Source: Candidatus Latescibacterota bacterium (GTDB lineage: Bacteria; Latescibacterota; UBA2968; UBA8231). Taken from it: DNA of 64,000 bases. The position numbers and the translations under genes were made by a program. The stretch lies in contig CBDCXV010000009.1 of the NCBI GenBank assembly GCA_965223905.1, forward strand, positions 672,001 to 736,000. Direction: 5' to 3'. Of this stretch, positions 1 to 64,000 are shown one piece after another (positions within the stretch are counted from its first letter, which is position 1; every line of letters begins with the position of its first letter). Under the pieces are notes generated by a model. That model was given only the letters and a program-made list of their open reading frames with translations, did no database searches and was not told the origin of the DNA.

Positions 1-373
1 CCCCTGGGGGAAGGAAGGCCTGGATGATGTTGGTCTGCTGGAACTCGTAGTGCGACTTGAAGATGACGATCGGCGGTTTCGTCGACAGCTCGTGGCGCAT
101 CAGGGCGCTGATGTGATCGTAGGCCTCCTCGAGAAAGAGGATGGCGCGGTCGGCGAGATCCTCGAACTCCGGCTCGTAGAGCAGCCGCAGGTGCTCACTT
201 TCGACCTCGTGCCAGTCGAAGTCCTTGTAGCGCACCTTGTTCTTGCCGAACCCCTGGCGCAATTGGGAGGACACGACGTCCTGGGCGGCCACCTCGCCCA
301 CGCCCAGGAGGAGACTCACCAAGAGTGCTCCGAGGGGGCCGATGTTTTGAATGCCGGGTTTCAAAACTTTCAC
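1..373 (-). CDS. 5' part of an exported outer-membrane-associated protein (peptidase MA-like N-domain, as in PD40/Omp85-TamA fusion proteins); truncated by the window edge
   Basis: Not in the ORF track; translated manually. GTG at 373 overlaps the upstream TGA (GTGA). MKVLKPGIQNIGPLGALLVSLLLGVGEVAAQ (signal peptide) then GFGKNKVRYKDFDWHEVESEH...YEFQQTNII, open to base 2. Confidence 0.7.
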   Translation of the reverse strand, partial: MKVLKPGIQNIGPLGALLVSLLLGVGEVAAQDVVSSQLRQGFGKNKVRYKDFDWHEVESEHLRLLYEPEFEDLADRAILFLEEAYDHISALMRHELSTKPPIVIFKSHYEFQQTNIIQAFLPPG

Positions 374-1275
374 CTGCTTTCCGGTTCACTTCCGGGAATT
401 TGCCCGTCCGGGTCGCCACTCTCGCCAGCGTCGTCGCCGGACCCGACGGGGGCATCGGGAGCATCCAGTCCGAGATCCTCCAGCTCCGTTGCCAGCGAAT
501 CGACCTGTTCCCCGTCTTTCAGAATCTCTCTCGACTTGCGTCCCTGCAGCCGCCGCAGGTTGGTCCTGTACGCCTCTCGCCTGGGATTGAGAGCCCGTGC
601 CCGCTGATAGGCCAGCTCGGCTTTCTCCCGCTCTCCAAGGCGCTCGTACACGACGCCGAGATTGTTGGACAGGCTCGCCGATACGCTGTCCGCGGCGAGC
701 GCCTTCTCGAGGTGGAACCGCGCTTCCTTCCACATTCCGTTCTCGATGCACCAGAGCGCGTATTCGTTTACTCGCTCGACGTTCTCCTTCTGTCTGCGGC
801 CGCGCGCGGCGTGAAGCGATTTCAGCTCGCGATCCCGCTCCGGGCCCCAGTGGCCGGAGATCTCACTTCCCCCTGTGGCACCCCCGGGACCGCGACTTGG
901 CGGTTCCTCCGCAGTTGAGGCGGGTCCGTCCATCCCGGCTGCGAAGGCCGGTTCCGTTGCCGCAGGATTCACCGGTAGCGAGTCTCCGGAACTGGCAACG
1001 GCGCTCGTAGCACCACCGCCGTCCACGGGAGAACCTGGGGCGACTCCACGGGCCGTATCTTCTTGGACAATCTCACCTTGCGGCCGGTTCCCCGGGTTCT
1101 CCCACCAAGGTTTCTCGGCATCGGGGCGGCGCTTGACCACCTCGAAACAGCCGCTCCAAACCAGGCATGCCCCGACAACCAGCGCGGCGCAAGGGGGCAG
1201 GGCGAGGCGCGTGCCCGGCCGGCAAGCGTCGATTCTTCCCGATTCTGAAGCGACCTTGCAAAAATTGGTTGCCAT
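370..1275 (-). CDS. TPR-repeat protein, probable lipoprotein
   Basis: Hydrophobic stretch ending LVWSGC; TPR-like helices (EARFHLEKAL...SNNLGVVYERLGEREKAELAYQRARALNP); low-complexity acidic flanks. Start uncertain. Confidence 0.7.
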   Translation of the reverse strand: MATNFCKVASESGRIDACRPGTRLALPPCAALVVGACLVWSGCFEVVKRRPDAEKPWWENPGNRPQGEIVQEDTARGVAPGSPVDGGGATSAVASSGDSLPVNPAATEPAFAAGMDGPASTAEEPPSRGPGGATGGSEISGHWGPERDRELKSLHAARGRRQKENVERVNEYALWCIENGMWKEARFHLEKALAADSVSASLSNNLGVVYERLGEREKAELAYQRARALNPRREAYRTNLRRLQGRKSREILKDGEQVDSLATELEDLGLDAPDAPVGSGDDAGESGDPDGQIPGSEPESR

Positions 1276-1720
1276 GGGCTGTCTGCAATGCCGGAGACGG
1301 CGGGCTGAAATCCGCCTTCGGAACGGGGACGGGTATGCGACCGCACTGCTCTCCGATTCGGCCCGGAGTTCCAGCCGGCCCCGGTGCCGGCAAGTACGGT
1401 GCGACTACTGGTCGCTCTGCTGCACTTGCCGGCAGTTTTTCCAGCCGCGCTTCAAGGGGGCAGCGAAATCGACTTCGAGAATATAAGCAGTGACCTGCAG
1501 GACCCCATATGATCCGCATGAAAGTCGCTCCTGCGGGGGGGGATCGACGCAAAGCCCAAGGCTCGCAATGGAGGCCGGAGGATGGATCCAGAGGTGAAGA
1601 CGGTTCATTCGCAAGGGACCGCAGTTCAGAAGGGGATCAACAGGCTCCGCGGATATTCGCGATTTGCCTGCCGCGGCGGCCTGTCTGGGCAGCGGGGAAG
1701 TTATCTGGGCTCTGCCCGTT

Positions 1721-3094
1721 TCATTCGCCATCCGCGGTGGCATACCACCGGAAAGAAGGAAGCCGTCCGCGCAGGATTGGGACCGCGGCGAGTAGGAGGT
1801 AGAAGGGGGCGAACTCGACCCACTTGACCCACGCCTGCTCTTCCCAGACGCCCAGTTCGACGTAGCGTTCCAGTACCTCGTAGGAAAAAACCACCAGCCC
1901 CGAGAGGCAGAGCCAGGCGGGACTGGGGAAAAACGGCAGGAAGGGGAGAATCCAGAGCAGGTACCAGGGGTGCAGAGTCGGGGAGAACAGAATGAAGACG
2001 GCCAGAACCGCGAAAAGCACACGCAGCGGATTGGCGATGAGCACGGGAGCCGCAACGCAGGCGAACGCGACCCCACCGGCGCAGATCAGGCGGGCGGCTG
2101 CATGGGCCCCATCGGTCTCGACCCCGGCAAGCTGCAACCCTTCGAATACGACAGGGAAAACCGAGTCGTTGAAGCGCCATCTCGCCGCGTACGCCGACAG
2201 GCCGTCGAAAAGACCGGTACCTGCACCGGCGTAGGGAGCGTACCCGGCCAGGACCCCGAGAGGCAGAAGCAGAAACGGCAGGCGGCCCCCGGGGCGGAGC
2301 CAGGCGCGCAGGTCCTTCCCATCATGCTTCCCGAACTCGCGCCAGAAGAGCGGTGCCGCCAGCAGCGGGAACAGCTTGCCGAGCACGGCCGCAGCCAGCG
2401 TCAGGGCCGCGGCGGCCCGGCGGCCGTCCAGCATCAGGGCGGCGGCCGCCATCAGCAGCGCACTGCCGAGGGCGTCGATATGGCCGCTGCCGGCGATCTC
2501 GAGCACGGCGAGCGGGTTCCAGAGGTAGAGGAGGACCCATCTGGGGTCGCGCCCGATGCGCCGCAGCAGGAGGATCAGGGTTGCGGCCAGCAGCGCCTCG
2601 CAGCAGAGAAGGGCGATCTTCATCGCCGGCACGGTATGGCTGGCCGCGGAAACACCGAGAAAGAACAGCTGCGCCAGGGGCGGGTAGATCGTCGGCACGC
2701 TCTTGTGGTTGATGTGGGGGTAGTGGGCGTCTCGCAGCCCCTCCACGGCGGCATCCCCGGGGGCGTGCAGATAGGGATTGATTGCGGCGAGCTGGACGCG
2801 GCCGTCCCACAGGTAGCGGTAGATGTCGTCCGACAGACTGGGAGCCGCCGGCAGCAGGGTGAGGCGGAAAACCGCGGCGCCGATCAGGATTGCGGCCAGT
2901 GAGCCGCGCTGCCGCGCAACTGATGCCGCCCCCAGGAGATAACCGGCGAAGGCGATGGCGAACAGCATCCAGAACCGGGGCACGACAGGGCGCAGGTCTC
3001 CCTGTGCGGCGAGAACCAGCCAGGCTCCCTCGACAACGGCGGTGCCTATCCAGAGCGGGCCCTCTCTTCTCGAGCGCTGCAGCAGGGCGCGCAT
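1721..3094 (-). CDS. Membrane glycosyltransferase, GT87/DUF2029-like (GT-C fold)
   Basis: Multiple TM segments; SDDIYRYLWDG, TIYPPLAQ, WNPL..E..GSGHID and HPWY motifs. Confidence 0.8.
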   Translation of the reverse strand: MRALLQRSRREGPLWIGTAVVEGAWLVLAAQGDLRPVVPRFWMLFAIAFAGYLLGAASVARQRGSLAAILIGAAVFRLTLLPAAPSLSDDIYRYLWDGRVQLAAINPYLHAPGDAAVEGLRDAHYPHINHKSVPTIYPPLAQLFFLGVSAASHTVPAMKIALLCCEALLAATLILLLRRIGRDPRWVLLYLWNPLAVLEIAGSGHIDALGSALLMAAAALMLDGRRAAAALTLAAAVLGKLFPLLAAPLFWREFGKHDGKDLRAWLRPGGRLPFLLLPLGVLAGYAPYAGAGTGLFDGLSAYAARWRFNDSVFPVVFEGLQLAGVETDGAHAAARLICAGGVAFACVAAPVLIANPLRVLFAVLAVFILFSPTLHPWYLLWILPFLPFFPSPAWLCLSGLVVFSYEVLERYVELGVWEEQAWVKWVEFAPFYLLLAAVPILRGRLPSFRWYATADGE

Positions 3095-3108
3095 TTGTGC
3101 GGGGGAAA

Positions 3109-3633
3109 TCAGTGGGTCAGCCGGCGGGCGCCCGCGTAGCGGCTGCCGAAATATGGCTGGTTGAGACTGTCGATCACACCGCCCCGGCTCAGGCTGGCGT
3201 GGATGAAGCGGTCATCCCCGACGTAGATGCCGACATGCGAAATGCCCGGGCCGGAGGCGGCAATGCGAAAAAAGAGGAGGTCTCCCGGCCGCAGGTCGTC
3301 ACGGCTGTTGATCGGGGCGCCGACGACGAACATCTGCTTCGAGGTTCTGGGGAGCTCGATTCCGTAAGCCTCGCGCACGATGGCCCGAGCCATGGCGGAG
3401 CAATCCATCCCCCTGCGGGTCGTTCCTCCCCATTTGTAGGGTATTCCGAGGTACCCGTTAGTCACCTGGAGCAACCGCCGGGGACTGCTGTTGCGCAGGG
3501 CGCGCTGGCGGGCCCGCAGCTCCTCCACGACCGCACGGCCACCGGTGGGCTCGCTCGTGTAGCGCGGTGCCGGTGCGCAGGCGGCCAGCAGGGAGAGCAG
3601 CGCGAAGACCGGCAACAGACGGCGTGCAATCAC
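3109..3633 (-). CDS. NlpC/P60 (C40) family cell-wall peptidase lipoprotein
   Basis: Lipobox LAAC; PYKWGG..GMDCS catalytic Cys; HVGIY..FIHAS. Confidence 0.92.
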   Translation of the reverse strand: MIARRLLPVFALLSLLAACAPAPRYTSEPTGGRAVVEELRARQRALRNSSPRRLLQVTNGYLGIPYKWGGTTRRGMDCSAMARAIVREAYGIELPRTSKQMFVVGAPINSRDDLRPGDLLFFRIAASGPGISHVGIYVGDDRFIHASLSRGGVIDSLNQPYFGSRYAGARRLTH

Positions 3634-4595
3634 GCCTGCCTCCGCAACAGCTCCAAGACCCTCTCCATATCCTCCGACAGCGGCGAGGAAAAGCCCGCGG
3701 TCTTTCCGGTGGAAGGGTGTTCGAAAACGAGCCTGCTCGCATGCAGGCCCTGGCGCCCGATCAGCTCGAGCGCCTGCCGCGCGAGGGAGCGGTGCTCCGC
3801 GGCGATTCCGCGCAGTCGGGAGCGTCCCCCGTAGACGGGATCGCCGAAAACGGGATGACCCGCGTGCTGCATGTGGACGCGAATCTGGTGGGTTCTGCCG
3901 GTTTCCAGCTCGACGCGGATCAGGCTCAGGAACGCGAACCGTTCACAGGTCCGGAAATGGGTGACTGCGCGGCGTCCCTTGTCGCGAACCGCCATCTTCA
4001 CCCGGTCGCGGGGGTTGCGGGCGATGGCGGCTTCGATCCGCCCGGCGCCCGGATCTCCCCAGACGACGGCGGTGTAGACACGGCTGAGGGTCCGCGCCTC
4101 GAGCTGGGCGGCGAGGTGGCGGTGGGCGCGGTCGTTCTTTGCGACGACCATCAGGCCGGTGGTGTCGCGGTCGAGACGGTGGACGATGCCGGGCCGCAGG
4201 GCCCCGTTGATGCCGGAAAGATCCTGGCAGCGGTGGAGGAGGGCGTTTACCAGCGTTCCCGTCCGGCATCCGGGAGCCGGGTGAACGGTCATCCCGGCGG
4301 CCTTGTCGACAACCAGAAGATCCTCGTCTTCGTACGGGACCGAGAGGGGGATCTCCTCTGGAAGAAGGTCGAGCCTGCCGGGGGCGGGGATCGTCATGTC
4401 GACGCGGTCTCCGGCCTTGACCCTGTAGCTGGCGCGCCGCGGTTCCCCCCCGACGCGAACGACTCCTTCGTCGATCAGCGTCTGAATACGGCTGCGCGAA
4501 AGGGAGCCGCAACGTTCGGCGAGGAAGCGGTCAAGACGCTCTCCTTCCTCCTCGTCGGTAATGACAACTCGAACCTGGGCGCCGGGGTGGGACAT
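3630..4595 (-). CDS. rluD: RluA/RluD family 23S rRNA pseudouridine synthase
   Basis: N-terminal S4 domain (RLDRFLA), GIVHRLDRDTTG catalytic motif, LETGRTHQIRVH. Confidence 0.92.
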   Translation of the reverse strand: MSHPGAQVRVVITDEEEGERLDRFLAERCGSLSRSRIQTLIDEGVVRVGGEPRRASYRVKAGDRVDMTIPAPGRLDLLPEEIPLSVPYEDEDLLVVDKAAGMTVHPAPGCRTGTLVNALLHRCQDLSGINGALRPGIVHRLDRDTTGLMVVAKNDRAHRHLAAQLEARTLSRVYTAVVWGDPGAGRIEAAIARNPRDRVKMAVRDKGRRAVTHFRTCERFAFLSLIRVELETGRTHQIRVHMQHAGHPVFGDPVYGGRSRLRGIAAEHRSLARQALELIGRQGLHASRLVFEHPSTGKTAGFSSPLSEDMERVLELLRRQA

Positions 4596-4655
4596 GCGCA
4601 GCGGAGTTTGCAGCGTCCCGACGGGAGAACCGTGCGGGGGGTGAAGTGGGTGGCG

Positions 4656-5228
4656 TCAGCTCCCGGAGACGCGCTCGGACTCCGCGACGCCCGGCTCGCC
4701 CTCACCCGGCCGCGGCTCGGGATCCTTTCGACGGCTGTAGCCGATGGCGAGGATGACGATGCCGACGGTCACGAACGAGTCGGCGACGTTGAAGACCGGC
4801 CAGCGCCAGTCCGGCCCGATGCCGAAGTCGAAGAAGTCTATCACCTCCCCCAGGCGAATGCGGTCGATGATGTTGCCGAGCGCCCCGCCGAGAACCATGG
4901 TCACCGCCGCCCGCAACAGCCTTGAATCGGAGGGCAGGGTGCGGAACAGGTAGGCGAGAATGACGAGAGCCACTACCGACACGAAAGTGTGGATCTCGGG
5001 GCCGCCGAAGCTGAGACCGAAGGCGGCGCCGCGGTTGTGGATGTAGGTCAGGCGAAAGAAACCGCCGAGAATCTCTATCGAGTCGTTCCGCGCCATCGCG
5101 GTGGCGACCAGGAGCTTGGTCGCCTGGTCGAGCGCAAGAATCAGGGGAATGAGAAGGAGGGGGAGGGAAAGCCGCTGCCACGGGGATCTTCCGTCGCCGC
5201 CCGGGTTACCAGCCGCTGACCTTGTCAT
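4656..5228 (-). CDS. lspA: Lipoprotein signal peptidase II
   Basis: LDQATK, NRGAAFG, GALGNIIDR, VIDF, FNVAD motifs. Start trimmed to ATG 5228 (track ORF overextends into the dksA-like gene); exact start uncertain. Confidence 0.92.
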   Translation of the reverse strand: MTRSAAGNPGGDGRSPWQRLSLPLLLIPLILALDQATKLLVATAMARNDSIEILGGFFRLTYIHNRGAAFGLSFGGPEIHTFVSVVALVILAYLFRTLPSDSRLLRAAVTMVLGGALGNIIDRIRLGEVIDFFDFGIGPDWRWPVFNVADSFVTVGIVILAIGYSRRKDPEPRPGEGEPGVAESERVSGS

Positions 5229-5586
5229 CCTTCGATTTGCAGGCGATGCACTGCGTTGCCGTCGGCACCGCCTCCAGCCTGGCGCGGCCGATCTCGCCGC
5301 CACAGACGCGGCAGACGCCGAAGGTTCCGTCCTCGATCCGCTGCAGGGCCTCGTCGAGGTAATCGATGTAGTTCCCCTCGCGCTGGGCGAGCAGCAGGTT
5401 CTTCTCCCGCTCCATGGCGTCGGTGCCGCGGTCGGCCATGTGCAGGGAGTACGCGGAGCGGTCTTCCGACGACTCCTGGGCGTCGTCGCTGCGAGAGACT
5501 CTTTCCAACTCTTCGAGGTCGGCATTCGCCTGAACCCGTTTTTCGGTCAGCAGGTTTTTGAAATACCCCAGATCTACGGCATCCAT
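5206..5586 (-). CDS. TraR/DksA C4-type zinc finger protein
   Basis: Coiled coil plus CRVC...RLEAVP...CIAC. Confidence 0.88.
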   Translation of the reverse strand: MDAVDLGYFKNLLTEKRVQANADLEELERVSRSDDAQESSEDRSAYSLHMADRGTDAMEREKNLLLAQREGNYIDYLDEALQRIEDGTFGVCRVCGGEIGRARLEAVPTATQCIACKSKDDKVSGW

Positions 5587-5630
5587 CGGTTTTCAGCTTT
5601 CTGTGGTGATCATCTGAAAGTCTCGAAGGC

Positions 5631-8600
5631 TCAGGCGCGGTCGATGGCGAAGGTGACGGTCTCGCCGTCGATGTCGCTCTCCTTGCGAAGCAGGACCTCT
5701 CCGGGAAGTTCGTCAAGCCGAATCTCGGTTGCCAACGTCTCGGCGGCAATGTAGTTGCGGTGGTGCCGGGAGGCGGACACAACCGGACGGGAACCCGCGA
5801 TCCACAGGCGGATTCGATCCGAAACCTCGAGCCCGGCAGTCTTGCGCAGGTTCTGCACGCGGTTCACCACTTCGCGCGCCGTCCCCTCACGGATCAGCTC
5901 TTTGTCGAGATTTACGTCGAGGCCGACGCACAGGTTGCCGTCGACGGCGACCACCACCCCTTCTTTCTCGCGGCGCGTCAGCTGCACGTCATCGGAGCCG
6001 ATGGTACCTCCGGCGACGGGCATGCGTTCCCCCGTTTCCAGGCGCGCCACCTCGGCGCGTGTCAGCTTCTCGATGAAAGCCGCAACCTCCTTCACGCGCT
6101 TGCCGAAACGGGGTCCGAGCGCCCGGTAGTTGGCCTTGCAGGAAACCTCGCTGATCTCCGCCTCGTCCTCGACGAAAACGACCTCCTTGACGTTGAGCTC
6201 GTCGGCGACGAGGTCGGCGAGGTCGGCGAGCTTTTCGGCACCGCTTTCGTCAGGGGGTAGCAGCAGCACGCGGCCGAGGGGCTGGCGGATTCTGATTTCG
6301 TGCCTGCTGCGCAAGGAGCGTCCCAGGGTCACCGCCCGCGCTGCCAGCGCCATCTGCTGCTCGAGCCCGGAATCGCGCATCTCCTCGTCTGCTTCGGGCA
6401 TGTCGCACAGGTGTACGCTCAGGGGGGCCTCGGGGTCCCACGAGCGCACCAGGTTTTGGTAGATCTTCTCGGTCGCGAAGGGCAGCACCGGCGCCAGGCT
6501 TTTTACGAAGGTCACCAGCACGCGGTAAAGAGTCGCGTACGCCGACGCCTTGTCGTCGTCGTCCTCCGATTTCCAGAAGCGGCGGCGGCTGCGGCGGATG
6601 TACCAGTTGGTGAGCTTCTCGACGAAGGCGACCATGGCCGGCACCGTCCGGTAGAGCCGGTAGGCTTCCATCTCGGCGTTGATGTCGTGGACGAGGGTCT
6701 GCAGCTCCGAGAGGATCCAGCGGTCGAGCAGGTTTGCCGCCCCGGGGTCGCGCGGTTCGGCCGGCGACCAGCGGTCGACACCGGCGTAGGTGACGAAGAA
6801 GCTGTAGGCGTTCCACAGCGGGATGATGACGTCGCGCAGACTCTGCCTGATGCCGGTTTCGGTGAGGCGCATCTCCTCGGCCTTCAGGGCCGGAGAGTTC
6901 AACAAGTAGAGGCGCAGCGCGTCGGCCCCGTAGAGGTCGAGCATCTCCGTCGGCTCGGGGTAGTTCTTCAGCCGCTTGCTCATCTTGCGACCGTCTTCGG
7001 CGAGCAGCATGCCCGTGACGATGCAGTTGCGGTACGCTGGCTTGTCGAACAGGGCCGCGGCGAGGATAGTCAGGGTGTAGAACCACCCCCGCGTCTGATC
7101 GAGGGACTCGGTGATGAAGTCGGCTGGGAAATTCTGCTCGAAGTACTCCCGGTTTTCGAACGGATAGTGGTTCTGCGCGTACGGCATCGACCCGGATTCG
7201 AACCAGCAGTCGAGAACCGCGGGGACTCTCTTCAGCACCCCGTTGCCCGACGGCGCCGGGATCTCGATGCCGTCGACGAACTGCTTGTGCAGGTCGGTGA
7301 CCGTCCGTCCGCTGAGCCGTTCGAGCTCCTCGACGCTGCCGACGCAGACGGCCTCACCTGTTTCGTCGTTGCGCCAGACCGGCAGGGGCGTTCCCCAGTA
7401 GCGGTCGCGGCTGATGCACCAGTCGCGGGCTCCCTGCAGCCACTTTCCGAAGCGCCCGCCTCGGATGTGCTCCGGGATCCACCAGATCTGCTCGTTGGCT
7501 CCCAGCATCGAATCCTTGATGCCCTCGACCCCGACGAACCAGCTCGAAATGGCCCGGTAGATCAGGGGGGATTCACAGCGCCAGCAGAACGGATACGAGT
7601 GCACCAGGGAGCTTTCGCTGAACAACTGGCCCCGGCGCCGCAGCAGGCGGATGATGTCGGTGTCGGCGTCCTTGACGAAGCGGTCTGCGTAGTCGGGGAT
7701 GGCGCCGGTAAAGCGGCAGTCCTCGTCGATCGGGCAGACCGCGGGCAGTCCCTCCCGGAGGCCGAGCTGATAGTCGTCCTCGCCGAAACCAGGTGCGATG
7801 TGGACGATGCCGGTGCCGTCGTCGGTCGACACGAAGTCCGCGGCGACGACGCGGAAAGCGCCCTCGTTCGCGAGCCCTGCGAAACAGTCGAACAGCGGCT
7901 CGTAGCGGAGGCCGAGCAGAGCTTCCGCAGGCTGCTCCTCGACCGCGGCGATCTCGTCCTCGCGCTGACGCAAGACCGGATCGAGCCGCTCGCGGGCCAG
8001 GATCAGCCGTTCGCCGTCGCGCAGCTGCACGCGGACGTACTCGCAGTCCGTGGCGATCGCCAGGGCCATGTTGGCGGGAAGCGTCCACGGCGTCGTGGTC
8101 CAGGCGAGGATCGAGGTGTTTTCCGCCTCCTTCACCCGGAAGCGGATCGTGATCGAAGGGTCCTGGGTATCGCGGTACCCCTGGTTGACCTCGAAGTTCG
8201 ACAACGCCGTGGCGCAGCGCGGGCAGTAGGCCAACGACTTGTAGCCCTCGTAGACGAGGCCGAGGTCCCAGAGGCGCTTGAACACCCACCAGACCGACTC
8301 CATGAACTCCGGGTCCATGGTGAGGTACTGGTTGTCCCAGTCGACCCAGCGCCCGACGCGGCGGACCAGCTGCTCCCACTCGGCCGTGTAGCGAAGCACG
8401 AGCGAGCGGCAGTAGTCGTTGAAGTGCGGCACCCCGTACTCGAGGATGTCCTTGCGCGATCGGAGGCCGAGCTGTTGTTCCGCCTCGTTCTCCACCGGCA
8501 GGCCGTGGCAGTCCCAACCGAAGCGGCGCTCGACCCGGTATCCGCGCATCGTCCAGTAGCGGGCCACCACGTCCTTGACGATGGAAACCAACAGGTGCCC

Positions 8601-8804
8601 GTAGTGGGGCAGGCCGCTCGCGAATGGCGGGCCGTCGTAGAAAATGAAAGGGTTGGCCTCCGGTCTCGACTGCACGGACAGCTCGTAGGCGGAGGTCTGC
8701 TCCCACAGCTCCAGGGTTTTCCGCTCCTGGGCCGGGAAGTCGACCTGGGAGGGCACCGGATCGAAGATTGGGGGCGGACTCTGTTTGCGGGCGGATTCCA
8801 CCAT
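5631..8804 (-). CDS. ileS: Isoleucine--tRNA ligase, type 2 (archaeal/eukaryote-like)
   Basis: DGPPFASGLPHYGH, GWDCHGLP, WTTTPWTLP, DWCISRDRYWG, KMSKR; 1057 aa. Confidence 0.97.
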   Translation of the reverse strand: MVESARKQSPPPIFDPVPSQVDFPAQERKTLELWEQTSAYELSVQSRPEANPFIFYDGPPFASGLPHYGHLLVSIVKDVVARYWTMRGYRVERRFGWDCHGLPVENEAEQQLGLRSRKDILEYGVPHFNDYCRSLVLRYTAEWEQLVRRVGRWVDWDNQYLTMDPEFMESVWWVFKRLWDLGLVYEGYKSLAYCPRCATALSNFEVNQGYRDTQDPSITIRFRVKEAENTSILAWTTTPWTLPANMALAIATDCEYVRVQLRDGERLILARERLDPVLRQREDEIAAVEEQPAEALLGLRYEPLFDCFAGLANEGAFRVVAADFVSTDDGTGIVHIAPGFGEDDYQLGLREGLPAVCPIDEDCRFTGAIPDYADRFVKDADTDIIRLLRRRGQLFSESSLVHSYPFCWRCESPLIYRAISSWFVGVEGIKDSMLGANEQIWWIPEHIRGGRFGKWLQGARDWCISRDRYWGTPLPVWRNDETGEAVCVGSVEELERLSGRTVTDLHKQFVDGIEIPAPSGNGVLKRVPAVLDCWFESGSMPYAQNHYPFENREYFEQNFPADFITESLDQTRGWFYTLTILAAALFDKPAYRNCIVTGMLLAEDGRKMSKRLKNYPEPTEMLDLYGADALRLYLLNSPALKAEEMRLTETGIRQSLRDVIIPLWNAYSFFVTYAGVDRWSPAEPRDPGAANLLDRWILSELQTLVHDINAEMEAYRLYRTVPAMVAFVEKLTNWYIRRSRRRFWKSEDDDDKASAYATLYRVLVTFVKSLAPVLPFATEKIYQNLVRSWDPEAPLSVHLCDMPEADEEMRDSGLEQQMALAARAVTLGRSLRSRHEIRIRQPLGRVLLLPPDESGAEKLADLADLVADELNVKEVVFVEDEAEISEVSCKANYRALGPRFGKRVKEVAAFIEKLTRAEVARLETGERMPVAGGTIGSDDVQLTRREKEGVVVAVDGNLCVGLDVNLDKELIREGTAREVVNRVQNLRKTAGLEVSDRIRLWIAGSRPVVSASRHHRNYIAAETLATEIRLDELPGEVLLRKESDIDGETVTFAIDRA

Positions 8805-8886
8805 GGCGCTGGTTGCCGGTCTGTCGCCGGCCGCTTGGTTTACTCTGCGTGCCGGGAGCTGAAGGTCGGCTCGCTGTATTCGGTCC

Positions 8887-9171
8887 CTACAGATGGATGC
8901 TGCGCAGAAACCAGATGACGATCTGCAGCAGCAGGATCAGGAACAGAGGGGTGAAATCCAGTCCGGTCGACCACAGGACATTCGGCACGTAAGGGCGCAA
9001 CCTGGCGAGCGCAGGCTCGGTCACGGCGCGCAGAAACCGGACGATCGGGTTGTAAGGGTCGGGATTTATCCAGGAGATCACCACCGCGACGATCACCACA
9101 TACATGTAACCAGTCAACAACGAGACGATGATCCCGATGACCCCCATCAGGAAATAACTGTGATCGAACAA
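8887..9171 (-). CDS. yggT: YggT family membrane protein
   Basis: SWINPDPYNPIVRFLRAVTEP...GLDFTP; TTG start with AGGAG RBS. Confidence 0.9.
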   Translation of the reverse strand: MFDHSYFLMGVIGIIVSLLTGYMYVVIVAVVISWINPDPYNPIVRFLRAVTEPALARLRPYVPNVLWSTGLDFTPLFLILLLQIVIWFLRSIHL

Positions 9172-9212
9172 AGGAAACTCCTAATAACTGTGATCGAACA
9201 AAGGAAACTCCT
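9153..9212. repeat. Exact 30-bp tandem duplication (aataactgtgatcgaacaaaggaaactcct x2)
   Basis: Copies at 9153-9182 and 9183-9212; covers the yggT RBS, start and first codons. Confidence 0.97.
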
Positions 9213-9906
9213 ATGGTGACGAACGCGGTCCGAAAATCGCCGTCCCTACCCGCACCATGCTGGCCCCCTCTTCGATGGCGATTTCGAAATCGCCGCTCAT
9301 GCCCATGGACAGGACGGAGGAATCGACGCCTTCGAAAGCGGCCTTGGCAAGGTCCTCGGACAGGGAGCGCACGCGCCCGAAACAGGAGCGCAGGCGAGTC
9401 TCGTCCGAGGTGAACTCGGCGATCGTCATCAGGCCGAGAACCCGCAAGTGGGACATCCCGGCGACCTGCTCCGCCAGGGGCAGGGTCTCCTCCGGGGGGA
9501 CTCCTCCTTGCCCGGCCGCCCCGGAGCTGTTGACCTGAAGCAGCACATCGAGTGAGCGCCCCGCCTGGACGGCGCGCCGTTGCAGGGTGGCCGCCAGGCG
9601 GGGGCTGTCCACAGATTGCACGACGTCGAAGAGTTCCACGGCCCTGCCCGCCTTGTTCGACTGCAGGAGGCCAACCAGGTGCCAGGTGGCGGCGGATTGC
9701 ACGCGCCGCCGCTTCGATTCCGCTTCTTGGACGCGGTTTTCGCCCAGGTGGGTCACCCCCGCGGCGATCGCCGCCTCGATCTCGTCGGCCGACCGGGATT
9801 TGCTGACGGCTACCAGCGTTACGGCGTCCGGCTGCCTTCCGGAGCGGGCCGCCGCGCGCGCGATTCGCTCCTCGACGGCCTGCAGTTTGCGGGCAATCTC
9901 ATTCAC
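9211..9906 (-). CDS. yggS: YggS/PLPBP pyridoxal phosphate homeostasis protein
   Basis: LVAVSK, GENRVQE, WHLVGLLQSNK, GLMTI, LSMGMSGDFEIAIEEGASMVRVGTAIFG; likely GTG start at 9906. Confidence 0.95.
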   Translation of the reverse strand: MNEIARKLQAVEERIARAAARSGRQPDAVTLVAVSKSRSADEIEAAIAAGVTHLGENRVQEAESKRRRVQSAATWHLVGLLQSNKAGRAVELFDVVQSVDSPRLAATLQRRAVQAGRSLDVLLQVNSSGAAGQGGVPPEETLPLAEQVAGMSHLRVLGLMTIAEFTSDETRLRSCFGRVRSLSEDLAKAAFEGVDSSVLSMGMSGDFEIAIEEGASMVRVGTAIFGPRSSP

Positions 9907-10082
9907 GAAGGGCTGTTTCGTCGAAAAAACCGCAAACACCTGAATGTACGGCTGCCTCCCTCGGCGGCACAATTTGAACGCGGCCGGTCCCGGGGGAGCC
10001 CGGTCCGTCGAAGCCGGATTTCAGCTCTACGCTGGTTGTCTGCTTCTCCGAGAAAGCGCAGGGCCTCGGCGGCCGAAGCGTT

Positions 10083-11330
10083 TCAGCGAGCAGCGCTCTC
10101 GGTAGATTCGGCCGCGGCTCCCAAGGGGAGTTCGGCTGGCTTTTCCGGCTCGAAGAAGACCAAATCTTCGGGTGGCATGAACAGCCGCGCGAGCGCCGGC
10201 AGCAGGACCGCGTACAGCAGCAGGTCGGCTACCGCGATCTGGCGTACCAGCTGGGAAAGGGGGGGCGCAAACAGGGCAGCCACGCCTTCGGGCCGGCAGG
10301 CGATCTCGTACAGCAGGGCTCCCGCCGGCAACAGCAGCAGGCCGTGGCGACGGGAAAAAACGTCGGGGGCCAGTGGCAGCGGGTGCCAGGCCGAGGGTGC
10401 GAGAACGCGCGCCGCGACGACCACGAGAAGCTGCAGGACCAGAAGCTCGTACAGACCCGGAGCCGGGGAGGTCACCAGCTGGACAGGATCGAGGGAGGCG
10501 CCGGCGAGGGCAAAGAAAACCAGCCCCGCCGGGGAGCGGCCCGGTTCCAGCATCTGCCGCAGGCGGCCGGATCCGTCCATGGCAGCGAGAACGACCCCGG
10601 CGCCCAGCCCGGCGATCAGGGCAAACAGGTAAGCGTCTCGGACGAGAAGAGCCAGCAGCAGAAAGCCGGCGCCAAGCCCGACAACCGACGCCGTCGGAGT
10701 ACCCAGAAGCCGGAGCCGCCACAGCAGCAGGGCAAGGGCGGGGCCGAGTGCCGCCGAGGTCCACAGCCGCAACAGGACTGGCCCGGCGCCGCTGGCGAAC
10801 GAATCCCGCTGTGCCGCGACAAGCAGGACGGCACTCAGCAGTGTCAGGCTGAACCCGGCGCCGAGGGCAGCGGCCAGCACCGGTTCGTTTTTCCGGGTCA
10901 GCGTCGAAACGACGATCGGTCCCCAGAAGGTCGCCAGGGCTCCGAGGGCCAATGCGAATTCAACGGAGAGCCCGGCGAGCAGGATCGCCCCGCCCCCGAA
11001 AACGGCGGCCGTCCCCGCGGTCGACAGGAAGATCGCCAGAGGAAGGGGAGGTCGGCGCCGTTCCCAGCGCAGGTCCAGGCCGAGGCCGACCAAGCAACCC
11101 AGCCACAACGCCGCCACAGCGTAGACGAGATCGACGCTGCCGGAGGCAGCCGGCAGAACCACCCGCATCCCCCCTTGTCCGAGGATCAGTCCGGCGGCCA
11201 TCCAGCCGACGACGTCGGGGACGGAGATGCTGCGGACCATCTGTTGAGCGACGAAGGCGAGCGCCAGGAGCAACCCGATAGACCACGCAGAGTCGATACC
11301 CGGTCGCGGCTCCGGCGTCACCATCGCCAT
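10083..11330 (-). CDS. Polytopic membrane protein resembling a divergent cation:proton antiporter
   Basis: About 11-12 hydrophobic segments; CPA2-like N-terminus VPDVVGWMAAGLILGQGG and LVFFALAGASLD. Start set at ATG 11330. Confidence 0.6.
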   Translation of the reverse strand: MAMVTPEPRPGIDSAWSIGLLLALAFVAQQMVRSISVPDVVGWMAAGLILGQGGMRVVLPAASGSVDLVYAVAALWLGCLVGLGLDLRWERRRPPLPLAIFLSTAGTAAVFGGGAILLAGLSVEFALALGALATFWGPIVVSTLTRKNEPVLAAALGAGFSLTLLSAVLLVAAQRDSFASGAGPVLLRLWTSAALGPALALLLWRLRLLGTPTASVVGLGAGFLLLALLVRDAYLFALIAGLGAGVVLAAMDGSGRLRQMLEPGRSPAGLVFFALAGASLDPVQLVTSPAPGLYELLVLQLLVVVAARVLAPSAWHPLPLAPDVFSRRHGLLLLPAGALLYEIACRPEGVAALFAPPLSQLVRQIAVADLLLYAVLLPALARLFMPPEDLVFFEPEKPAELPLGAAAESTESAAR

Positions 11331-11376
11331 GAAGAGCAGCAGGCAGCATACCGCCCAGCGGGAGTTATGGGGTAAT

Positions 11377-11536
11377 TGCGAAGGAATTCCCAGGGAGGAC
11401 CTCGCCCTTCGCAGTCCTCCGACTCCGACCTTTTTCATCCGCAGGGCCTTGGCAGGTGCGAAGGAATTCCCAGGGAGGACCTCGCCCTTCGCAGTCCTCC
11501 GACTCCGACCTTTTTCATCCGCAGGGCCTTGGCAGG
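11377..11536. repeat. Exact 80-bp tandem duplication containing interlocking inverted repeats
   Basis: Copies at 11377-11456 and 11457-11536 between secDF and the antiporter-like gene. Confidence 0.97.
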
Positions 11537-11572
11537 CAGGTATACGCTCCGCGCATCCGGCGGGGAGCCAGC

Positions 11573-14242
11573 CTACCTGCCGCCGCGCTGCTGCCGCCGC
11601 GCCCGCTCCTGTCGCCGCTGCGAACGTTCGTGTCCGGCCAGCAGCACGGGGCTGGCGACGAACACGGAGGAGTAGGTCCCCACCAGGATACCCACGGCGA
11701 GGGTGAGGGTGAAGTCGCGAATCACCTCCCCGCCCCAGATCATCAGCACCGCGACGGCGATCAGGGTCGTCAGCGACGTTATCACGGTGCGGCTCAGGCA
11801 CTCGTTGATGCTGATGTTGAGGGTATCTGCGAACCCCCCGGTTTGGAGGCCGCTACGCAGGTTTTCGCGGATGCGGTCGAATACGACGATGGTGTCGTTC
11901 AGGGAATAGCCGACGATGGCGAGGATCGCCGCGACCACCGCAAGCGTGATCTCGATGTCGAGAATCGAGAGCAGGCCGAGGGTTATGAGGACGTCGTGAG
12001 CGAGGGCGGCGACCGCGGCGATACCGAACAGGAACTGCTTGAAGCGCCATGCCATGTAGACGAGGATCAGCGCCAGCGACACGATCACTGCGCGGAGCGC
12101 GGCGCCGGTCAGCTCTTCGCCGATCTTGGGACCTACTTTCTCCTGGCGTCGCACCCAGTCTGCACCTTCGGCGATGTTGGCGCCCAGGCCCGACCTGAGC
12201 ACCTGCTTGATTCCGTCGGCGACATCGGTGCCTACCTCCGATTCGGTGACGCGAATCAGTATGTTCTCCGGCGCCCCGAACTGCTTGATCTCGCTCGAGC
12301 TGTAGTCGCGCGTGCCGTCCCCGACCGGGACCGAGCCGAGATTGGACCGGATTTCCTCGACCGGAACCGCGGGTTCGAAATGCAGCTCGAGCAGGGTGCC
12401 CCCTGCAAAATCGATGCCGGGAGTCAGCTTGTTGACCGCGGCAACGGAGACCAGGCCGAGGGCGAGCACCGCGGCGGAAACGAGCATGGCGGTTTTTCGG
12501 AAGTGGATGAAGGGAATGCTCAGGTTCGCGAGCACCCCGACCGGGCCGATGCTCAAAGACTCGACCCGCTCCCTCGCGGTGTACAGCTCGAAAAGGCTGC
12601 GAGTGACGATGAGGGCGGTGAACAGACTCGAGGCGATCCCGACGCACAGGGTGAGGGCGAAGCCGCGGATGGGACCGGTGCCGAACTCGTAGAGCACGAT
12701 GCCGACGATGAAGGTGGTCAGGTTTGCGTCGATGATGGCGGAGAGCGCGTTGCCGTAGCCGCTGTCGATCGCGGATCGCACCGTCTTGCCGGAGCGCAGT
12801 TCCTCGCGGATGCGTTCGAAGATCAGGACGTTGGCGTCGACCGCCATTCCTATGGTCAGGATGATTCCGGCGATTCCCGGCAGGGTCAGCGTGGCATCGA
12901 AACCGGCGAGAACCGCGAACACGAAGAGGATGTTCAAGGCCAGGGCGACGTTGGCGACGAGGCCGGCGAAGCGGTAGTAGAGGAGCATGAATACCGCGAC
13001 GATGGCCATGCTGATCACCGCGGCCACCCGCCCCTGGGCAATCGAATCCCTTCCGAGAGAGGGGCCCACGGTCCGGTCCTCGATTACTTCGACCTTGGCC
13101 GGCAGGGCTCCGGCGCGCAGCACGATGGCGAGGTCCTTGGCTTCTTCCTCGTTGCTGAGACCGGTGATTTCCGCGCGCCCGGTCATGATCTTGGTCTGCA
13201 ACACGGGCGCCATGTAGACGGCGCCGTCGAGGACGATGGCGAGCCGCTCCCCGATGTGGGCGCCTGTGATCTGACGGAAAAGGCGGACGCCGTCGTCCGT
13301 CGTCGACAAGCCGACGACCGGCTGCCCCAGGTTCTCGATCTGTTGGCTGATCTGGACCTGGGCATCCTCGATCATGTTGCCGGTCATCTCCGGTTTCTTG
13401 CGCACGAGAAACAGTTTGTGGAACCGCTGCCCCGGGACCCCCTCGGACTTGCTGCTGAACAGGAACTCGACGTCCTCTGGAATGAGGGCTTCGGCGCGGG
13501 GGTCTTCGAGGTGGGCCTTGACCGCGGGGACGTCCTCGACCCGGATGACGACGTCGTCGCCAAGGCCCTGCAGGAGGGACGACAGTTCTCGGACCTCGGA
13601 AGCTGTCTCCTCCGGCTCCTCGAACAGTCCCTCGGCATCCCCGGTCCCGGTTTCGAACAGGCTCACCGGCTCATCCCCGCCTGCCGAGTCCGCAATGGCC
13701 GCCGCCTCCCCTTCGACTTCCGGTTCAGCGTCCCTCGCCGCGGCCGCGCTGTCTTCGCTGCCCGCGGCAAGCAGGCCGCTTATGCGCTGCAGCAGGCGGT
13801 TGCGGTCCTCGACCGGCTCGACGAGCTGGAACTCGAGCAGGGCGGTCTGTCCGATCAGGTTCTTGGCGCGCTCGACATCCTGCAGGCCCGGAAGCTCGAC
13901 GATGATGCGGTTGACTCCCTGGCGCTGAATGGTCGGCTCTGCGACCCCGAACTGATCGACGCGATTGCGGATGACCTCCTGCGCCCGCGCCACCGCATCC
14001 TGGGCCTCGTCGCCCGTCATCTCCTCTATATCCACTTCCATCACGAGGTGAATTCCCCCCTGCAGGTCGAGCCCGAGTGTGATGGCGCGTCCGTGGAGGT
14101 CGAAGTACTCGCCGGGGGAATTGAGCTTCATCGTCTCTCGTTCCGCGCTCGACATCCCGTAGAAGTCGAGCGACGGATACAGGTAGAAAGCGGCGACGGC
14201 GATCAACGCCAGACTCAGGAGAACCTTCCAGTTCTTTCTCAT
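11573..14242 (-). CDS. secDF: Fused protein translocase subunit SecDF
   Basis: SecD motifs LGLDLQGG, RNRVDQFGVAEP, IGMAVDANVLIFERIREE followed by SecF motifs GIDFAGG, GYSLNDTIVVFDRIRE, GTYSS in one 889-aa ORF. Confidence 0.96.
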   Translation of the reverse strand: MRKNWKVLLSLALIAVAAFYLYPSLDFYGMSSAERETMKLNSPGEYFDLHGRAITLGLDLQGGIHLVMEVDIEEMTGDEAQDAVARAQEVIRNRVDQFGVAEPTIQRQGVNRIIVELPGLQDVERAKNLIGQTALLEFQLVEPVEDRNRLLQRISGLLAAGSEDSAAAARDAEPEVEGEAAAIADSAGGDEPVSLFETGTGDAEGLFEEPEETASEVRELSSLLQGLGDDVVIRVEDVPAVKAHLEDPRAEALIPEDVEFLFSSKSEGVPGQRFHKLFLVRKKPEMTGNMIEDAQVQISQQIENLGQPVVGLSTTDDGVRLFRQITGAHIGERLAIVLDGAVYMAPVLQTKIMTGRAEITGLSNEEEAKDLAIVLRAGALPAKVEVIEDRTVGPSLGRDSIAQGRVAAVISMAIVAVFMLLYYRFAGLVANVALALNILFVFAVLAGFDATLTLPGIAGIILTIGMAVDANVLIFERIREELRSGKTVRSAIDSGYGNALSAIIDANLTTFIVGIVLYEFGTGPIRGFALTLCVGIASSLFTALIVTRSLFELYTARERVESLSIGPVGVLANLSIPFIHFRKTAMLVSAAVLALGLVSVAAVNKLTPGIDFAGGTLLELHFEPAVPVEEIRSNLGSVPVGDGTRDYSSSEIKQFGAPENILIRVTESEVGTDVADGIKQVLRSGLGANIAEGADWVRRQEKVGPKIGEELTGAALRAVIVSLALILVYMAWRFKQFLFGIAAVAALAHDVLITLGLLSILDIEITLAVVAAILAIVGYSLNDTIVVFDRIRENLRSGLQTGGFADTLNISINECLSRTVITSLTTLIAVAVLMIWGGEVIRDFTLTLAVGILVGTYSSVFVASPVLLAGHERSQRRQERARRQQRGGR

Positions 14243-14288
14243 CTTCTCACGTATCCCATAGTTGCTTGTCCGCGAAATTGCCGGGACA

Positions 14289-15314
14289 CTACTCCAGCGG
14301 ATTCAGCGGAAGTTTCATTTCCTCAAGGCGGCCGTCGAGGCCGGACGATACCCGGTGGAGAGCCGCCCCGTCCTCGATGTAGAAAATCACCGCCTCGACC
14401 CTGGGGAGCGTCTCGACGAACTCGATACCGTCCACCGGTCCCATCACGAAGGCCGCGGTCGCCAGGATATCGGCGTCGAGGGCCGTTTCCGTCCATACCG
14501 AGGCGCTGATCGCCCTTGCGGCGGGATACCCGGTGGCCGGGTCGAGCAGGTGGTGGTAGCGTCTGCCCTCGAACTCGAACGCCTGCTCGTAGTCTCCCGA
14601 AGTCGCAAGGGCCGGAAGTCCCACCTCCTCAGCTACCAGGAAGCGCTCGCGCTCCCTGGGATGCAGCAGGCCCAACCGCCAGTCGCTGCCGTCCGGCTTG
14701 TCCCCCCAGTAGCGGATGTCGCCGCCGGCCTCGACGAGCCCCGCCTCGACACCGGCCTCGCGCAGCGCCTCGACGGCGCGGTCGACGGCGTATCCCTTGG
14801 CCGATCCGCCGAGGTCGACGCGCATCTCCGGCGCCGCCAAGGCGATCCCGGAGGGGCCGACCTGCAACCGGCGGAAGTCGACCAGGGCACGCGCCGAGTC
14901 GACCCGTGCCGAATCCGGCGGGACCGCGGCTTCGGGAAAGTTCCACAGCACCGTCAAAGGCCCGACGGTGGGGTCGTATGCCCCGCCGGTTCGGCGCGAC
15001 CAGTAGAGACCCCGTTCCACCACGAACCGCAATCCGGGCGCCTGGTCGTCGAGGCCGACACTGCCGGCGCTGTTGAGGCGACCGACGGCGCTGTTCGTCC
15101 GGTACCGGCTCAGCGACGAGTCGATGGCGTCGATCTCCCCTGCTGCCAGGGTGAAAAGCTCACCGGCTTCCTTCTCCGCGGCGTACATCGAGATGCGCAC
15201 GACCGTGCCCATGGCGACGTGGTGCTTCTCCACGGGAGGCGCGACTTCCGCGGGCGGCAGCAGTAGAAACAGGAGAAGCAGTCCCGCGCCGCCCAGAAGG
15301 ATGCGCGCCCTCAA
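14289..15314 (-). CDS. apbE: FAD:protein FMN transferase
   Basis: AMGT, YDPTVGPL, DLGGSAKGYAVD, GGDI, ATSGDYE, YHHLLDPATG, ADILATA. Confidence 0.93.
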   Translation of the reverse strand: MRARILLGGAGLLLLFLLLPPAEVAPPVEKHHVAMGTVVRISMYAAEKEAGELFTLAAGEIDAIDSSLSRYRTNSAVGRLNSAGSVGLDDQAPGLRFVVERGLYWSRRTGGAYDPTVGPLTVLWNFPEAAVPPDSARVDSARALVDFRRLQVGPSGIALAAPEMRVDLGGSAKGYAVDRAVEALREAGVEAGLVEAGGDIRYWGDKPDGSDWRLGLLHPRERERFLVAEEVGLPALATSGDYEQAFEFEGRRYHHLLDPATGYPAARAISASVWTETALDADILATAAFVMGPVDGIEFVETLPRVEAVIFYIEDGAALHRVSSGLDGRLEEMKLPLNPLE

Positions 15315-15317
15315 AAC

Positions 15318-16286
15318 TCAATTTTCGCGTTCGACCACGAGGCGCGCGGCAGTTTCGAGGATTGCCAGCGGCACCGAGGGCTCCAGGCCTTTCAGGCACT
15401 CCCGCGCCATGCCGGCGTAACGGCGGGCCTCCTCTGCGGCCGAACCGATCCCGCCCTGCGTTTCGACGAAATGCACGACTTCCTCCCAGTCGGATTCCGC
15501 CTGATCCTCGCGCCGGAGAATCCCCTCGATCCGCTGGCCCTCGCCGTCGCGGGCGGCGGCGAGGGCGCGAATCAGCGGCAGAGTGATCTTGCCCTCCCGC
15601 AGATCGGAGCCGACCGGCTTGCCCATGGTGTCGGCGTCTCCGGTGAAATCGAGCATGTCGTCGGCGATCTGGAAGGCGAGCCCGAGGTACTCGCCGTACT
15701 TGCCAAGGGCCTCCGCCGTCCGCGCAGGCGCCCCGGCGATCAGGGGACCGATCTTGCAGGAGGCTGAGATCAGCGAGGCGGTCTTGTCCCCCACCATGGC
15801 GAAATAGGAGGACTCCCTCGTATCGCGCTGCAACGAGATCTGGGACTCGTGGATCTCTCCCTGAATGAGACGTTCCGTTGCCCCGGAAACCGCGGCCAGG
15901 GCATCGCGGTTGCCGAGGTCGACGAGCAGGGAGAGCGCCCGGGCGAACAGAAAGTCGCCGATCATCACCGCGGTGTGGTCGTTCCACTTGGAGTTGACCG
16001 ACGGCTTGCCCCGCCGCGTCTCGGCGCGGTCGACGACATCGTCGTGGATCATGGTGGCGGCGTGGATCATCTCGACCGCGACTCCGGCGTCGATGACGCG
16101 ATCGTCCCACGAGCCGGTCGCCTTGGTGCAGACCACGGCGAGAGCCGGCCGCAGCCTCTTCCCCTTGAGGGTGGCCATGTAGCGGGCCACCTGATTCACC
16201 ATTTCGACATCCGACCGCAACATCTCGTCGAGGCGGCGCTCGAAGATGTCGATCTCTTTCTGGATGGGGCCGAGCAGCTGGTCCAT
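15318..16286 (-). CDS. ispB: Polyprenyl (octaprenyl/heptaprenyl-type) diphosphate synthase
   Basis: GKRLRP, IHDDVVD...RRG, FQIADDMLD, GKPVGSDLREGKITLP; start at ATG 16286. Confidence 0.88.
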   Translation of the reverse strand: MDQLLGPIQKEIDIFERRLDEMLRSDVEMVNQVARYMATLKGKRLRPALAVVCTKATGSWDDRVIDAGVAVEMIHAATMIHDDVVDRAETRRGKPSVNSKWNDHTAVMIGDFLFARALSLLVDLGNRDALAAVSGATERLIQGEIHESQISLQRDTRESSYFAMVGDKTASLISASCKIGPLIAGAPARTAEALGKYGEYLGLAFQIADDMLDFTGDADTMGKPVGSDLREGKITLPLIRALAAARDGEGQRIEGILRREDQAESDWEEVVHFVETQGGIGSAAEEARRYAGMARECLKGLEPSVPLAILETAARLVVEREN

Positions 16287-16441
16287 GTGGGGTCGGGAAT
16301 GCCGGGAAACGGGGGCCGGCAATCGGCGCCGGCATCGCGAAAACAGCGTCTAAATTGCGGATAATTTGGTAATTAAAAGAAAGACAGATAGGTGGAGTGT
16401 CAAAAGGGCGCGTGCGGCCGTCCTCCGCCCTCGGCCCGGTG

Positions 16442-17608
16442 TCACAGGTCGGGGTACATGCGCCCGCGGTTGAGGATCGAGCGGGGATCGAGGGCTTTCT
16501 TCAGCGCCCTGTTGGCCGCCATCAGCGGCGGCGGAAGGGGTGTGAACGCCAGGCTGTTGTCGTCCTGGGGGCCGGTGGAGAACCGCCACGCCCCGCCGCC
16601 GCAGTCGAGAGCGCTGGCGTGCAGGGCGGCCCGGTCGCAGCCGGCACGCATCAAGGCCCACACGGTGGCGCCGGCCTGGTCGAGGCCGCAGCGCACCAAT
16701 CCCTGCGGCCGCAGCCGTTCGACCAGGGAAACCGCTGCGCTCGGGGGAACCGAAAAGCGCCACAGTTCCTCGCCGGCCCCCGGTTGCATTGCCGCGAGCT
16801 CGCGGATATCCCGCCAAGTCCGACGGGACTGGCCGGCATCCAGTATCCCGGCGGCGCTTCCGGCCTCCCGCGCCAGTGTTTCGGCCTGCTCCACCACCGC
16901 TTCCTCCAGTCCCTCGACGCGGGCGAAGGTGCGGTTGTCCGTACCGCCTGCCGGGAACCAGGCCAGACCGCTGATTTCGCAGGGAAGACGGGCCCACGAA
17001 ATCAGTTTTTCGGCCGCCGCGCCGACGCCGAGCCCTTCGATGAGTACGGTGCGCTCGCTCTGCGGCCGCGGCCACAACTTCAGGCAGATCTCGGTCAGCA
17101 CCCCGAGAGTCCCGAAGGATCCTGTAAGGGCGCGGGGCAGGTCGTAGCCGGTGACGTTCTTGACCACCTTGCCGCCGGCGCGCACGAGCTCCCCCCGGCC
17201 CTCGACAAACTCGATCCCGAGGACGAAATCGCGGGCGGCCCCGGCCTTGAAACGCCGCGGTCCGGAAAGGCCGCAGGCGATCGTGCCGCCGAGGGTTGCC
17301 GAGGGGGACCAGTGCGGCGGCTCGAAGGCAAGGTGCTGGCCGCGCTCGGCGAGGAGCTGCTCCAGCGCGGCCAGTCTCATTCCGGGACGCGCGACGACTA
17401 TCAGCTCGTCCGGCTCGTAGCTGACGAGGCCGTCCAGCCCGGACAGCTCCAGCCGGTCCCCCTGCAGTCCGCCGCGGCCGAGAAAGGAGCGCGTGCCGTT
17501 GCCGGCGACCACCAGGCTGCGCCCGCGGTCGGCAGCCTGGTGCACCGTCTCGGCCAGCTCGCCCGGGTCGCCGGGCAGTGGTGTCTGTGCGCGAGTCGCC
17601 TGGGTCAT
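16442..17608 (-). CDS. glcE: Glycolate oxidase FAD-binding subunit GlcE-like
   Basis: YEPDEL, ATLGGTIACGLSGPRR, GGKVVKNVTGYDL, GSFGTLG, LKKALDP..ILN. Confidence 0.88.
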   Translation of the reverse strand: MTQATRAQTPLPGDPGELAETVHQAADRGRSLVVAGNGTRSFLGRGGLQGDRLELSGLDGLVSYEPDELIVVARPGMRLAALEQLLAERGQHLAFEPPHWSPSATLGGTIACGLSGPRRFKAGAARDFVLGIEFVEGRGELVRAGGKVVKNVTGYDLPRALTGSFGTLGVLTEICLKLWPRPQSERTVLIEGLGVGAAAEKLISWARLPCEISGLAWFPAGGTDNRTFARVEGLEEAVVEQAETLAREAGSAAGILDAGQSRRTWRDIRELAAMQPGAGEELWRFSVPPSAAVSLVERLRPQGLVRCGLDQAGATVWALMRAGCDRAALHASALDCGGGAWRFSTGPQDDNSLAFTPLPPPLMAANRALKKALDPRSILNRGRMYPDL

Positions 17609-17611
17609 CGC

Positions 17612-19096
17612 TCAGAAACGCTCGAGCCCGGGAAAGGAGAGTTTCCCCCCTTGCACGTGCATGCGCCCTTCCGCGCAGCGCCGGAGCACGGGATACACCT
17701 TTCCCGGATTCAACAGGTTGCGGGGATCGAACGCCGCCTTGACGCGCTCCTGGGCGTCGAGGTCGGCGTCCCCGAACATGCAGGGCATGAGGTCCCGCTT
17801 CTCGATGCCGACGCCGTGCTCTCCCGTCAGCACGCCCCCGGCGGCGACGCAGAGCTTGAGGATCTCGGCGCCGAACTCCTCGGCTGTCTCCAGCTGCCCG
17901 GGCTGGTTGCCGTCGTAGAGGACGAGCGGATGCAGGTTGCCGTCCCCGGCGTGAAAGACGTTGGCAACGGCGAGACCGTACGATTCGGAAAGCTCCTGGA
18001 TGCGGCTCAGGACCTCCGGCAGGCGCCCCCTCGGAATGGTGCCGTCCATGCAGTAGTAATCCGGAGTGATCCTTCCCATCGCGGGAAACGCCGCCTTGCG
18101 GCCTGCCCACAGCTGCAGCCGCTCCGCCTCGTTCGCCGATTTCTTCATCTGTCCCGCCCCTGCGGCCAGCAGCAGCTCTTCGAGCCGCGGAAACTGGGCC
18201 TCGACCTCGGCGCGGGGACCGTCGAGCTCCACGAGCAGCAGCGACTCGACCCCGCGCGGGTACCCGCACCCGAGAAAGTCCTCGACCGCTTCGATCGCCA
18301 GCCGGTCCATGATCTCCATGCCCGCGGGAACCATCCCGGCGGCAATGATGTCGGCGACCGCGCGCCCGGCGGCCTGCACGCTGTCGAAGACCGCCATGAG
18401 GGCGCGCGCCGTCTCCGGCTTCGGCAGGATGCGCAGGGTCGCCTCGGTGATGAGGCCGAGGAGGCCCTCCGACCCCGTCATCAGGGCCAGCAGGTCGTAG
18501 CCGTTGCACTCCAGTCCCTTGCCGCCGATCTCGACGACCTCGCCGTCCGCCAGCACGATCTGCAGTCCGAGGACGTTGTTGGTCGTCGTGCCGTACTTGA
18601 GGCAGTGCACGCCGCCGGAGTTCTCGGCGATGTTGCCCCCGATGGTGCAGGCGAGCTGGCTCGAAGGATCCGGGGCGTAGTAGAACCCCCGGTGCTGGAC
18701 CGCATGGGTTACCCCGAGGTTGGTGACCCCCGGCTCGACGGTGACTGTGCGGTTGTCGTAGTCGATGTCGAGGATGCGGTTCATCGCCGCCATGCTGACG
18801 ACGACGCCGTCCTGCAGCGGCAGGGCGCCTCCGGACAGCCCGGTTCCCGCCCCCCAGGGAACGATCGGGATGCCGAGGTCGCAGCAGGTTTTCATCAGGC
18901 CGGACACCTGTTCCGTCGAGCGGGGCAGGACGACCGCCATGGGAACCTGGCGGTACGCCGACAGGGCGTCGCATTCGTACGCCACCAGGTCCTCCTGTCG
19001 GTGGACGACCTGGCTTTCGTCGAGGAGCCGTCGGAGTCTGCGCACCAACTCGTCGCGGCGCTGCAGGCGGGCGGGATCGGGTTGTGGAAGCTGCAT
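17612..19096 (-). CDS. glcD: Glycolate oxidase subunit GlcD
   Basis: YECDAL, GAGTGLSGG, YAPDPSSQLACTIGGN, GVHCLKYG, NVFHAGDGNLHP, GEHGVG. Confidence 0.93.
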   Translation of the reverse strand: MQLPQPDPARLQRRDELVRRLRRLLDESQVVHRQEDLVAYECDALSAYRQVPMAVVLPRSTEQVSGLMKTCCDLGIPIVPWGAGTGLSGGALPLQDGVVVSMAAMNRILDIDYDNRTVTVEPGVTNLGVTHAVQHRGFYYAPDPSSQLACTIGGNIAENSGGVHCLKYGTTTNNVLGLQIVLADGEVVEIGGKGLECNGYDLLALMTGSEGLLGLITEATLRILPKPETARALMAVFDSVQAAGRAVADIIAAGMVPAGMEIMDRLAIEAVEDFLGCGYPRGVESLLLVELDGPRAEVEAQFPRLEELLLAAGAGQMKKSANEAERLQLWAGRKAAFPAMGRITPDYYCMDGTIPRGRLPEVLSRIQELSESYGLAVANVFHAGDGNLHPLVLYDGNQPGQLETAEEFGAEILKLCVAAGGVLTGEHGVGIEKRDLMPCMFGDADLDAQERVKAAFDPRNLLNPGKVYPVLRRCAEGRMHVQGGKLSFPGLERF

Positions 19097-19112
19097 GGGG
19101 AAACCCCCTGGT

Positions 19113-20126
19113 TCAGCCGGAGCCGTCGAGTCCGAGCTCTTCGGAGTAGGCGAACAGGGCGGGGGTGCCGCCGGTGTGCACGAACACCAGGGTGTGTTCG
19201 CGGGACCACCAGCCGCGTCCGATGTGGGCGATCAGCCCGGCCATGGTCTTTCCGGTGTACGAGGGGTCGAGGAGAAGCCCCTCGGCGCGGGCGACCTGTC
19301 TGATGGCGTCGCGGGCTTCTTCGGTGACGACGCCGTAGTCCGGTCCGACGAACTCGGCGTAGCTCTCGAACTCGGCCGGCTCGAACTCGAGGTCGAGGTC
19401 GAGAATGCGCGCCTGCTCTGCGGCCAGGGCGGCCATGCGCCGCGCCGCCTCGGCGTCGTCGCGCGGGGCGGAACTGATTCCGACGATGCGCAGGCCGAGT
19501 CCCAGCGCCTTGCTGGCGACCACCATGCCGGTATGGGTGTGGGCGCCGGAGCATACGTAGATGGCGTCGGGCCGGACCTCCCTGCTCTGCAGCTGCTCCC
19601 ACAGCTCGAGGAAGCCGTCGACGTAGGCGATGCCGCGGTATGTGTAGCCGTCCGTGCTGGTGTTGAAGGGACGGTTGCCCGAGGCGCGCAGCTCTTCCAT
19701 GCGCGCCGCGATCGCCGCGGTCTGGGAGTCCGGCGGTTCCAGGAAAACCTCGGCCCCGAAGAGACGCGAAAGCAGCAGATTGCCCTGGCTGTGGGCATGG
19801 GCGTCCCGGCGGCCGACGACGACGGAACGCATTCCGAGCCTGGCGGCGACGGCGGCGGTCTGGCGCGACTGGTTCGACTGCGCCGCGGCCCCGTGGAGCA
19901 GCACGTCGCAGCCCTGCTCCACCGCCTGCGCCAGCGAGTACTCGAACTCCCTGATCTTGTTCCCCCCCATGGCCAGGCCGGTGAGGTCCTCCCGCTTGAC
20001 GAACAGGCGGGGCCCAAGCTCGGCGCTCAGCCGCGGCAACGGCTCGAGCGGGGTAGGGAGAACCGCGAGGTTCAAGCGGGGCAGGCGCCCCAGGCGCTCG
20101 CGGATTTCTGTCGCCGTGAAGATCAT
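19113..20126 (-). CDS. PLP-dependent D-cysteine desulfhydrase/ACC deaminase family enzyme (desulfhydrase-type residues)
   Basis: KREDLTG..GGNKIR PLP lysine, QSN, LDPSYTGK, HTGG. Confidence 0.88.
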   Translation of the reverse strand: MIFTATEIRERLGRLPRLNLAVLPTPLEPLPRLSAELGPRLFVKREDLTGLAMGGNKIREFEYSLAQAVEQGCDVLLHGAAAQSNQSRQTAAVAARLGMRSVVVGRRDAHAHSQGNLLLSRLFGAEVFLEPPDSQTAAIAARMEELRASGNRPFNTSTDGYTYRGIAYVDGFLELWEQLQSREVRPDAIYVCSGAHTHTGMVVASKALGLGLRIVGISSAPRDDAEAARRMAALAAEQARILDLDLEFEPAEFESYAEFVGPDYGVVTEEARDAIRQVARAEGLLLDPSYTGKTMAGLIAHIGRGWWSREHTLVFVHTGGTPALFAYSEELGLDGSG

Positions 20127-20374
20127 GGGGATCGGTCCCAGGCTGCGAGGAAGGGGTTAGAAGATAGGTTCGGGCCGGGCAGGGAGCCACCGCCGCCCGC
20201 CCGCACGACAGCAGATAAGTTCAATGCAGCAAACAAGTTGTCGAATTCAGGAGGCGTCCTTAGTTTTAACGGATGTAACATTTCCCGCCGTTAGCTTTAC
20301 AGTTCGGCCCCTTCTCGCTGCCTTCCTCCCCCCGCGAGACCCAGGTGCCGCGCTGATACCGACTCCCCGGCGAT

Positions 20375-22663
20375 ATGGACCTGGTAGAGCCGATTCCGCC
20401 CGAACTCGAGGGACACCTGCGCCGGAAGCTGCGGCCCGGCGAGCTGCTGATGGTGTTGCTGTCGTCGGACATCTCGCAGAAGGGACGCTTCGACGAGTCC
20501 TGGCTGGCGATGACGGACGAGCGCCTTATGGTGCTGCGCTCGAACGGCGGCGGCATGGAAGAGCTGGAGGAGATTCCGCTCGCCGACATCGAGAAGGTTC
20601 GCACCAGGAGCTACGTCGGCAACGGCACTCTGGTCGTCGACCTGCCGGGGGGCAGCCGCGAGATCGTGCGTTTCTCCCAGGGAGCGTTCTACAAGTTCTC
20701 GGCGGTTCCCCAGGTCGTCGAAGCCGCCCTCGTGCATCCGGCCGCTGAGGAAGCCGCCAGCGACGCCCCTCTCATGCGCCGCGTCGAGTACTGCCGGACC
20801 TGCGGCCGCGCCCTGCGTTCGGGCTCGACGGTATGTCCGAACTGCATCCGCAAGACGGAGACCTTCTGGCGGCTGCTCTCCTACATTCGCCCGTACAAAC
20901 TGATCGCCGCCGCCGGTTTCCTGCTGACCGTAACCGTCACCGCCATCACTCTGCTGCCGCCGTTGCTGAACGAGAAGTTGATAGACGACGTCCTCACCCC
21001 TGTCATCTACGAGTACACCAGCCTCGAGGAAAGCGGCGCCTCGCTCGAGCACTGGAGCCCTCCCGCGGAAGCGGTGACCCTGCTGTCCTGGATCGTCCTC
21101 GGCCTGCTGGGAATCCACCTCGGCCGTACCCTTCTCAACAGCCTGCGCAGCTACAGCCTCGGCTGGCTCGGGCAGCGCGTGGTGTACGACCTGCAGACGG
21201 AGATCTTCGAGTACCTGCAGTTCATGTCGCTGAGCTTTTACAGCCGCATGAGCACCGGCCGGGTGATGAACCGCGTCACCGGGGACACCGACCGCATGCG
21301 CCAGTTCATCACGCGCGGCTTTCAGGACATGGTGATCTCCGGCCTCACCGTCGTCGGGATCGGCGCCGTACTGCTCTACAAGAACTGGCAGCTGGCCCTG
21401 CTCGCCTTGGTGCCGACCTCGATGATCGCCGTGGGGACGATCTTCTACACCCGGCGCGTGCACTGGGTCTACCACACGATCTGGCGGCGTGTCGCCACGC
21501 TCAACGCCCACCTCGCCGACACCATCCCCGGCGTCAAGGTGGTCAAGGCGTTCGCCCAGGAAGACAGGGAGCGCAGGCGCTTCGACCGGCGCAACGACCA
21601 GCTCGTCGAAGCGCGCATGGCGTCGGTCAGGATGCGCTCCCTTTTCCTGCCCGGCATCGCCTTCTTCACATCGGTGGGATCGGTGGTTCTCTGGTGGTTC
21701 GGCGGCCATCGCGTCCTCAACGCGACGCTGACTCTCGGGGAGCTGCAGGCGTTCATCTCCTACATGATGATGTTCTACACCCCGGTGGGGACCCTCTGCA
21801 CCCTTTCCGACGACCTCGAGTCGGCCGCCACCTCGGCGGAACGGGTATTCGAGATCCTCGACATCGAACCGGATATCGTCGATGCCCCCGGCGCCATCGA
21901 TCCGGGGGTCATCGCGGGCGGCGTCGAGTTTCGCGACGTCAGCTTCACCTACGACGGCTTCGCGCGCATCCTCGACCGCGTCTCCTTCGCAGCCGAGCCC
22001 GGAGAGATGATCGGCATCGTGGGACCGAGCGGTGCCGGCAAATCGACGCTGGTGAACCTCGTCTCCCGGTTCTACGACGCCACCGACGGCGCCGTCCTCA
22101 TCGACGGTATCCCGGTCACCGAGCTGAAGCAGCAGAAGCTGCGTGCCCAGGTCGGCGTCGTCCTGCAGGAGCCGCTGCTGTTCCAGGGCACCATCGCCGA
22201 CAACATCGCCTACGGCCGCCCGCAAGCGGAGCCCGAGGAGGTGATCGCCGCGGCGAGAGCGGCGAACGCCCACCAGTTCATCATGAATTTTCCCGACGGC
22301 TACAACACCGAGGTGGGGGAGCGCGGGGGGCGGCTGTCGGGGGGCGAGCGCCAGCGGATCTCCATCGCCCGGGCCCTGATCGGCGACCCGCGCATCCTGA
22401 TCCTCGACGAGGCGACCAGCTCGGTGGACACCGAAACGGAGTACGAGATCCAGGAGGCGCTGGAGAGACTGATCGCCGACCGCACCACCTTTGCGATCGC
22501 CCACCGCCTGTCGACCCTAAAGAATGCCGACCGCCTGCTTGTGCTGGAGCGCGGCAGGGTCGCCGAGGTCGGCACCCACGCCGAGTTGCTCGAGCGCGAG
22601 GAAGGGGTATACCGGCGCCTCGTCGAAATGCAGTCGGAGCTCGCCAGGGTGCGGGCACTGTAG
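20375..22663 (+). CDS. ABC exporter (TMD+NBD) with N-terminal PH-like domain and zinc ribbon
   Basis: CRTC...CPNC; TM domain; Walker A GPSGAGKST, LSGGERQR, ILILDEATS, IAHRLST. Confidence 0.92.
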   Translation: MDLVEPIPPELEGHLRRKLRPGELLMVLLSSDISQKGRFDESWLAMTDERLMVLRSNGGGMEELEEIPLADIEKVRTRSYVGNGTLVVDLPGGSREIVRFSQGAFYKFSAVPQVVEAALVHPAAEEAASDAPLMRRVEYCRTCGRALRSGSTVCPNCIRKTETFWRLLSYIRPYKLIAAAGFLLTVTVTAITLLPPLLNEKLIDDVLTPVIYEYTSLEESGASLEHWSPPAEAVTLLSWIVLGLLGIHLGRTLLNSLRSYSLGWLGQRVVYDLQTEIFEYLQFMSLSFYSRMSTGRVMNRVTGDTDRMRQFITRGFQDMVISGLTVVGIGAVLLYKNWQLALLALVPTSMIAVGTIFYTRRVHWVYHTIWRRVATLNAHLADTIPGVKVVKAFAQEDRERRRFDRRNDQLVEARMASVRMRSLFLPGIAFFTSVGSVVLWWFGGHRVLNATLTLGELQAFISYMMMFYTPVGTLCTLSDDLESAATSAERVFEILDIEPDIVDAPGAIDPGVIAGGVEFRDVSFTYDGFARILDRVSFAAEPGEMIGIVGPSGAGKSTLVNLVSRFYDATDGAVLIDGIPVTELKQQKLRAQVGVVLQEPLLFQGTIADNIAYGRPQAEPEEVIAAARAANAHQFIMNFPDGYNTEVGERGGRLSGGERQRISIARALIGDPRILILDEATSSVDTETEYEIQEALERLIADRTTFAIAHRLSTLKNADRLLVLERGRVAEVGTHAELLEREEGVYRRLVEMQSELARVRAL

Positions 22664-22672
22664 GAGGATGGA

Positions 22673-23167
22673 ATGACCGGACGGAAAACGGACGGCGGAA
22701 TGCTGGACGAGAGAGAGGTGAAGCTGGTGGGCAACGCCGCGGGTCAGCTCTGCCTGTCGGCCGCGGGAGAATCGTTCGCCGAGGTCAGCGTGCGGCGCGC
22801 CTTTCCACTGGAATTCCCTTTCCGCTACATCTCGTTCCTCGACGGCGAGGGGACGGAAATCGGGATGATCGGCGATCTCGAGTTGCTGGAGCTGGCCAGC
22901 CGGGAGTTGCTGAGAGAGGCGCTGCACCGCACCTATTTCCTCCCGGTTGTCGAGGGGATCCCCCATATCCGGGAGGAGTACGGGGTCATCCAGGCCGACC
23001 TGGAAACCTCCAGCGGCCCGCGGCGGATCGAGGTCCGCGGCTACCGGCGGAACGTCCGGCCCCTGTCGCGCGGCCGCGCCCTCATCGAGGACGTCGACGG
23101 CAACCGCTACGAGCTGCGCGACCGGTCGCGGCTGCCGAAACGGACCCGCGAGATACTTGGTCTGTAG
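22673..23167 (+). CDS. DUF1854 domain protein
   Basis: VRRAFPLEFPFRYISFLDGEGTEIGMI...YFLP...ETSSGPR...IEDVDGNRY; AGGAGG upstream; adjacent to the ABC exporter. Confidence 0.8.
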   Translation: MTGRKTDGGMLDEREVKLVGNAAGQLCLSAAGESFAEVSVRRAFPLEFPFRYISFLDGEGTEIGMIGDLELLELASRELLREALHRTYFLPVVEGIPHIREEYGVIQADLETSSGPRRIEVRGYRRNVRPLSRGRALIEDVDGNRYELRDRSRLPKRTREILGL

Positions 23168-23225
23168 ATGAACCTCCGGCCCGCGGCCGGCGTCTGAGGT
23201 TCTTCCTGGAAGGGCAGGCCCCGAC

Positions 23226-24044
23226 TCAACCCGCGTCGCCGAAGAAGCGGCGCATCTTCTCCATGCCGATGTGCACCGTTTCCGCGGGGTCCCGCTCCCA
23301 CCACTCGCGGTTGAACAGCTCGAGCGAGACGTACCCCGCGTAGCCGCTGGCGACGGCCTGCCGTTCGATTTCCCGCAGCCGCCCGGCGCCGTCTCCGGGC
23401 ATGACGCGGTCGGCGTCCCCCTGCTGCGGCAGCGGCGGCGCCGGGGGGACGTCGTTCCAGTGCCAGATGGCGACGCGGTCCCCCGGGACTTGGGCGATCT
23501 CCGCCACCGAGCCGCCACCGCGCAGGATATGGAAGGGGTCCATCACCACCCGGGCTTCGGGATGGTCGGCGCCGCGGGCGATCTCCCAGGCCTGGGAGAT
23601 GGTGTGGACCGAGCCTGCGAACCCGAGGAACTCCATCGCCGGCCATACCCCGAACCCGCTTCCGAGCTCGATCAGCTCTCGGTACTGCTCAGCGGCCCCG
23701 TCGAGGTCGCACCGTTCCAGCGGCGGCGAGGCGACGATGCGCCGGGAACCGATGGCCGCGGCCTGCTCCATGCGCCTCCCTGCTTCGGTCAGGGCCGCGG
23801 CGTGCTCCTTTCCGCGGGAGCCGAGCCAGCCGTGCACGGCGATGACCCCGGGGACCTCGAGGCCGCGGTCCTCCAGCGCCCTGCGAATATCTGCGAGCGC
23901 ACCTCCGGCCTGCAGGCAGGCGTCGATATCGTCGCTCCACAGCTCGAGGGCGCGGAAGCCGGCCTCGGAAGCCAGGCGAATCTTGTCGAGCAGGGGAACG
24001 GGCTGGATCGTGCTGCTGTTGAGGCAGTACTGGAAACGCGGCAT
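23226..24044 (-). CDS. Sugar phosphate isomerase/epimerase (xylose isomerase-like TIM barrel)
   Basis: GFRALELW, AMEFLG, DPFH, HWND, RVMPGDG, GYVSLELF. Confidence 0.88.
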   Translation of the reverse strand: MPRFQYCLNSSTIQPVPLLDKIRLASEAGFRALELWSDDIDACLQAGGALADIRRALEDRGLEVPGVIAVHGWLGSRGKEHAAALTEAGRRMEQAAAIGSRRIVASPPLERCDLDGAAEQYRELIELGSGFGVWPAMEFLGFAGSVHTISQAWEIARGADHPEARVVMDPFHILRGGGSVAEIAQVPGDRVAIWHWNDVPPAPPLPQQGDADRVMPGDGAGRLREIERQAVASGYAGYVSLELFNREWWERDPAETVHIGMEKMRRFFGDAG

Positions 24045-24080
24045 GTGGGATCTCCGGCGGATGAAACCGACTTCGAGCTG

Positions 24081-25103
24081 TCAGGCGACGTGCAGGTAGT
24101 CGCGGCCCTCGGCAAGGGCCATGCGCTGCAGCTCGCGGCCAATCTCGGCCCGGGCACCCCGCGAGGCAACCGCGGACAGCAGCATCGGGTTGCGGCAGCG
24201 GCGCCAGCGTTCGGCGAACTCCGCGGCCGAGACGATGGCGACCCGGCGCAGGGTGCGGCCGATCCTTGCAGGGTCGATGTCGATGAAAGCGGCGGGGGTG
24301 CATCCTCCCCTGGCCAGGTGCTTCGACAGGCGCCTCCCGGTCTTTCCCGCGCCCCAGACGAAGACGGCGTCGCGCCCCCGCAGCGGACCGGCGAGCAGGT
24401 AGTGGGCTTTTGCCCGGAGGAAGTTCTCCACCGAATAACGGCTGTCGGTGCGGGTCAGTCGGCCCGGGTGCTCGCGCCAGCGCAGCAGCACCTCGGGGAC
24501 CTTGGCGAAGCGCACCCCCGCGGCGGCGAGCCGCAGCCACAGATCGTAGTCCTCGGCCCAGCCGCGGTCCTCGTATCCCCCGGCCTCCTCCAGGACGTTC
24601 CGGCGAACGCAGGCGCTCGGATGGGTGATCGGGCTTTCGACGAAGATCTCCCTGACGATCTCCTCGTGGGTCCGAAGCCGGTTCTGCCACCCGAGGTACA
24701 CGCGCATGCCCTCGCCGACCTGCGCCCGGGGGAACCCCTCGACGAGACAGCCGACGACCCCGAGCCCGGGGTCGCGTTCCAGCATTTCCACCTGCCTCTC
24801 CAGGCGTTCCGGGAGGGAGTGGTCGTCGGCATCCATGCGGGCGACACAGGGAGCGCGGCAGTGCCTCAGGCCGGCGTTGAGTGCGGCGATCAGGCCGGCG
24901 CGGCCCAGGGTCACGGGGCGGATGCGAGGGTCGCTGGCAGCAGCCTCCCGCAAGATGCGGCTGCTGCCGTCCCCGGAGCCGTCGTCGACGGCGACGACCT
25001 CGAGATCGCGCAGGGTCTGCCCGCAGATGCTCCGCAGGGCTTCGGCAAGGGTCTCCTCGGCGTTGTATACCGGCAGCAGGACGGAAACCCTGGGCAGGGA
25101 CAT
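24081..25103 (-). CDS. Glycosyltransferase family 2
   Basis: VSVLLPVYN, VDDGSGD, ARMDADD, EDYDLW; start ATG 25103 (alternative 25121). Confidence 0.92.
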   Translation of the reverse strand: MSLPRVSVLLPVYNAEETLAEALRSICGQTLRDLEVVAVDDGSGDGSSRILREAAASDPRIRPVTLGRAGLIAALNAGLRHCRAPCVARMDADDHSLPERLERQVEMLERDPGLGVVGCLVEGFPRAQVGEGMRVYLGWQNRLRTHEEIVREIFVESPITHPSACVRRNVLEEAGGYEDRGWAEDYDLWLRLAAAGVRFAKVPEVLLRWREHPGRLTRTDSRYSVENFLRAKAHYLLAGPLRGRDAVFVWGAGKTGRRLSKHLARGGCTPAAFIDIDPARIGRTLRRVAIVSAAEFAERWRRCRNPMLLSAVASRGARAEIGRELQRMALAEGRDYLHVA

Positions 25104-25332
25104 GGTTGGTTTTCCGGTCATGGAAGGCCAGGCATCAGGGGGCCAGGGAGACTATTGCCCGTGAGGTTGGGCCGGGAAGGCGACGAGAGCGGCAGACCGG
25201 GATCAAGCGGGAAATCGCAGGGATGATCCGGTCGATTCATCCCCATGGGTCCCCATTGAATGCGCCGCCAACCCCTATATTGAAAAGCCCGGAACGAGCG
25301 TTGGAAAGCCGGCTGAATGAGCGAGGCCCTGC

Positions 25333-26094
25333 GTGATCCACCTGAAATCCGCCAGCGAAATCGAGAAGATACGCGCCAGCTGCCGAATCGCCGCGGAGGC
25401 GATGATGCAGGTCGGGGAGACGATCGCTCCCGGCGTCACCACCGCCAGGCTCGACGCCGTAGCCGACTCCTACATCCGCAGCCAGGGGGCCGTAGCCAGC
25501 GCCAAGGGGTACCGCGGCTACCCGGCCAGTATCTGCGTTTCCATCAACGAGGTCATCGTTCACGGGATTCCCGGCCGGCGCCGGCTCGCCGAGGGGGATA
25601 TCGTCGCCGTCGACATCGCGGTCAAAAAGAACGGCTTCCACGGCGACATGAACGTCTCCTTTGCGGTCGGCGAAACCACCGGCGAGGCGCGCGACCTGCT
25701 GGCGGCGACCCGGGAAGGAATGGAGATCGGCCTGCGCGCCTGCGTTGCCGGCAACAGGCTGGGGGACGTCGGCCACGCGATACAGGAGTTCGTCGAAGGC
25801 AGGGGGTACTCGATCGTGCGCGAATACTGCGGCCACGGCATCGGGCGGGAGTTCCACGAGGAGCCGCAGTTGCTGCATTTCGGCACCCCGGACACCGGGC
25901 GGCGGCTGCAGCCCGGCGTCGTATTCACAGTGGAGCCGATGGTGAACGTCGGCGGGCCGGAGGTGCGCCTCCTCGACGACGACTGGACCGCCGTTACCAG
26001 CGACGGCAGCCTCTCCGCCCAGTTCGAGCACACCGTTGCGGTGACCGCGGACGGTCCCGACGTGCTGTCGCGATTCGACGGCCTGCCGTTCTGA
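25333..26094 (+). CDS. map: Type I methionine aminopeptidase
   Basis: SICVSINEVIVHGIP, GDIVAVD, GHGIGREFHEEP, TVEPMVN, SAQFEHT. Confidence 0.96.
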   Translation: MIHLKSASEIEKIRASCRIAAEAMMQVGETIAPGVTTARLDAVADSYIRSQGAVASAKGYRGYPASICVSINEVIVHGIPGRRRLAEGDIVAVDIAVKKNGFHGDMNVSFAVGETTGEARDLLAATREGMEIGLRACVAGNRLGDVGHAIQEFVEGRGYSIVREYCGHGIGREFHEEPQLLHFGTPDTGRRLQPGVVFTVEPMVNVGGPEVRLLDDDWTAVTSDGSLSAQFEHTVAVTADGPDVLSRFDGLPF

Positions 26095-26254
26095 GCGGCG
26101 TTTGCCGAATCCCGGGCAGCTCCTAGATTTTGTAAATCCGTAACGGAATGCCCGGGCCCTTCTGCCGCGTTCACCCCGGGCGAAGGCCCCGCCGGGCGGC
26201 AGGGGCGATACCGACCGGGTCCCGGGGCGGCACACAAGAGAAAAGGAAAGCGAT

Positions 26255-26533
26255 ATGGCGCAGAATTTACGGTCCCGCAACGAAGAGGAAGCGACCGATT
26301 TTTCGACCATCGATTCGGGGAGCACCCGCGAGCTGGAAGTCGAGGATATCTGCTGCATCACCGGCGAGGAGGTGCCGGCCAGCTTCTGCCGGTTTCCCGA
26401 TTACCGGCGGGGAACGATGATGGTGATGTCGAAGAAGCACGCGATCGAGCACCTGCGAAAAGGGACCACTATCGAGAAGTTCAAGGAGGTCCTGGTCGAA
26501 CGCCACGGAGAAGAGGTCCTCGCGGACTACTGA
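26255..26533 (+). CDS. Small hypothetical protein (92 aa)
   Basis: AAGGA RBS, GC-rich third positions, fills the gap between map and the TlpA gene. Confidence 0.7.
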   Translation: MAQNLRSRNEEEATDFSTIDSGSTRELEVEDICCITGEEVPASFCRFPDYRRGTMMVMSKKHAIEHLRKGTTIEKFKEVLVERHGEEVLADY

Positions 26534-26637
26534 ACCGAGGCTTTTCGGGAATGGCACCCCGGTGCCTTCCTCCGGCGCGACCGGCCACGGCTGCGCTTCC
26601 CGCCTTCCCACCTGATTCGCCGCCGCCCCCGGCGGTT

Positions 26638-27204
26638 TCAGACCCTGTCCAGCAACATCTGAATCTCCTCCCCCAGCGCCGAGAAGGGGGAGAGGCGCCC
26701 CGATCTGTCACGCGGAACGCCGCGGTGCACGGCTCGGGTCTCCCCGTCCTGGTCGATGACGACCGTCAGGGGAATGGCGACCATCGGGGAGGAGTCGTAG
26801 TTGCGCATCCAGCGCATTTCGGCGTCGTAGTAGATCGGGTAGTTGATTCCGTACTCCGCCATGAAGCGGCGCAGCTTGACATCGATCTGTTCAGGGGTGC
26901 CGTGTTCGCTCACCGCGATACCGACGATGGCGACGTCGTCGCCGGGGAAACCCTGGCGCAGCTTGACGAGGTCCGGGATTTCGATGCGGCAGGGCCCGCA
27001 CCAGGTCGCCCAGAAATTGATGACGAGGACCTTGCCCTTGTGGGCTTCGGGCCTGAAGTCTGCGGCGTCCCCGACGGAGCCGGTCTCGTTGGCAGGGGCC
27101 TGCTCGGAGGTGTCGGCGTCGCTGCAGCCCAATACGCCCAGGAGGGCGGCCAGAAGGGGCGGGAGGAGGTGGTTCAGGTTGATTCGACGTGCTGGTCGCT
27201 GCAT
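26638..27204 (-). CDS. TlpA/ResA-family thiol-disulfide oxidoreductase lipoprotein
   Basis: Lipobox VLGC; INFWATWCGPC; cis-Pro loop AIP; start set at ATG 27204. Confidence 0.9.
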   Translation of the reverse strand: MQRPARRINLNHLLPPLLAALLGVLGCSDADTSEQAPANETGSVGDAADFRPEAHKGKVLVINFWATWCGPCRIEIPDLVKLRQGFPGDDVAIVGIAVSEHGTPEQIDVKLRRFMAEYGINYPIYYDAEMRWMRNYDSSPMVAIPLTVVIDQDGETRAVHRGVPRDRSGRLSPFSALGEEIQMLLDRV

Positions 27205-27418
27205 GGAAGCGAATATAGAGGCGGCCAATAGGGTCGGCCACTGTCTGAGGGGCGGCAATCGGAGGGCAAGTCAATCCCCTGTGGGGGAAGTCAATGACCT
27301 CAGGCGGATCCGGGAATCCTGCTGGGCGCAGGCCGCCGTACCGATGGCACGGCGGTGGAAAGCGCCACCTGGGGCCGCATCAAGGCCAGCCTCTCTGAAT
27401 AAGCCAGCCTGGCAACCC

Positions 27419-30400
27419 TCAGGCGCCCGGGGCAGCCCCCTTGGCGTTCGGCGCTTCCGTGAGCCAGGGCTTCTCCGGCTCGATCAGCGTTCCCACCGCC
27501 TTCAGCAGCTCGTCCGACGGATCGACCCGCAGCGACCGCGAGCGCACCACCGCGTCCTTGCCCCCCCCGTTCCTCAGGTGAATGAGCAGCTCACAGTTCC
27601 CGGTGTGCTGGTCGACCAGCCGGCGCAGGCGCTGCAGCAGGTCCGAGCTGCTTTCGTCGTCGAGCTTGAGGACGAAGTTCACCGCCTTCGTCAGTTTCTG
27701 CCGCGCCTCGCCGAGGGGGATCAGCGACTCGGCCTGGAGGCCGATGTTGCCGTTGCGGCGCGACACGCGGCCTTCGGCGAGGACCGCCTGTCCCTGCTCG
27801 ATCAGGGAGCGGAACCGGGTGTAGGCGTCGGAGAAGAAGACGGCGTCGGTCTTGCCGCCCTGGTCCTCGATGGTGGCGAAGGCGATGCTCTGGCCGCGGC
27901 GGTCCGTCGAGGTGCTGACGCGGGTGATGAGGCCTCCGATGCGCACGGAAGCGCCGTCCGCGTAGCGTTCGAGCTCCCCGATCGGGGTGGCGAAATAACG
28001 AAGGTCCCCGGCGTGCTGGTTGAGCGGGTGGCTGGAGACGTAGAACCCCAGCAGCTCCCGCTCCCGTTCGAGGCGTTCCGACTGGCTCCACGGCGCGGTT
28101 TCCGGCAGCGACGGTTTGTCGACCTGTGCCACCACCTCTTCGGCCTCGTCGAAGAGACTTCGCTGGCCGCGCAGCCTCTGCTCGTTGGCGATCTGGGCGT
28201 TCCTCAGCACCAGGTCCAGGCCCTCCAGCATCCGGGCGCGGTGCGTTCCCGGGCGGTCGACGGCGCCGGCGGCGATCAGGCTCTCGATCACCCGCCTGTT
28301 GACCGCCTTGAGGTCGAGGCGCTGACAGAGATCGAACAGGTCTGCGAAGGCCCCCCCGTCGGCCCGAGCCTCGACGATCGCCTGCGCCGCCCCTTCGCCG
28401 ACGTTCTTGACCGCGGCGAGACCGAAGCGGATACCCTCCGGGGTCGGTGTGAAGTTGACGGCGCTCTTGTCGACGTCGGGGGCCAGCACCGGCAGGTCCA
28501 TGTTACGGCACTCCTCCAGCAGCACGGTCAGCCGATCGGTGTTGGTGCGGTCCGTGGTCAGGCTGGCGGCCATGTACTCCCTCGGATGGTGGGCCTTGAG
28601 GTAGGCGTTCTTGCAGGCCACCTCGGAATAGCAGGCCGAGTGCGACTTGTTGAACCCGTACCCGGAAAACACCTCGATATCGTCCCACACCTTCCCGGCG
28701 ACCTTCTGCGGCACGCCGTTGCCCTGCGCCCCTTCGAGGAAGTCGTGGCGGTATTTCTCCATGACGTCGGCGAGCTTCTTGCCCATCGCCTTGCGGATGC
28801 CGTCGGCCTGGCCGAGGGTGAAGCCGGCCATGTCGCGGGCGATGCGCTGCACCTGCTCCTGGTAGGTGATGACCCCGTAGGTCTCCTCGAGGATCGGCTC
28901 GAGCAGCGCGTGGTCGTACTCGACCGCCTGCTTCCCCTGCTTGCGGGCGATGAAGTCCGGGATGCGCTGCATCGGTCCGGGGCGGTAGAGCGCGTTCATG
29001 GCGATCACGTCCTCGATCTTGTCCGGCTTGAGCTGCACGAGGTACTCGCGCATGCCGGCGCTCTCGAACTGGAACACCCCGATGGTGTCTCCCCTGCTGA
29101 ACAGGTCGAAGGTCTCCGCGTCGTCCCAGGGGATCGCCGAGAGGTCGAAGCCGGGCTGGTGCAGGCGGATCAGGCGCACCGCCTCGTCCATCAGCGACAG
29201 CTCCTTGAGTCCGAGGATGTCCATCTTGAGGAGGCCGACGGACATGCAGGTCTCGCCGTCGAACTGGGTGGTGACGGTGCCGTCCTTGGGAGCGCGGTAG
29301 AGGGGCACGAAATCGGTCAGCTCCGAGGGGGCGATGATGACGGCGCAGGCGTGGACGGAGGCGTGGCGAGCCATGCCCTCGAGCTTGCGGGAATACTCGA
29401 TCAGCCTGCCCTCCTCGCCCGGCGCCCCGGCGAGCTGCTGCAGCTCCGGGACCCGTTCGATGGCGCTGTCGAGGGTGATCTTGAGCTCGTTCGGGATCAG
29501 CTTGGCGATGCCGTCGACCTCCCCGAAGGGCATACCGAGAACGCGGCCGACGTCGCGCACCACCGCCTTGGCCCCCATCGTTCCGAAGGTGATCACCTGA
29601 GAGACGTTGGCCTCGCCGTACTTCTCGACGATGTAGCGGACGACCCTGTCGCGGCCCGTATCGGCGAAGTCGATGTCGATGTCGGGCGGTTCGATGCGCT
29701 CGGGATTGAGGAAGCGCTCGAACAGCAGGCCGAACTTCATCGGATCGGTGTCGGTGATCTCCAGGCAGTAGGAGACCAGGGAGCCGGAGGCGGAGCCGCG
29801 GCCGGGGCCGACGGAGATCCCGCTCCTGCGGGCGAAATTGACGATGTCCCAGACGATGAGGAAGTAGCCGGCGAACCCCTCCTTGGTCAGCAGGTCGAGC
29901 TCGTAGTCGAGCCGTTTCTCCAGGCCGGGATCGGGTTTGCCGTAGCGTTTCTCGAGCCCTTCCCGGGCGAGCCGGGTCAGGTAATCCCCGCTGCTCTCGT
30001 ATCCTTCGGGAATCGGGAAGTCCGGCATGTGGGATTCCCCGAAATCGAGCTCGAGGTCGCATTTGTCGGCGATCTCGACCGTCTTCTCCAGGGCGTCCGG
30101 CAGGTCGTTGAACAGCTCCTGCATCTGCGCTGGGCTTTTCATGAACAGCCCGTCGGCGTAGCAGAGGCGGTTGTCGTCGTCGACGGTCTTGCCGGTCTGG
30201 ATGCAGATCAGGGCGTCGTGGGCATCGTGGTCGTCGGCGCGGAGGAAGTGGAAGTCGTTGGTCGCGACCAGGGGCACCCCCAGCTTCCGGTGCAGCTCGA
30301 GCAGGCCCTCGTTGACCTTGGCCTCGGCGGGGATGCCATGGCGCTGGATCTCGAGGTAGTAGTCGTCACCGAAGTGGTCGGCGAACCAGCGCGCCGACTT

Positions 30401-30880
30401 TTCGGCCGCGGCGAGGCCATCGTTCTGCAGCAGGTGCGGGATCTCGCCGCTGACGCAGCCGGAAAGGCAGATCAGGCCTTCGCAATGTCCGGCGAGCAGC
30501 TCCCGGTCGATGCGCGGGAAGTAGTAGAAGCCCTCGAGATACGCTTTCGATACCAGCTTGACGAGGTTGCGGTAGCCGCTGCGGTTCCTGGCGAGGAGGA
30601 CGAGGTGGTTGGAGGCGTGGCTCAGCCCTTTCGCCGCCTTGCGGTCGTGGCGGCTGCCGAGGGCGACGTACACCTCGCAGCCGATGATCGGCTTGACGCC
30701 GATCTCCCGGCAGGCCCGGTAATGCTCGATGGCGCCGAACAGGTTGCCGTGGTCGGTGACCGCCAGCGCCGGCATCTCCAGCTCGGCGGCCAGGGCGGCC
30801 ATGTCGCCGATGCGGCAGCCGCCGTCGAGAAGGCTGTACTCGCTGTGGCCGTGAAGGTGGACGAATTCAGCTTGGGCCAT
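27419..30880 (-). CDS. dnaE: DNA polymerase III subunit alpha
   Basis: FVHLHGHSEYSLLDG, GPGRGSA, FERFLNPER, PDIDIDF, LLKMDILGL, GFNKSH, OB fold; ATG 30880 with GGAGG RBS. Confidence 0.97.
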   Translation of the reverse strand: MAQAEFVHLHGHSEYSLLDGGCRIGDMAALAAELEMPALAVTDHGNLFGAIEHYRACREIGVKPIIGCEVYVALGSRHDRKAAKGLSHASNHLVLLARNRSGYRNLVKLVSKAYLEGFYYFPRIDRELLAGHCEGLICLSGCVSGEIPHLLQNDGLAAAEKSARWFADHFGDDYYLEIQRHGIPAEAKVNEGLLELHRKLGVPLVATNDFHFLRADDHDAHDALICIQTGKTVDDDNRLCYADGLFMKSPAQMQELFNDLPDALEKTVEIADKCDLELDFGESHMPDFPIPEGYESSGDYLTRLAREGLEKRYGKPDPGLEKRLDYELDLLTKEGFAGYFLIVWDIVNFARRSGISVGPGRGSASGSLVSYCLEITDTDPMKFGLLFERFLNPERIEPPDIDIDFADTGRDRVVRYIVEKYGEANVSQVITFGTMGAKAVVRDVGRVLGMPFGEVDGIAKLIPNELKITLDSAIERVPELQQLAGAPGEEGRLIEYSRKLEGMARHASVHACAVIIAPSELTDFVPLYRAPKDGTVTTQFDGETCMSVGLLKMDILGLKELSLMDEAVRLIRLHQPGFDLSAIPWDDAETFDLFSRGDTIGVFQFESAGMREYLVQLKPDKIEDVIAMNALYRPGPMQRIPDFIARKQGKQAVEYDHALLEPILEETYGVITYQEQVQRIARDMAGFTLGQADGIRKAMGKKLADVMEKYRHDFLEGAQGNGVPQKVAGKVWDDIEVFSGYGFNKSHSACYSEVACKNAYLKAHHPREYMAASLTTDRTNTDRLTVLLEECRNMDLPVLAPDVDKSAVNFTPTPEGIRFGLAAVKNVGEGAAQAIVEARADGGAFADLFDLCQRLDLKAVNRRVIESLIAAGAVDRPGTHRARMLEGLDLVLRNAQIANEQRLRGQRSLFDEAEEVVAQVDKPSLPETAPWSQSERLERERELLGFYVSSHPLNQHAGDLRYFATPIGELERYADGASVRIGGLITRVSTSTDRRGQSIAFATIEDQGGKTDAVFFSDAYTRFRSLIEQGQAVLAEGRVSRRNGNIGLQAESLIPLGEARQKLTKAVNFVLKLDDESSSDLLQRLRRLVDQHTGNCELLIHLRNGGGKDAVVRSRSLRVDPSDELLKAVGTLIEPEKPWLTEAPNAKGAAPGA

Positions 30881-31094
30881 GAAGAAACTACCTCCGGACG
30901 GGGAGCCGCGGTGAGAGAAGGCCGGCGGACAAGGAACCCGGCACCAGCTGCCGGACCGCCGGGGAAACCGGAAGAACCGGAGAGGGAATCGCAACGGCGG
31001 TCGCGGAAAGGGAGGGCTGCTGCCGGTCCTGGGGGCGCCTGGAGGGAAACCGCGGAAACGCGGAATCCTGCGCCTGCAAGGCCTTCGAGGCGCT

Positions 31095-31123
31095 AACGTA
31101 TCAAGGCCCTTCCGGTGCGTCAA
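31095..31123 (-). promoter_or_regulatory. Sigma70-like promoter upstream of dnaE
   Basis: TTGACG-N17-TACGTT on the minus strand. Confidence 0.55.
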
Positions 31124-31291
31124 TCAGGCCGTTTCCCCAAGCGGGGAATCGCCCTGACCGGGGTGCCCAAAACCGGTTCCTGGCCGTATCATCTATAAAT
31201 GGTTCTGAACGTATCCCTCTGATAATTTTGCCGCCGAGGGCCGTCTGGGGCTCCCGCCCAGCCCCTGGCCCGGACAACGATTGGCAAACCC

Positions 31292-32395
31292 TTGAAGCCC
31301 GTACTCGTCGCCGGGACGCGACCCAATTTCGTCAAGATCGCGCCCCTGGCAGCGGCCCTGCGCCGCTACCCGCAAGAATTCACTCCCGTCGTCGTGCACA
31401 CGGGCCAGCACTACGACTACAACATGTCCGAGGTTTTCTTCAGCGACCTCGAGATGCCGCGGCCGGACCATTTCCTGCAGGCGCGGACCGGCTCCGGGGC
31501 CTCGCGGGTAGCGGACATCATCGCCAGGTTCGACCAGGTCCTGCAACGGGAACAACCGGATCTCGTGATCGTCGTAGGTGACGTCGCCGGCACCCTGGCA
31601 TGCGCCATGGCGGCCGCGGTCAGCGACATCCCGCTCGCCCACGTCGAGGCGGGGCTGCGCTGCGGAGACCGGCGCCTGCCGGAGGAGATCCACCGCGTGG
31701 CGACTGACGCCGCCGCGGACCTGCACTACACCTACTCCGAGGATGCCGACGCCAACCTGCTCGCCGAGAACGTTCCGGCGCGCTGCATTCACCGGGTCGG
31801 CAACCTGATGATCGACACCCTGCGCAGGCTGCAGCCCAGGGCGGCGCAGTCGAGCATCCTTTCCGACCTGGGGGTTGCCCCGGGGGAGTACGGGGTGGTC
31901 ACCCTGCACCGCCAGGCCAACGTCGACGCGGCCGCCCCCCTGGAAGGGATCCTGGGCGCCCTGGTCGAGATCCAGCGGCGTCTCCCCCTGGTGTTTCCCG
32001 TGCATCCGCGCACCCGCAACAACCTGCGCCGCTTCGGTCTCGAGGGACTGGTCGCCGCAGCCGGGAACCTGCGTCTCGTCGAGCCGCTCGGTTATCTCGA
32101 CATGCTGCACCTGCTCTCATCCTCCGCCATCGCCCTGGTGGACTCTGGCGGCATTCAGGAGGAGACCACCGTGCTCGGCGTCCCCTGCCTGACCCTCAGG
32201 GAATCGACCGAGAGGCCGATCACCCTCACCCAGGGAACCAACAGGCTGACGGGAATCGCAACCGGGCGTATCGTCGAGGAGGCGGGGCGGGTCCTCGACG
32301 GCGAGGCCCCGCAAGGGAGCATACCCGACCTCTGGGACGGTCGCAGCGCCGAGCGCCTGGTCGCGCACCTGCGGCGGCCGCTCGAGCGCAGATGA
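31292..32395 (+). CDS. wecB: UDP-N-acetylglucosamine 2-epimerase (non-hydrolysing)
   Basis: [36 protein letters not shown]. Confidence 0.93.
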
Positions 32396-32426
32396 CGCCG
32401 GCGACGGAAAGCGAACGGAGCGCCGA

Positions 32427-33359
32427 ATGAGAGTGCTGATAACGGGAGGGGCCGGTTTCATCGGCTCCCATCTTTGCGACCTCTTCCTGGCGGAAGGCTG
32501 CGAGGTGATCTGCATGGACAACCTGCTGACCGGCAGGCTGGAGAACATCGCCGGGCATTTCGACGATCCCAGGTTTCGCTTCGCCCGCTACGACGTGACC
32601 GAGTACCTCGACGTCGACGGGGACCTCGACTACATCCTGCATTTCGCCAGCCCGGCCAGTCCCGCCGACTTCGAGGAACTGGGGATCCGCATCCTCAAGG
32701 TCGGCGCCCTCGGGACCCACAAGACCCTCGGCCTGGCGCGGGCCAAGGGGGCGAGGTTCCTTCTGGCCTCGACCTCAGAGGTCTACGGCGACCCCCTCGT
32801 CCACCCGCAGAGCGAGGAGTACCGGGGCAACGTGAACTGCATCGGCATCCGCGGCGTCTACGACGAGGCCAAGCGCTTCGCCGAGTCGATGGCGATGGCC
32901 TACAACCGCACTCACGGCATCGACGTGCGCATAGTGAGGATCTTCAACACCTACGGAGAGCGCATGCGCAGGAACGACGGCCGCGCCGTCCCCAACTTCA
33001 TATCCCAGGCCCTGGCCGGGGAAGACGTCACCGTGTACGGCGACGGCAGCCAGACGCGCAGCATCCAGCACGTCAGCGACCTCGTAGCCGGGATTCGCGC
33101 CCTGATGCGGTCGGACGTGACCACACCGGTCAACATCGGCAACCCCGCGGAGATGACGATGCGCCAGCTCGCCGGGAAGATCATCGAGCTGGCCGCTAGC
33201 GGCAGCCGCATCGCTTACCGGCCCCTGCCCGAGGACGACCCGAAAATCCGCCTGCCGGACATTACCAAGGCGCGCAGCCTGTTGAACTGGGAGCCGAAGG
33301 TCGCCCCGGACGAGGGGCTGCGGCGCACCATAGAGTGGTTTCGAAAGGAGCACTCGTGA
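32427..33359 (+). CDS. UDP-glucuronate decarboxylase family extended SDR
   Basis: [43 protein letters not shown]. Confidence 0.9.
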
Positions 33360-33478
33360 GCACTGTCGGTGGACCTTGTTTACTCCCCGGATGCGCGCCG
33401 GAGGAGAGTCTGCGAAAGGGCAGGCGCGACCGGTCCGCCAAGGTGTGCGAAGTCGCGGGGAACCGCGGCGCCCGCTTC

Positions 33479-34924
33479 ATGAGGAAGCGCGGCGGGCAGT
33501 TGCTGCTCCCGCTGTGTCTCGCCCTGGCAGTCTGCGGCTGCGCCTCGGCCCCGCCGGTGAAGACACAGGGACACGGGCTCGTATTGCCCCCTCTGTGGCA
33601 CGGGCAGGACGGGTCCGGTTCCGGCCCGGTGGACGAGCTCTGGTGGCGGCGCTACGACCCGGCGCTCAGCCGGCTGCTCTCCGAAGCGCTGCAGCACAAC
33701 CACAGTCTCGAGGCCGCGGCTTCCCGGGTAGCGGCCGCGGCTGCGCAGGGGCGCATCGCCGGCGCCCCGCAATGGCCGCAACTGGGGGCCACAGGCACCG
33801 GGTCGCGGCGGCGGCAGAACTTCGCGGGCTTTCCGCTGCCGACAGGCGGCAGGGAGGTGCTGGCGACGACCACCAACAGTTTCGGCGTCTCCCTCAACGT
33901 CAGCTGGGAGGTCGACCTGTGGGGCCGGCTGCGGGCGGGCCAGGCCGCGGCGCTCGCCGAGGTTTTGGCGAGCCGGGCCGACCTGGCGGGTGCGCGCCTG
34001 TCGCTGATCGCGCAGACCGCGCGCGCCTACTGGGCGGCGACCGAAGCCCTGAAACAGGTGGACCTGGCGGCCGCGGCGGCAGCCGACGCGCGGCTGTCGA
34101 CCGGGCAGGTCGAGGAGCGCTACCGGCGCGGCCTGCGCTCCGCCCTGGACCTGCGCCTGGCGCGGTCGAGCGAGGCGGCGGCCGAGGCCGTGCTGAGCCA
34201 GCGCCGGCACCGGCTCGATCTGCTCAAGCGGCAACTGGAGATACTCCTGGGCCGGTACCCGGCCGCCGAGATCGAGACCGGGGCGGAGCTGCCGGAGGTC
34301 GCAGATCCGATACCCCCCGGCCTGCCGGCGGATCTGCTGGCGCGGAGGCCGGACCTGGTGGCCGCGGAGCGTCGTCTCGCCGCCGCGGACGCTCGCCTCA
34401 GCGAGGCCCGCCGGGCGCTGTACCCGCGCATCAGCCTGACCGGCTCCGGCGGCCGGTCCAGCGCCGAGTTGAGGGACCTTCTCAACGGGGACTTCGGCGT
34501 CTGGAGTCTCCTGGGAAACCTGACCCAGCCGCTGCTCCAGGGCGGCCGCCTGCGCGCCGGGGTAGACCTGGCGGAGGCCAACAGGGAGCAGGCAGTGGCG
34601 GGATTCGCCCAGCAGGTGCTGCTCGCCTGCGGCGAGGTGGAGAGCGCCCTCGGGGCAGACGCCTACCTCGCTGAGCAGGAGACGGCGCTGCAGCGCGCCG
34701 CGGAGGAGGCGGCGGCGGCCCGGAGACTGGCGCGGGAGCGCTACGACCGGGGCCTGGCCGACCTGATCGCCCTGCTCGAAGCCCAGCGCCGCGCCTACGA
34801 CGCCGAGAGTCAGCTCGCCTCGGTGCGGCGGCAGCGCCTGGACAACCGCACCGATCTGCATCTCGCCCTCGGAGGGGATATCAGCGCCGCGGCCGTGTCC
34901 GAAATTCCAAGCGAGTCGAACTAA
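33479..34924 (+). CDS. RND efflux outer-membrane lipoprotein (NodT/OprM family)
   Basis: Lipobox VCGC, WWRRYDP, SWEVDLWGR, LLARRPDL, LHLALGG; start trimmed to ATG 33479. Confidence 0.92.
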   Translation: MRKRGGQLLLPLCLALAVCGCASAPPVKTQGHGLVLPPLWHGQDGSGSGPVDELWWRRYDPALSRLLSEALQHNHSLEAAASRVAAAAAQGRIAGAPQWPQLGATGTGSRRRQNFAGFPLPTGGREVLATTTNSFGVSLNVSWEVDLWGRLRAGQAAALAEVLASRADLAGARLSLIAQTARAYWAATEALKQVDLAAAAAADARLSTGQVEERYRRGLRSALDLRLARSSEAAAEAVLSQRRHRLDLLKRQLEILLGRYPAAEIETGAELPEVADPIPPGLPADLLARRPDLVAAERRLAAADARLSEARRALYPRISLTGSGGRSSAELRDLLNGDFGVWSLLGNLTQPLLQGGRLRAGVDLAEANREQAVAGFAQQVLLACGEVESALGADAYLAEQETALQRAAEEAAAARRLARERYDRGLADLIALLEAQRRAYDAESQLASVRRQRLDNRTDLHLALGGDISAAAVSEIPSESN

Positions 34925-36187
34925 GTGGAACAGACTGGACCGATGTCGAAAAAACCCACCGGATCGCGCCTGTGGCGGATCCTGATCCCGATCGCAATCG
35001 TCGCCGCCGGCGCCGGGGTGTACGCCGGGATGGTCGCCATGAAAACCCCCCCGCCCCGCCGCCCGCGCGCCCACATGGGCCCGTTGGTGGAAACCATCTC
35101 CGCGCCGGCGCAGTCGCTGCGCGTGACCGTGAAGGGGCACGGGACCGTGCGCCCCGCCGAGGAGATCGACCTGGTTCCGCAGGTCGCCGGGACCGTCGTG
35201 TGGAAATCGCCGCGGTTCGAATCGGGCGGCTTCTTCAAGCGCGGCGAGCTGCTGCTGCAGATCGATCCCAGGGAGTACCGACTCGCCGTCGAGGTCGCCC
35301 AGGCCGAGGTTGCGCAGAGCCAGTACGCCCTCGAGGTGGCGCGGGGAGAGGCCGGTGTCGCCCGCCAGGAATGGGAGCTGATCCAGGGACCCGAGGGGGA
35401 TTCGAACCCGCTGGCCCTGCACGTTCCCCAGCTGCGAGCCGCCGAGGCGAGGCTGCAGGCCGCCAGGGCGCGCGCCGAAGAGGCGCGCCTGCGGCTCGAG
35501 CGCACCGAGCTGTACGCGCCGTTCGACGGGCGGGTCGGAGAAACCCGGCTAGACCGCGGGCAGTTTGCGTTCGCGGGGCAATCCCTGGCCCGCATCCACG
35601 CCACCGGGGCGGTCGAGATCGTAGTGCCGGTAGCGGACGAGGATCTCGCCTGGATCGAGCTGCCAGTTGTCGATGGCAACGGCAGCGGGAACCGGGGCGA
35701 TCGGGCAGGGGTGGTGACCGCCATCGGCGAGGGCCGTGAGGACGCCGCCGAACCGGTCTTCCCGGGCGCCGCAATCAGCGGCCGCTACGCCGGCCGCGAG
35801 CGCCGCTGGCAGGGGGTGGTGCGCCGCATCGAAGGGGAGCTCGACCCGCGCAGCCGCCTGGCGAACCTGGTGGTCGAGGTCGCCGACCCCTATGCCGATC
35901 CGGAGGCGCCGCTGGTCGTGGGGGCGTTCGTCGACGTAGAGATCGCCGGCCGCTCCGTCGACGGGGTGCGAACGCTTCCGCGCTACGCCCTGCGCGATGA
36001 CGGCAGCATCTGGGTAGCGGCCGCGGACGGTACCTTGCGGGTGCGTCCGGCCGGCGTCGTCCACCGGCGCGGGGAAGAGGTGCTCGTCTACGCCGACCTC
36101 GAGCCCGGGGAGGAGGTCGTGGTCTCGGCGCTGCAGGGGGTCACCGACGGCATGCGCATCCGCGTCGCCGGGGAGGAACCGCGATGA
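34925..36187 (+). CDS. RND efflux periplasmic adaptor (MFP)
   Basis: N-terminal TM, PQVAGTV, GELLLQID, LYAPFDG. Confidence 0.92.
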   Translation: MEQTGPMSKKPTGSRLWRILIPIAIVAAGAGVYAGMVAMKTPPPRRPRAHMGPLVETISAPAQSLRVTVKGHGTVRPAEEIDLVPQVAGTVVWKSPRFESGGFFKRGELLLQIDPREYRLAVEVAQAEVAQSQYALEVARGEAGVARQEWELIQGPEGDSNPLALHVPQLRAAEARLQAARARAEEARLRLERTELYAPFDGRVGETRLDRGQFAFAGQSLARIHATGAVEIVVPVADEDLAWIELPVVDGNGSGNRGDRAGVVTAIGEGREDAAEPVFPGAAISGRYAGRERRWQGVVRRIEGELDPRSRLANLVVEVADPYADPEAPLVVGAFVDVEIAGRSVDGVRTLPRYALRDDGSIWVAAADGTLRVRPAGVVHRRGEEVLVYADLEPGEEVVVSALQGVTDGMRIRVAGEEPR

Positions 36188-39100
36188 GGGCCCCCGTCAC
36201 CTGGATGGCCCGCAACCACGTCGCCGCCAACCTGCTGATGTGTTTTCTCCTGCTTTCCGGGTTTCTCGGCATTGCGGGGATGCGCAAGGAGACCTTCCCC
36301 GAGTTCTCGTTCGACCAGATCCAGATACAGGTTCCCTACCTCGGCGCCAGTCCGGAAGAGGTGGAGGACGGGGTCTGCCGCCGGGTCGAGGAGCGCCTCG
36401 CCGGCCTTTCGGGAATCCGGCGCGTCCAGTCGACGGCCTCGGAGGGCATGGGAATCATCACCGCAGAGCTCGAGCAGGGGGAGGATTCCAGCCGCATCCT
36501 CGACGACATCAAGGCCGCCGTCGACCGCATCGAGACCTTCCCCGTGGAAACCGAGAAGCCGGTGGTCAAGGAGTCGGTGCGGCGCAACCAGGTGATCGAC
36601 GTGGTCGTTTACGGGGATGTGCCCGAGAAGACCCTGAAGGTCGTCGCCGAAAGGGTCCGCGACGATCTGCGCGCGACGCCCGGCATTTCCCAGGTCGAGC
36701 TCTCGGGGGTGCGCGTCGACGAGATCTCGATCGAAGTGCCCGAACGCACCCTGCGAGAGCACCGCCTGACCTTCAGCGAGATCTCCGGCGCCGTGCGGCG
36801 CGCCAGCCTCGACATGCCGGGGGGGAGCGTGCGCAGCGAGGACGGCGAGATCCTGGTGCGCACCAAGGGGTTGAAATACCGGGGCAGCGAGTACGCCGAC
36901 ATCCCCGTGCTGTCGCGGGCGGACGGCACGGAGCTGAGACTCGGGGACATAGCGACGATCGTCGACGGCTTCGAGGACGGCGACCTGATCTCCCGCTTCA
37001 ACGGCCAGCCCGCGGCCGTGGTCCAGGTGTTCCGGACCGGCGAGCAGAGCGCCCTGGAAATTTCGGAATTCGTGAAGGAATACATCGCGGAGCAGCAGGG
37101 ACACCTGCCCGCGGGGGTGGGCATCGGCTACGCCAGGGACGACGCCCGCCTGCTGCTCAGCCGCCTCGACCTGCTTCTGCGCAACGCGCAGCTCGGACTG
37201 GTGCTGGTGTTCATCTGCCTCAGCCTGTTTCTCGACCTGCGGCTCGCCTTCTGGGTGATGATGGGCATCCCGATCTCGCTGCTGGGCAGCTTTCTGCTGA
37301 TGCAGCCCTTCGACCTGTCGATCAACATGCTGTCGCTGTTCGCCTTCATCGTCTCCCTCGGAATCGTCGTCGACGACGCCATCGTCGTCGGCGAGAACAT
37401 CTTCGCCCACCGGGAGCGCGGCAAGGATTTCGTCACGGCCGCGGTCGACGGCACCCTGGAGGTCGGCAAACCAGTCGTCTTCGCGATCTTCACCAGCGTC
37501 GCCGCCTTCGCGCCCCTGGCGTTCGTCGCCGGCATGATGGGCAAGTTCATTGGGATCATTCCCATCATCGTCGTGTCCATGCTCCTGGTCTCCCTGGTCG
37601 AGGCGCTGATGATACTGCCGGCCCATCTCAGCGGCAACGGCGACGGGCCGCTGCAGCGCGTCTGGACGCGTCTGTTCCGCACCCCGCTGGGCTGGCACCG
37701 CGCCCTGCGACGCTTGGTGGACCGCAATCTCCGGCGCCTCATCGACGGCCCCTACACCCGGACGGTGCGGGCCGCGGTCGCCCGCCCGGCCACCGCAATC
37801 GCCGTCGGCCTGGCCCTGATGCTGGGAACCGCGGGAATGGTCACCGGCGGGCACATCAAGTTCACCTTCATGCCGCAAATCGATTCCGACTGGCTCATAG
37901 TTTCCCTGGCGATGCCCCAGGGCACCACCGCGGCGCAGACGGAAGCGGTGGTGAGCCGGATAGAGAAGGCTACCCTGGAAGTCCGCGACGAGTACGACGA
38001 GGCCAACCCGGGGGAGCTCTCGGTTTTCAAGCATGTCTTCACCGTCGTCGGCGACCAGCCGATGGGACGGAGATCGCAGATTGCGGCGCTGGGGCCCGGC
38101 GGCGGGCAGGGCCATCTGGCCGAGATCACCATCGAGCTCCTGCCTTCGGAGCAACGCGAGGTCGGCAGCACCGAGATAGCCGCCCGCCTGCGCGAACGGG
38201 TGGGTGAGATCCCGGGGGCGGAATCGCTGCGGTTTACGGCCTCGATATTCTCCGCCGGCAACCCCGTCGAGGTGCAGCTGTCGTCGGAGGACTTCGATCA
38301 GCTGTTGCAGGCGGTGGAGCGTCTCAAGGAGGAAGTGGCGAGCTACCCGGGCACCGGCGACATCGAAGACAGCTTTCAGGAAGGCAAGCAGGAGATGAAG
38401 CTCTCCCTTAAACCGGCCGCGCGGACCCTCGGCATCACCCTGGCCGACCTGGCGCGGCAGGTGCGACAGGGGTTTTACGGCGACCAGGCCCTGCGCGTGC
38501 AGCGGGGCAACGACGATGTCCGGGTCATGATCCGCTACCCCGCCGCGGAGCGCCGCACCCTGAACGACATCGAGAGCATGCGCATCCGCACCCCGGCCGG
38601 CGCCGAGGTGCCGTTCTCGGAGGTGGCCGAATCCTCGATCGGCTACGGGTACGCCGTCATCCGGCGGATAGAGGGGGAGCGGGTGGTCACCGTCACCGCA
38701 GACGTCGAAGAGTCGATCGCCAACGCCGAGGAGATCAACCGCGACCTCGAAACGAGGTTCCTGCCGGACCTGCTGGAGGACTACCCCGGCCTGCGCTACA
38801 GCTACGCCGGTGAGCAACGGGAGCGCGCCGACTCCTTCTCCAGCCTGGGACGCGGCTTCGTAGTCGCCATGTTCGCCATCTATGCCCTGCTGGCCGTCCC
38901 GTTCCGCTCCTACATACAGCCCCTGGTGATCATGAGCGCGATACCATTCGGGATGATGGGGGCGGTGTGGGGACATGTGCTGATGGGGCTCGACCTCGGG
39001 CTGCTCAGCGTATTCGGCATCGTCGCGCTCTCGGGAGTGGTCGTCAACGACTCCCTCATCCTGCTGAGCTTCTACAACCAGCTGCGCGACCAGGGGGTCG

Positions 39101-39399
39101 AGCGGGACCAGGCCCTGGTGGAGGCGGGACGCCAGCGCTTCCGGCCGATCCTGCTTACGTCGCTGACGACCTTCCTGGCGCTGCTGCCGATGATTCTCGA
39201 GAAGAGCGTGCAGGCGCAGTTCCTGATTCCGATGGCGGTCAGCCTCGCCTTCGGGATCCTGTTCGCCACCGGGATCATCCTCGTCGGCGTTCCCGCCTCG
39301 ATGAAGGTAGTGGCCGTGCTGCAGGAGCTCGCAGCCTCCTGGCGCGTTCCGGAAACCCCCCGGGCGGCACCGGTTCAGGCGGCCCGCAGCGCGCCTTGA
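36184..39399 (+). CDS. RND efflux permease (AcrB/AcrD/AcrF family)
   Basis: 1071 aa; GIVVDDAIVVGEN, GVVVNDS, RFRPILLTSLTT. Confidence 0.95.
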   Translation: MRAPVTWMARNHVAANLLMCFLLLSGFLGIAGMRKETFPEFSFDQIQIQVPYLGASPEEVEDGVCRRVEERLAGLSGIRRVQSTASEGMGIITAELEQGEDSSRILDDIKAAVDRIETFPVETEKPVVKESVRRNQVIDVVVYGDVPEKTLKVVAERVRDDLRATPGISQVELSGVRVDEISIEVPERTLREHRLTFSEISGAVRRASLDMPGGSVRSEDGEILVRTKGLKYRGSEYADIPVLSRADGTELRLGDIATIVDGFEDGDLISRFNGQPAAVVQVFRTGEQSALEISEFVKEYIAEQQGHLPAGVGIGYARDDARLLLSRLDLLLRNAQLGLVLVFICLSLFLDLRLAFWVMMGIPISLLGSFLLMQPFDLSINMLSLFAFIVSLGIVVDDAIVVGENIFAHRERGKDFVTAAVDGTLEVGKPVVFAIFTSVAAFAPLAFVAGMMGKFIGIIPIIVVSMLLVSLVEALMILPAHLSGNGDGPLQRVWTRLFRTPLGWHRALRRLVDRNLRRLIDGPYTRTVRAAVARPATAIAVGLALMLGTAGMVTGGHIKFTFMPQIDSDWLIVSLAMPQGTTAAQTEAVVSRIEKATLEVRDEYDEANPGELSVFKHVFTVVGDQPMGRRSQIAALGPGGGQGHLAEITIELLPSEQREVGSTEIAARLRERVGEIPGAESLRFTASIFSAGNPVEVQLSSEDFDQLLQAVERLKEEVASYPGTGDIEDSFQEGKQEMKLSLKPAARTLGITLADLARQVRQGFYGDQALRVQRGNDDVRVMIRYPAAERRTLNDIESMRIRTPAGAEVPFSEVAESSIGYGYAVIRRIEGERVVTVTADVEESIANAEEINRDLETRFLPDLLEDYPGLRYSYAGEQRERADSFSSLGRGFVVAMFAIYALLAVPFRSYIQPLVIMSAIPFGMMGAVWGHVLMGLDLGLLSVFGIVALSGVVVNDSLILLSFYNQLRDQGVERDQALVEAGRQRFRPILLTSLTTFLALLPMILEKSVQAQFLIPMAVSLAFGILFATGIILVGVPASMKVVAVLQELAASWRVPETPRAAPVQAARSAP

Positions 39400-39423
39400 C
39401 ACTCCAAGAGCCCCGGCTATCTT
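39396..39423 (+). promoter_or_regulatory. Sigma70-like promoter of the molybdenum hydroxylase cluster
   Basis: TTGACA-N16-TATCTT, about 85 bp upstream of the TTG start. Confidence 0.55.
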
Positions 39424-39506
39424 TGCCGGTCGCTTCAGACGAAAATCCACGAAAAAGGGACCGGCGGCGTCCCGGCGCCGGTTGTCTTCCATAAAGGAGC
39501 AGGGCT

Positions 39507-40415
39507 TTGAAGAACTTCGAATACACGGCTCCGCAAACCCTGAGAGAAGCAGTCCGACTGCTGGCGGAGAAAGGGTCGGACGCGCGCGTCCTGGCGGGGG
39601 GAACCGACCTGATCGTGCAGATGCGGATCAACCGGCATCGCCCCGACCGCGTCGTCGACGTCAAGAACATCCGCGAGGTCAACGAGCTGGCCGTCCGGCC
39701 GCGCAAGGGCCTGGTCATCGGCGCCGCGGTTCCCTGCCATCGCATCTACGACGACAGCGAGATCTGCGAGCGCTACCCGGGCCTCGTCGACGCCGCGGCG
39801 ATCATCGGGGGCATCCAGATCCAGGGCCGCGCCACCTTCGGGGGCAACCTCTGCAACTCCTCGCCGAGCGCCGACACCACTCCGATCCTGATCGCCCACG
39901 GAGCCACCGCGGAAATTACCGGCCCCGAGGGCAAGCGCCGCGTCGCGGTCGAGGATTTCTGCACCGGCCCGGGAACCAACGTCCTGGGGGACGGCGAACT
40001 GCTGGTCTCCCTGGTGGTGCCGCTCAACCGCAGGAACAGCGGCTCCCACTACCTGCGCTTCATCCCGCGAAACGAGATGGACATCGCCGTCGTCGGCGCC
40101 GGGGCCTGCGTCGAGCTGGGCAGGCGCGGCAAGGTTTTCAAGAGTGCACGCATTGCCCTCGGAGCGGTAGCACCTACCCCTCTTTACGCCCGGGAGGCGA
40201 GCGAGAGTCTCGCCGGGAAGCCGGTGAGCGAGGAGACGATCGCCGAGGCGGCCGAGGCGGCCCAGGGGATCGCCCGGCCGATTTCCGACATGCGCGGTCC
40301 TGCGGATTATCGCACCCACCTCGTCGGGGTCCTGGTCAAGCGGGCCCTCAACGGCGCCGTTGCCCGCGCCCGAGGCCAGTTCGTCGCCAACGCCGTCCAG
40401 GAAGCGGCGGGATAG
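39507..40415 (+). CDS. Xanthine dehydrogenase family FAD-binding (medium) subunit
   Basis: LAGGTDL, IGGIQIQGRATFGGNLCN, PISDMRG; AAGGAG RBS. Confidence 0.92.
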   Translation: MKNFEYTAPQTLREAVRLLAEKGSDARVLAGGTDLIVQMRINRHRPDRVVDVKNIREVNELAVRPRKGLVIGAAVPCHRIYDDSEICERYPGLVDAAAIIGGIQIQGRATFGGNLCNSSPSADTTPILIAHGATAEITGPEGKRRVAVEDFCTGPGTNVLGDGELLVSLVVPLNRRNSGSHYLRFIPRNEMDIAVVGAGACVELGRRGKVFKSARIALGAVAPTPLYAREASESLAGKPVSEETIAEAAEAAQGIARPISDMRGPADYRTHLVGVLVKRALNGAVARARGQFVANAVQEAAG

Positions 40416-40463
40416 GCTGCGAGAGGCCTATCCCGCAGGAGTTTCGCAAGGCGAAACTCCTGC
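40407..40463. other. Two abutting perfect hairpins in the M-S intergenic region
   Basis: gcgggataggc/gcctatcccgc (11 bp, 40407-40436) and gcaggagtttcgc/gcgaaactcctgc (13 bp, 40435-40463); no U tract. Confidence 0.75.
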
Positions 40464-40533
40464 TCTTAGGGATGTCAGCGGAAGACAGTGATTCGAGATC
40501 GGACCAATAGTTCAGAAAGGGTAAGTTGAGATC

Positions 40534-41013
40534 ATGAGCGACAAGATTCACCTCAGCTGTAAGTTGAACGGGGAGGCCACCGATTTTCTGTGCGAGGCGC
40601 GGCAGAGCCTGCTCGAGGTGCTGCGCGAGGAGCTGGGATTCACCGGCACAAAGGAGGGCTGCAACGACGGCAACTGCGGCGCCTGCAGCGTGCTGGTCGA
40701 CGGCGTGCTGGTCGACTCCTGCCTGGTGCTCGCCGTCGAGGCCGACGGCAAGGAGATCGCCACGGTCGAGGGCTTGGCGACGCCGGAGGGACTGCATCCC
40801 CTGCAGCAGAAGTTCCTCGAGCACGCCAGCCTGCAGTGCGGCATCTGCACCCCGGGTTTCCTCGTCGCCAGCAAGGCGCTGCTCGACAGGAATCCCGATC
40901 CCAGCGAACACGATGTCCGCCACTGGCTGGCAGGGAACCTCTGCCGCTGCACCGGGTACGACAAGATCGTGCGCGCCGTTCTCGACGCCGCCGAGGAAGT
41001 GCGCGGCGCCTGA
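40534..41013 (+). CDS. Xanthine dehydrogenase family 2x[2Fe-2S] (small) subunit
   Basis: GCNDGNCGAC..C, QCGIC, NLCRCTGY. Confidence 0.95.
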   Translation: MSDKIHLSCKLNGEATDFLCEARQSLLEVLREELGFTGTKEGCNDGNCGACSVLVDGVLVDSCLVLAVEADGKEIATVEGLATPEGLHPLQQKFLEHASLQCGICTPGFLVASKALLDRNPDPSEHDVRHWLAGNLCRCTGYDKIVRAVLDAAEEVRGA

Positions 41014-41065
41014 ACGGCGGCCAATCAGGAACCAACCTGCTTTTCAGAAACACGGAGGATGATAG

Positions 41066-43378
41066 ATGGCATCGTCCCACGGTGAGATTCGCGACTACGG
41101 CAACAAGGAGTACAAGGTCATCGGCACCCGGCCGATACGGCACGACGGCACCGACAAGGTGACGGGGCGCGCGGTGTACGGAGGGGACGTACAGCTCTCC
41201 GGCATGCTCTACGGGCAGGTGCTGCGCTCGCCACACGGGCACGCCCGCATCAAGTCGATCGACACCAGCAGGGCCGAGGCGCTGGAGGGGGTGCGCGCGG
41301 TGGTCACCGGACTGGGGGACCTGCCCCCGACCGAAGGGGACGAGATCGTCGACCTCGGCGAGGGGCCGGCCAAGCTGAAATACATGCGCGACAACGTCCT
41401 GGCAACCGACAAGGTGCTCTACCGCGGCCATGCGGTCGCCGGGGTCGCCGCGGTCAACCCGCACATCGCCGAGGAAGCGCTCGGCCTCATCGACGTCGAA
41501 TACGAGGTGCTGCCGTCGTACACCGAGGTCCTCGAGGCGATGAAGGAGGATTCCGTGCTCCTGCACGAGGACCTGACCACGCAGGAGTTCGGCGAGGACA
41601 CCGGCAGGAAGAGCAACATCGCCTCCCACAACCAGGACAAGCTCGGTGCCGTCGCCGAAGGTTTCGCCCGGGCGGACGTGGTGGCCGAGTACGAGGTCAA
41701 CACCGCCACCGTGCACCAGGGGTACATCGAACCGCACAACGGCACCGCTTCCTGGAGCCAGGACGGCAACCTGACGGTCTGGACCAGCACCCAGGGCTCC
41801 TTCACCGCACGCGGTCAGCTCGGGGCCGTGCTCGACGTCCCGGTGCAGAAGGTCAAGGTCGTGCCGCAGGAGATCGGCGGCGGTTTCGGCGGCAAGATTC
41901 CGGTCTATCTCGAGCCGGTGGCGGCGCTGCTTTCGCGCAAGACCGGACAGCCCGTCAAGATCATCATGACCCGGGCCGACTGCTTCGAAGGCACCGGTCC
42001 GACGCCGGGATCGTTCGTGCGCGTCAAGATGGGGGCCGACAGGAACGGCAGGCTGACCGCGGCCGAGGCCTGGATCGCCTTCGAGGCCGGGGGGTATCCC
42101 GGCTCGCCGGTGTTCGCCGCGGCGATGTGCGTCTTTTCATGCTACGCTATTCCCAACTGTCTCGTCGACAGTTTCGACGTGGTGACCAACAAGCCCCGCA
42201 GCTTCGCCTACCGCGCACCGGGATCGACCCACGTCGCCTTCGCCACCGAGAAGGTGATGGACGATCTCGCCGCCCAGCTCGGGAAGGATCCGGTGGAGTT
42301 CCGGTTGCAGAACGTCGCCGTCGAGGGGACGCGGCGCTCCGACGGCGTCGTCTACCCGCGCATAGGCGCCAGGGAGTGCCTGGAGGTGGTGCGCGACCAC
42401 GACCACTACAAGGCCGCGCTGGAAGGACCGAACCGGGGCCGCGGGGTGGCGCTGGGCTACTGGTTCAACATCGGCTTCAAGTCCGCGGTGACGGCTTCCG
42501 TGAACGACGACGGCACCGTAAACCTCGTCGAGGGCTCAACCGACATCGGCGGCACCCGCACCAGCATCGCCATGCAGTTCGCCGAGACCCTCGGGCTGGC
42601 AGCCGAAGAGATCAACCCGGCGGTGGTCGACACCAACTCGATCGGCTTCACCGACGTTACCGGGGGCAGCCGGGTTACCTACGCCACCGGCTGGGCCGCC
42701 CATGACGCCGCCATCGACGTCCGCAACCAGATGATCGAGCGGGCCGCGGCCCTGTGGGAGGTGGATGCGGCCGATGTCGAGTACGAGGACGGCTTCTACC
42801 GCACCAGGGACGGCGCCAGGAAGCTGACCTTCAAGGAGCTTGCCGGTAGACTGGGCGAAACCGGAGGCCCGGTGATCGGCAAGGCCTCGGTCGATCCGAA
42901 CGCCGGCGTCGGCGGCTCGTTTTCAGCCAACATCGTCGACGTCGAGGTCGACCCGGAGACCGGCAAGGTCACCATCCTTCGCTTCACGGCGATTCAGGAT
43001 GCCGGCAAGGCGATTCACCCCAGTTACGTCGAGGGCCAGATGCAGGGCGGGTCGGTTCAGGGTATCGGCTGGGCTCTCAACGAAGAGTACTTCTACGCCG
43101 ACGGGGTCATGGAGAATTCGACCTTCCTCGACTACCGCATTCCGACCACCCTCGACCTGCCGATGATCGACACCGTCATCGTCGAGGTTCCCAACCCCGG
43201 CCACCCGTTCGGGGTCCGCGGCGTCGGCGAGGCGAACATCGCTCCGCCGCCGGCCGCGATCGCGTCGGCGATCGCCGACGCCACCGGGGTGCGGCTCTGC
43301 GACCTCCCGATGCGTCCCGACCGCATCGCCGCGGCGATCGCGGAGAAACGGGAGGCGGATTCGCTGGCCGCCGGATAG
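41066..43378 (+). CDS. Xanthine dehydrogenase/aldehyde oxidoreductase family molybdopterin-binding (large) subunit
   Basis: LRSPHGHARI, GGGFGGK, AYRAPG, EGQMQGG, GVGEA. Confidence 0.93.
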   Translation: MASSHGEIRDYGNKEYKVIGTRPIRHDGTDKVTGRAVYGGDVQLSGMLYGQVLRSPHGHARIKSIDTSRAEALEGVRAVVTGLGDLPPTEGDEIVDLGEGPAKLKYMRDNVLATDKVLYRGHAVAGVAAVNPHIAEEALGLIDVEYEVLPSYTEVLEAMKEDSVLLHEDLTTQEFGEDTGRKSNIASHNQDKLGAVAEGFARADVVAEYEVNTATVHQGYIEPHNGTASWSQDGNLTVWTSTQGSFTARGQLGAVLDVPVQKVKVVPQEIGGGFGGKIPVYLEPVAALLSRKTGQPVKIIMTRADCFEGTGPTPGSFVRVKMGADRNGRLTAAEAWIAFEAGGYPGSPVFAAAMCVFSCYAIPNCLVDSFDVVTNKPRSFAYRAPGSTHVAFATEKVMDDLAAQLGKDPVEFRLQNVAVEGTRRSDGVVYPRIGARECLEVVRDHDHYKAALEGPNRGRGVALGYWFNIGFKSAVTASVNDDGTVNLVEGSTDIGGTRTSIAMQFAETLGLAAEEINPAVVDTNSIGFTDVTGGSRVTYATGWAAHDAAIDVRNQMIERAAALWEVDAADVEYEDGFYRTRDGARKLTFKELAGRLGETGGPVIGKASVDPNAGVGGSFSANIVDVEVDPETGKVTILRFTAIQDAGKAIHPSYVEGQMQGGSVQGIGWALNEEYFYADGVMENSTFLDYRIPTTLDLPMIDTVIVEVPNPGHPFGVRGVGEANIAPPPAAIASAIADATGVRLCDLPMRPDRIAAAIAEKREADSLAAG

Positions 43379-43413
43379 CCCCCCGGGGCGCCCGGCAGCG
43401 GCACCTCTCTCTC

Positions 43414-43689
43414 ATGCCGACCGTGTGGATCCCACCCCTCTGGAGAGACAAGCTCACCGGGGGGCAGGAGACGGTGGAAGTGTCCGGCGGCACCGTGCGT
43501 GAAATCGTCGCCGAGCTCGAGGCCCGGTTTCCCGGGATTCGCGAGCGCCTCGTCGACGAGGAGGAAGACCGGATTCGCCGCAATATCGCCGTCGCCGTCG
43601 ACGGGGAGGTGTCGCGGGAGGGAATGCGCAGGAAGGTGCCCGAGGGCGGCGAGGTGCACTTCCTGCCGGCGATGAGCGGCGGCAGGTAG
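43414..43689 (+). CDS. MoaD/ThiS family sulfur carrier
   Basis: Beta-grasp pattern (TVREIVAELEARFPG...VAVDG...FLPAMSGGR). Confidence 0.88.
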   Translation: MPTVWIPPLWRDKLTGGQETVEVSGGTVREIVAELEARFPGIRERLVDEEEDRIRRNIAVAVDGEVSREGMRRKVPEGGEVHFLPAMSGGR

Positions 43690-43873
43690 TTTCCCCGAAA
43701 AGGGGCGGTCTTGCCTTCCTCTCTTCTGGCAGCCTCCCGGCTGCTGCAGGCGGAGAGGCGCAGAAAGGTTGCCGACCCTCGCCGAAAACCTGCTGATTCG
43801 CGCCTCGGTCTGGACGCCGGCTCCCAGGCTCTTCCCTTCACCTGACTGCCAGGATCCCTTCCTCGGCAGCCGG

Positions 43874-45535
43874 TTACCCTGTGAGAGTGATGAAGAGAAG
43901 CACGACGGTGGTCACCTCGCCGATGACCGCCATGGTTTGCGTGAAGATCGTCCAGTAGTCGCGCACCGGTTTTTCCAAGATCCAGATGCGGTCTCCAGGC
44001 TCGACTCGCCGCACGTCCTTGGCCCACTTGGGCTGTCCGGTGCTCGCCTTGATGACGCGCACCTTTCCCGAGGCCCGCCATCCGTACCCGTCCGCGCTCT
44101 CGATGTAGTCCCACACCGAATAGTCGGGGTTGTAGACGACGGCACCGGGACTCGTCGCAGCCCCGCTGACTATCACCATCTGCTGCAGGCGCGGCACCGC
44201 GATGATGTCTCCGGGCAGCAGCTCGATGTCCTGGGATTCGTCCCCCGCCTCGAGAGCGACGAAATCGACGACCATCTCACCCGGCCTCTCGCGGCTTTTC
44301 ATGATGAAGTACTGATTCTCGTCTTCCGTCCTGTCGGCCGGGGGGATGAAACGGATGCGCTCGAACTCGGGATCCCCGGCGACCTCCTCCCGCAGCCTGA
44401 CCACTCGCGCTTCGGACAGGGAGGCCTCGCGCGTGAACCCGCCTGCGAGGGCGAGGGCCTCACTCAACGAGGTGCCGTCTTTGTCGACGACATGGGAACC
44501 GGGCAGCTCGACCTCCCCGACGATCTGGATTGTGCTGCGGTCGTGGTACCCGGTCAGCTTCCTCAGGACGATCCAGTCGCCGGCCTGCAGCGGCAGGTCG
44601 GCCTCTTCCCGTCCCTGGAGAATCGCCTCGACATCGATTCTGCGCGTGTACTGAGTCTTGCCGTCCTCGCGATACCGGAAAAGATAGGCGTTGGCCGGAT
44701 CGTAGTACGGGGCCGCACCGAGAGCGAGGGTAAGGAGGTCGCTGATGCGGTCCCCCTCGACGAATTCGAAGAATCCGGGTCGCTGAACCGACTCCCGGGC
44801 GGCGATGGTGCCGATCTGCCCCGGCACTATCACGATATCGCCGTCTTCGATGAACGGGTTGTACCGCGACAGCCCGGTCGCCTCGTACAGGCTCAGATCG
44901 GCGCGGTGCGATTCCAGCGCCTCGAGCGCCTTGGTGTCTCCGCGCTGAGCACGCGCGCTCAGCTCCGCAGCGGTGGCGGAATCGAGCGCGGCGGTCTTGA
45001 CCACGCGGATGTTGCGGCGCGAGGCGGATCCGGTCAATCCACCCGCCACGTTGATCAATTCGCTGACCCGCATTACTCCGCTGGCCTTGTGGAGCCCCGG
45101 CCCTGCGACCATGCCGACGACGGCAACCGGGAAGCGCCGGAGCTTGCTGAGCTCGACGTGGATCGTGCCTACCCGCACGGTGGCCTGGAAGGTGTCGACA
45201 ATCGCCCGGTGAACCTCCCGCAGCCGCCGTCCGCCAACGCGGATGGGGCCGATCTTCGGGAGGAACAGGCCCCCCTCGGAAAGCACCGGACTTATGAACG
45301 GTTCCTCCGTGCCGGTGACGTAGATCAAAAACTCGTCGCCCGGCCCCACGAGGTAGGTGCCGCTCTCCAGCACCTCGCGAAAGGCATCCATGCCTATCAG
45401 CGCCGCGGGATCCGCGGGCTGGGGCTGGCGCAACTCGATAATCATCCCCCCTTCCGACGACTCCTGCGCGCCGGCGGAGGGGAGCAGGCCGAGCAGGAAT
45501 GCCCCGGCGGCGAGCAGGGAAACGGTCCGCCTCAT
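43874..45535 (-). CDS. SLBB-domain polysaccharide export (Wza/KpsD-like) protein
   Basis: Signal peptide, YLVGPGD, repeated GxV..PG / AGG SLBB units, C-terminal hydrophobic helix; ATGA overlap with the upstream gene. Confidence 0.85.
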   Translation of the reverse strand: MRRTVSLLAAGAFLLGLLPSAGAQESSEGGMIIELRQPQPADPAALIGMDAFREVLESGTYLVGPGDEFLIYVTGTEEPFISPVLSEGGLFLPKIGPIRVGGRRLREVHRAIVDTFQATVRVGTIHVELSKLRRFPVAVVGMVAGPGLHKASGVMRVSELINVAGGLTGSASRRNIRVVKTAALDSATAAELSARAQRGDTKALEALESHRADLSLYEATGLSRYNPFIEDGDIVIVPGQIGTIAARESVQRPGFFEFVEGDRISDLLTLALGAAPYYDPANAYLFRYREDGKTQYTRRIDVEAILQGREEADLPLQAGDWIVLRKLTGYHDRSTIQIVGEVELPGSHVVDKDGTSLSEALALAGGFTREASLSEARVVRLREEVAGDPEFERIRFIPPADRTEDENQYFIMKSRERPGEMVVDFVALEAGDESQDIELLPGDIIAVPRLQQMVIVSGAATSPGAVVYNPDYSVWDYIESADGYGWRASGKVRVIKASTGQPKWAKDVRRVEPGDRIWILEKPVRDYWTIFTQTMAVIGEVTTVVLLFITLTG

Positions 45536-46671
45536 GGCTGTGTCTCCGGCCATGACCGCGAGTTTTCGTATGCGGTGACTTTCATGTTGCCGTCCTCTCC
45601 TTTTTCGGCGTAAAGGCGGAATCGATCGGCGGCGTAGCTGCCGAACACGCCGGTTCCACCATCGACGTGAAAGATCGGACCGGTGTCGCTGTCGGCGCCC
45701 GAAATTCCGTTCAGTACGGTCCGGAAGTAGTCGACGTAGTTCCTGTCCGCGGCATGCAGCGCGACCTCGTATTCCCCCTCGAAACGGACGCCGAACCACC
45801 AGAAGTCGCTGCGCGTCGAATCGGCGGGAATCCAGTAGTCGAAGACGCGGTTCTGGTAGAGCTCCCGGCGCTTACGGCGCCACTTCCGGCCCTCGCTCCA
45901 GTCCGCGCGGTCGATCTCGTCCCAGTCCTCCTGCTCCCGGTCCCGCAGCCAACGGATCCCGCTGCCGTCGCCGCGCACCATGGAGATGTTTCCCCCGAGG
46001 AAATCTCTCAGCCTGCGGATCTCGCTGTCCAGCGCCGCCAGCGAATCGGCATCGACCTGCCCGTCGAGGCGTTCGCGCAGGGCGACCAGCGAGTCGAGGT
46101 CCGCGGTCAGCGGCTCGGCGGTGACCGGCAGGGATCTCACCTCCAGCGCCTCGATGACGATGATGTACCCCGCGGCCGTCGGACTGGGTTCCCAGGAAAA
46201 CTCTCCGGGGTGGTTGAGGTCGCCGAAGCGGTCTCCGAACCCCTGCAGGTAGGTGATCGTATCCCCCAAAGACCCGGACAACCTCGCTTGCCACGGGACG
46301 GTCGTTTGCGCCCGCAGCAGGCGTTCCTCGTGCCGCACCTCCAGGCGATAGGTCTCTCCCTCGACGACCGGCAGCAATTCGGCGGCCACGGCGTAAGTGC
46401 CGGGTGAATCTGTCCTCTCCTCGAGAACGACCCTTCCCTCGTCGTTGCCGATGGCGACCTCGGCTCCGCTGACGATCTCCTCGCGGCCCTCCCAGAAGCG
46501 CTCGGGCGGCAGGGTCTGGCGCAGCAGGACCTCGACGTCGCTGCCCGGAGTCAGGAACGACTCGACGTACAACACCTGCTGCGGATCGTCGATGCCCCCG
46601 GGATTGCTGCAGCCGGCCGCGGCGGCAAGGCATGCGAGTGCGGTCAGGATCGGCAAGGTACGGCGTTTCAT
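45532..46671 (-). CDS. DUF4249-like lipoprotein partner of the TonB-dependent receptor
   Basis: Own ATG at 46671 overlaps the receptor TGA; lipobox AAGC; VESFL, GETYRLEV..AQTTVP, C-terminal GGTGVFGS. It is the 3' part of the 1139-aa track ORF. Confidence 0.78.
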   Translation of the reverse strand: MKRRTLPILTALACLAAAAGCSNPGGIDDPQQVLYVESFLTPGSDVEVLLRQTLPPERFWEGREEIVSGAEVAIGNDEGRVVLEERTDSPGTYAVAAELLPVVEGETYRLEVRHEERLLRAQTTVPWQARLSGSLGDTITYLQGFGDRFGDLNHPGEFSWEPSPTAAGYIIVIEALEVRSLPVTAEPLTADLDSLVALRERLDGQVDADSLAALDSEIRRLRDFLGGNISMVRGDGSGIRWLRDREQEDWDEIDRADWSEGRKWRRKRRELYQNRVFDYWIPADSTRSDFWWFGVRFEGEYEVALHAADRNYVDYFRTVLNGISGADSDTGPIFHVDGGTGVFGSYAADRFRLYAEKGEDGNMKVTAYENSRSWPETQP

Positions 46672-48951
46672 CAGAACTTGAAATCGATGCCGATGCTGGG
46701 CAGCACGGGGAGCATCGGGATCTCCCGGCGCTTCCCCGCCTGGCGCTTGTGAGCGCTGCCTTCGCTCCAGTAGTAGTTGAAGACGTTCCTGTGGTTCGTC
46801 AGGTTGATGACCTGGAGAATGGCCGTCATCCCCCAGGAGGTAAACTCGAAACCGCGGGCAATCGACACGTCGAGGCGTTGATACGAGGGCAGTCGCGAAC
46901 CGTTCAGCGGCCCCTTCTCCTCGAACACCCAGCGGCGCTCCGTCGGCAGGGTGAGCTCTCCGCGGCCGAACACCTGCGTGTAAGGCTGGCCCGAGGCGTA
47001 GGCGGCGCGGGTGTTGAGGCTCCACCTTTCCCGGAAACGCAGCGAGTGGATGAGGTTGAGGTTGGCGCGGCGGTCGAACTTGGAGCGGAAGGCTTGCTCG
47101 CGTCCGGCGCCGTCGAGATTGAGGCCGCCGATGGTCCGTTCGGTCACCCCGAGGGAGAGGGACAGCCATCCCAGGTGGCGGCCGGAGCGCTTGCGCAGCA
47201 GCAGGTCGAGCCCGAAGGCCTCGCCGTCGCCGCGGCGCAGGATGTCGCCGATCTCGCTCGACTCCTGTTCGTCGTAGTTGATCTCGTAGAGGCCGCCGTA
47301 ATCCTTGTAATAGAGCTCGCCGTCGATATCGATACCGAACCGGCGCGTCTCCAGGCCGGCGACGAAGTGGGTGGAGCTGCCGGGTGAGGCGGTCGAGTCC
47401 GCCAGCACCCAGATGTTCGACAACAGGGAAATCCCCTGAAACTCCCGGGTCAGGCGGAAGATGTACTGGTGGTAGCGCCCGACAGCGGCCTTCAGCGAGG
47501 TCTCGGGTCCGAGGCGGTAGCGGCCGGCAAGGCGAGGGGACCAGCCGGAGTACCCCCCGTTCGAGAAGTAGCTGAAGCGCAGGCCCGGCTGCAGGGTCAG
47601 GCGCTCGCCGGCAGTCCAGTTGTCCTGGACGTAGGCCGAGTGGTGGTACCCGGTGACGTCGATATCGTACCAGAGCTGGTCGGACTCGCCGAAGAGGTAC
47701 TCCGTCGATTGCCGTTTGCCGAGAATCCCCAGCTCGAGCTTGTGCGCCTGCGACGGGAAGTAGTTGATGTCCCCCTTGAACGACAGGTCGGTGAGCCGGT
47801 TCGACTCGCGCAGGCTGACGTCTTCGAAGTGGAACAGGGTGGAGGCCTTGAAGCGGCTTCCCGTGACCAGGAAGTTGCCGAAAAGGGAGCTGTCGAACAC
47901 GTGCGTCCACCGCGAGCTGATCGTGCGGTTGCCCCACTCGAGATCGAAGTCGAACTCGTCGAAGCGGTACTGCAGGTTGTCCTGCCCGGTGTAGCCGGCC
48001 AGGGTGAACTGGTCGTCGTGCGACAGCACCTGGTGGGTCTTGCCCTGCAGGTCGTAGAAGCGGTAGCCGAAGGCCTGCAGGTCGAAGGCGTTGCGGACGG
48101 CGGCGATGAGGGGCTCGAGATGGGTGCGGCGCCCGGAAATCAGCCACGAGCCGCGGCCGGCCGGGCCCTGAAGCGTCAGGCGCGAGTTGAGCAGGTCGGC
48201 GCCCCCCCCGGACCTCGAACCGCTCCTTGTTGCCCTCGTCGGTGATGACGTTGAGCACCGACGAGAGGCGGCCGCCGTACTTGGCGGGGTAGCCGCCGCG
48301 CAGCAGCTCCGTGCTCTTGGCGGCGTCGACGGGAAAGGTGCTGAAGAGCCCGAACATGTGGGAGGCGTTGTGGACCTCTGAGCCGTCGAGGAGCACGAGG
48401 TTCTGATCCGGGGTGCCGCCGCGAACGTAGAGGCCGACCGAGAAGTCGGAGAGGCTGGCCACCCCGGGCAGGGTCTGGATGGTGCGGATCGGATCGGCCG
48501 AAAGCGCCGCGGGCGCCATCTTCAGCTCGCGGACCTGCAGCGTCGTCCGGCTCGGGGAGATGTCGAAGCTCTCGACCTTTTGCCGCTCCGCCTCCACTAC
48601 CGTCGCCTCGACCTCGATGGCCCTTTGCTCCATGCGGACCTCGACGACGACGTCGCGGTCCGCGAGCTCGAGCTCCCGCGTTTCGGTTTTGTAGCCGATG
48701 ATGGAGGCGACGAGGGTGTAGCGTCCCGGGGGGACGCCGGCGATGGCGTAGTACCCGCTCTCGTTGGAAATGCTGCCCCAGTTGAGGCCTTCGAGGTAGA
48801 CCGTGGCGAACGGCAGGCTTTCGCCGTCACTGGCGTCGCGCACGAAGCCGCTGATGTCGGCCGCTTCCGCGGTTCCCGTCCCTGCGGCGAAGGCAGCCTG
48901 AACCAGGGTAGCGGCGAGGGGGGCGCTGAACGCGCGCAGGAACCTCCGCAA
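46671..48951 (-). pseudogene. TonB-dependent receptor with N-terminal carboxypeptidase-regulatory-like domain, +1 frameshift in G8 tract (48202-48209)
   Basis: Plug motifs (LPGV..VRGG.PDQN..LDG, GGYPAKYGGRLSSV) lie in one frame and the barrel ending SIGIDFKF in another. Span is 2281 nt = 760 codons + 1; G7 restores FEVRGGADLLNSRLTLQGP. May be a sequencing error or a phase-OFF allele. Confidence 0.85.
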
Positions 48952-48954
48952 GGA

Positions 48955-49401
<447 letters not shown>

Positions 49402-49536
49402 GTGGCCCCGCGGAGGGCCGCCTCCGGCACCCGTCTCATCGCCAGGGCGCCGCCGCATCGAGGCTGCCGGCGGCCGCCTGCAGGATGCGCGGCGGCGAGG
49501 AGACGGTCGCGGCCGAGCCGGTGCAGCAGCCGCGGT

Positions 49537-50541
49537 TCAACGGTTTGCATACTGCTTCTCGTAGTAGGCCCGGTACTCTTCCCCGGACTTGATCCGCCGC
49601 CACCAGGCCTCGTTGCGGACGTACCAGTCCACGGTGGCGCTCATGGAGGCGGCCAGGTCGCGCCGCGGCTTCCAGCCCAGGGCGGCGATCTTGGAGGAGT
49701 CGAGGGCGTAGCGGTGGTCGTGCCCGCTGCGGTCCCTGACGAACTCGATGAGCGATTCCGGCTTGCCGAGCTGCTCGAGAATCCCGTGCGCGACCTCCAG
49801 GCCGTTCGACTCGTTCTCCCCCCCGACGTTGTAGACCTCGCCCACCTGCCCTTCGTGAAGCACCAGGGCGATCGCTTCGCAGTGATCCTCGACATGGAGG
49901 TGATCGCGCACCTGCCTGCCGTCGCCGTAGACCGGCAGCGGCCGGTCGTCGATGGCGTTGGTGATGTAGAGCGGGACCCGCTTCTCCGGGTACTGGCAGG
50001 GGCCGATGTTGTTCGACGCCCGGGTGATCACCGCGGGAAGGCCGTGGTTGACGTGGTAGGCGCGCACCAGGATGTCGGCGGCCGCCTTGCTGGCCGAGTA
50101 GGGATTGCGCGGGTCGATGGGGGACTCTTCGGTCCAGGCTCCCTCCTCGAGGCTGCCGTAGACCTCGTCGGTGCTGACCTGGAGATAGCGCTCGACCCCG
50201 TAGCGGTTGGCCGCTTCGAGCAGCACCGCGGTCCCGTAGACGTTGGTGCGCACGAACTCGGCGCCGCCGAGCAGGGAGCGGTCGACGTGGCTCTCGGCGG
50301 CGAAGTGGACGACGGCGTCCGCCTCTTCCACGAGAGGGTCGACGACCTGCGGATCGCAGACGTCTCCGCGCACGAACCGGTAGCGCGGATCTCCCTCGAC
50401 ATCGGCGAGGTTCTCCGGGTTACCGGCGTAGGTCAGCTTGTCGAGGTTGGTCACCGTGCAGGCGGGGTACCGTGCGAGCAGGTAGCGCACGAAATTGCTG
50501 CCGATGAAGCCGCAGCCCCCGGTGACGAGTATTGTCTTCAT
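49537..50541 (-). CDS. rfbB: dTDP-glucose 4,6-dehydratase
   Basis: TGGCGFIGSNF, DKLTYAGN, FAAESHVDRS, STDEVYG, YSASKA; ATG 50541. Confidence 0.94.
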   Translation of the reverse strand: MKTILVTGGCGFIGSNFVRYLLARYPACTVTNLDKLTYAGNPENLADVEGDPRYRFVRGDVCDPQVVDPLVEEADAVVHFAAESHVDRSLLGGAEFVRTNVYGTAVLLEAANRYGVERYLQVSTDEVYGSLEEGAWTEESPIDPRNPYSASKAAADILVRAYHVNHGLPAVITRASNNIGPCQYPEKRVPLYITNAIDDRPLPVYGDGRQVRDHLHVEDHCEAIALVLHEGQVGEVYNVGGENESNGLEVAHGILEQLGKPESLIEFVRDRSGHDHRYALDSSKIAALGWKPRRDLAASMSATVDWYVRNEAWWRRIKSGEEYRAYYEKQYANR

Positions 50542-51920
50542 CGCCTCAGGTTCGCAGCGGCACGAAGCGGACCGGAGAGGCCCAGGTCCGGCTCTTCTCC
50601 CGCTTCGCCGGGGGTCCGGGGACGGCGCCCGACGCTGACGTACTCGAAGCCGAGCTCGCCCATGCGCCGCGGCTCGTAGACGTTGCGGCAGTCGAGGAAC
50701 TTCGCCGTGCGCAAGGCCTCCCGAAGGCGCGGCAGGTCGATGTTGCGGAACTCGTTCCACTCGGTCAGCAGGACGATGGCGTCGCACCCCTCGGCAGCGG
50801 AATAGGGGTCTTCGAAACAGTGGATCTCGGGAAATTGCGCCTGCGCGCGTTCGTTGGCGGCCGGGTCGCAGGCGCGCACCGCGGCTCCTCCCGCCAGCAG
50901 CGCCGCGATCATGTCGAGGGAAGGGGCTTCGCGGATGTCGTCGGTGTCCGGCTTGAACGACAGCCCGAGGAGGCAGACCGACTTGCCCTGGAAAGGGCCG
51001 ATGAGGTCGGCCAGCTTGGAGATCATGCGCCGCCGCTGCAGCGTGTTGCTGCCGTCGATCGACTCGATGAGCGGGGCCTCGACCCCTCCCTTGCGTGCGG
51101 TGGCGGCCAACCCGGTGACGTCCTTGGGAAAACAGCTGCCGCCGTAGCCGGCGCCGGCGTTGAGGTAGCGGTGCCCGATGCGCTCGTCGAACCCCATGCC
51201 CCGGGCCACCGATGAGACGTCGGCGCCGTAGGCCTCGCAGATGCTGGCGATTTCGTTGATGAAGGAGATCTTGGCGGCGAGCAGGGCGTTCGACGCGTAC
51301 TTGATCATCTCCGCCGACTCGACATCCGTCAGCACCATCGGGATGTCCCGCTCGTACAGCGGGTTGTACACGTCGAGGATCGCCTCCATGGCGCGGCGGC
51401 TCGTCGCCCCGATCACCAGCCGGTCCGGGTGCAGGAAGTCGTCGATCGCCGAACCCTCGCGCAGGAACTCGGGATTGGACACGACGTCGAAGTCCTGGTC
51501 CGGCCGCACCCTGCGGATCACCTCGCCGACATCGACCCCGGTGCCGACCGGAACCGTCGACTTGTTGACGATGATCTTGTAGTCCTCCATGAAGGTGCCG
51601 ATGGTCTCGGCCGCGGCGGTGACGTAGGAGATGTCGACGTCCCCGGTAGGGAGGGGCGGCGTGCCGACGCAGATGAAGATGAGCTCCGATGTCTTGACGG
51701 CGAAGGCGACCTCGGTCGAGAAGGTCAGGCGGCCGCGGCTGACGTTGCGGGAGACCAGCTCGTCCAGTCCCGGTTCGTATATGGGCGATTCCCCCGCCTT
51801 GAGCCGGGAGATCCGCTCCTCGTCGATGTCGACGCAGACCACGGCGTTGCCGAAGTCGGCGAGACAGGAGCCGGTGACGAGGCCGACGTAGCCCGTCCCC
51901 ATTACGCAGACGCGTCTCAA
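50538..51920 (-). CDS. ugd: UDP-glucose 6-dehydrogenase
   Basis: GTGYVGL, CVGTP, KSTVPVG, NPEFLREG, GYGGSCFPKD, FKPDTDDIRE. Confidence 0.95.
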   Translation of the reverse strand: MRRVCVMGTGYVGLVTGSCLADFGNAVVCVDIDEERISRLKAGESPIYEPGLDELVSRNVSRGRLTFSTEVAFAVKTSELIFICVGTPPLPTGDVDISYVTAAAETIGTFMEDYKIIVNKSTVPVGTGVDVGEVIRRVRPDQDFDVVSNPEFLREGSAIDDFLHPDRLVIGATSRRAMEAILDVYNPLYERDIPMVLTDVESAEMIKYASNALLAAKISFINEIASICEAYGADVSSVARGMGFDERIGHRYLNAGAGYGGSCFPKDVTGLAATARKGGVEAPLIESIDGSNTLQRRRMISKLADLIGPFQGKSVCLLGLSFKPDTDDIREAPSLDMIAALLAGGAAVRACDPAANERAQAQFPEIHCFEDPYSAAEGCDAIVLLTEWNEFRNIDLPRLREALRTAKFLDCRNVYEPRRMGELGFEYVSVGRRPRTPGEAGEEPDLGLSGPLRAAANLRR

Positions 51921-52057
51921 TGATTTCCGCTCCGGTTGTTCTTCAGGGTAGGTCGTATCTGGCGGGACGGCGCCGCCGAAGAGCCCCTCATCACCCTTCG
52001 AGCCGCGCCGCAGAAGACAAGCATCTATTTGTTAAAGAAAGAGTTAGCAGATCATTT

Positions 52058-52086
52058 ACCTTAGGTGCCGCGATCGCGGATGTCAA
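52058..52086 (-). promoter_or_regulatory. Sigma70-like promoter upstream of the ugd operon
   Basis: TTGACA-N17-TAAGGT on the minus strand, followed by an AT-rich leader. Confidence 0.55.
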
Positions 52087-52145
52087 ACCGCCGCGGGCAG
52101 TTTCCCTCACCTTCCGGAGGCCCCGGGGGCCGGGCTTGTTGCAGG

Positions 52146-53945
52146 TCAATCGTCGTCCTCGCGTTCCGACAGCAGGTCGCCGCGCTGCAGGCGCTCGGCG
52201 TTTTCCGTCGACCAGAGGATCCCCTTCATCAGCTTTTGCGCCGTGATGTAGCGGGTGGCGGCGAGCATGTGCATCCGCTTCTCCTCCCCGTCGCCGCTCA
52301 GGTCGAAGTGGCGGAAGGCGACTTCGAGGACCTGGAACATGTGCAGCTCGGCGTCCTCGCGCAGGAGGACGTGGGCCAGGGTCCGGCGCAGGCGGGTGAG
52401 GTCGTGCCCCTCCTCGAGATACTGGTTCACAAGCACCTCGGCCTCGAAAACCTTCTGGAAGTCGGCGAACTCCTGCAGCCGCTCGAGCATGGCTTCGGGG
52501 CCGTCGAAGGCTTCGGCCAGGCGCTGTCCGGGGCGCGGCAGGCGGGCGGCCGGCATGTTGAGCCAGCGCAGGTAGGTCAGGAAGACGGCGCCGTGGAAGA
52601 GACCGCGCAGCAGCTCCCTGCCTGGGGCGAGGTGGAAGGCGCGGTAGAGGCCGTGGGCATAGGAGTAGATGTTGGCGACGTCGTGCCAGTCCCCCTCGTT
52701 CTTGAGGTGGAAGCGGGCGACGCGGATGGCCCCGGCGTAGGCCATGGCGCGGCACAGGTCGCGCGGATCGACGCCGGCACGGAGGCGCGCTTCGATCTCG
52801 GCGAGGATCGGCTCGAAGTCGTCGCCGAGCATGACCTGGGCGAAGGCGGAGATGTCGAGCGGGGCTTCGTTCTCCCGGTTCTCCTTCCAGATGTCGTCGA
52901 GGCGGGTGAAGATCTCCTCGAGGACGGGGACGCTGTCCGACCAGCGCGAGGTCTCTTCGTGGCGCGTGCGCCCGACCAGGTCGACGACGATGGGACGCAG
53001 GATTTCGTGGGCCCCTTCCCATTCCACGTAGTCGAGGGCCTCGAACATCTTGTTGGCGAAGTCGAGGGCGTGGCCGTCCCCGGTGAAGTAGAAATCGGTG
53101 GCGGTGGTGAAGACCAGGTCGGCGAGCACCTCGGCCGGGTAGCCCCTGTCGTGCAGGGTGAGGAGGATGCGCTCGGCCGGCCCGCGGTCGCGCTGGTCGA
53201 TGTAGCGGCGGAACCAGCGGCGCATGGTGTCGAGATCGGGGTCCCGGCTGGCGGGCGGAAAGGGGGAACGCTGCCGCCGCGAGCTCCCCGAGGTGCGGCT
53301 GGCGATCTGGCTGAGGCCGTGGACGAGAAAGAGGTTCCGGTCCCCGGGGTCGATGTCCTCCCACAGGTTGGCCGCCAGGGTCAGGATGGTCACCCCGGAG
53401 GACCAGCCCTCGCTGGTTTTGTGAGTTCCGAAGTAGAGCCCCTGCTGGATGATCTCGCGCGGCGGAGCCCCGGCCTGGCGCAGGGCGGTCACCGCCTTGG
53501 CGATGAGGAAGGAGCTGCGGTCCTTGAGGCCCTGTTCCAGCCCCCTCTTGCCCCTTTCGATGAGGCGCCGCGCCGCGGCCTCGCGTTCGTCCGCGGCCAG
53601 GCCGACGTAGAGACAGCCGTCCCGGCGCTCCTCGACCGGGAAGGTCTTGAGGTCGTCCCCCGAGGTGAGGAAGCAGCCGCCGGTGTTCAGGTCGAACTCC
53701 CAGTGGTGCCAGTGGCAGATGAGAACGCCGTCGCGGATGCTGCCCTTGGACATCGGGTAGCCCATGTGGGGGCAGCGGTTGTCGACGGCGTGGAAGCCGT
53801 CCTCGTAGCGGAAGAGGGCGAGGTGGGTGCCGTTGACGCTGAAGGGGCGGCTTTCCCCTTCGGCGATGTCGGCGGCGGCGCACAACCGGTGGTACATCAG
53901 AGGGGCGGCAGGGGAAGAATCGCTCGGGCGGGTCGCCTGACTCAT
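52146..53945 (-). CDS. Rieske [2Fe-2S] domain fused to a large helical domain of unknown function
   Basis: NRCPHMGYP...ICHWHH Rieske ligands; ATG 53945 with GAGGAGG RBS; about 599 aa. Confidence 0.85.
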   Translation of the reverse strand: MSQATRPSDSSPAAPLMYHRLCAAADIAEGESRPFSVNGTHLALFRYEDGFHAVDNRCPHMGYPMSKGSIRDGVLICHWHHWEFDLNTGGCFLTSGDDLKTFPVEERRDGCLYVGLAADEREAAARRLIERGKRGLEQGLKDRSSFLIAKAVTALRQAGAPPREIIQQGLYFGTHKTSEGWSSGVTILTLAANLWEDIDPGDRNLFLVHGLSQIASRTSGSSRRQRSPFPPASRDPDLDTMRRWFRRYIDQRDRGPAERILLTLHDRGYPAEVLADLVFTTATDFYFTGDGHALDFANKMFEALDYVEWEGAHEILRPIVVDLVGRTRHEETSRWSDSVPVLEEIFTRLDDIWKENRENEAPLDISAFAQVMLGDDFEPILAEIEARLRAGVDPRDLCRAMAYAGAIRVARFHLKNEGDWHDVANIYSYAHGLYRAFHLAPGRELLRGLFHGAVFLTYLRWLNMPAARLPRPGQRLAEAFDGPEAMLERLQEFADFQKVFEAEVLVNQYLEEGHDLTRLRRTLAHVLLREDAELHMFQVLEVAFRHFDLSGDGEEKRMHMLAATRYITAQKLMKGILWSTENAERLQRGDLLSEREDDD

Positions 53946-54233
53946 GGTCAGCCTCCTCGGCGTGAGGGTGGGCCGGGTTGGGGGGGAATACGGGTTCGGT
54001 TGCTCCCCGGCGGGAACAGTACGCAAGTAACGTTTTGCGCTCCCGTTTGCAAGGGGCCGGGCTCCCGGGAAACCCTCCGCGGTTCGGATGGAGGGGGTTG
54101 GCCGGGAGCTGCCCTGACTTCCGTCTTGATCCATCCCGGGTGCGGCCCTTATTTGCCCCACTTACCGGCTTCCCAATAGAACACCCCGGAACCGCCGGCG
54201 TTCCCGGACCTCCTTCGACAGGCAGTATCCCCC

Positions 54234-55238
54234 ATGAACGCTTCCTCCAAGGACCTGATCATCGGCGTTGCCGCATGCGCCCTCATCGTTTTCATCTTCG
54301 CCAGCATCGAGCTGATCGAGCTCTTCTTCGACTTCACGCGCCAGTACGAGGAATGGAACCTCGATGAAGCGATTGCCGCGGTGCCCGCCCTGGCGCTGGT
54401 GAGCGCCTGGTTCGCCGGGCGGCGTTGGCGCGAGATCCGCCGTCTGAACGGGGAGCTGGAAGAGACGGTGGCGCAGCTCGAGGAGGCGATCGCGCAGCGC
54501 CGCGCCATGGAAGACCAACTCGGGGAAGCGTACAAGATGGCGGCCATGGGCGCGCTTACAGGCGGGCTCGCCCACGAGTTCAACAACGTGCTGCAGCCGA
54601 TCGTCACCCTCGCCCAGTTGAGCCTCGACCGCGACGGGACGGAAGAGCAGAAGACCCGGATCCGACATATCCTCAAGGCGGCCGAGCACGGCTGCGAGAT
54701 CGTCAAGGGGACCCTGGCCTTCCCCGCCGGCGGAACCCAGGAAACGCACGACATGGTCCCGGCCGAGGATGTCGCAGGCTTCGTCGAGCAGGCAAGGGGC
54801 CGTCTCGGCAAGGTCGAGATCGACGCCCGGATCGCCGCCGACTCCGGAGCCATCCGCGTCAACAGGGCGGAGTTCAACCAGGTGATGACCAACCTGGTCA
54901 GGAACGCCGCCGAAGCGATGGACCACAGGGGCAAGGTCGAGATCGGCCTCGGGTCCCGCACCCTCGATGCAGAGGCGGCGCGCGCGAAGGGCCTGGCAGC
55001 CGGCAGGTACGTCCGCGTGACCGTGGCCGACAACGGCCCGGGCATGGTCTCCGAGGTGAGGGACCAGATCTTCGATCCCTTCTTCACCACCAAGGAGGCG
55101 GGAGAAGGCACGGGACTGGGTCTCGCCATCGTCTACAGCTTGGTGCAGGGATGGAACGGCAGGATCTCCGTGTACTCGTCCCCCGGGAACGGGGCGGCGT
55201 TCGAAATACTGATCCCGAGGCTGGAACGGGGGGCCTGA
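54234..55238 (+). CDS. Membrane-bound sensor histidine kinase
   Basis: 2 TM; H-box LAHEFNN, N-box NLVRNA, DNGPG, FDPFFTTK, GTGLGL. Confidence 0.93.
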   Translation: MNASSKDLIIGVAACALIVFIFASIELIELFFDFTRQYEEWNLDEAIAAVPALALVSAWFAGRRWREIRRLNGELEETVAQLEEAIAQRRAMEDQLGEAYKMAAMGALTGGLAHEFNNVLQPIVTLAQLSLDRDGTEEQKTRIRHILKAAEHGCEIVKGTLAFPAGGTQETHDMVPAEDVAGFVEQARGRLGKVEIDARIAADSGAIRVNRAEFNQVMTNLVRNAAEAMDHRGKVEIGLGSRTLDAEAARAKGLAAGRYVRVTVADNGPGMVSEVRDQIFDPFFTTKEAGEGTGLGLAIVYSLVQGWNGRISVYSSPGNGAAFEILIPRLERGA

Positions 55239-55241
55239 ACG

Positions 55242-55643
55242 ATGGCGGCCATACTGCTCGCCGACGACGACGCGGGAGTGCTTTTCGCGCTGGGGATGCT
55301 GTTGCGGGAGGCAGGCCACGAGGTGCTCGAGGCCGACCGCTGCCAAGCGGTCTTGGAGACCGTTACAAGCAGAAGGCCGGATCTCGCCGTGACCGACGTC
55401 AACATGCGGGACATGAGCGGGGTCGAGCTGATCGAGCAGCTGCGCAAGGCCCGTCCCGGAGTCCCGATAATCGCCATGACAGGCGGCGGCATGCACCAGA
55501 CACCGGAGCTGGCCGCGACTCTCGCCGGGAATGCCGGGGCCGACAGGGTGCTGCAGAAGCCGTTCGGCAACGACGCCCTGCTGGCCGAGGTCGCGGCGCT
55601 GCTTCCCGATTCCGGAGTTTCCTCCCGGGGCCGGAACTCGTGA
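55242..55643 (+). CDS. Single-domain response regulator (receiver only)
   Basis: ILLADDD, DLAVTDVNM, IAMTG, QKPF. Confidence 0.92.
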   Translation: MAAILLADDDAGVLFALGMLLREAGHEVLEADRCQAVLETVTSRRPDLAVTDVNMRDMSGVELIEQLRKARPGVPIIAMTGGGMHQTPELAATLAGNAGADRVLQKPFGNDALLAEVAALLPDSGVSSRGRNS

Positions 55644-55798
55644 ACCGTATGCACGTCGGGTACGCGGCTGTCTACCTGCCGCCTGCAAGGAGCCGAATCA
55701 CCTGACCTCGTTCAGCATGCAGGCTGACGATTAATGCATGAAACACTTACACAATGCCACACCGGAAACCATCCGGACAGAAGGGGAGAAAGCCTGAG

Positions 55799-56821
55799 AT
55801 GAAGAAAAATGACCTGATCGACATTGCGCAGGCCCTGGTCCCGCCCGGCAGGGGAATCCTGGCGGCCGACGAAAGCTCCGGCACGATCGCGAAGCGGTTT
55901 GCGAGCATCGGAACCGAGTCGACGGAGGAGAACCGGCGCTCGTACCGGGAGCTCCTGTTCACCACGCCCGGCATGGAGGAGTTCATCAGCGGGGTCATAC
56001 TGTACGACGAGACCATCAGGCAGGCGGCCGGGGACGGCACGCCGCTGCCGCAGGTGCTTTCGGCAAAGGGAGTGATTCCCGGGATCAAGGCGGACACGGG
56101 GTTGAAGGACCTGCCAGGTTTCCCGGGCGAGCAGACAACCGAGGGGCTCGACGGCCTTCAGGACCGGCTGGCCGAGTACCGCGAGCTGGGAGCGCGGTTC
56201 GCCAAGTGGCGGGCGGTGACCGCCGTCGGCGACGGGCTCCCCACCTCCGGCTGCATCGAGGCCAACGCCCAGGGGCTGGCGCGCTACGCGGCGATATCGC
56301 AGGCGGCCGGGCTGGTGCCGATCGTCGAGCCCGAGGTGCTGATGGACGGCGCCCACGACCTGCGGGCCTGCGAGGAGGCGACCGCGGCCACCCTGGCCTG
56401 CGTCTACGAGCAACTGTACAGCCAGCGCGTCGAGCTCGAGGGCACCCTGCTGAAACCGAACATGGTGCTTTCGGGCAAGGACTGCCCGGAGCAGGCTTCG
56501 GTCGAGGAGGTCGCCGAGGCGACGCTCCGCTGCTTCCGCCGCCACGTGCCCGCGGCGGTCCCGGGCATCGTGTTTCTCTCGGGGGGCCAGGGCCCGGAGC
56601 AGGCGACAGCCCACCTCAACGCCATGAACGCTCTCGGCGGGGCGCCCTGGCAGCTGAGCTTCTCCTACGGCCGCGCCCTGCAGGAGACGGCGTTGAAGGC
56701 CTGGAAGGGAAATGCCGCCAACATCGAAGCGGCGAAGCGGGCCTTCTACCTGCGCGCCAGGCTCAACGGTGCCGCCCGCAGCGGGGAGTACACCCTGGCG
56801 ATGGAGAGGGAAGCCGCCTGA
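55799..56821 (+). CDS. Fructose-bisphosphate aldolase class I (eukaryote-type)
   Basis: GILAADES, FAKWRAV, VPIVEPE, GTLLKPNMV Schiff-base Lys, FLSGGQ, SFSYGRALQ; ATG 55799. Confidence 0.95.
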   Translation: MKKNDLIDIAQALVPPGRGILAADESSGTIAKRFASIGTESTEENRRSYRELLFTTPGMEEFISGVILYDETIRQAAGDGTPLPQVLSAKGVIPGIKADTGLKDLPGFPGEQTTEGLDGLQDRLAEYRELGARFAKWRAVTAVGDGLPTSGCIEANAQGLARYAAISQAAGLVPIVEPEVLMDGAHDLRACEEATAATLACVYEQLYSQRVELEGTLLKPNMVLSGKDCPEQASVEEVAEATLRCFRRHVPAAVPGIVFLSGGQGPEQATAHLNAMNALGGAPWQLSFSYGRALQETALKAWKGNAANIEAAKRAFYLRARLNGAARSGEYTLAMEREAA

Positions 56822-56990
56822 CTCACGGCGGCCGGGGGCGCGACCTTCCCGGAGAACCAGCTACGGGAAGGCAGCAGGGAACCGAAAGCTCCCGGAGGCT
56901 GTAGTATCAGCAGACTGTAGAGGCGCGGCCGCACAGAAGCGGTCGCGCCTTTTTCCTGCTCACACGGCGGCGGGGGACGAGGGGAGCACC

Positions 56991-59666
56991 TCAGGCATGG
57001 GTCGGGTCGCGCTTCTCCGGATCGATGTCGAGCTCGGAGATCGCGCGGCGCACCTCCTCTTGGCCGAGCGTTCCCTGGCGGTGCAGGTCGGCGATCGCGG
57101 CATAGGCGATCGTCTCGGCGTCGACCTCGAAGAAACGGCGCAGCGACGCGCGCGACTCGCTGCGGCCGAAGCCGTCGGTGCCCAGGGCGACCGGCGGCCG
57201 CGGGAACCAGCGCGCGATCGAGTTCGGCAGCGCCTTGATGTAGTCGGAGGCGATGACGAAGCTGCCGCTTTCCCCCTCGAGACATTCGCCGATCCAGGAT
57301 TTCGGGGAGGCGCCTTCCCGCTGTCGCAGGCCGACCCGTTCGCAGGCGCCGCCGTCCTCGTGCAGCTGGCGGAAGCTGGTGATCGACCAGACGCTGGCGC
57401 CGACGTCGAAGCGCTCGGCGAGGATCTCCCGCGCCCGCAGCGCCTCGTTGAGGATGCTGCCGCTGGCGAACAGGTGGGCACGCCTTTCGAGTCCTTCCGG
57501 CGCTTCCCGCAACCGGTACATCCCCCTGAGGATCCCCTCCTCCGCCCCCGGCGGCATGGCCGGCATCGGGTAGTCCTCGTTCTGGACGGTCAGGTAGTAG
57601 ACGAGGTCCTCGCCGCGGCCGTACATGCGCTCGATCCCTTCCCGCAGGATGACGGCGAGTTCGTAGCCGAAGGCGGGGTCGTAGGCGACCACGTGGGGAT
57701 AGCTGTAGGAGAGCAGGTGGCTGTGCCCGTCCTGGTGCTGCAGCCCTTCCCCGTTGAGGGTCGTGCGCCCCGAGGTGGCGCCGATGAGGAAGCCGCGCGC
57801 CCGCTGGTCGCCGGCGGCGAAGACGAGATCGCCGACGCGCTGGAACCCGAAGATCGAGTAGAAGACGAAGAACGGCAGGGTGTGAATACCGTGGCTGGAA
57901 TAGGCGGTCCCCGCGGCGATGAAGGAGGACAGGGCTCCGGCCTCGGTGATCCCCTCTTCGATCAGCTGCCCGTCCCGGGCCTCGCGGTAATAGGTGAGGG
58001 TCTCGCTGTCGACCGGCTCGTACAGCTGTCCGATATGCGAGTAGATCCCGTACTGCCGGAACAGCGCCTCCATGCCGAAGGTGCGCGCCTCGTCGGCGAC
58101 GATCGGCACGATCAGCGGCCCGAGCTGCTTGTGCCGCATCAGCTTCGCCAGGATGCGCACGAACATCATGGTCGACGACGCGCGGCGCTCTCCGGTGCCG
58201 GGAAGGAATTCGTCGAACAGGTCGCGGTGCTGCGTCTCCTCCGGCGGCGGCCCTGCCGGGCGGCTCGGCACGAACCCCCCGAGGGCCCGGCGGCGGTCGA
58301 CGAGGTACTGGCTCTCCGGGGTCTCGGCTGCGGGCCGGTAGTAGGACAGCTGCTCGACCTCCTCGTCGGAGAGGGGAATGGCGAAGCGGGTGCGGATTTC
58401 CCGCAGGGCCCCGGTGTCGAGCTTCTTCTGCTGGTGCGCCCCCATGCGCCCTTCCCCGGCTTCCCCCATTCCGTACCCCTTGATCGTCTTGGCGAGCACC
58501 ACCGACGGGGCGCCGCGGAACTCCAGGGCGGCGCGGTAGGCGGCGTACACCTTCTCGGGGTCGTGGCCGCCGCGGCGGATGGTGCGGATGTGCTCGTCGG
58601 TCAGGTGCCGGGAGAGCTTCATCAGGCTTTCGTCGACTCCGAAGAAGTGGTTGCGCTGGTAGTTGCCGTCGGAGACGCTGTACTTCTGGTACTGGCCGTC
58701 GACGAGCTCCCCCATGCGCCGCGCCAGCAGCCCCCGCTCGTCCATGGCCAGCAGCGGGTCCCAGTCGCTCCCCCAGATCACCTTGATGACGTTCCAGCCG
58801 GCGCCGCAGAAGACCGTCTCCAGCTCCTGGATGATCTTGCCGTTGCCGCGCACCGGGCCGTCGAGCCGCTGCAGGTTGCAGTTGACGACGAAGACGAGGT
58901 TGTCGAGCTGCTCGCGCGCCGCCAGGGAGATGGCCCCGAGGGATTCCGGCTCGTCCATCTCGCCGTCGCCGATGAAGGCCCAGACCTTGGCGTCGGAGGG
59001 CTGCTTGAGGCCGCGGTCCTCGAGATAGCGGTTGAAGCGGGCCTGGTAGATCGCCATGATCGGGCACAGCCCCATCGACGCCGTGGGGAACTGCCAGAAA
59101 TCGGGCATCAGCCTTGGGTGCGGGTAGGAGGACAGTCCCCCTTCCGGCCTGAGCTCGTGGCGGTAGTTGTCGAGCTGCTCTTCGCTCAGCCGCCCCTCGA
59201 GGAAGGCGCGCGCGTAGATCCCCGGGGCCGTATGCGCCTGCCAGAAGACGTGATCCCCCTCGAAACCGCGGTCGCGGCCGCGCATGAAGTGGTTGAGCGC
59301 CACCTCGTACAGGGCCGCAACCGAGGCGTAGGTCGCGATATGGCCGCCGATCGTCGGGTCGGCGCGGTTGGCGCGCACCACCATAATCATGGCGTTCCAG
59401 CGGATGATGTTGCGGATGCGCCGCTCGAGGTCGTGGCTGCCCGGATAGGGGGGCTGCGCGCCGGGGGGAATGGTGTTGACGTAGGGCGTGCTGGCGGCGA
59501 ACGGCAGCGACACCCCGCGCTCACGGGCGTGGTCGCGCAGGCGCTCCAGCAGCTCGCGGACGCGCTCCGGCCCCGAGTGCTCGAGCACGTAGTCGAGGGA
59601 CTCGAGCCACTCCCCGGTCTCGAGGGACTCGAGCAGCTCCTCGTCGGTCCGCGGCATGCCGGTCAT
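56991..59666 (-). CDS. aceE: Pyruvate dehydrogenase E1, homodimeric type
   Basis: ETGEWLESL, PYVNTI, GGHIATYAS, GDGEMDEPE..NCNLQRLDG, DEARTFG, GEGLQHQDG; true start ATG 59666 with GAGGAG RBS (891 aa). Confidence 0.95.
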   Translation of the reverse strand: MTGMPRTDEELLESLETGEWLESLDYVLEHSGPERVRELLERLRDHARERGVSLPFAASTPYVNTIPPGAQPPYPGSHDLERRIRNIIRWNAMIMVVRANRADPTIGGHIATYASVAALYEVALNHFMRGRDRGFEGDHVFWQAHTAPGIYARAFLEGRLSEEQLDNYRHELRPEGGLSSYPHPRLMPDFWQFPTASMGLCPIMAIYQARFNRYLEDRGLKQPSDAKVWAFIGDGEMDEPESLGAISLAAREQLDNLVFVVNCNLQRLDGPVRGNGKIIQELETVFCGAGWNVIKVIWGSDWDPLLAMDERGLLARRMGELVDGQYQKYSVSDGNYQRNHFFGVDESLMKLSRHLTDEHIRTIRRGGHDPEKVYAAYRAALEFRGAPSVVLAKTIKGYGMGEAGEGRMGAHQQKKLDTGALREIRTRFAIPLSDEEVEQLSYYRPAAETPESQYLVDRRRALGGFVPSRPAGPPPEETQHRDLFDEFLPGTGERRASSTMMFVRILAKLMRHKQLGPLIVPIVADEARTFGMEALFRQYGIYSHIGQLYEPVDSETLTYYREARDGQLIEEGITEAGALSSFIAAGTAYSSHGIHTLPFFVFYSIFGFQRVGDLVFAAGDQRARGFLIGATSGRTTLNGEGLQHQDGHSHLLSYSYPHVVAYDPAFGYELAVILREGIERMYGRGEDLVYYLTVQNEDYPMPAMPPGAEEGILRGMYRLREAPEGLERRAHLFASGSILNEALRAREILAERFDVGASVWSITSFRQLHEDGGACERVGLRQREGASPKSWIGECLEGESGSFVIASDYIKALPNSIARWFPRPPVALGTDGFGRSESRASLRRFFEVDAETIAYAAIADLHRQGTLGQEEVRRAISELDIDPEKRDPTHA

Positions 59667-59685
59667 GGCTTGTGCTCCTCGGCGC

Positions 59686-59822
59686 AAGAAATTGCGCTTG
59701 ATAAGGGCGTCGAGGCGCCCGGCTCGCAAGGCGCGCGACCGACGTGGGTTGGGGTACCCACCGAGGGAGCGCAACGTAGCGAGTCGGGATGCATCGGCGG
59801 CCTTATGGGGAAGAAATTGCGC
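59686..59822 (+). repeat. Long imperfect-hairpin element (MITE/REP-like or ncRNA) flanked by 12-bp direct repeats aagaaattgcgc
   Basis: Arms 59701-59727 and 59779-59806; direct repeats at 59686-59697 and 59811-59822. Confidence 0.65.
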
Positions 59823-59833
59823 CGGGGGAGCAC

Positions 59834-60787
59834 TTAGTTCACGACGTTCTCGGGCTCGCCGGCGAGGTACGCCTTGACGTTGTCGACCAGGGTGTTGAGG
59901 AGCCGCGAGCGCGCCGACCGCGTCGCCCAGGCGATGTGCGGCGTCACGAAGCAGTTTCTGGCGCTGAACAGGGGATTGTCGCGCGGCGGCGGCTCCACCG
60001 GGACGACGTCGAGCCCGGCCCCGGCGATGCGGCCGGCGTTGAGAGCGTCGGCGAGCGCCTGGTCGTCGACGAGGGGGCCGCGGCTGGTGTTGATGAGCAG
60101 GGCCGATTCCTTCATCAGGTCGATGCGCCCGGCGTCGACGAGGTTCTCCGTTTCCGGGGTCAGGGGGCAGTGCAGGCTGATGACGTCGCTGCGCCGGAAC
60201 AGGTCGTCGACCTCGGTGAACTCGACACCGGGAAAATCCGCAGGGTCGAGGAAGGCGTCGTGGGCGAGCAGCTCCATGCCGAGGGCGCGGCCGATGTTCC
60301 CGGTGCGCTGGCCGATGCGGCCGTAGCCGACGATCCCCAGGGTCAACCCGTCGAGCTCGCGCAGCGGGAAGTCCCAGTAACAGAAGTCGCGGCATTCGCT
60401 CCAGCGGCCCTCCTGGACGGTGCCGGCGTGGTGGGCGACCCGCTGGGTCAGATTGAGGACGTGAGCGAAGACCATCTGCGCCACCGAGGCGGTGCCGTAG
60501 GTCGGGATGTTGGTCACCGGGATGTCCCGCTCCCGCGTCGCCTCGATGTCGACGACGTTGAACCCGGTCGCCTGCACCCCGATGTATTTCAGGTCGGGAA
60601 GCCGGCCGATCACCTCGCGCGAGAGCTCCACCTTGTTGGTCATGACGACCTCCGCCCCCCGGGCCCGTTCCACCGCCTGCTCGTTGAGGGAATGGTCGTA
60701 GACCGTGAGCTCGCCGAGGGCCTCCAGTCCCTCCCAGCTGAGATCGCCGGGATTGAGGGTGTATCCGTCGAGTACGACAATCTTCAT
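59834..60787 (-). CDS. D-2-hydroxyacid dehydrogenase (glycerate dehydrogenase/hydroxypyruvate reductase-like)
   Basis: MKIVVLDGYTLNPGD, GIVGYGRIG, SLHCPLT, INTSRG, AGLDV..EP, TPHIAW. Confidence 0.92.
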   Translation of the reverse strand: MKIVVLDGYTLNPGDLSWEGLEALGELTVYDHSLNEQAVERARGAEVVMTNKVELSREVIGRLPDLKYIGVQATGFNVVDIEATRERDIPVTNIPTYGTASVAQMVFAHVLNLTQRVAHHAGTVQEGRWSECRDFCYWDFPLRELDGLTLGIVGYGRIGQRTGNIGRALGMELLAHDAFLDPADFPGVEFTEVDDLFRRSDVISLHCPLTPETENLVDAGRIDLMKESALLINTSRGPLVDDQALADALNAGRIAGAGLDVVPVEPPPRDNPLFSARNCFVTPHIAWATRSARSRLLNTLVDNVKAYLAGEPENVVN

Positions 60788-61346
60788 CAATCGCGTCTCC
60801 TGTCGCCCCGTGAGGGGATAGGCTTTCCGTTCGCTGCGGGGCCGCGGATAACGGGCGGCGTGGTCAGGACAGGATAAACGGATTTAGCGGGGGAGCGGGC
60901 AAGGGAAAGCGTGCGCCTGCCTTTGTCATTTGTGCTGATGGCGGTGTCACGTCGAGAGCACGAGGAACCGGCGTGGATTCTTCACGCGGCATTTCCCGGA
61001 CGGGAGGTGCGACCTTTGGAGCGCCGACAAGCTCTTCCGATAGTTCAGCCGCTGAACTCAGTTGGGCCGGGAGCCCACGGTTTTGGAGTCTGGGACTATC
61101 AGGCGACTGGGCAAACCAGCAGTTTAAGGTGGAGCTTGGCGATTCGTATCGGAGGCCGTCCTTGGGAACCGATTTCAGCGGTACGCCCTCGGCAAACGGT
61201 CCGGTTCGGACCCCTCAGACCGGGTCGCATGGACGATCGACAGCCAACCATCACCGACGCTTTGGGAAAAGCGCTCGCCGGAAATTGTAAAATTCGGATT
61301 AGCCTTCATTGATCGGAGGGGAGCGGTAGCCATACAACAGACCCGA

Positions 61347-64000
61347 ATGCATCTCACGGACAAATGGCTCTTCAGGTCCCGGGACTGGAACGACGATTGC
61401 CGGCGGCTGGCGGCGCAGGTCTCCCGGCTGGGGATCTGTCTCCTGGGCGCCGGGATGGTTGGATGGGCAGAGCCGGCGGCGGCGCAGGATGGCGGGGCCG
61501 TCGAGCTGTGCCGGAACGGCGTCGTCGTGCCTGAGCCGCAGGACTATCCAGGCCTCGTGGCTGATTGTGCAGCGCTGCTGGGCGCGTTGAACCAGTGGGA
61601 AGATTCCGGTTTGAACTGGAGCGCGGAAAGACCGATCCGTCGATGGGAGGGTGTCTTTTTGTCGCAAGACCCCCTCCCTAGTTATTTGCGTTCCACCTCA
61701 AGCGAATTGCGGGTCACCTTGCTGCGCCTGAATTCCAACTACTTGGAGGTGCTCCCCCCTGAAATAGGCCAACTGGCAAAGCTTGAGTATCTGGATTTTT
61801 CCCGGAATGAACTCAAGACCATTCCACCTGAAATAGGTCAACTTATCCAACTGAAGAGCTTGGACCTGCGTTCCAACAACTTGGAGATGCTCCCTCCTGA
61901 AATAGGTCAACTCATCCAACTGAAGGAATTGAAACTGCATCTCAACAACTTGGAGGAGCTCCCCCCTGAAATAGGTCAACTGTCAAAGCTTGAGTATCTG
62001 ACACTCTGGGCGAATGAACTCAAGACGATCCCACCTGAAATAGGTCAACTCACGCAACTGGAGACCCTGGTCCTGTCTGCCAACTACTTGGAGGAGCTCC
62101 CCCCTGAAATAGGCCAACTGGCAAAGCTTGAGTATCTGTCACTCTCGGGGAATGAATTCGAGACGATCCCTTCCGAGTTAAGCCAACTTGGAAACTTGAG
62201 GACACTCTATATCGGCTTTTGTCGACTGAGGGGAGCGATCTTGCCTGATTTGGGCAATCTCGACCAGTTGGAGTGGCTTTTCTTGGCGGGCAACTTTTTG
62301 TCGGGGGCGATTCCCCCTGAGTTGGGTCAATTGGCCTTGTTAGAGATCTTGGACCTCTCCGAAAACGATCTGACGGGAGAGATTCCACATGACTTGGGTC
62401 GCATGGCTGCCTTGGAAAGGTTGGACCTCTCCCGCAATGCCTTGAGTGGACCGATTCCGCCCGAGTTGGGTCAATTGGCCACGTTAGAGATCTTGAATCT
62501 CTCCGAAAACCATCTGACGGGGCAGATTCCGCCTGACTTGGGTCGCATGGCTGACTTGAGGGGTTTGGAACTCTCCGGCAATGACTTGAGTGGACCGATT
62601 CCGCTCGAGTTGGGTCAATTGGGGTGGCTCCGGATTCTGGACCTTTCCCACAACCGATTGAGCGGGCCCTTTCCGCCTGAGTTGGCTCAATTGGCTCGGC
62701 TCGACAGTCTGGACCTTTCCCACAACCGGTTGAGCGGGTCCCTTGGCCCCGGACTGGTCAAGCTGTTTCGTCAGAATCCGGTTGTTGTGGACTTCACCGG
62801 CAACGGAATGATCTGCGTGGCGGAGTCGCCATTTGCCTTTGGCGACGTACCCCCCTGTGACCCCCCGCCCCCGCCGGAGGGAAGGATATACTGGACGGAC
62901 CTGGGCTCGGGGGACATCCGGCGGGCCGACCTGGATGGGGGCTCCAATATCCAGATCGTGATCGATGGAGGCGGGAGCCCGGAAGGGATCGCCCTGGACC
63001 CCGCCGCAGGCAAGATGTATTGGACGAAATGGAACGGAGCCGTCGGCAAGATCCAACGGAGTGATTTGGACGGCTCGAATCCCGAAACCATCGTCGTTAC
63101 GGGGCGATGGCATCCAAGGGGGATTGCCCTGGATCTCGATGCAGACAAGGTCTACTACACGGTCTCCAGTCGCTACTTGGCCCGTGAAGCCGGAGTGGTG
63201 GTCGATGTGTACTTGTCCGGCGGGGTCAGGCGCGCGAACCTGGACGGCTCCTCGCCGGAGGACCTCGTGTGGGAGGAATGGCTTGAAGGCCTGGAGGTGG
63301 ACATCGCCCTGAACGTCAGCGCAGGAACCATGTTCTGGACGGACGGGGAATCCATCAGGCGAGCCAACCTGGACGGCACCGGCAACAGCCCATGCCTGCG
63401 CATAAACAGCGTTGACGGCATTAACACCGTTGACATCGTCCTGGACGTACCCGGAGGCAGGATCTACTGGTCGGACAGCCAGGGCATCCACCGGGCGGAC
63501 CTGGACTGCTCGAAAAGAGAGACTCTCGTCACCTTTGACGGGCAACCAGTGCCGAGGAGTCTCGCTCTGGACCTGAAGGGCGGCAGGATGTACTGGACGG
63601 ACGCCCAAGTGATCTACCGGGCGGACTTGGACGGCTCCCATGCCGCCCCCTTGTTCACCGGGGCAGAATATCCCGGAGGAATCGCCTTCGACCCGGTCGG
63701 CGACAGGATGTACTGGACGGAACCGGGAACGGAGAGAATCCGGCGGGTCGATCGGGATGGAACCCATGCCGAGACCCTGATCGCAGAGGTAAGAAGGGCT
63801 CCTGTCAGCCTCGCCCTGGACCTGGCCGGAAACAGGATGTACTGGACGGACCGGGGAACGAACAGGATCCACCGGGCGGATCTCGATGGCGATAATATCG
63901 AGGATCTCGCCGGTGGATTGACAGCCCCTGGGGGGATTGCCCTGGACGCGCCCGGGGGAAAGATGTACTGGACGAACCGGGACACGAGTGTGATTCACCG
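61347..64000 (+). CDS. Probably exported LRR + YWTD (LDL-receptor class B) repeat protein; truncated by the window end
   Basis: Not in the ORF track; translated manually, open for 884 codons. Signal-like segment (LGICLLGAGMVGWAEPAAAQ), Cys-containing cap, 15 LRRs, PPCDPPPPP linker, at least 9 YWTD-type repeats. Start uncertain. Confidence 0.9.
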   Translation, partial: MHLTDKWLFRSRDWNDDCRRLAAQVSRLGICLLGAGMVGWAEPAAAQDGGAVELCRNGVVVPEPQDYPGLVADCAALLGALNQWEDSGLNWSAERPIRRWEGVFLSQDPLPSYLRSTSSELRVTLLRLNSNYLEVLPPEIGQLAKLEYLDFSRNELKTIPPEIGQLIQLKSLDLRSNNLEMLPPEIGQLIQLKELKLHLNNLEELPPEIGQLSKLEYLTLWANELKTIPPEIGQLTQLETLVLSANYLEELPPEIGQLAKLEYLSLSGNEFETIPSELSQLGNLRTLYIGFCRLRGAILPDLGNLDQLEWLFLAGNFLSGAIPPELGQLALLEILDLSENDLTGEIPHDLGRMAALERLDLSRNALSGPIPPELGQLATLEILNLSENHLTGQIPPDLGRMADLRGLELSGNDLSGPIPLELGQLGWLRILDLSHNRLSGPFPPELAQLARLDSLDLSHNRLSGSLGPGLVKLFRQNPVVVDFTGNGMICVAESPFAFGDVPPCDPPPPPEGRIYWTDLGSGDIRRADLDGGSNIQIVIDGGGSPEGIALDPAAGKMYWTKWNGAVGKIQRSDLDGSNPETIVVTGRWHPRGIALDLDADKVYYTVSSRYLAREAGVVVDVYLSGGVRRANLDGSSPEDLVWEEWLEGLEVDIALNVSAGTMFWTDGESIRRANLDGTGNSPCLRINSVDGINTVDIVLDVPGGRIYWSDSQGIHRADLDCSKRETLVTFDGQPVPRSLALDLKGGRMYWTDAQVIYRADLDGSHAAPLFTGAEYPGGIAFDPVGDRMYWTEPGTERIRRVDRDGTHAETLIAEVRRAPVSLALDLAGNRMYWTDRGTNRIHRADLDGDNIEDLAGGLTAPGGIALDAPGGKMYWTNRDTSVIH
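61710..62766 (+). repeat. Coding LRR tandem array: seven 69-bp units then eight 72-bp units
   Basis: cctgaaatagg(t/c)caact recurs at 61758, 61827, 61896, 61965, 62034 and 62103; later units include a duplicated 144-bp pair. Confidence 0.9.

Follow-up and report, generated by a model that had tools for sequence, protein, structure and literature searches.

The window analysed here is a stretch of 64,000 nucleotides from a contig of a Candidatus Latescibacterota bacterium, and near its end an open frame starts on the plus strand and runs from 61347 to 63998, up to the window end, with 884 aa encoded inside the window. In the genome copy the ORF starting at 61347 extends beyond the window to G000:C9:736862, for a total of 1171 aa. 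The gene is made up as follows.

61347..64000, then to G000:C9:736862 (L009:2348-5863), plus strand: whole gene, 1171 aa, from the translation
61347..61484, plus strand: signal-like N-terminus, aa 1-46, seen by eye in the translation
61485..61712, plus strand: Cys-containing N-terminal LRR cap, aa 47-122, with C55, DCAALL, LNW, WEGV and RVT
61713..62195, plus strand: seven 23-aa LRRs (LxxLxLxxNxLxxLPPEIGQLxx), aa 123-283, from the repeat register
62196..62771, plus strand: eight 24-aa LRRs of the plant-specific class (LxxLxLSxNxLSGxIPPELGQLxx), aa 284-475, from the repeat register
62772..62885, plus strand: Cys/Pro linker, aa 476-513, with C490, C504 and PPCDPPPPP
62886..63707, plus strand: YWTD propeller 1, blades from aa 514, 557, 602, 662, 706 and 748, from motifs, Pfam and model
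63708..64000, plus strand: YWTD propeller 2, in-window blades at aa 788, 831 and 873, from motifs and model
past the window end, to L009:5557, plus strand: YWTD propeller 2, blades at aa 917, 975 and 1028, from motifs and model
G000:C9:736608-736850 (L009:5609-5851), plus strand: type IX secretion system (T9SS) type A sorting domain, aa 1088-1168, from TIGR04183 and FlgD_ig

The fusion of two LRR classes to LDL-receptor-type propellers, described in the original prediction, is found in one 1171-aa frame by Pfam and repeat register, and the remainder of the gene, whose retrieval had been advised, adds three more blades and the C-terminal sorting domain. Strong family matches of the protein are to LRR, Ldl_recept_b and FlgD_ig/Por_Secre_tail only. 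A modular protein had been proposed, and its modules are binding domains only; the Pfam domain content includes no catalytic, transmembrane or cytoplasmic part, and the term receptor, in the signalling sense, is not supported for want of the latter two. The AF2 model has a mean pLDDT of 78.5, exceeding 90 in the LRR part. A scan for promoters and terminators returned no promoter-like site, and none of the 6 terminator-like sites (3.5 expected) is convincing.

Residues 1-46 comprise a basic stretch, then the hydrophobic LGICLLGAGMVGWA (a 14-residue run), then AAAQ; the signal-like segment noted earlier is thus present, as judged by eye in the translation. It is kept in orthologues from about C18 onward, according to the consensus, and the model places a helix at aa 16-34, with low confidence. 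The cap motifs and the Cys/Pro linker are likewise both in the translation, the former at C55, 73-78 (DCAALL), 89-91 (LNW), 100-103 (WEGV) and 122-124 (RVT), and in the model residues 68-83 of the cap are helical and 103-107 form a strand. Any resemblance between the cap and plant LRRNT_2 is an impression, because Pfam is empty for the cap, as it is for the linker, even at E 10. In the alignment of 22 orthologues invariant columns start at the linker (N486, C490, P502, C504), and extend over linker, propellers and tail.

The seven LPPEIGQL-type and eight LSGxIPPELGQL-type LRRs are all in register (LRR_8, E 3.7e-45, Pfam), and the division in two classes is borne out by the PDB sequence search, in which the blocks have different best matches. 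Residues 120-290 match best Leptospira LIC11098/LIC12759 and SHOC-2, and also LRRD1. The LPxxIGxL 23-aa units are shared with LIC11098, LIC12759 and LIC10831 and with SHOC-2 (aa 114-294, 2e-67 to 5e-54). Residues 235-470 match best plant LRR receptor kinases (FLS2, 1.2e-169), GSO1 and MIK2 being also found by sequence, and MIK2, ERL and RGFR1 by Foldseek. The plant-specific consensus LxxLxLxxNxL(t/s)GxIPxxLGxLxx, for which the available part of PMC2946307 gives a 23-25-aa unit, is fitted by the units at aa 308-475, the unit at 284 being degenerate. Plant LRR receptor kinases (FLS2, GSO1, MIK2, ERL, BRI1) share with the protein the 24-aa units, and lead the PDB matches in both sequence and fold, at 25-35% identity; the Latescibacterota protein differs from them in that it carries no kinase, no membrane anchor and no cap detected as Pfam LRRNT_2, and in that only eight such units are present, preceded by seven of another class. 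NCBIfam scores, read against curated cut-offs, led us to reject orthology to LIC_11051 (112 bits vs. 1000), the likeness being in repeat class only, as well as the Xanthomonas type III effectors XopAE (226.8/600 bits), XopAC (182.6/450) and XopL (103.6/500), which are matches of LRR class only.

YWTD motifs start within the window at 62886, 63015, 63150, 63330, 63462, 63588, 63708, 63837 and 63963; all nine places noted earlier are matched within 3 nt, and three further motifs past the window bring the total to 12. Residues 513-1061 are all-beta in the AF2 model, with pLDDT mostly 80-90 in propeller 1. The top Foldseek matches are the tandem propellers of LRP6 (E 1.6e-27, about 620 columns aligned), and this alignment, together with the blade count, suggests that the twelve blades would form two six-bladed propellers as in LRP6. 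The protein resembles LRP5/6 (PDB 3S2K, 3S94, 4DG6, 4A0P) in having twelve blades modelled as two adjacent six-bladed propellers; LRP2 and LRP4 are also matched, with sequence E values down to 1.6e-108 vs. LRP2 in the PDB search, and identity in the LRP fold matches is only 20-23%. Unlike LDLR/LRP receptors, the protein has no EGF or class A modules, membrane anchor or cytoplasmic tail (Pfam, E <= 0.01), and its C-terminus is of the T9SS type, which places it outside the LDL-receptor protein family, the propeller module alone being shared.

The tail lies at the extreme C-terminus, and scores 34.8 bits with TIGR04183 vs. a cut-off of 23 (40.3 bits in the genome search) and 36 bits with FlgD_ig vs. 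a cut-off of 27; it is modelled as a beta-sandwich (aa 1096-1169). It is one of 123 TIGR04183 matches across the genome. Parts of the secretion machinery are present as well, SprA being found at 607.6 bits summed vs. a cut-off of 200 and PorU at 617 bits vs. 420, with a PorV-like ORF immediately after PorU (91 bits, below the cut-off of 250). The GldL and GldM models gave zero matches in the genome, which is 93.6% complete; their silence is uninformative, because the controls are equally silent. Nothing joining Latescibacter to type IX secretion was found in the literature outside subscription journals. The FCB-group type A cargo proteins with LRRs have the same layout of N-terminal signal, binding domain and C-terminal TIGR04183/Por_Secre_tail. 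The Protein Atlas clusters of Fidelibacterota and Bacteroidota that combine LRR and Por_Secre_tail differ in size (173-566 aa, one 1154) and do not list PF00058; their scores are <0.9, and they serve as leads only.

The protein is probably a surface binding protein exported by the T9SS, either an adhesin or a ligand trap, and an ordinary member of the eukaryote-like adhesins; we observe the domain anatomy and the presence of T9SS parts, and infer export, location and ligand, the first two from domain content. A Sec-type signal would take it to the periplasm, where the C-terminal type A domain may hand it over to the T9SS and its SprA translocon. The PorU sortase would then cut off the tail, leaving the processed protein either anchored at the cell surface or set free. 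Once exported, it would offer the concave face of the 15-unit LRR arc and two LRP5/6-like six-bladed YWTD propellers, and it is these two kinds of binding surface that point to an adhesin or a ligand trap. Tandem propellers of LRP5/6 and ectodomains of plant LRR receptors are ligand-binding modules. The likeliest target may be a ligand of a eukaryotic host of the sponge type, an assignment to which we give slightly less than even chances.

Presence of LDL-receptor class B repeats in Poribacteria, mentioned in the original prediction, is in print (Kamke 2014, PMC3909097): in the available part of this source, sponge Poribacteria have surface-located proteins with class B repeats, and TIGR04183 tails occur on eukaryote-like proteins. 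Likeness to the protein described here extends to tandem PF00058, predicted extracellular, in genomes that also have LRR, fn3 and cadherin, with some TIGR04183 tails (PMC3909097). The differences are that no Por secretion genes were found there, as far as the available text goes, whereas SprA and PorU are in the Latescibacterota genome, that the phylum is another one, and that an LRR and YWTD fusion is not among the proteins described in that part of the source. No published bacterial LRR and YWTD fusion was found in a literature search covering non-subscription journals. In the accessible part of PMC4772301, the sole mention of YWTD concerns sponge host genes. Single eukaryote-like proteins, an NHL propeller protein included, altered the phagocytosis of bacteria by sponges, according to the available text of PMC13747020.

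About 20 YWTD ORFs are found in the genome, many of which carry fn3, cadherin and dockerin too, and LRR and YWTD occur together in 4 of the 20, in both orders; the protein would belong to a large family of eukaryote-like surface proteins built by shuffling. Of 168 genomes in the phylum, 78 have PF00058, as against none of 14 controls; the carriers come from several families, and the domain is therefore not restricted to one narrow lineage. This spread also fits a less likely reading, in which the export route is the same and the ligands are not of host origin: detrital or algal glycoproteins or polysaccharides, matrix, or other cells would be bound in a particle-attached or biofilm lifestyle, the protein working alongside dockerin-bearing paralogues as a surface capture apparatus. 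Dockerin is indeed found in 13 of 19 paralogues scanned, one cohesin match in the genome is above cut-off, and the available part of PMC3909097 reports tandem class B repeats in free-living cyanobacteria, Moritella and Paludibacter; the Atlas clusters mentioned above also lean this way. Against it, the protein itself has no dockerin, carbohydrate-binding or enzyme domain (Pfam), and the set of LRR, fn3, cadherin and YWTD is the one described for sponge symbionts in the accessible portions of PMC3909097 and PMC12993501. The LRR and YWTD modules that have been solved bind proteins or peptides, a further point against non-host ligands of this kind.

If the reading as a T9SS-displayed binding protein is true, the gene would be a concrete candidate for the use of the T9SS by Latescibacterota to display eukaryote-like binding modules. 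Its assets are a complete sequence, two binding modules that can be separated, naturally occurring variants and a clear predicted export signal, and the assay of phagocytosis published for other eukaryote-like proteins (PMC13747020, available part) would be directly applicable. It is no new class of system, as bacteria are already known to have LRR, YWTD and T9SS-tail proteins, each on their own account, and the architecture is shared by dozens of proteins among the database matches listed.

The LRR block had been described as visibly more AT-rich than the rest of the window, and its GC content is indeed 0.487-0.520 over 61600-62399, in windows of 400 nt. The remaining 400-nt windows of 52000-64000 range from 0.54 to 0.73, mostly at least 0.62, and the lowest non-LRR values (0.54, 0.58) come from the spacer upstream and from the margins of the LRR block. 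The 23-aa block has a GC of 0.493 and a GC3 of 0.590 vs. 0.835 expected (z -8.5), the 24-aa block a GC3 of 0.682 vs. 0.844 expected (z -6.3), with TTG as 27 of its 49 Leu codons; AT-richness is thus due in part to amino-acid content, in part to atypical codons. The 23-aa unit class is nearly confined, within the genome, to its own gene (custom unit HMM), and in the 168 genomes of the phylum no donor was found for the block, the best non-orthologous match being 57% identical. The block is present in near orthologues only, and missing from more distant ones. Domain shuffling, as originally proposed, is plausible from the occurrence of LRR and YWTD in both orders, the absence of the 23-aa block from more distant orthologues and the atypical LRR codons.

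Orthologues keeping the N-terminal part vary from 3 to 14 in the count of LRR motifs. Relative to P0003, substitutions affect 21/90 concave x positions, 8/188 variable-segment and 2/75 core positions; relative to P0125, the corresponding figures are 11/90, 7/188 and 2/75. In near-identical strain variants, differences are confined to three LRR units, and are mostly at concave-face positions. By these comparisons the LRR array appears to change fast, both in unit number and at the concave face; weak structural constraint would by itself make x positions change more quickly. Because of the atypical codons, the restriction of the 23-aa block to near orthologues, the variation in unit number and the concave-face variants, the array might be taken for a horizontally acquired, fast-diversifying recognition surface, displayed by the T9SS on a conserved stalk of two LRP5/6-like propellers, the lineage keeping a strain-variable repertoire of mimics of host receptors that intercept host ligands or mask the cell from sponge phagocytes. 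We regard this elaboration as improbable.

It is more doubtful still, to the point of being very improbable, that the propellers are lactonases or lyases of the six-bladed SGL/Vgb-lyase/NHL clan, for which the LRR arc would be a targeting module. PF08450 (SGL) does match the propellers at 43.7 bits, over its cut-off of 26.3, as do Vgb_lyase (PF24684) at 44.1 bits and DUF5050 at 22.9 bits (aa 754-1008); yet the latter two are under their cut-offs (50 for Vgb_lyase), and no single stretch of the SGL match passes alone. The same residues are matched far more strongly by Ldl_recept_b (PF00058, 144.1 bits vs. a cut-off of 21, E 1.6e-42; a single repeat alone reaches 39 bits in the genome search), beneath which the SGL match lies. 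The closest matches in sequence and fold are LRP2/4/6, with no enzymes among them, and the enzyme models of NCBIfam reach about 17 bits vs. cut-offs of 400-600.

The junction of LRRs and propellers is bridged by single contigs in four of four runs (X1, X3, X6, X9) from four studies, one of which may be the source sample: a contig of run X1 covers L009 3716-4700, taking in the last LRR, the linker and the six blades of propeller 1, and shorter contigs cross the junction in the other three. Sequencing data of 8 studies hold the gene, with no RNA run among the holders listed. The gene region is tiled by eight contigs of run X1 without a mismatch, and a related chromosome shows synteny with the gene flanks, at 94-98% DNA identity. 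In other assemblies, orthologues share the architecture at 87, 77, 73, 66 and 48% identity; by our own count, LRR and PF00058 are together in 29 of 119 non-self proteins among the matches listed, full-length orthologues from other assemblies included. Mis-assembly of the fusion is ruled out by the junction-spanning contigs and the full-length orthologues, and it is hardly credible that the gene is a chimera made in assembly or a pseudogene in decay, since the frame is open through 1171 codons, even if the gene is highly repetitive and fragmented by Logan contigs into pieces of 158-985 nt, contamination of the source MAG is 5.1%, and an orthologue is interrupted by an insertion sequence. The latter is in the same-genus genome G103; the gene is split there and was not found in G104 (DNA search, E <= 1e-30), and is dispensable. 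Contig joints in the YWTD region were discounted as variants, their sides being only 20-42 letters long and within repeats. A contig scan confirmed two loci, both in one relative; the nearest relative that bears a name is a Candidatus Latescibacterota MAG. Among the matches listed, P0047 is a protein of a Gemmatimonadaceae MAG, of the dockerin type.

The ORF that begins with an ATG at position 61347 (+) has no stop before the end of the window; on the contig, its frame continues to C9:736862 and encodes a protein of 1171 aa, P0002. The source assembly, of which the window covers C9:672001-736000, spans 7.92 Mb in 11 contigs (GC 0.63-0.65, completeness 93.6%, contamination 5.1%). The association of LRR and YWTD repeats, reported in the original prediction, is confirmed and extended by the full translation and by Pfam (LRR_8, E 3.7e-45; Ldl_recept_b, E 1.6e-42), the nine YWTD positions listed there being all correct within 3 nt. 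The sorting domain sought in the rest of the gene is present at the C-terminus, and is of the type IX (T9SS) kind. The cap matches no Pfam family even at E 10.

Segments of P0002
aa 1-46: signal-like N-terminus, recognized by eye (basic stretch, hydrophobic run LGICLLGAGMVGWA, then AAAQ)
aa 47-122: Cys-bearing cap
aa 123-283: seven 23-aa LRRs
aa 284-475: eight 24-aa LRRs
aa 476-513: Cys/Pro linker
aa 514-1070: twelve YWTD blades, starting at 514, 557, 602, 662, 706, 748, 788, 831, 873, 917, 975 and 1028
aa 1088-1168: C-terminal domain (FlgD_ig, 36 bits; TIGR04183 Por_Secre_tail, 34.8 bits, cut-off 23)

Searched against PDB sequences, three regions of P0002 each retrieve a separate protein set. 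Best matches are Leptospira LIC11098, LIC12759 and LIC10831, plus SHOC-2 and LRRD1, for aa 114-294; the plant LRR receptor kinases FLS2 (1.2e-169), GSO1, MIK2, PEPR1 and BRI1 for aa 235-470; LRP2, LRP4 and LRP6 for aa 685-933. The 24-aa units conform to the plant-specific LRR consensus as set out in the accessible part of PMC2946307, and the 23-aa units are, on our own reading of that part, nearest the 'typical' class. An AlphaFold2 model, built on an alignment of 22 orthologues, has a mean pLDDT of 78.5, with values above 90 along the LRR arc and for the most part between 80 and 90 in the propellers. Among solved structures, Foldseek ranked highest the LRP5/6 two-propeller units (20-23% identity over about 620 aligned columns, E 1.6e-27), together with the plant LRR ectodomains of MIK2, ERL1/2 and RGFR1 at 25-35% identity. 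The propeller module is shared with LRP5/6, but not the EGF and class A modules or the membrane anchor; the 24-aa LRR class is shared with plant receptor kinases, but not the kinase and the anchor, as none of these elements was detected in P0002 by the Pfam scan. P0002 therefore has modules in common with eukaryotic receptors, but not the receptor architectures. The original interpretation, a modular host-interaction receptor or adhesin, is supported in part.

The fusion of LRR and YWTD repeats is genuine and not a product of mis-assembly, as contig bridging, independent database proteins and conservation all agree. Eight contigs of the sequencing run X1 tile the target gene with zero mismatch, and a single one (3716-4700 of the excised locus L009, in which the gene spans 2348-5863) starts in the last LRR unit, crosses the linker (3773-3886) and takes in all six blades of propeller 1. 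The same LRR-propeller junction is bridged by contigs of runs X3 (3716-4074), X6 (3716-4143) and X9 (3716-4038); each of the four runs is from a different study, X1 being possibly the source sample itself. Full-length database proteins with an identical Pfam set are 87, 77, 73, 66 and 48% identical to P0002, and an LRR family occurs together with PF00058 in 29 of the 119 non-self matches listed. Among 22 aligned relatives, invariant columns are found from N486 onwards, in the linker, in each of the propellers and in the tail.

P0002 belongs to the known secreted eukaryote-like repeat adhesins and T9SS cargo; it is a useful test case, and no surprise to the specialist. A link between T9SS and Latescibacterota was not found in the literature searched, subscription journals lying outside the search. 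As in Bacteroidota systems, P0002 would be exported by Sec to the periplasm, where its C-terminal domain would be recognized by the T9SS and the tail cleaved by PorU, the protein being then attached at the surface or released; binding would involve the concave face of the LRRs and the propeller faces. Adhesion or ligand capture is the likely role. A host ligand is plausible, if tentatively so, because the domain set agrees with that described for sponge symbionts in the portions available of PMC3909097 and PMC12993501, and because phagocytosis in sponges was recently found to change with single eukaryote-like proteins, one of them an NHL propeller protein (PMC13747020, available portion). For Latescibacterota MAGs from sponges, the portion of PMC12993501 consulted lists LRR, NHL and FN3, and mentions neither LDL repeats nor T9SS. 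A ligand of other than host origin seems less likely.

T9SS components reside in the source genome: SprA is above cut-off, PorU scores 617 bits and is adjoined by a PorV-like ORF with a weaker match, and TIGR04183 has 123 matches. The GldL and GldM models found no match, and were silent in the controls too. PF00058 has at least 150 matches (150 of 260 first-look candidates scored), and is missing in all 14 control genomes. A purpose-built blade HMM detected 22 ORFs, 20 with two or more blades, and Pfam confirmed PF00058 in all 19 YWTD paralogues submitted. Some are giants, one of the first two below carrying a leishmanolysin-like peptidase domain.

Giant YWTD ORFs
C2:125216-137602 and C2:179708-191929: 4128 and 4073 aa, 18 YWTD blades plus cadherin, fn3 and LRR
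C9:823036-832251: 3071 aa, protein-arginine deiminase domain at the end (266 bits)
C10:21616-32223: 3535 aa, glucose/sorbosone dehydrogenase and metallophosphatase domains

LRR and YWTD repeats occur together in 4 of the 20 ORFs, in one (C10:305318-307681) in the reverse order YWTD, LRR, tail. At C10:305318-308833 (-) two adjoining ORFs in the same frame, of 367 aa (signal peptide and YWTD) and 787 aa (YWTD, LRR and C-terminal T9SS tail), have a single in-frame stop and 48 nt between them; joined, they would make a reverse-order paralogue of the target, interrupted either as a pseudogene or by a sequencing error. In 12 of 19 YWTD paralogues (L010, L011, L012, L013, L015, L016, L017, L018, L020, L021, L022 and L028; e.g. 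C1:691264-695184) a FlgD_ig/T9SS-tail-like domain with an NYPNPFN motif is found at about aa 100-230, shortly after the signal peptide. At least five have a weak CarboxypepD_reg-like match before it, and 11 a dockerin and then propellers after it; these proteins have no C-terminal tail, their last domain being a YWTD blade or some other, and the layout recurs in dozens of database proteins. A cohesin (PF00963, 33 bits, above cut-off) at C11:1258759-1259076 (-), within an 879-aa open frame, is a possible partner of the numerous dockerin-bearing YWTD proteins. In related genomes (G102, G103, G104 and G107), dozens of other genes match the DNA coding for the P0002 tail (L009:5582-5863) at 71-80% identity, but show no match in their bodies; the tail thus behaves like a shared and highly conserved cassette. 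Across the phylum, PF00058 is found in 78 of 168 genomes (40/75, 14/22 and 21/31 in families f1, f3 and f4, 2/39 in others), and arrays resembling the 23-aa block in 81, mostly in the same families.

The LRR block is more AT-rich than its surroundings, as originally noticed, GC being 0.49 in the 23-aa units and 0.56 in the 24-aa units vs. 0.62 in the propellers and 0.72 in the tail. Amino-acid content accounts for part of the difference (GC2 of 0.29 for the 23-aa units vs. about 0.5 elsewhere), but synonymous sites deviate too.

GC3 along the target gene; expectation based on codon usage in 15 Pfam-supported genes from the source genome (20,113 codons)
23-aa LRR units: observed 0.590, expected 0.835, z -8.5
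24-aa LRR units: observed 0.682, expected 0.844, z -6.3
Propeller 1: observed 0.792, expected 0.840, z -2.2
Propeller 2: observed 0.753, expected 0.839, z -4.1
Tail: observed 0.901, expected 0.850, z +1.5

Of the 49 Leu codons in the 24-aa units, 27 are TTG, compared with 162 of 1887 in the reference genes. Within the genome, the 23-aa class is nearly restricted to the target gene; the block resides in near orthologues, and is missing from those 48% identical, where spacing is 24-aa only. No close donor was found among the 168 phylum genomes, the best match being 57% identical. These data fit, without proving it, the insertion of an LRR cassette that is foreign or evolves separately.

LRR motifs vary in number from 3 to 14 across relatives retaining the N-terminal part. 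Units 10 and 12 are 89%, units 11 and 13 82% identical in DNA, which points to a recently duplicated two-unit super-repeat. Two variants are mosaic: P0125 is 89% identical to P0002 in the 24-aa block and 97-100% in all other segments, P0123 88% in propeller 1 and 95-100% in the rest. Substitutions in near orthologues cluster at the concave-face x positions (21/90 in P0003 and 11/90 in P0125, vs. 8/188 and 7/188 for variable-segment positions, and 2/75 for core positions in both), a pattern that weak structural constraint alone would also give, and to which repeat assembly errors may contribute.

In the same-genus chromosome OZ242214.1 ('MAG: Candidatus Latescibacterota bacterium', 7.05 Mb) an insertion sequence of 1863 bp, encoding a 510-aa DDE_Tnp_1_4 transposase, interrupts the orthologue within its 24-aa block. 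Two copies of the element, 99.7% identical (L029:2214-4076 and L030:5102-6964), border the gene halves, which are 2.27 Mb from each other and oppositely oriented; a 187-bp stretch beside both copies is identical. The arrangement suggests an inversion between copies of the element. The target gene is dispensable, given this broken orthologue; in a second same-genus genome a DNA search matched the tail alone. The flanks are syntenic with OZ242214.1 at 94-98% DNA identity, with pyruvate dehydrogenase E1 and 2-hydroxyacid dehydrogenase genes upstream and FtsX/MacB genes downstream. The 555-bp spacer (60791-61346) between the target and the divergent 2-hydroxyacid dehydrogenase gene has a lower GC content (0.58-0.62), and a simple scan found no sigma-70-like promoter in it. 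Past the window end, a convergent ORF of 688 aa without Pfam match (L009:5907-7973, -) is followed by two FtsX/MacB-type permease genes and a LolA-like gene.

Follow-up and report, generated by a model that had tools for sequence, protein, structure and literature searches.

The window analyzed here, a stretch of 64,000 nucleotides from an uncultured Candidatus Latescibacterota bacterium, ends within a gene that encodes a protein of 1171 residues with a large LRR domain, and this domain is very probably that of an ordinary germ-line-encoded surface protein, in which a conserved framework interrupted by short variable segments (unit windows) reflects the usual evolution of tandem repeats. The pattern of unit windows is inherited and stable, and the proposal of the first-pass annotation that it represents a possible receptor diversification system is not supported, there being no donors, no matches to reverse transcriptases or recombinases among the large ORFs scanned nearby, and conservation of the unit windows across species and samples. 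When a bacterial LRR array combines a fixed framework with variable windows, this is not by itself a sign of a diversity generator; the pattern recurs in the genome's other LRR genes, and the unit windows predate the species.

Organization of the Gene and Protein

The reading frame, examined as the full CDS from the genome, is complete and intact across all 1171 codons. The encoded protein begins with a putative signal peptide and an N-terminal cap; 15 LRR units come next, then the YWTD propellers, and the C terminus is a sorting domain of T9SS type A. It is a secreted-type bacterial protein that combines eukaryote-type repeat domains (LRR and Ldl_recept_b) with a sorting signal. The Pfam models LRR_1 and LRR_8 match with 147.5 and 154.2 bits, each above the cut-off, LRR_4 is also matched, and Ldl_recept_b is matched as well (4.6e-36). 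The sorting domain at the C terminus scores 37.9 bits with TIGR04183 (cut-off 23); the genome also encodes a PorU-type T9SS sortase (617 bits, cut-off 420), and the same C-terminal tail is borne by about 50 more of its ORFs. A run of hydrophobic residues that ends in AAAQ is probably a Sec signal peptide, and the protein would be expected to reach the cell surface by way of Sec and T9SS. The helices of the cap correspond to model residues 6–14 and 26–39 (protein residues 48–56 and 68–81), and related N-terminal caps are present in three paralogues. A partner, perhaps a protein of a host or a matrix, is presumably bound by the propellers together with the concave side of the LRR domain. Membership in XopAE, XopAC, XopL, LIC_11051, or internalin A was considered and rejected, since the NCBIfam scores are far under the cut-offs (e.g. 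228 versus 600) and represent generic LRR similarity.

Table 1. Location of the LRR gene and its features (positions are those of the window)
Feature	Position	Strand	Description
LRR gene	61347..64000	+	5' 884 of 1171 codons (ORF list); whole CDS G000:C9:733347-736862
N-terminal 120 residues	61347..61706	+	putative signal peptide, then Cys-containing helical cap, then repeats
Seven 23-residue units	61707..62189	+	LxxLxLxxNxLxxLPPEIGQLxx; two types, order B A B B A B A
Scaffold stretch, copy 1	61735..61793	+	unit 1 position 8/9 to unit 2 position 4; divergent windows either side
Unit 2 window DFSR	61794..61805	+	one synonymous change in congener; kept in 7/8 relatives
Unit 3 window SLDLRS	61857..61874	+	unchanged in congener; kept in 6/7 relatives
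Unit 4	61914..61982	+	interrupts B-A alternation; window ELKLHL at 61926-61943, the most variable; kept in 4/7 relatives
Unit 5 window TLWA	62001..62012	+	identical in congener; kept in 8/9 relatives
Unit 6 window TLVLSA	62064..62081	+	one nonsynonymous change in congener; kept in 4/9 relatives
Scaffold stretch, copy 2 (units 6-7)	62080..62138	+	58/59 nt identical to 61735-61793
Unit 7 window SLSG	62139..62150	+	identical in congener; kept in 8/9 relatives
Transition unit 8 (odd)	62190..62258	+	between two repeat classes; Cys replaces Asn; 16-28% nt identity to units 1-7
Seven 24-residue plant-type units (9-15)	62259..62762	+	LxxLxLSxNxLSGxIPxELGxLxx
Duplicated 144-bp pair	62331-62474 (units 10-11); 62475-62618 (units 12-13)	+	
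YWTD (LDL-receptor class B) propeller region, start	62877..64000	+	Pfam Ldl_recept_b; continues past window

Repeat Units and Their Variable Positions

The segment 61707-62762 was parsed into 15 LRR units, seven of 23 residues, seven of 24 residues, and one odd unit, in which the DNA of the scaffolds is near-identical and the β-strand/loop codons differ. The first-pass description of this arrangement proved accurate. The flanking sequence caaagcttgagtatctg of units 2, 5, and 7 was found three times (61777, 61984, and 62122), with aatgaactc occurring twice and aatgaattc once; the 12-nt windows of these units and the windows of units 3, 4, and 6 are at the places claimed; the two unit types do alternate irregularly; and units 10-11 and 12-13 form a duplicated pair, with 88% nucleotide identity between units 10 and 12 and 86% between units 11 and 13. 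Tandem Repeats Finder gave periods of 69, 207 (1.9 copies, 83%), 72, and 144 (2.2 copies, 88%). The stretch of 59 nt shared by units 1-2 and 6-7 contains one mismatch and a perfect run of 43 nt, which was reached in 0 of 20,000 permutations. The plant-specific 24-residue class has the consensus LxxLxLxxNxL(S/T)GxIPxxLGxLxx, and units 9-15 fit it. A scan of 60800-64000 for inverted repeats gave eight short imperfect pairs (14-21 nt, 76-88%) and no invertible-segment architecture. It may also be noted that GC3 is 0.60 in the 23-residue units versus 0.70-0.88 elsewhere in the gene; a foreign origin of this module was considered on that account, and much of the drop in GC lies at codon position 2, in keeping with a composition rich in Leu, Asn, Ile, and Glu.

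The AlphaFold model (pLDDT 92.3, pTM 0.88) has a three-residue β-strand at LRR positions 3-5 in every unit, and is predicted to form a curved solenoid with one strand per unit, the concave side being assigned from the known fold. In this confident model the variable residues lie on and just after the strand of each unit, a point on which the first-pass interpretation is supported. When the concave codons (LRR positions 2, 3, 5, 7, and 8) were tested against the remaining codons in pairs of units of the same type, nucleotide differences were enriched in the concave codons (p < 0.05) in 7 of 12 pairs, and enrichment was absent in the pairs 2-7, 5-7, 3-6, 10-12, and 14-15. Units 1 and 6 differ at 11 of 15 nt in the concave codons versus 3 of 54 elsewhere, and those 3 include no synonymous change. 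Divergence within the units is therefore far from uniform, and simple duplication with neutral drift is insufficient to account for it; either the scaffolds must have been homogenized through gene conversion or the unit windows must be under strong selection.

Variation among Relatives and Samples

Relative to the copy of the gene in a congener (G002), the 72 nt of the named unit windows carry 2 substitutions and the 273 nt compared outside these windows carry 5 (p = 0.64), and the 12 substitutions in units 2-11 comprise 8 nonsynonymous and 4 synonymous changes. Unit-specific synonymous markers are common to the two genomes, so there has been no homogenization since they separated. Depending on the window, 4-8 of 7-9 related proteins retain the named residues, and the windows are older than the split of the two congeneric species. 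Contigs from the runs X7, X9, and X10 show no differences over 61946-62084/62115, and the same runs carry variants in the window of unit 4 (61928 A>T and 61932 A>G), which differs between runs of organisms A and B/C; it should be noted that all such population data are contigs or MAG proteins, in which rare within-population variants are invisible. The variation that is seen is of the kind usual in tandem repeats, with whole units gained or lost through joints in the conserved scaffolds, allelic mosaics, and more residue change at concave positions. The congener has exact gaps of 69 bp, corresponding to unit 4, and of 72 bp, both with their joints within scaffolds; P0122 is without unit 3, P0121 has one additional 24-residue unit, units 14 and 15 are fused in P0126, and in P0005 unit 4 is missing and unit 6 is present in two copies. 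There are at least five different layouts among 10 related genes, some unit losses being of a kind that short-read repeat collapse could mimic. Contigs of X9 and X10 have a net deficit of 144 bp, or two units, with a joint at 62479-62637 and 13 letters between. Several other joints (61656>62080, 61656>62709, 62054>62442, 62378>62709, 62681>62871, and 62738>62871) were seen in single short-sided contigs of 85% likeness that may be from paralogues.

The allele P0124 is a mosaic, in which the 23-residue units and the propellers are 100% identical to those described here but the 24-residue units are 90% identical and carry residues of the G002 type. The blocks comprising unit 1 and units 12-14 resemble the window of unit 4 in differing sharply between alleles. 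Recombination through the conserved flanks, as suggested in the first-pass annotation, has indeed taken place, as shown by the gain or loss of exact whole units among relatives, with joints in the scaffolds, and by this one mosaic allele, but a system that generates a repertoire is not supported. Identity to the congener is patchy, at 97-99% in the LRR segment 62000-62400, 91-100% in flanking housekeeping genes, and 79-93% at the N terminus; that the two lineages may recently have exchanged the LRR block was considered as a possible reading.

Among nine related proteins, 59 extra residue states were counted in 70 concave columns versus 46 in 112 other non-core positions, so that amino acid change at concave positions is about twice that at other non-core positions. 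The binding face is therefore likely to be under some pressure, either directional or diversifying. Paralogous LRR genes of the same genome likewise differ more at concave positions (0.40-0.53) than elsewhere (0.14-0.26). The LRR region as a whole is not faster-evolving than the rest of the protein, the identity to P0002 being 86-88% in the LRR region versus 71% in the propellers. The congener copy is broken, with a 13-bp duplication, a +1 frameshift, and also a DDE transposase, and three other assemblies have the gene divided among several ORFs, which suggests dispensability rather than intense selection.

These features are best explained by a slow and heritable process, with no rewriting of windows within a cell or lineage. 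On this reading, units arose by duplication of blocks of one to three units; since the scaffolds of 57-59 nt stay alike, whole units are gained or lost by unequal recombination or slippage, and the same likeness lets alleles exchange blocks; the ligand-facing positions gather amino acid changes at the higher rate given above.

Search for Donor Sequences and Enzymes

The first-pass annotation reported no recombinase or reverse transcriptase in the window and looked to donor cassettes and to downstream genes for the missing components. No copy of any unit was found outside the gene in a DNA search of the whole 7.92-Mb genome (93.6% complete). A blastn-short search with the 15 units gave 311 matches, 59 inside the gene and 252 outside, of which the longest outside match is 19 nt and lies in a paralogue; the paralogues have only 41-52% protein identity, and this search gave no template repeat for any unit. 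An exact 36-mer of the scaffold had no match in metagenome contigs. Recombinase and reverse transcriptase families likewise had no match among the 28 large ORFs scanned around the gene, over about 20 kb on its upstream side and 13 kb on its downstream side. The 14 large upstream ORFs matched only metabolic and envelope genes and the 14 downstream only ABC permeases, a phosphoesterase, and HlyD/AcrB. There is no reverse transcriptase on contig C9, the six RVT_1 matches of the genome all being elsewhere. The annotation had held that an invariant array, the absence of related cassettes, and uniform divergence along the units would speak against diversification; the first two of these essentially hold, and the third does not, divergence being non-uniform.

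Alternative Interpretations

Mis-assembly of the array was considered, since repeats in tandem with periods of 69-207 bp pose difficulties for assembly. However, three overlapping Logan contigs from X5, which may be the source sample, cover 61623-62716 with no differences, the single-contig genome of the congener keeps the order apart from exact unit indels, and P0124 has the same 15 units in a separate assembly, so that mis-assembly is very unlikely. The copying of silent donor cassettes into an expressed gene through conserved flanks, as in VLR assembly, is favored by nothing but the form of the array, in which conserved flanks surround variable windows; its main prediction fails in the lack of unit-like DNA elsewhere in the genome, the gene is complete and in frame, the windows are inherited nearly unchanged between species, and the 36-mer scan was empty, and it is regarded as highly improbable. 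A diversity-generating retroelement (DGR), or another mutagenic enzyme acting on the windows, might be suggested by the six reverse transcriptase domains of the genome, but these are on other contigs, no unit has a template-repeat copy, the windows are stable between species, and the variation is spread over many short windows of a tandem array; the usual DGR layout has one C-terminal variable region. Such an origin appears even more remote, to the point of being negligible.

A contingency-type locus, in which the scaffolds make gain or loss of units and exchange of blocks between strains frequent enough to have ecological consequences, and populations would carry standing binding variants under diversifying or host-specific selection with no dedicated enzyme, is favored by the number of layouts, the 144-bp deficit in X9 and X10, the mosaic allele, the roughly 2-fold rate of change at concave positions, and the disparity in unit 4 between organisms A and B/C. 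Nevertheless it is improbable, because most windows are unchanged across species, the LRR region is no more divergent than the propellers, the units have not been homogenized since the two genomes diverged, the gene is broken or split in the congener and three assemblies, and some differences in layout may be assembly errors. Somewhat less doubtful, but still unlikely, is a naturally shuffling binder, with identical scaffolds serving as built-in recombination sites, strains in different hosts swapping or resizing blocks, and host-specific diversifying selection on the concave face, above all in units 4 and 12-14; the surface protein would then be a determinant and marker of the host of this Latescibacterota lineage.

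Comparison with Known Systems

Foldseek matches to the model are plant LRR-RK ectodomains and Leptospira LRR proteins. For the 23-residue part, the closest solved chains are those of SHOC2 and of Leptospira interrogans LIC11098, LIC12759, and LIC10831 (PDB 4u08, 4u09, and 4u06). The Leptospira chains match with E-values of 4e-70 to 9e-57 and TM-scores, normalized to the target, of 0.75-0.81, and share the 23-residue class LxxLxLxxNxLxxLPxEIGxLxx in near-identical tandem copies, but they belong to another phylum and are without a 24-residue plant-type section, YWTD propellers, or a T9SS tail. The plant LRR-RK ectodomains are the best matches (sequence E 3.8e-179; Foldseek E 1e-24), and those of FLS2 (4mn8), MIK2 (8wec/8wei), GSO1 (6s6q), and BRI1 have in common with the bacterial protein an N-terminal cap and units of the form LxxLxLSxNxLSGxIPxxLGxLxx. 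In contrast to the plant receptor kinases, the bacterial protein has no TM helix or kinase, a T9SS tail replaces the membrane anchor, and the plant-type units are fused to 23-residue units and propellers.

The VLRs of lamprey and hagfish are also LRR solenoids, with specificity residing in concave-face residues and a conserved framework between variable patches, but their germ-line genes are incomplete, and assembly draws on hundreds of flanking cassettes and involves a cytidine deaminase, whereas the bacterial gene is complete and has no cassettes in its genome. In the LRRs of plant NLRs and RLPs and in the Listeria internalins, the solvent-exposed x residues of xxLxLxx are hypervariable, unit number changes by unequal crossing-over, and alleles are mosaic, and the mode of evolution of the present array is the same. 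Those families show clear positive selection and form large paralogue clusters, whereas here the paralogues are distant and most windows are conserved.

The protein has little importance beyond annotation. Its allele series, in which units are gained and lost, one block is mosaic, and a transposase interrupts a pseudogene, neatly illustrates the evolution of a repeat-protein binder, and might be usable as a marker of strains or hosts if the ligand were found. The bacteria concerned are uncultured and probably host-associated. Runs X1-X4, which are labelled as marine or sponge metagenome, contain only 0.07-0.11 of the words and give no evidence on habitat. The related proteins carry the names of other uncultured marine lineages. 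In a study of eukaryote-like repeat proteins (ELPs) of sponge-associated bacteria (PMC12993501), LRR-domain proteins are reported from all 10 of its sponge-associated Latescibacterota MAGs; the study gives domain counts only, and describes neither the present architecture nor variation at the level of repeats.

RESULTS

The LRR gene, whose 5′ part lies in the window, encodes a protein in which Pfam families for LRRs and LDL-receptor class B (YWTD) repeats were detected. The last ~80 residues match a T9SS type A sorting domain (score above cut-off), and the hydrophobic N-terminal stretch, which ends in AAAQ, is probably a signal peptide, judging from its sequence. The source genome, G000 (7.92 Mb, 11 contigs, 63–65% GC), encodes a PorU-type sortase, also above cut-off, and ~50 further ORFs with the same T9SS-type C-terminal domain; paralogous YWTD-propeller proteins with 33–42% identity are numerous genome-wide. 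Together, these paralogues and T9SS-tailed ORFs make up an extensive set of secreted eukaryote-like repeat proteins. LRR “eukaryote-like proteins” are reported from sponge-associated Latescibacterota MAGs (PMC12993501).

Coordinates of the LRR gene, its repeat units and associated features in G000 and the congener G002
Feature	Location	Strand	Remarks
LRR gene, first 884 codons	window 61347 to window end
LRR gene, whole CDS	G000:C9:733347-736862		1171 codons
Linker and unit 1	window 61692-61750		two allele types
Units 1-7	window 61707-62189		23 residues each, register of the first-pass annotation
Unit 8			odd transition unit between 23- and 24-residue classes
Units 9-15	window 62259-62762		24 residues each, plant type
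Pyruvate dehydrogenase E1 and D-2-hydroxyacid dehydrogenase genes	window 56991-60790	minus	directly upstream of LRR gene; 94-95% identical to G002 genes
Example regions, YWTD-propeller paralogues/T9SS-tailed ORFs	G000 C1:1617-1619k, C2:127-129k, C2:181-184k, C10:96-99k, C11:60-63k
G002 orthologue (locus L020)	G002:C1:6270000-6286000, 6129-8941		pseudogene
G002 all-LRR gene	L020 9667-13365		1232 aa

The first-pass annotation described units with near-identical flanks around short variable windows, and each of the quoted flanks and windows was found in its place. Tandem Repeats Finder reported periods of 69, 207, 72 and 144, the last agreeing with the duplicated pair 10-11/12-13 (units 10 and 12 are 88% and units 11 and 13 86% identical). 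When the units were re-registered on the first Leu of LxxLxLxxN and the concave codons (positions 2, 3, 5, 7, and 8) were compared with the rest, differences were enriched in the concave codons in 7 of 12 same-type unit pairs (p < 0.05), with no enrichment in the other 5; the contrast is strongest among units 1, 4, and 6, where 11 of 15 concave nucleotides differ but only 3–7 of the other 54. A 59-nt stretch that spans a unit boundary is common to blocks 1-2 and 6-7 with a single mismatch, a likeness attained in none of 20,000 permutations. This enrichment and the shared stretch indicate that the pattern of scaffold and variable window is real and non-random. Other LRR genes of G000 show the same clustering, with concave differences of 0.40–0.53 versus 0.14–0.26 elsewhere at the four loci where unit pairs could be compared (a fifth gave no pair). 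In a confident structure model (pLDDT 92.3), each unit has a single short β-strand at positions 3–5, which places the variable windows on the strand and the loop that follows, as had been assumed. The irregular order of the two 23-residue unit types, A and B, is real in G000 but arises because unit 4 interrupts an array that otherwise alternates regularly (B-A three times).

Conservation of the windows was assessed in nine related proteins, with P0038 and P0059 excluded because their unit orthology is unclear, P0126 represented by units 5–13 only, and the extra unit 6 copy of P0005 omitted. DFSR is kept in 7 of 8 relatives, SLDLRS in 6 of 7, ELKLHL in 4 of 7, TLWA in 8 of 9, TLVLSA in 4 of 9, and SLSG in 8 of 9. 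Concave columns carry 59 additional residue states over 70 columns, other non-core columns 46 over 112, and core columns 13 over 147. Divergence in the LRR region does not exceed that of the other parts of the protein: identities in the 23-residue units, 24-residue units, and propellers are 86, 88, and 71% for P0002 and 69, 81, and 72% for P0005. Contigs from the sequencing runs X7, X9, and X10 (two other studies), in which rare variants would be invisible, show no difference over 61946–62084/62115 and 0–1 over 61621–61780; X7 matches 62109–62280 exactly, and X9 has 10 differences over 62109–62341. The unit 4 window is the most variable, with 61928 A>T and 61932 A>G in all three runs and the same two residue changes in P0127.

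Synteny with G002 is anchored by the pyruvate dehydrogenase E1 and 2-hydroxyacid dehydrogenase genes, which lie beside the LRR gene in both genomes. Units 2–11 differ between the congeners by 12 substitutions (8 nonsynonymous, 4 synonymous), 5 of them in concave codons, and the five windows present in both carry 2 substitutions in 72 nt versus 5 in 273 nt outside (p = 0.64). Unit-specific synonymous markers are common to both, such as ggc in units 1 and 6 versus ggt elsewhere, and the mosaic is therefore older than the split and has not been homogenized since. In the G002 orthologue, unit 6 contains a tandem duplication of 13 bp, an additional G shifts the frame by +1 close to the equivalent of window 62396, and a gene for a 510-aa DDE_Tnp_1_4 transposase cuts the sequence short; the remaining 3′ part (3.7 kb, 91% identical) is found on the opposite strand at a distance of ~2.3 Mb (locus L021), an arrangement that suggests IS-mediated rearrangement. 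The gene is split into several ORFs in three other assemblies, which could reflect true decay or indel errors, and appears to be expendable in some lineages. The all-LRR gene that closely follows the transposase gene in G002 has no counterpart directly downstream in G000, where ABC permease genes are found instead.

Whole units have been gained or lost between relatives, with joints inside the scaffold, although some differences in unit number could be assembly collapse; G002 itself is assembled as one contig. Its array is short by exactly 69 bp, the leftover unit combining the head of unit 3 with the tail of unit 4, and by another 72 bp in the 24-residue part. P0122 lacks unit 3, P0121 has one additional chimeric 24-residue unit, units 14 and 15 are fused in P0126, unit 4 is absent and unit 6 present twice in P0005, and P0038 has 11 units. 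P0124 is identical to the G000 protein in the 23-residue units and propellers, but identity falls to 90% across the 24-residue units, where units 10–14 show G002-type residues; this juxtaposition identifies it as a recombinant allele. The linker and unit 1 occur as two sharply different types, one in G000, P0124, P0122, and P0121 (...QDPLPSYLRSTSSELRVTLLRLNSNYLEV) and the other in G002, P0003, and P0127 (...ETSNELRVTILSPEYHNLEE), which are set apart by a 27-bp indel and by 11 substitutions within 33 nt, whereas the following 700 nt are ~98% identical. In P0121 the first type occurs together with G002-type residues in unit 2.

DISCUSSION

There is no diversification system at the LRR array. The proposed cassette-like recombination through conserved flanks does occur as an evolutionary process, as seen in the unit indels and the recombinant allele, but neither donors nor enzymes for a dedicated system were found. 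In a whole-genome DNA search of G000 the gene itself was the sole match, and of 311 matches from short-word blastn of the 15 units, 59 fell within the gene and the best of the 252 outside was 19 nt, in a paralogue. The paralogous LRR genes, with 41–52% protein identity, are not cassettes. Among the 14 largest ORFs of the 13 kb downstream, family matches were limited to ABC permeases, a phosphoesterase, and an HlyD/AcrB pair, and among the 14 largest of the 20 kb upstream, to metabolic and envelope genes. About half of the ORFs scanned had no family match, as is usual where high-GC DNA yields spurious frames; none of the six RVT_1 domains of G000 is on contig C9. Inverted repeats around the gene are short and imperfect. 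The locus lacks the defining features of VLR-type assembly, the gene being complete and no cassettes having been found, and also those of a DGR target, there being no RT nearby and no template repeat.

The best reading is that ordinary repeat-protein evolution shaped the array. LRR units would have been duplicated in blocks, the long identical scaffolds would have mediated unequal recombination or slippage, alleles would have exchanged sequence, and the binding face would change faster than other positions. Only one feature is not fully accounted for by ordinary repeat evolution, namely saturated windows beside scaffolds nearly without synonymous change; to produce it, gene conversion in the past must have been confined to the scaffolds, or the windows must once have been under strong selection. 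In both cases the array is the product of old evolutionary change and not of a programmed system.

The protein appears to be a T9SS-exported surface binder in which the LRR face and propellers hold a partner, the LRR domain presumably working like any LRR binder. Its 23-residue part most resembles Leptospira LIC11098, LIC12759, and LIC10831 and SHOC2, and its 24-residue part plant receptor-kinase ectodomains. The 23-residue units have a lower GC3 (0.60) than other parts of the gene (0.70–0.88), and rare codons such as ATA, GGT, and CAA recur in each of them, so that this module may be foreign in origin or may be no more than an ancestral unit that was copied. Relatives of the cap and LRRs with 36–45% identity occur in MAGs of unrelated phyla (Chloroflexota, L023; Dehalococcoidia, L025; Prosthecobacter, L024), and the module has possibly spread laterally among co-occurring bacteria.
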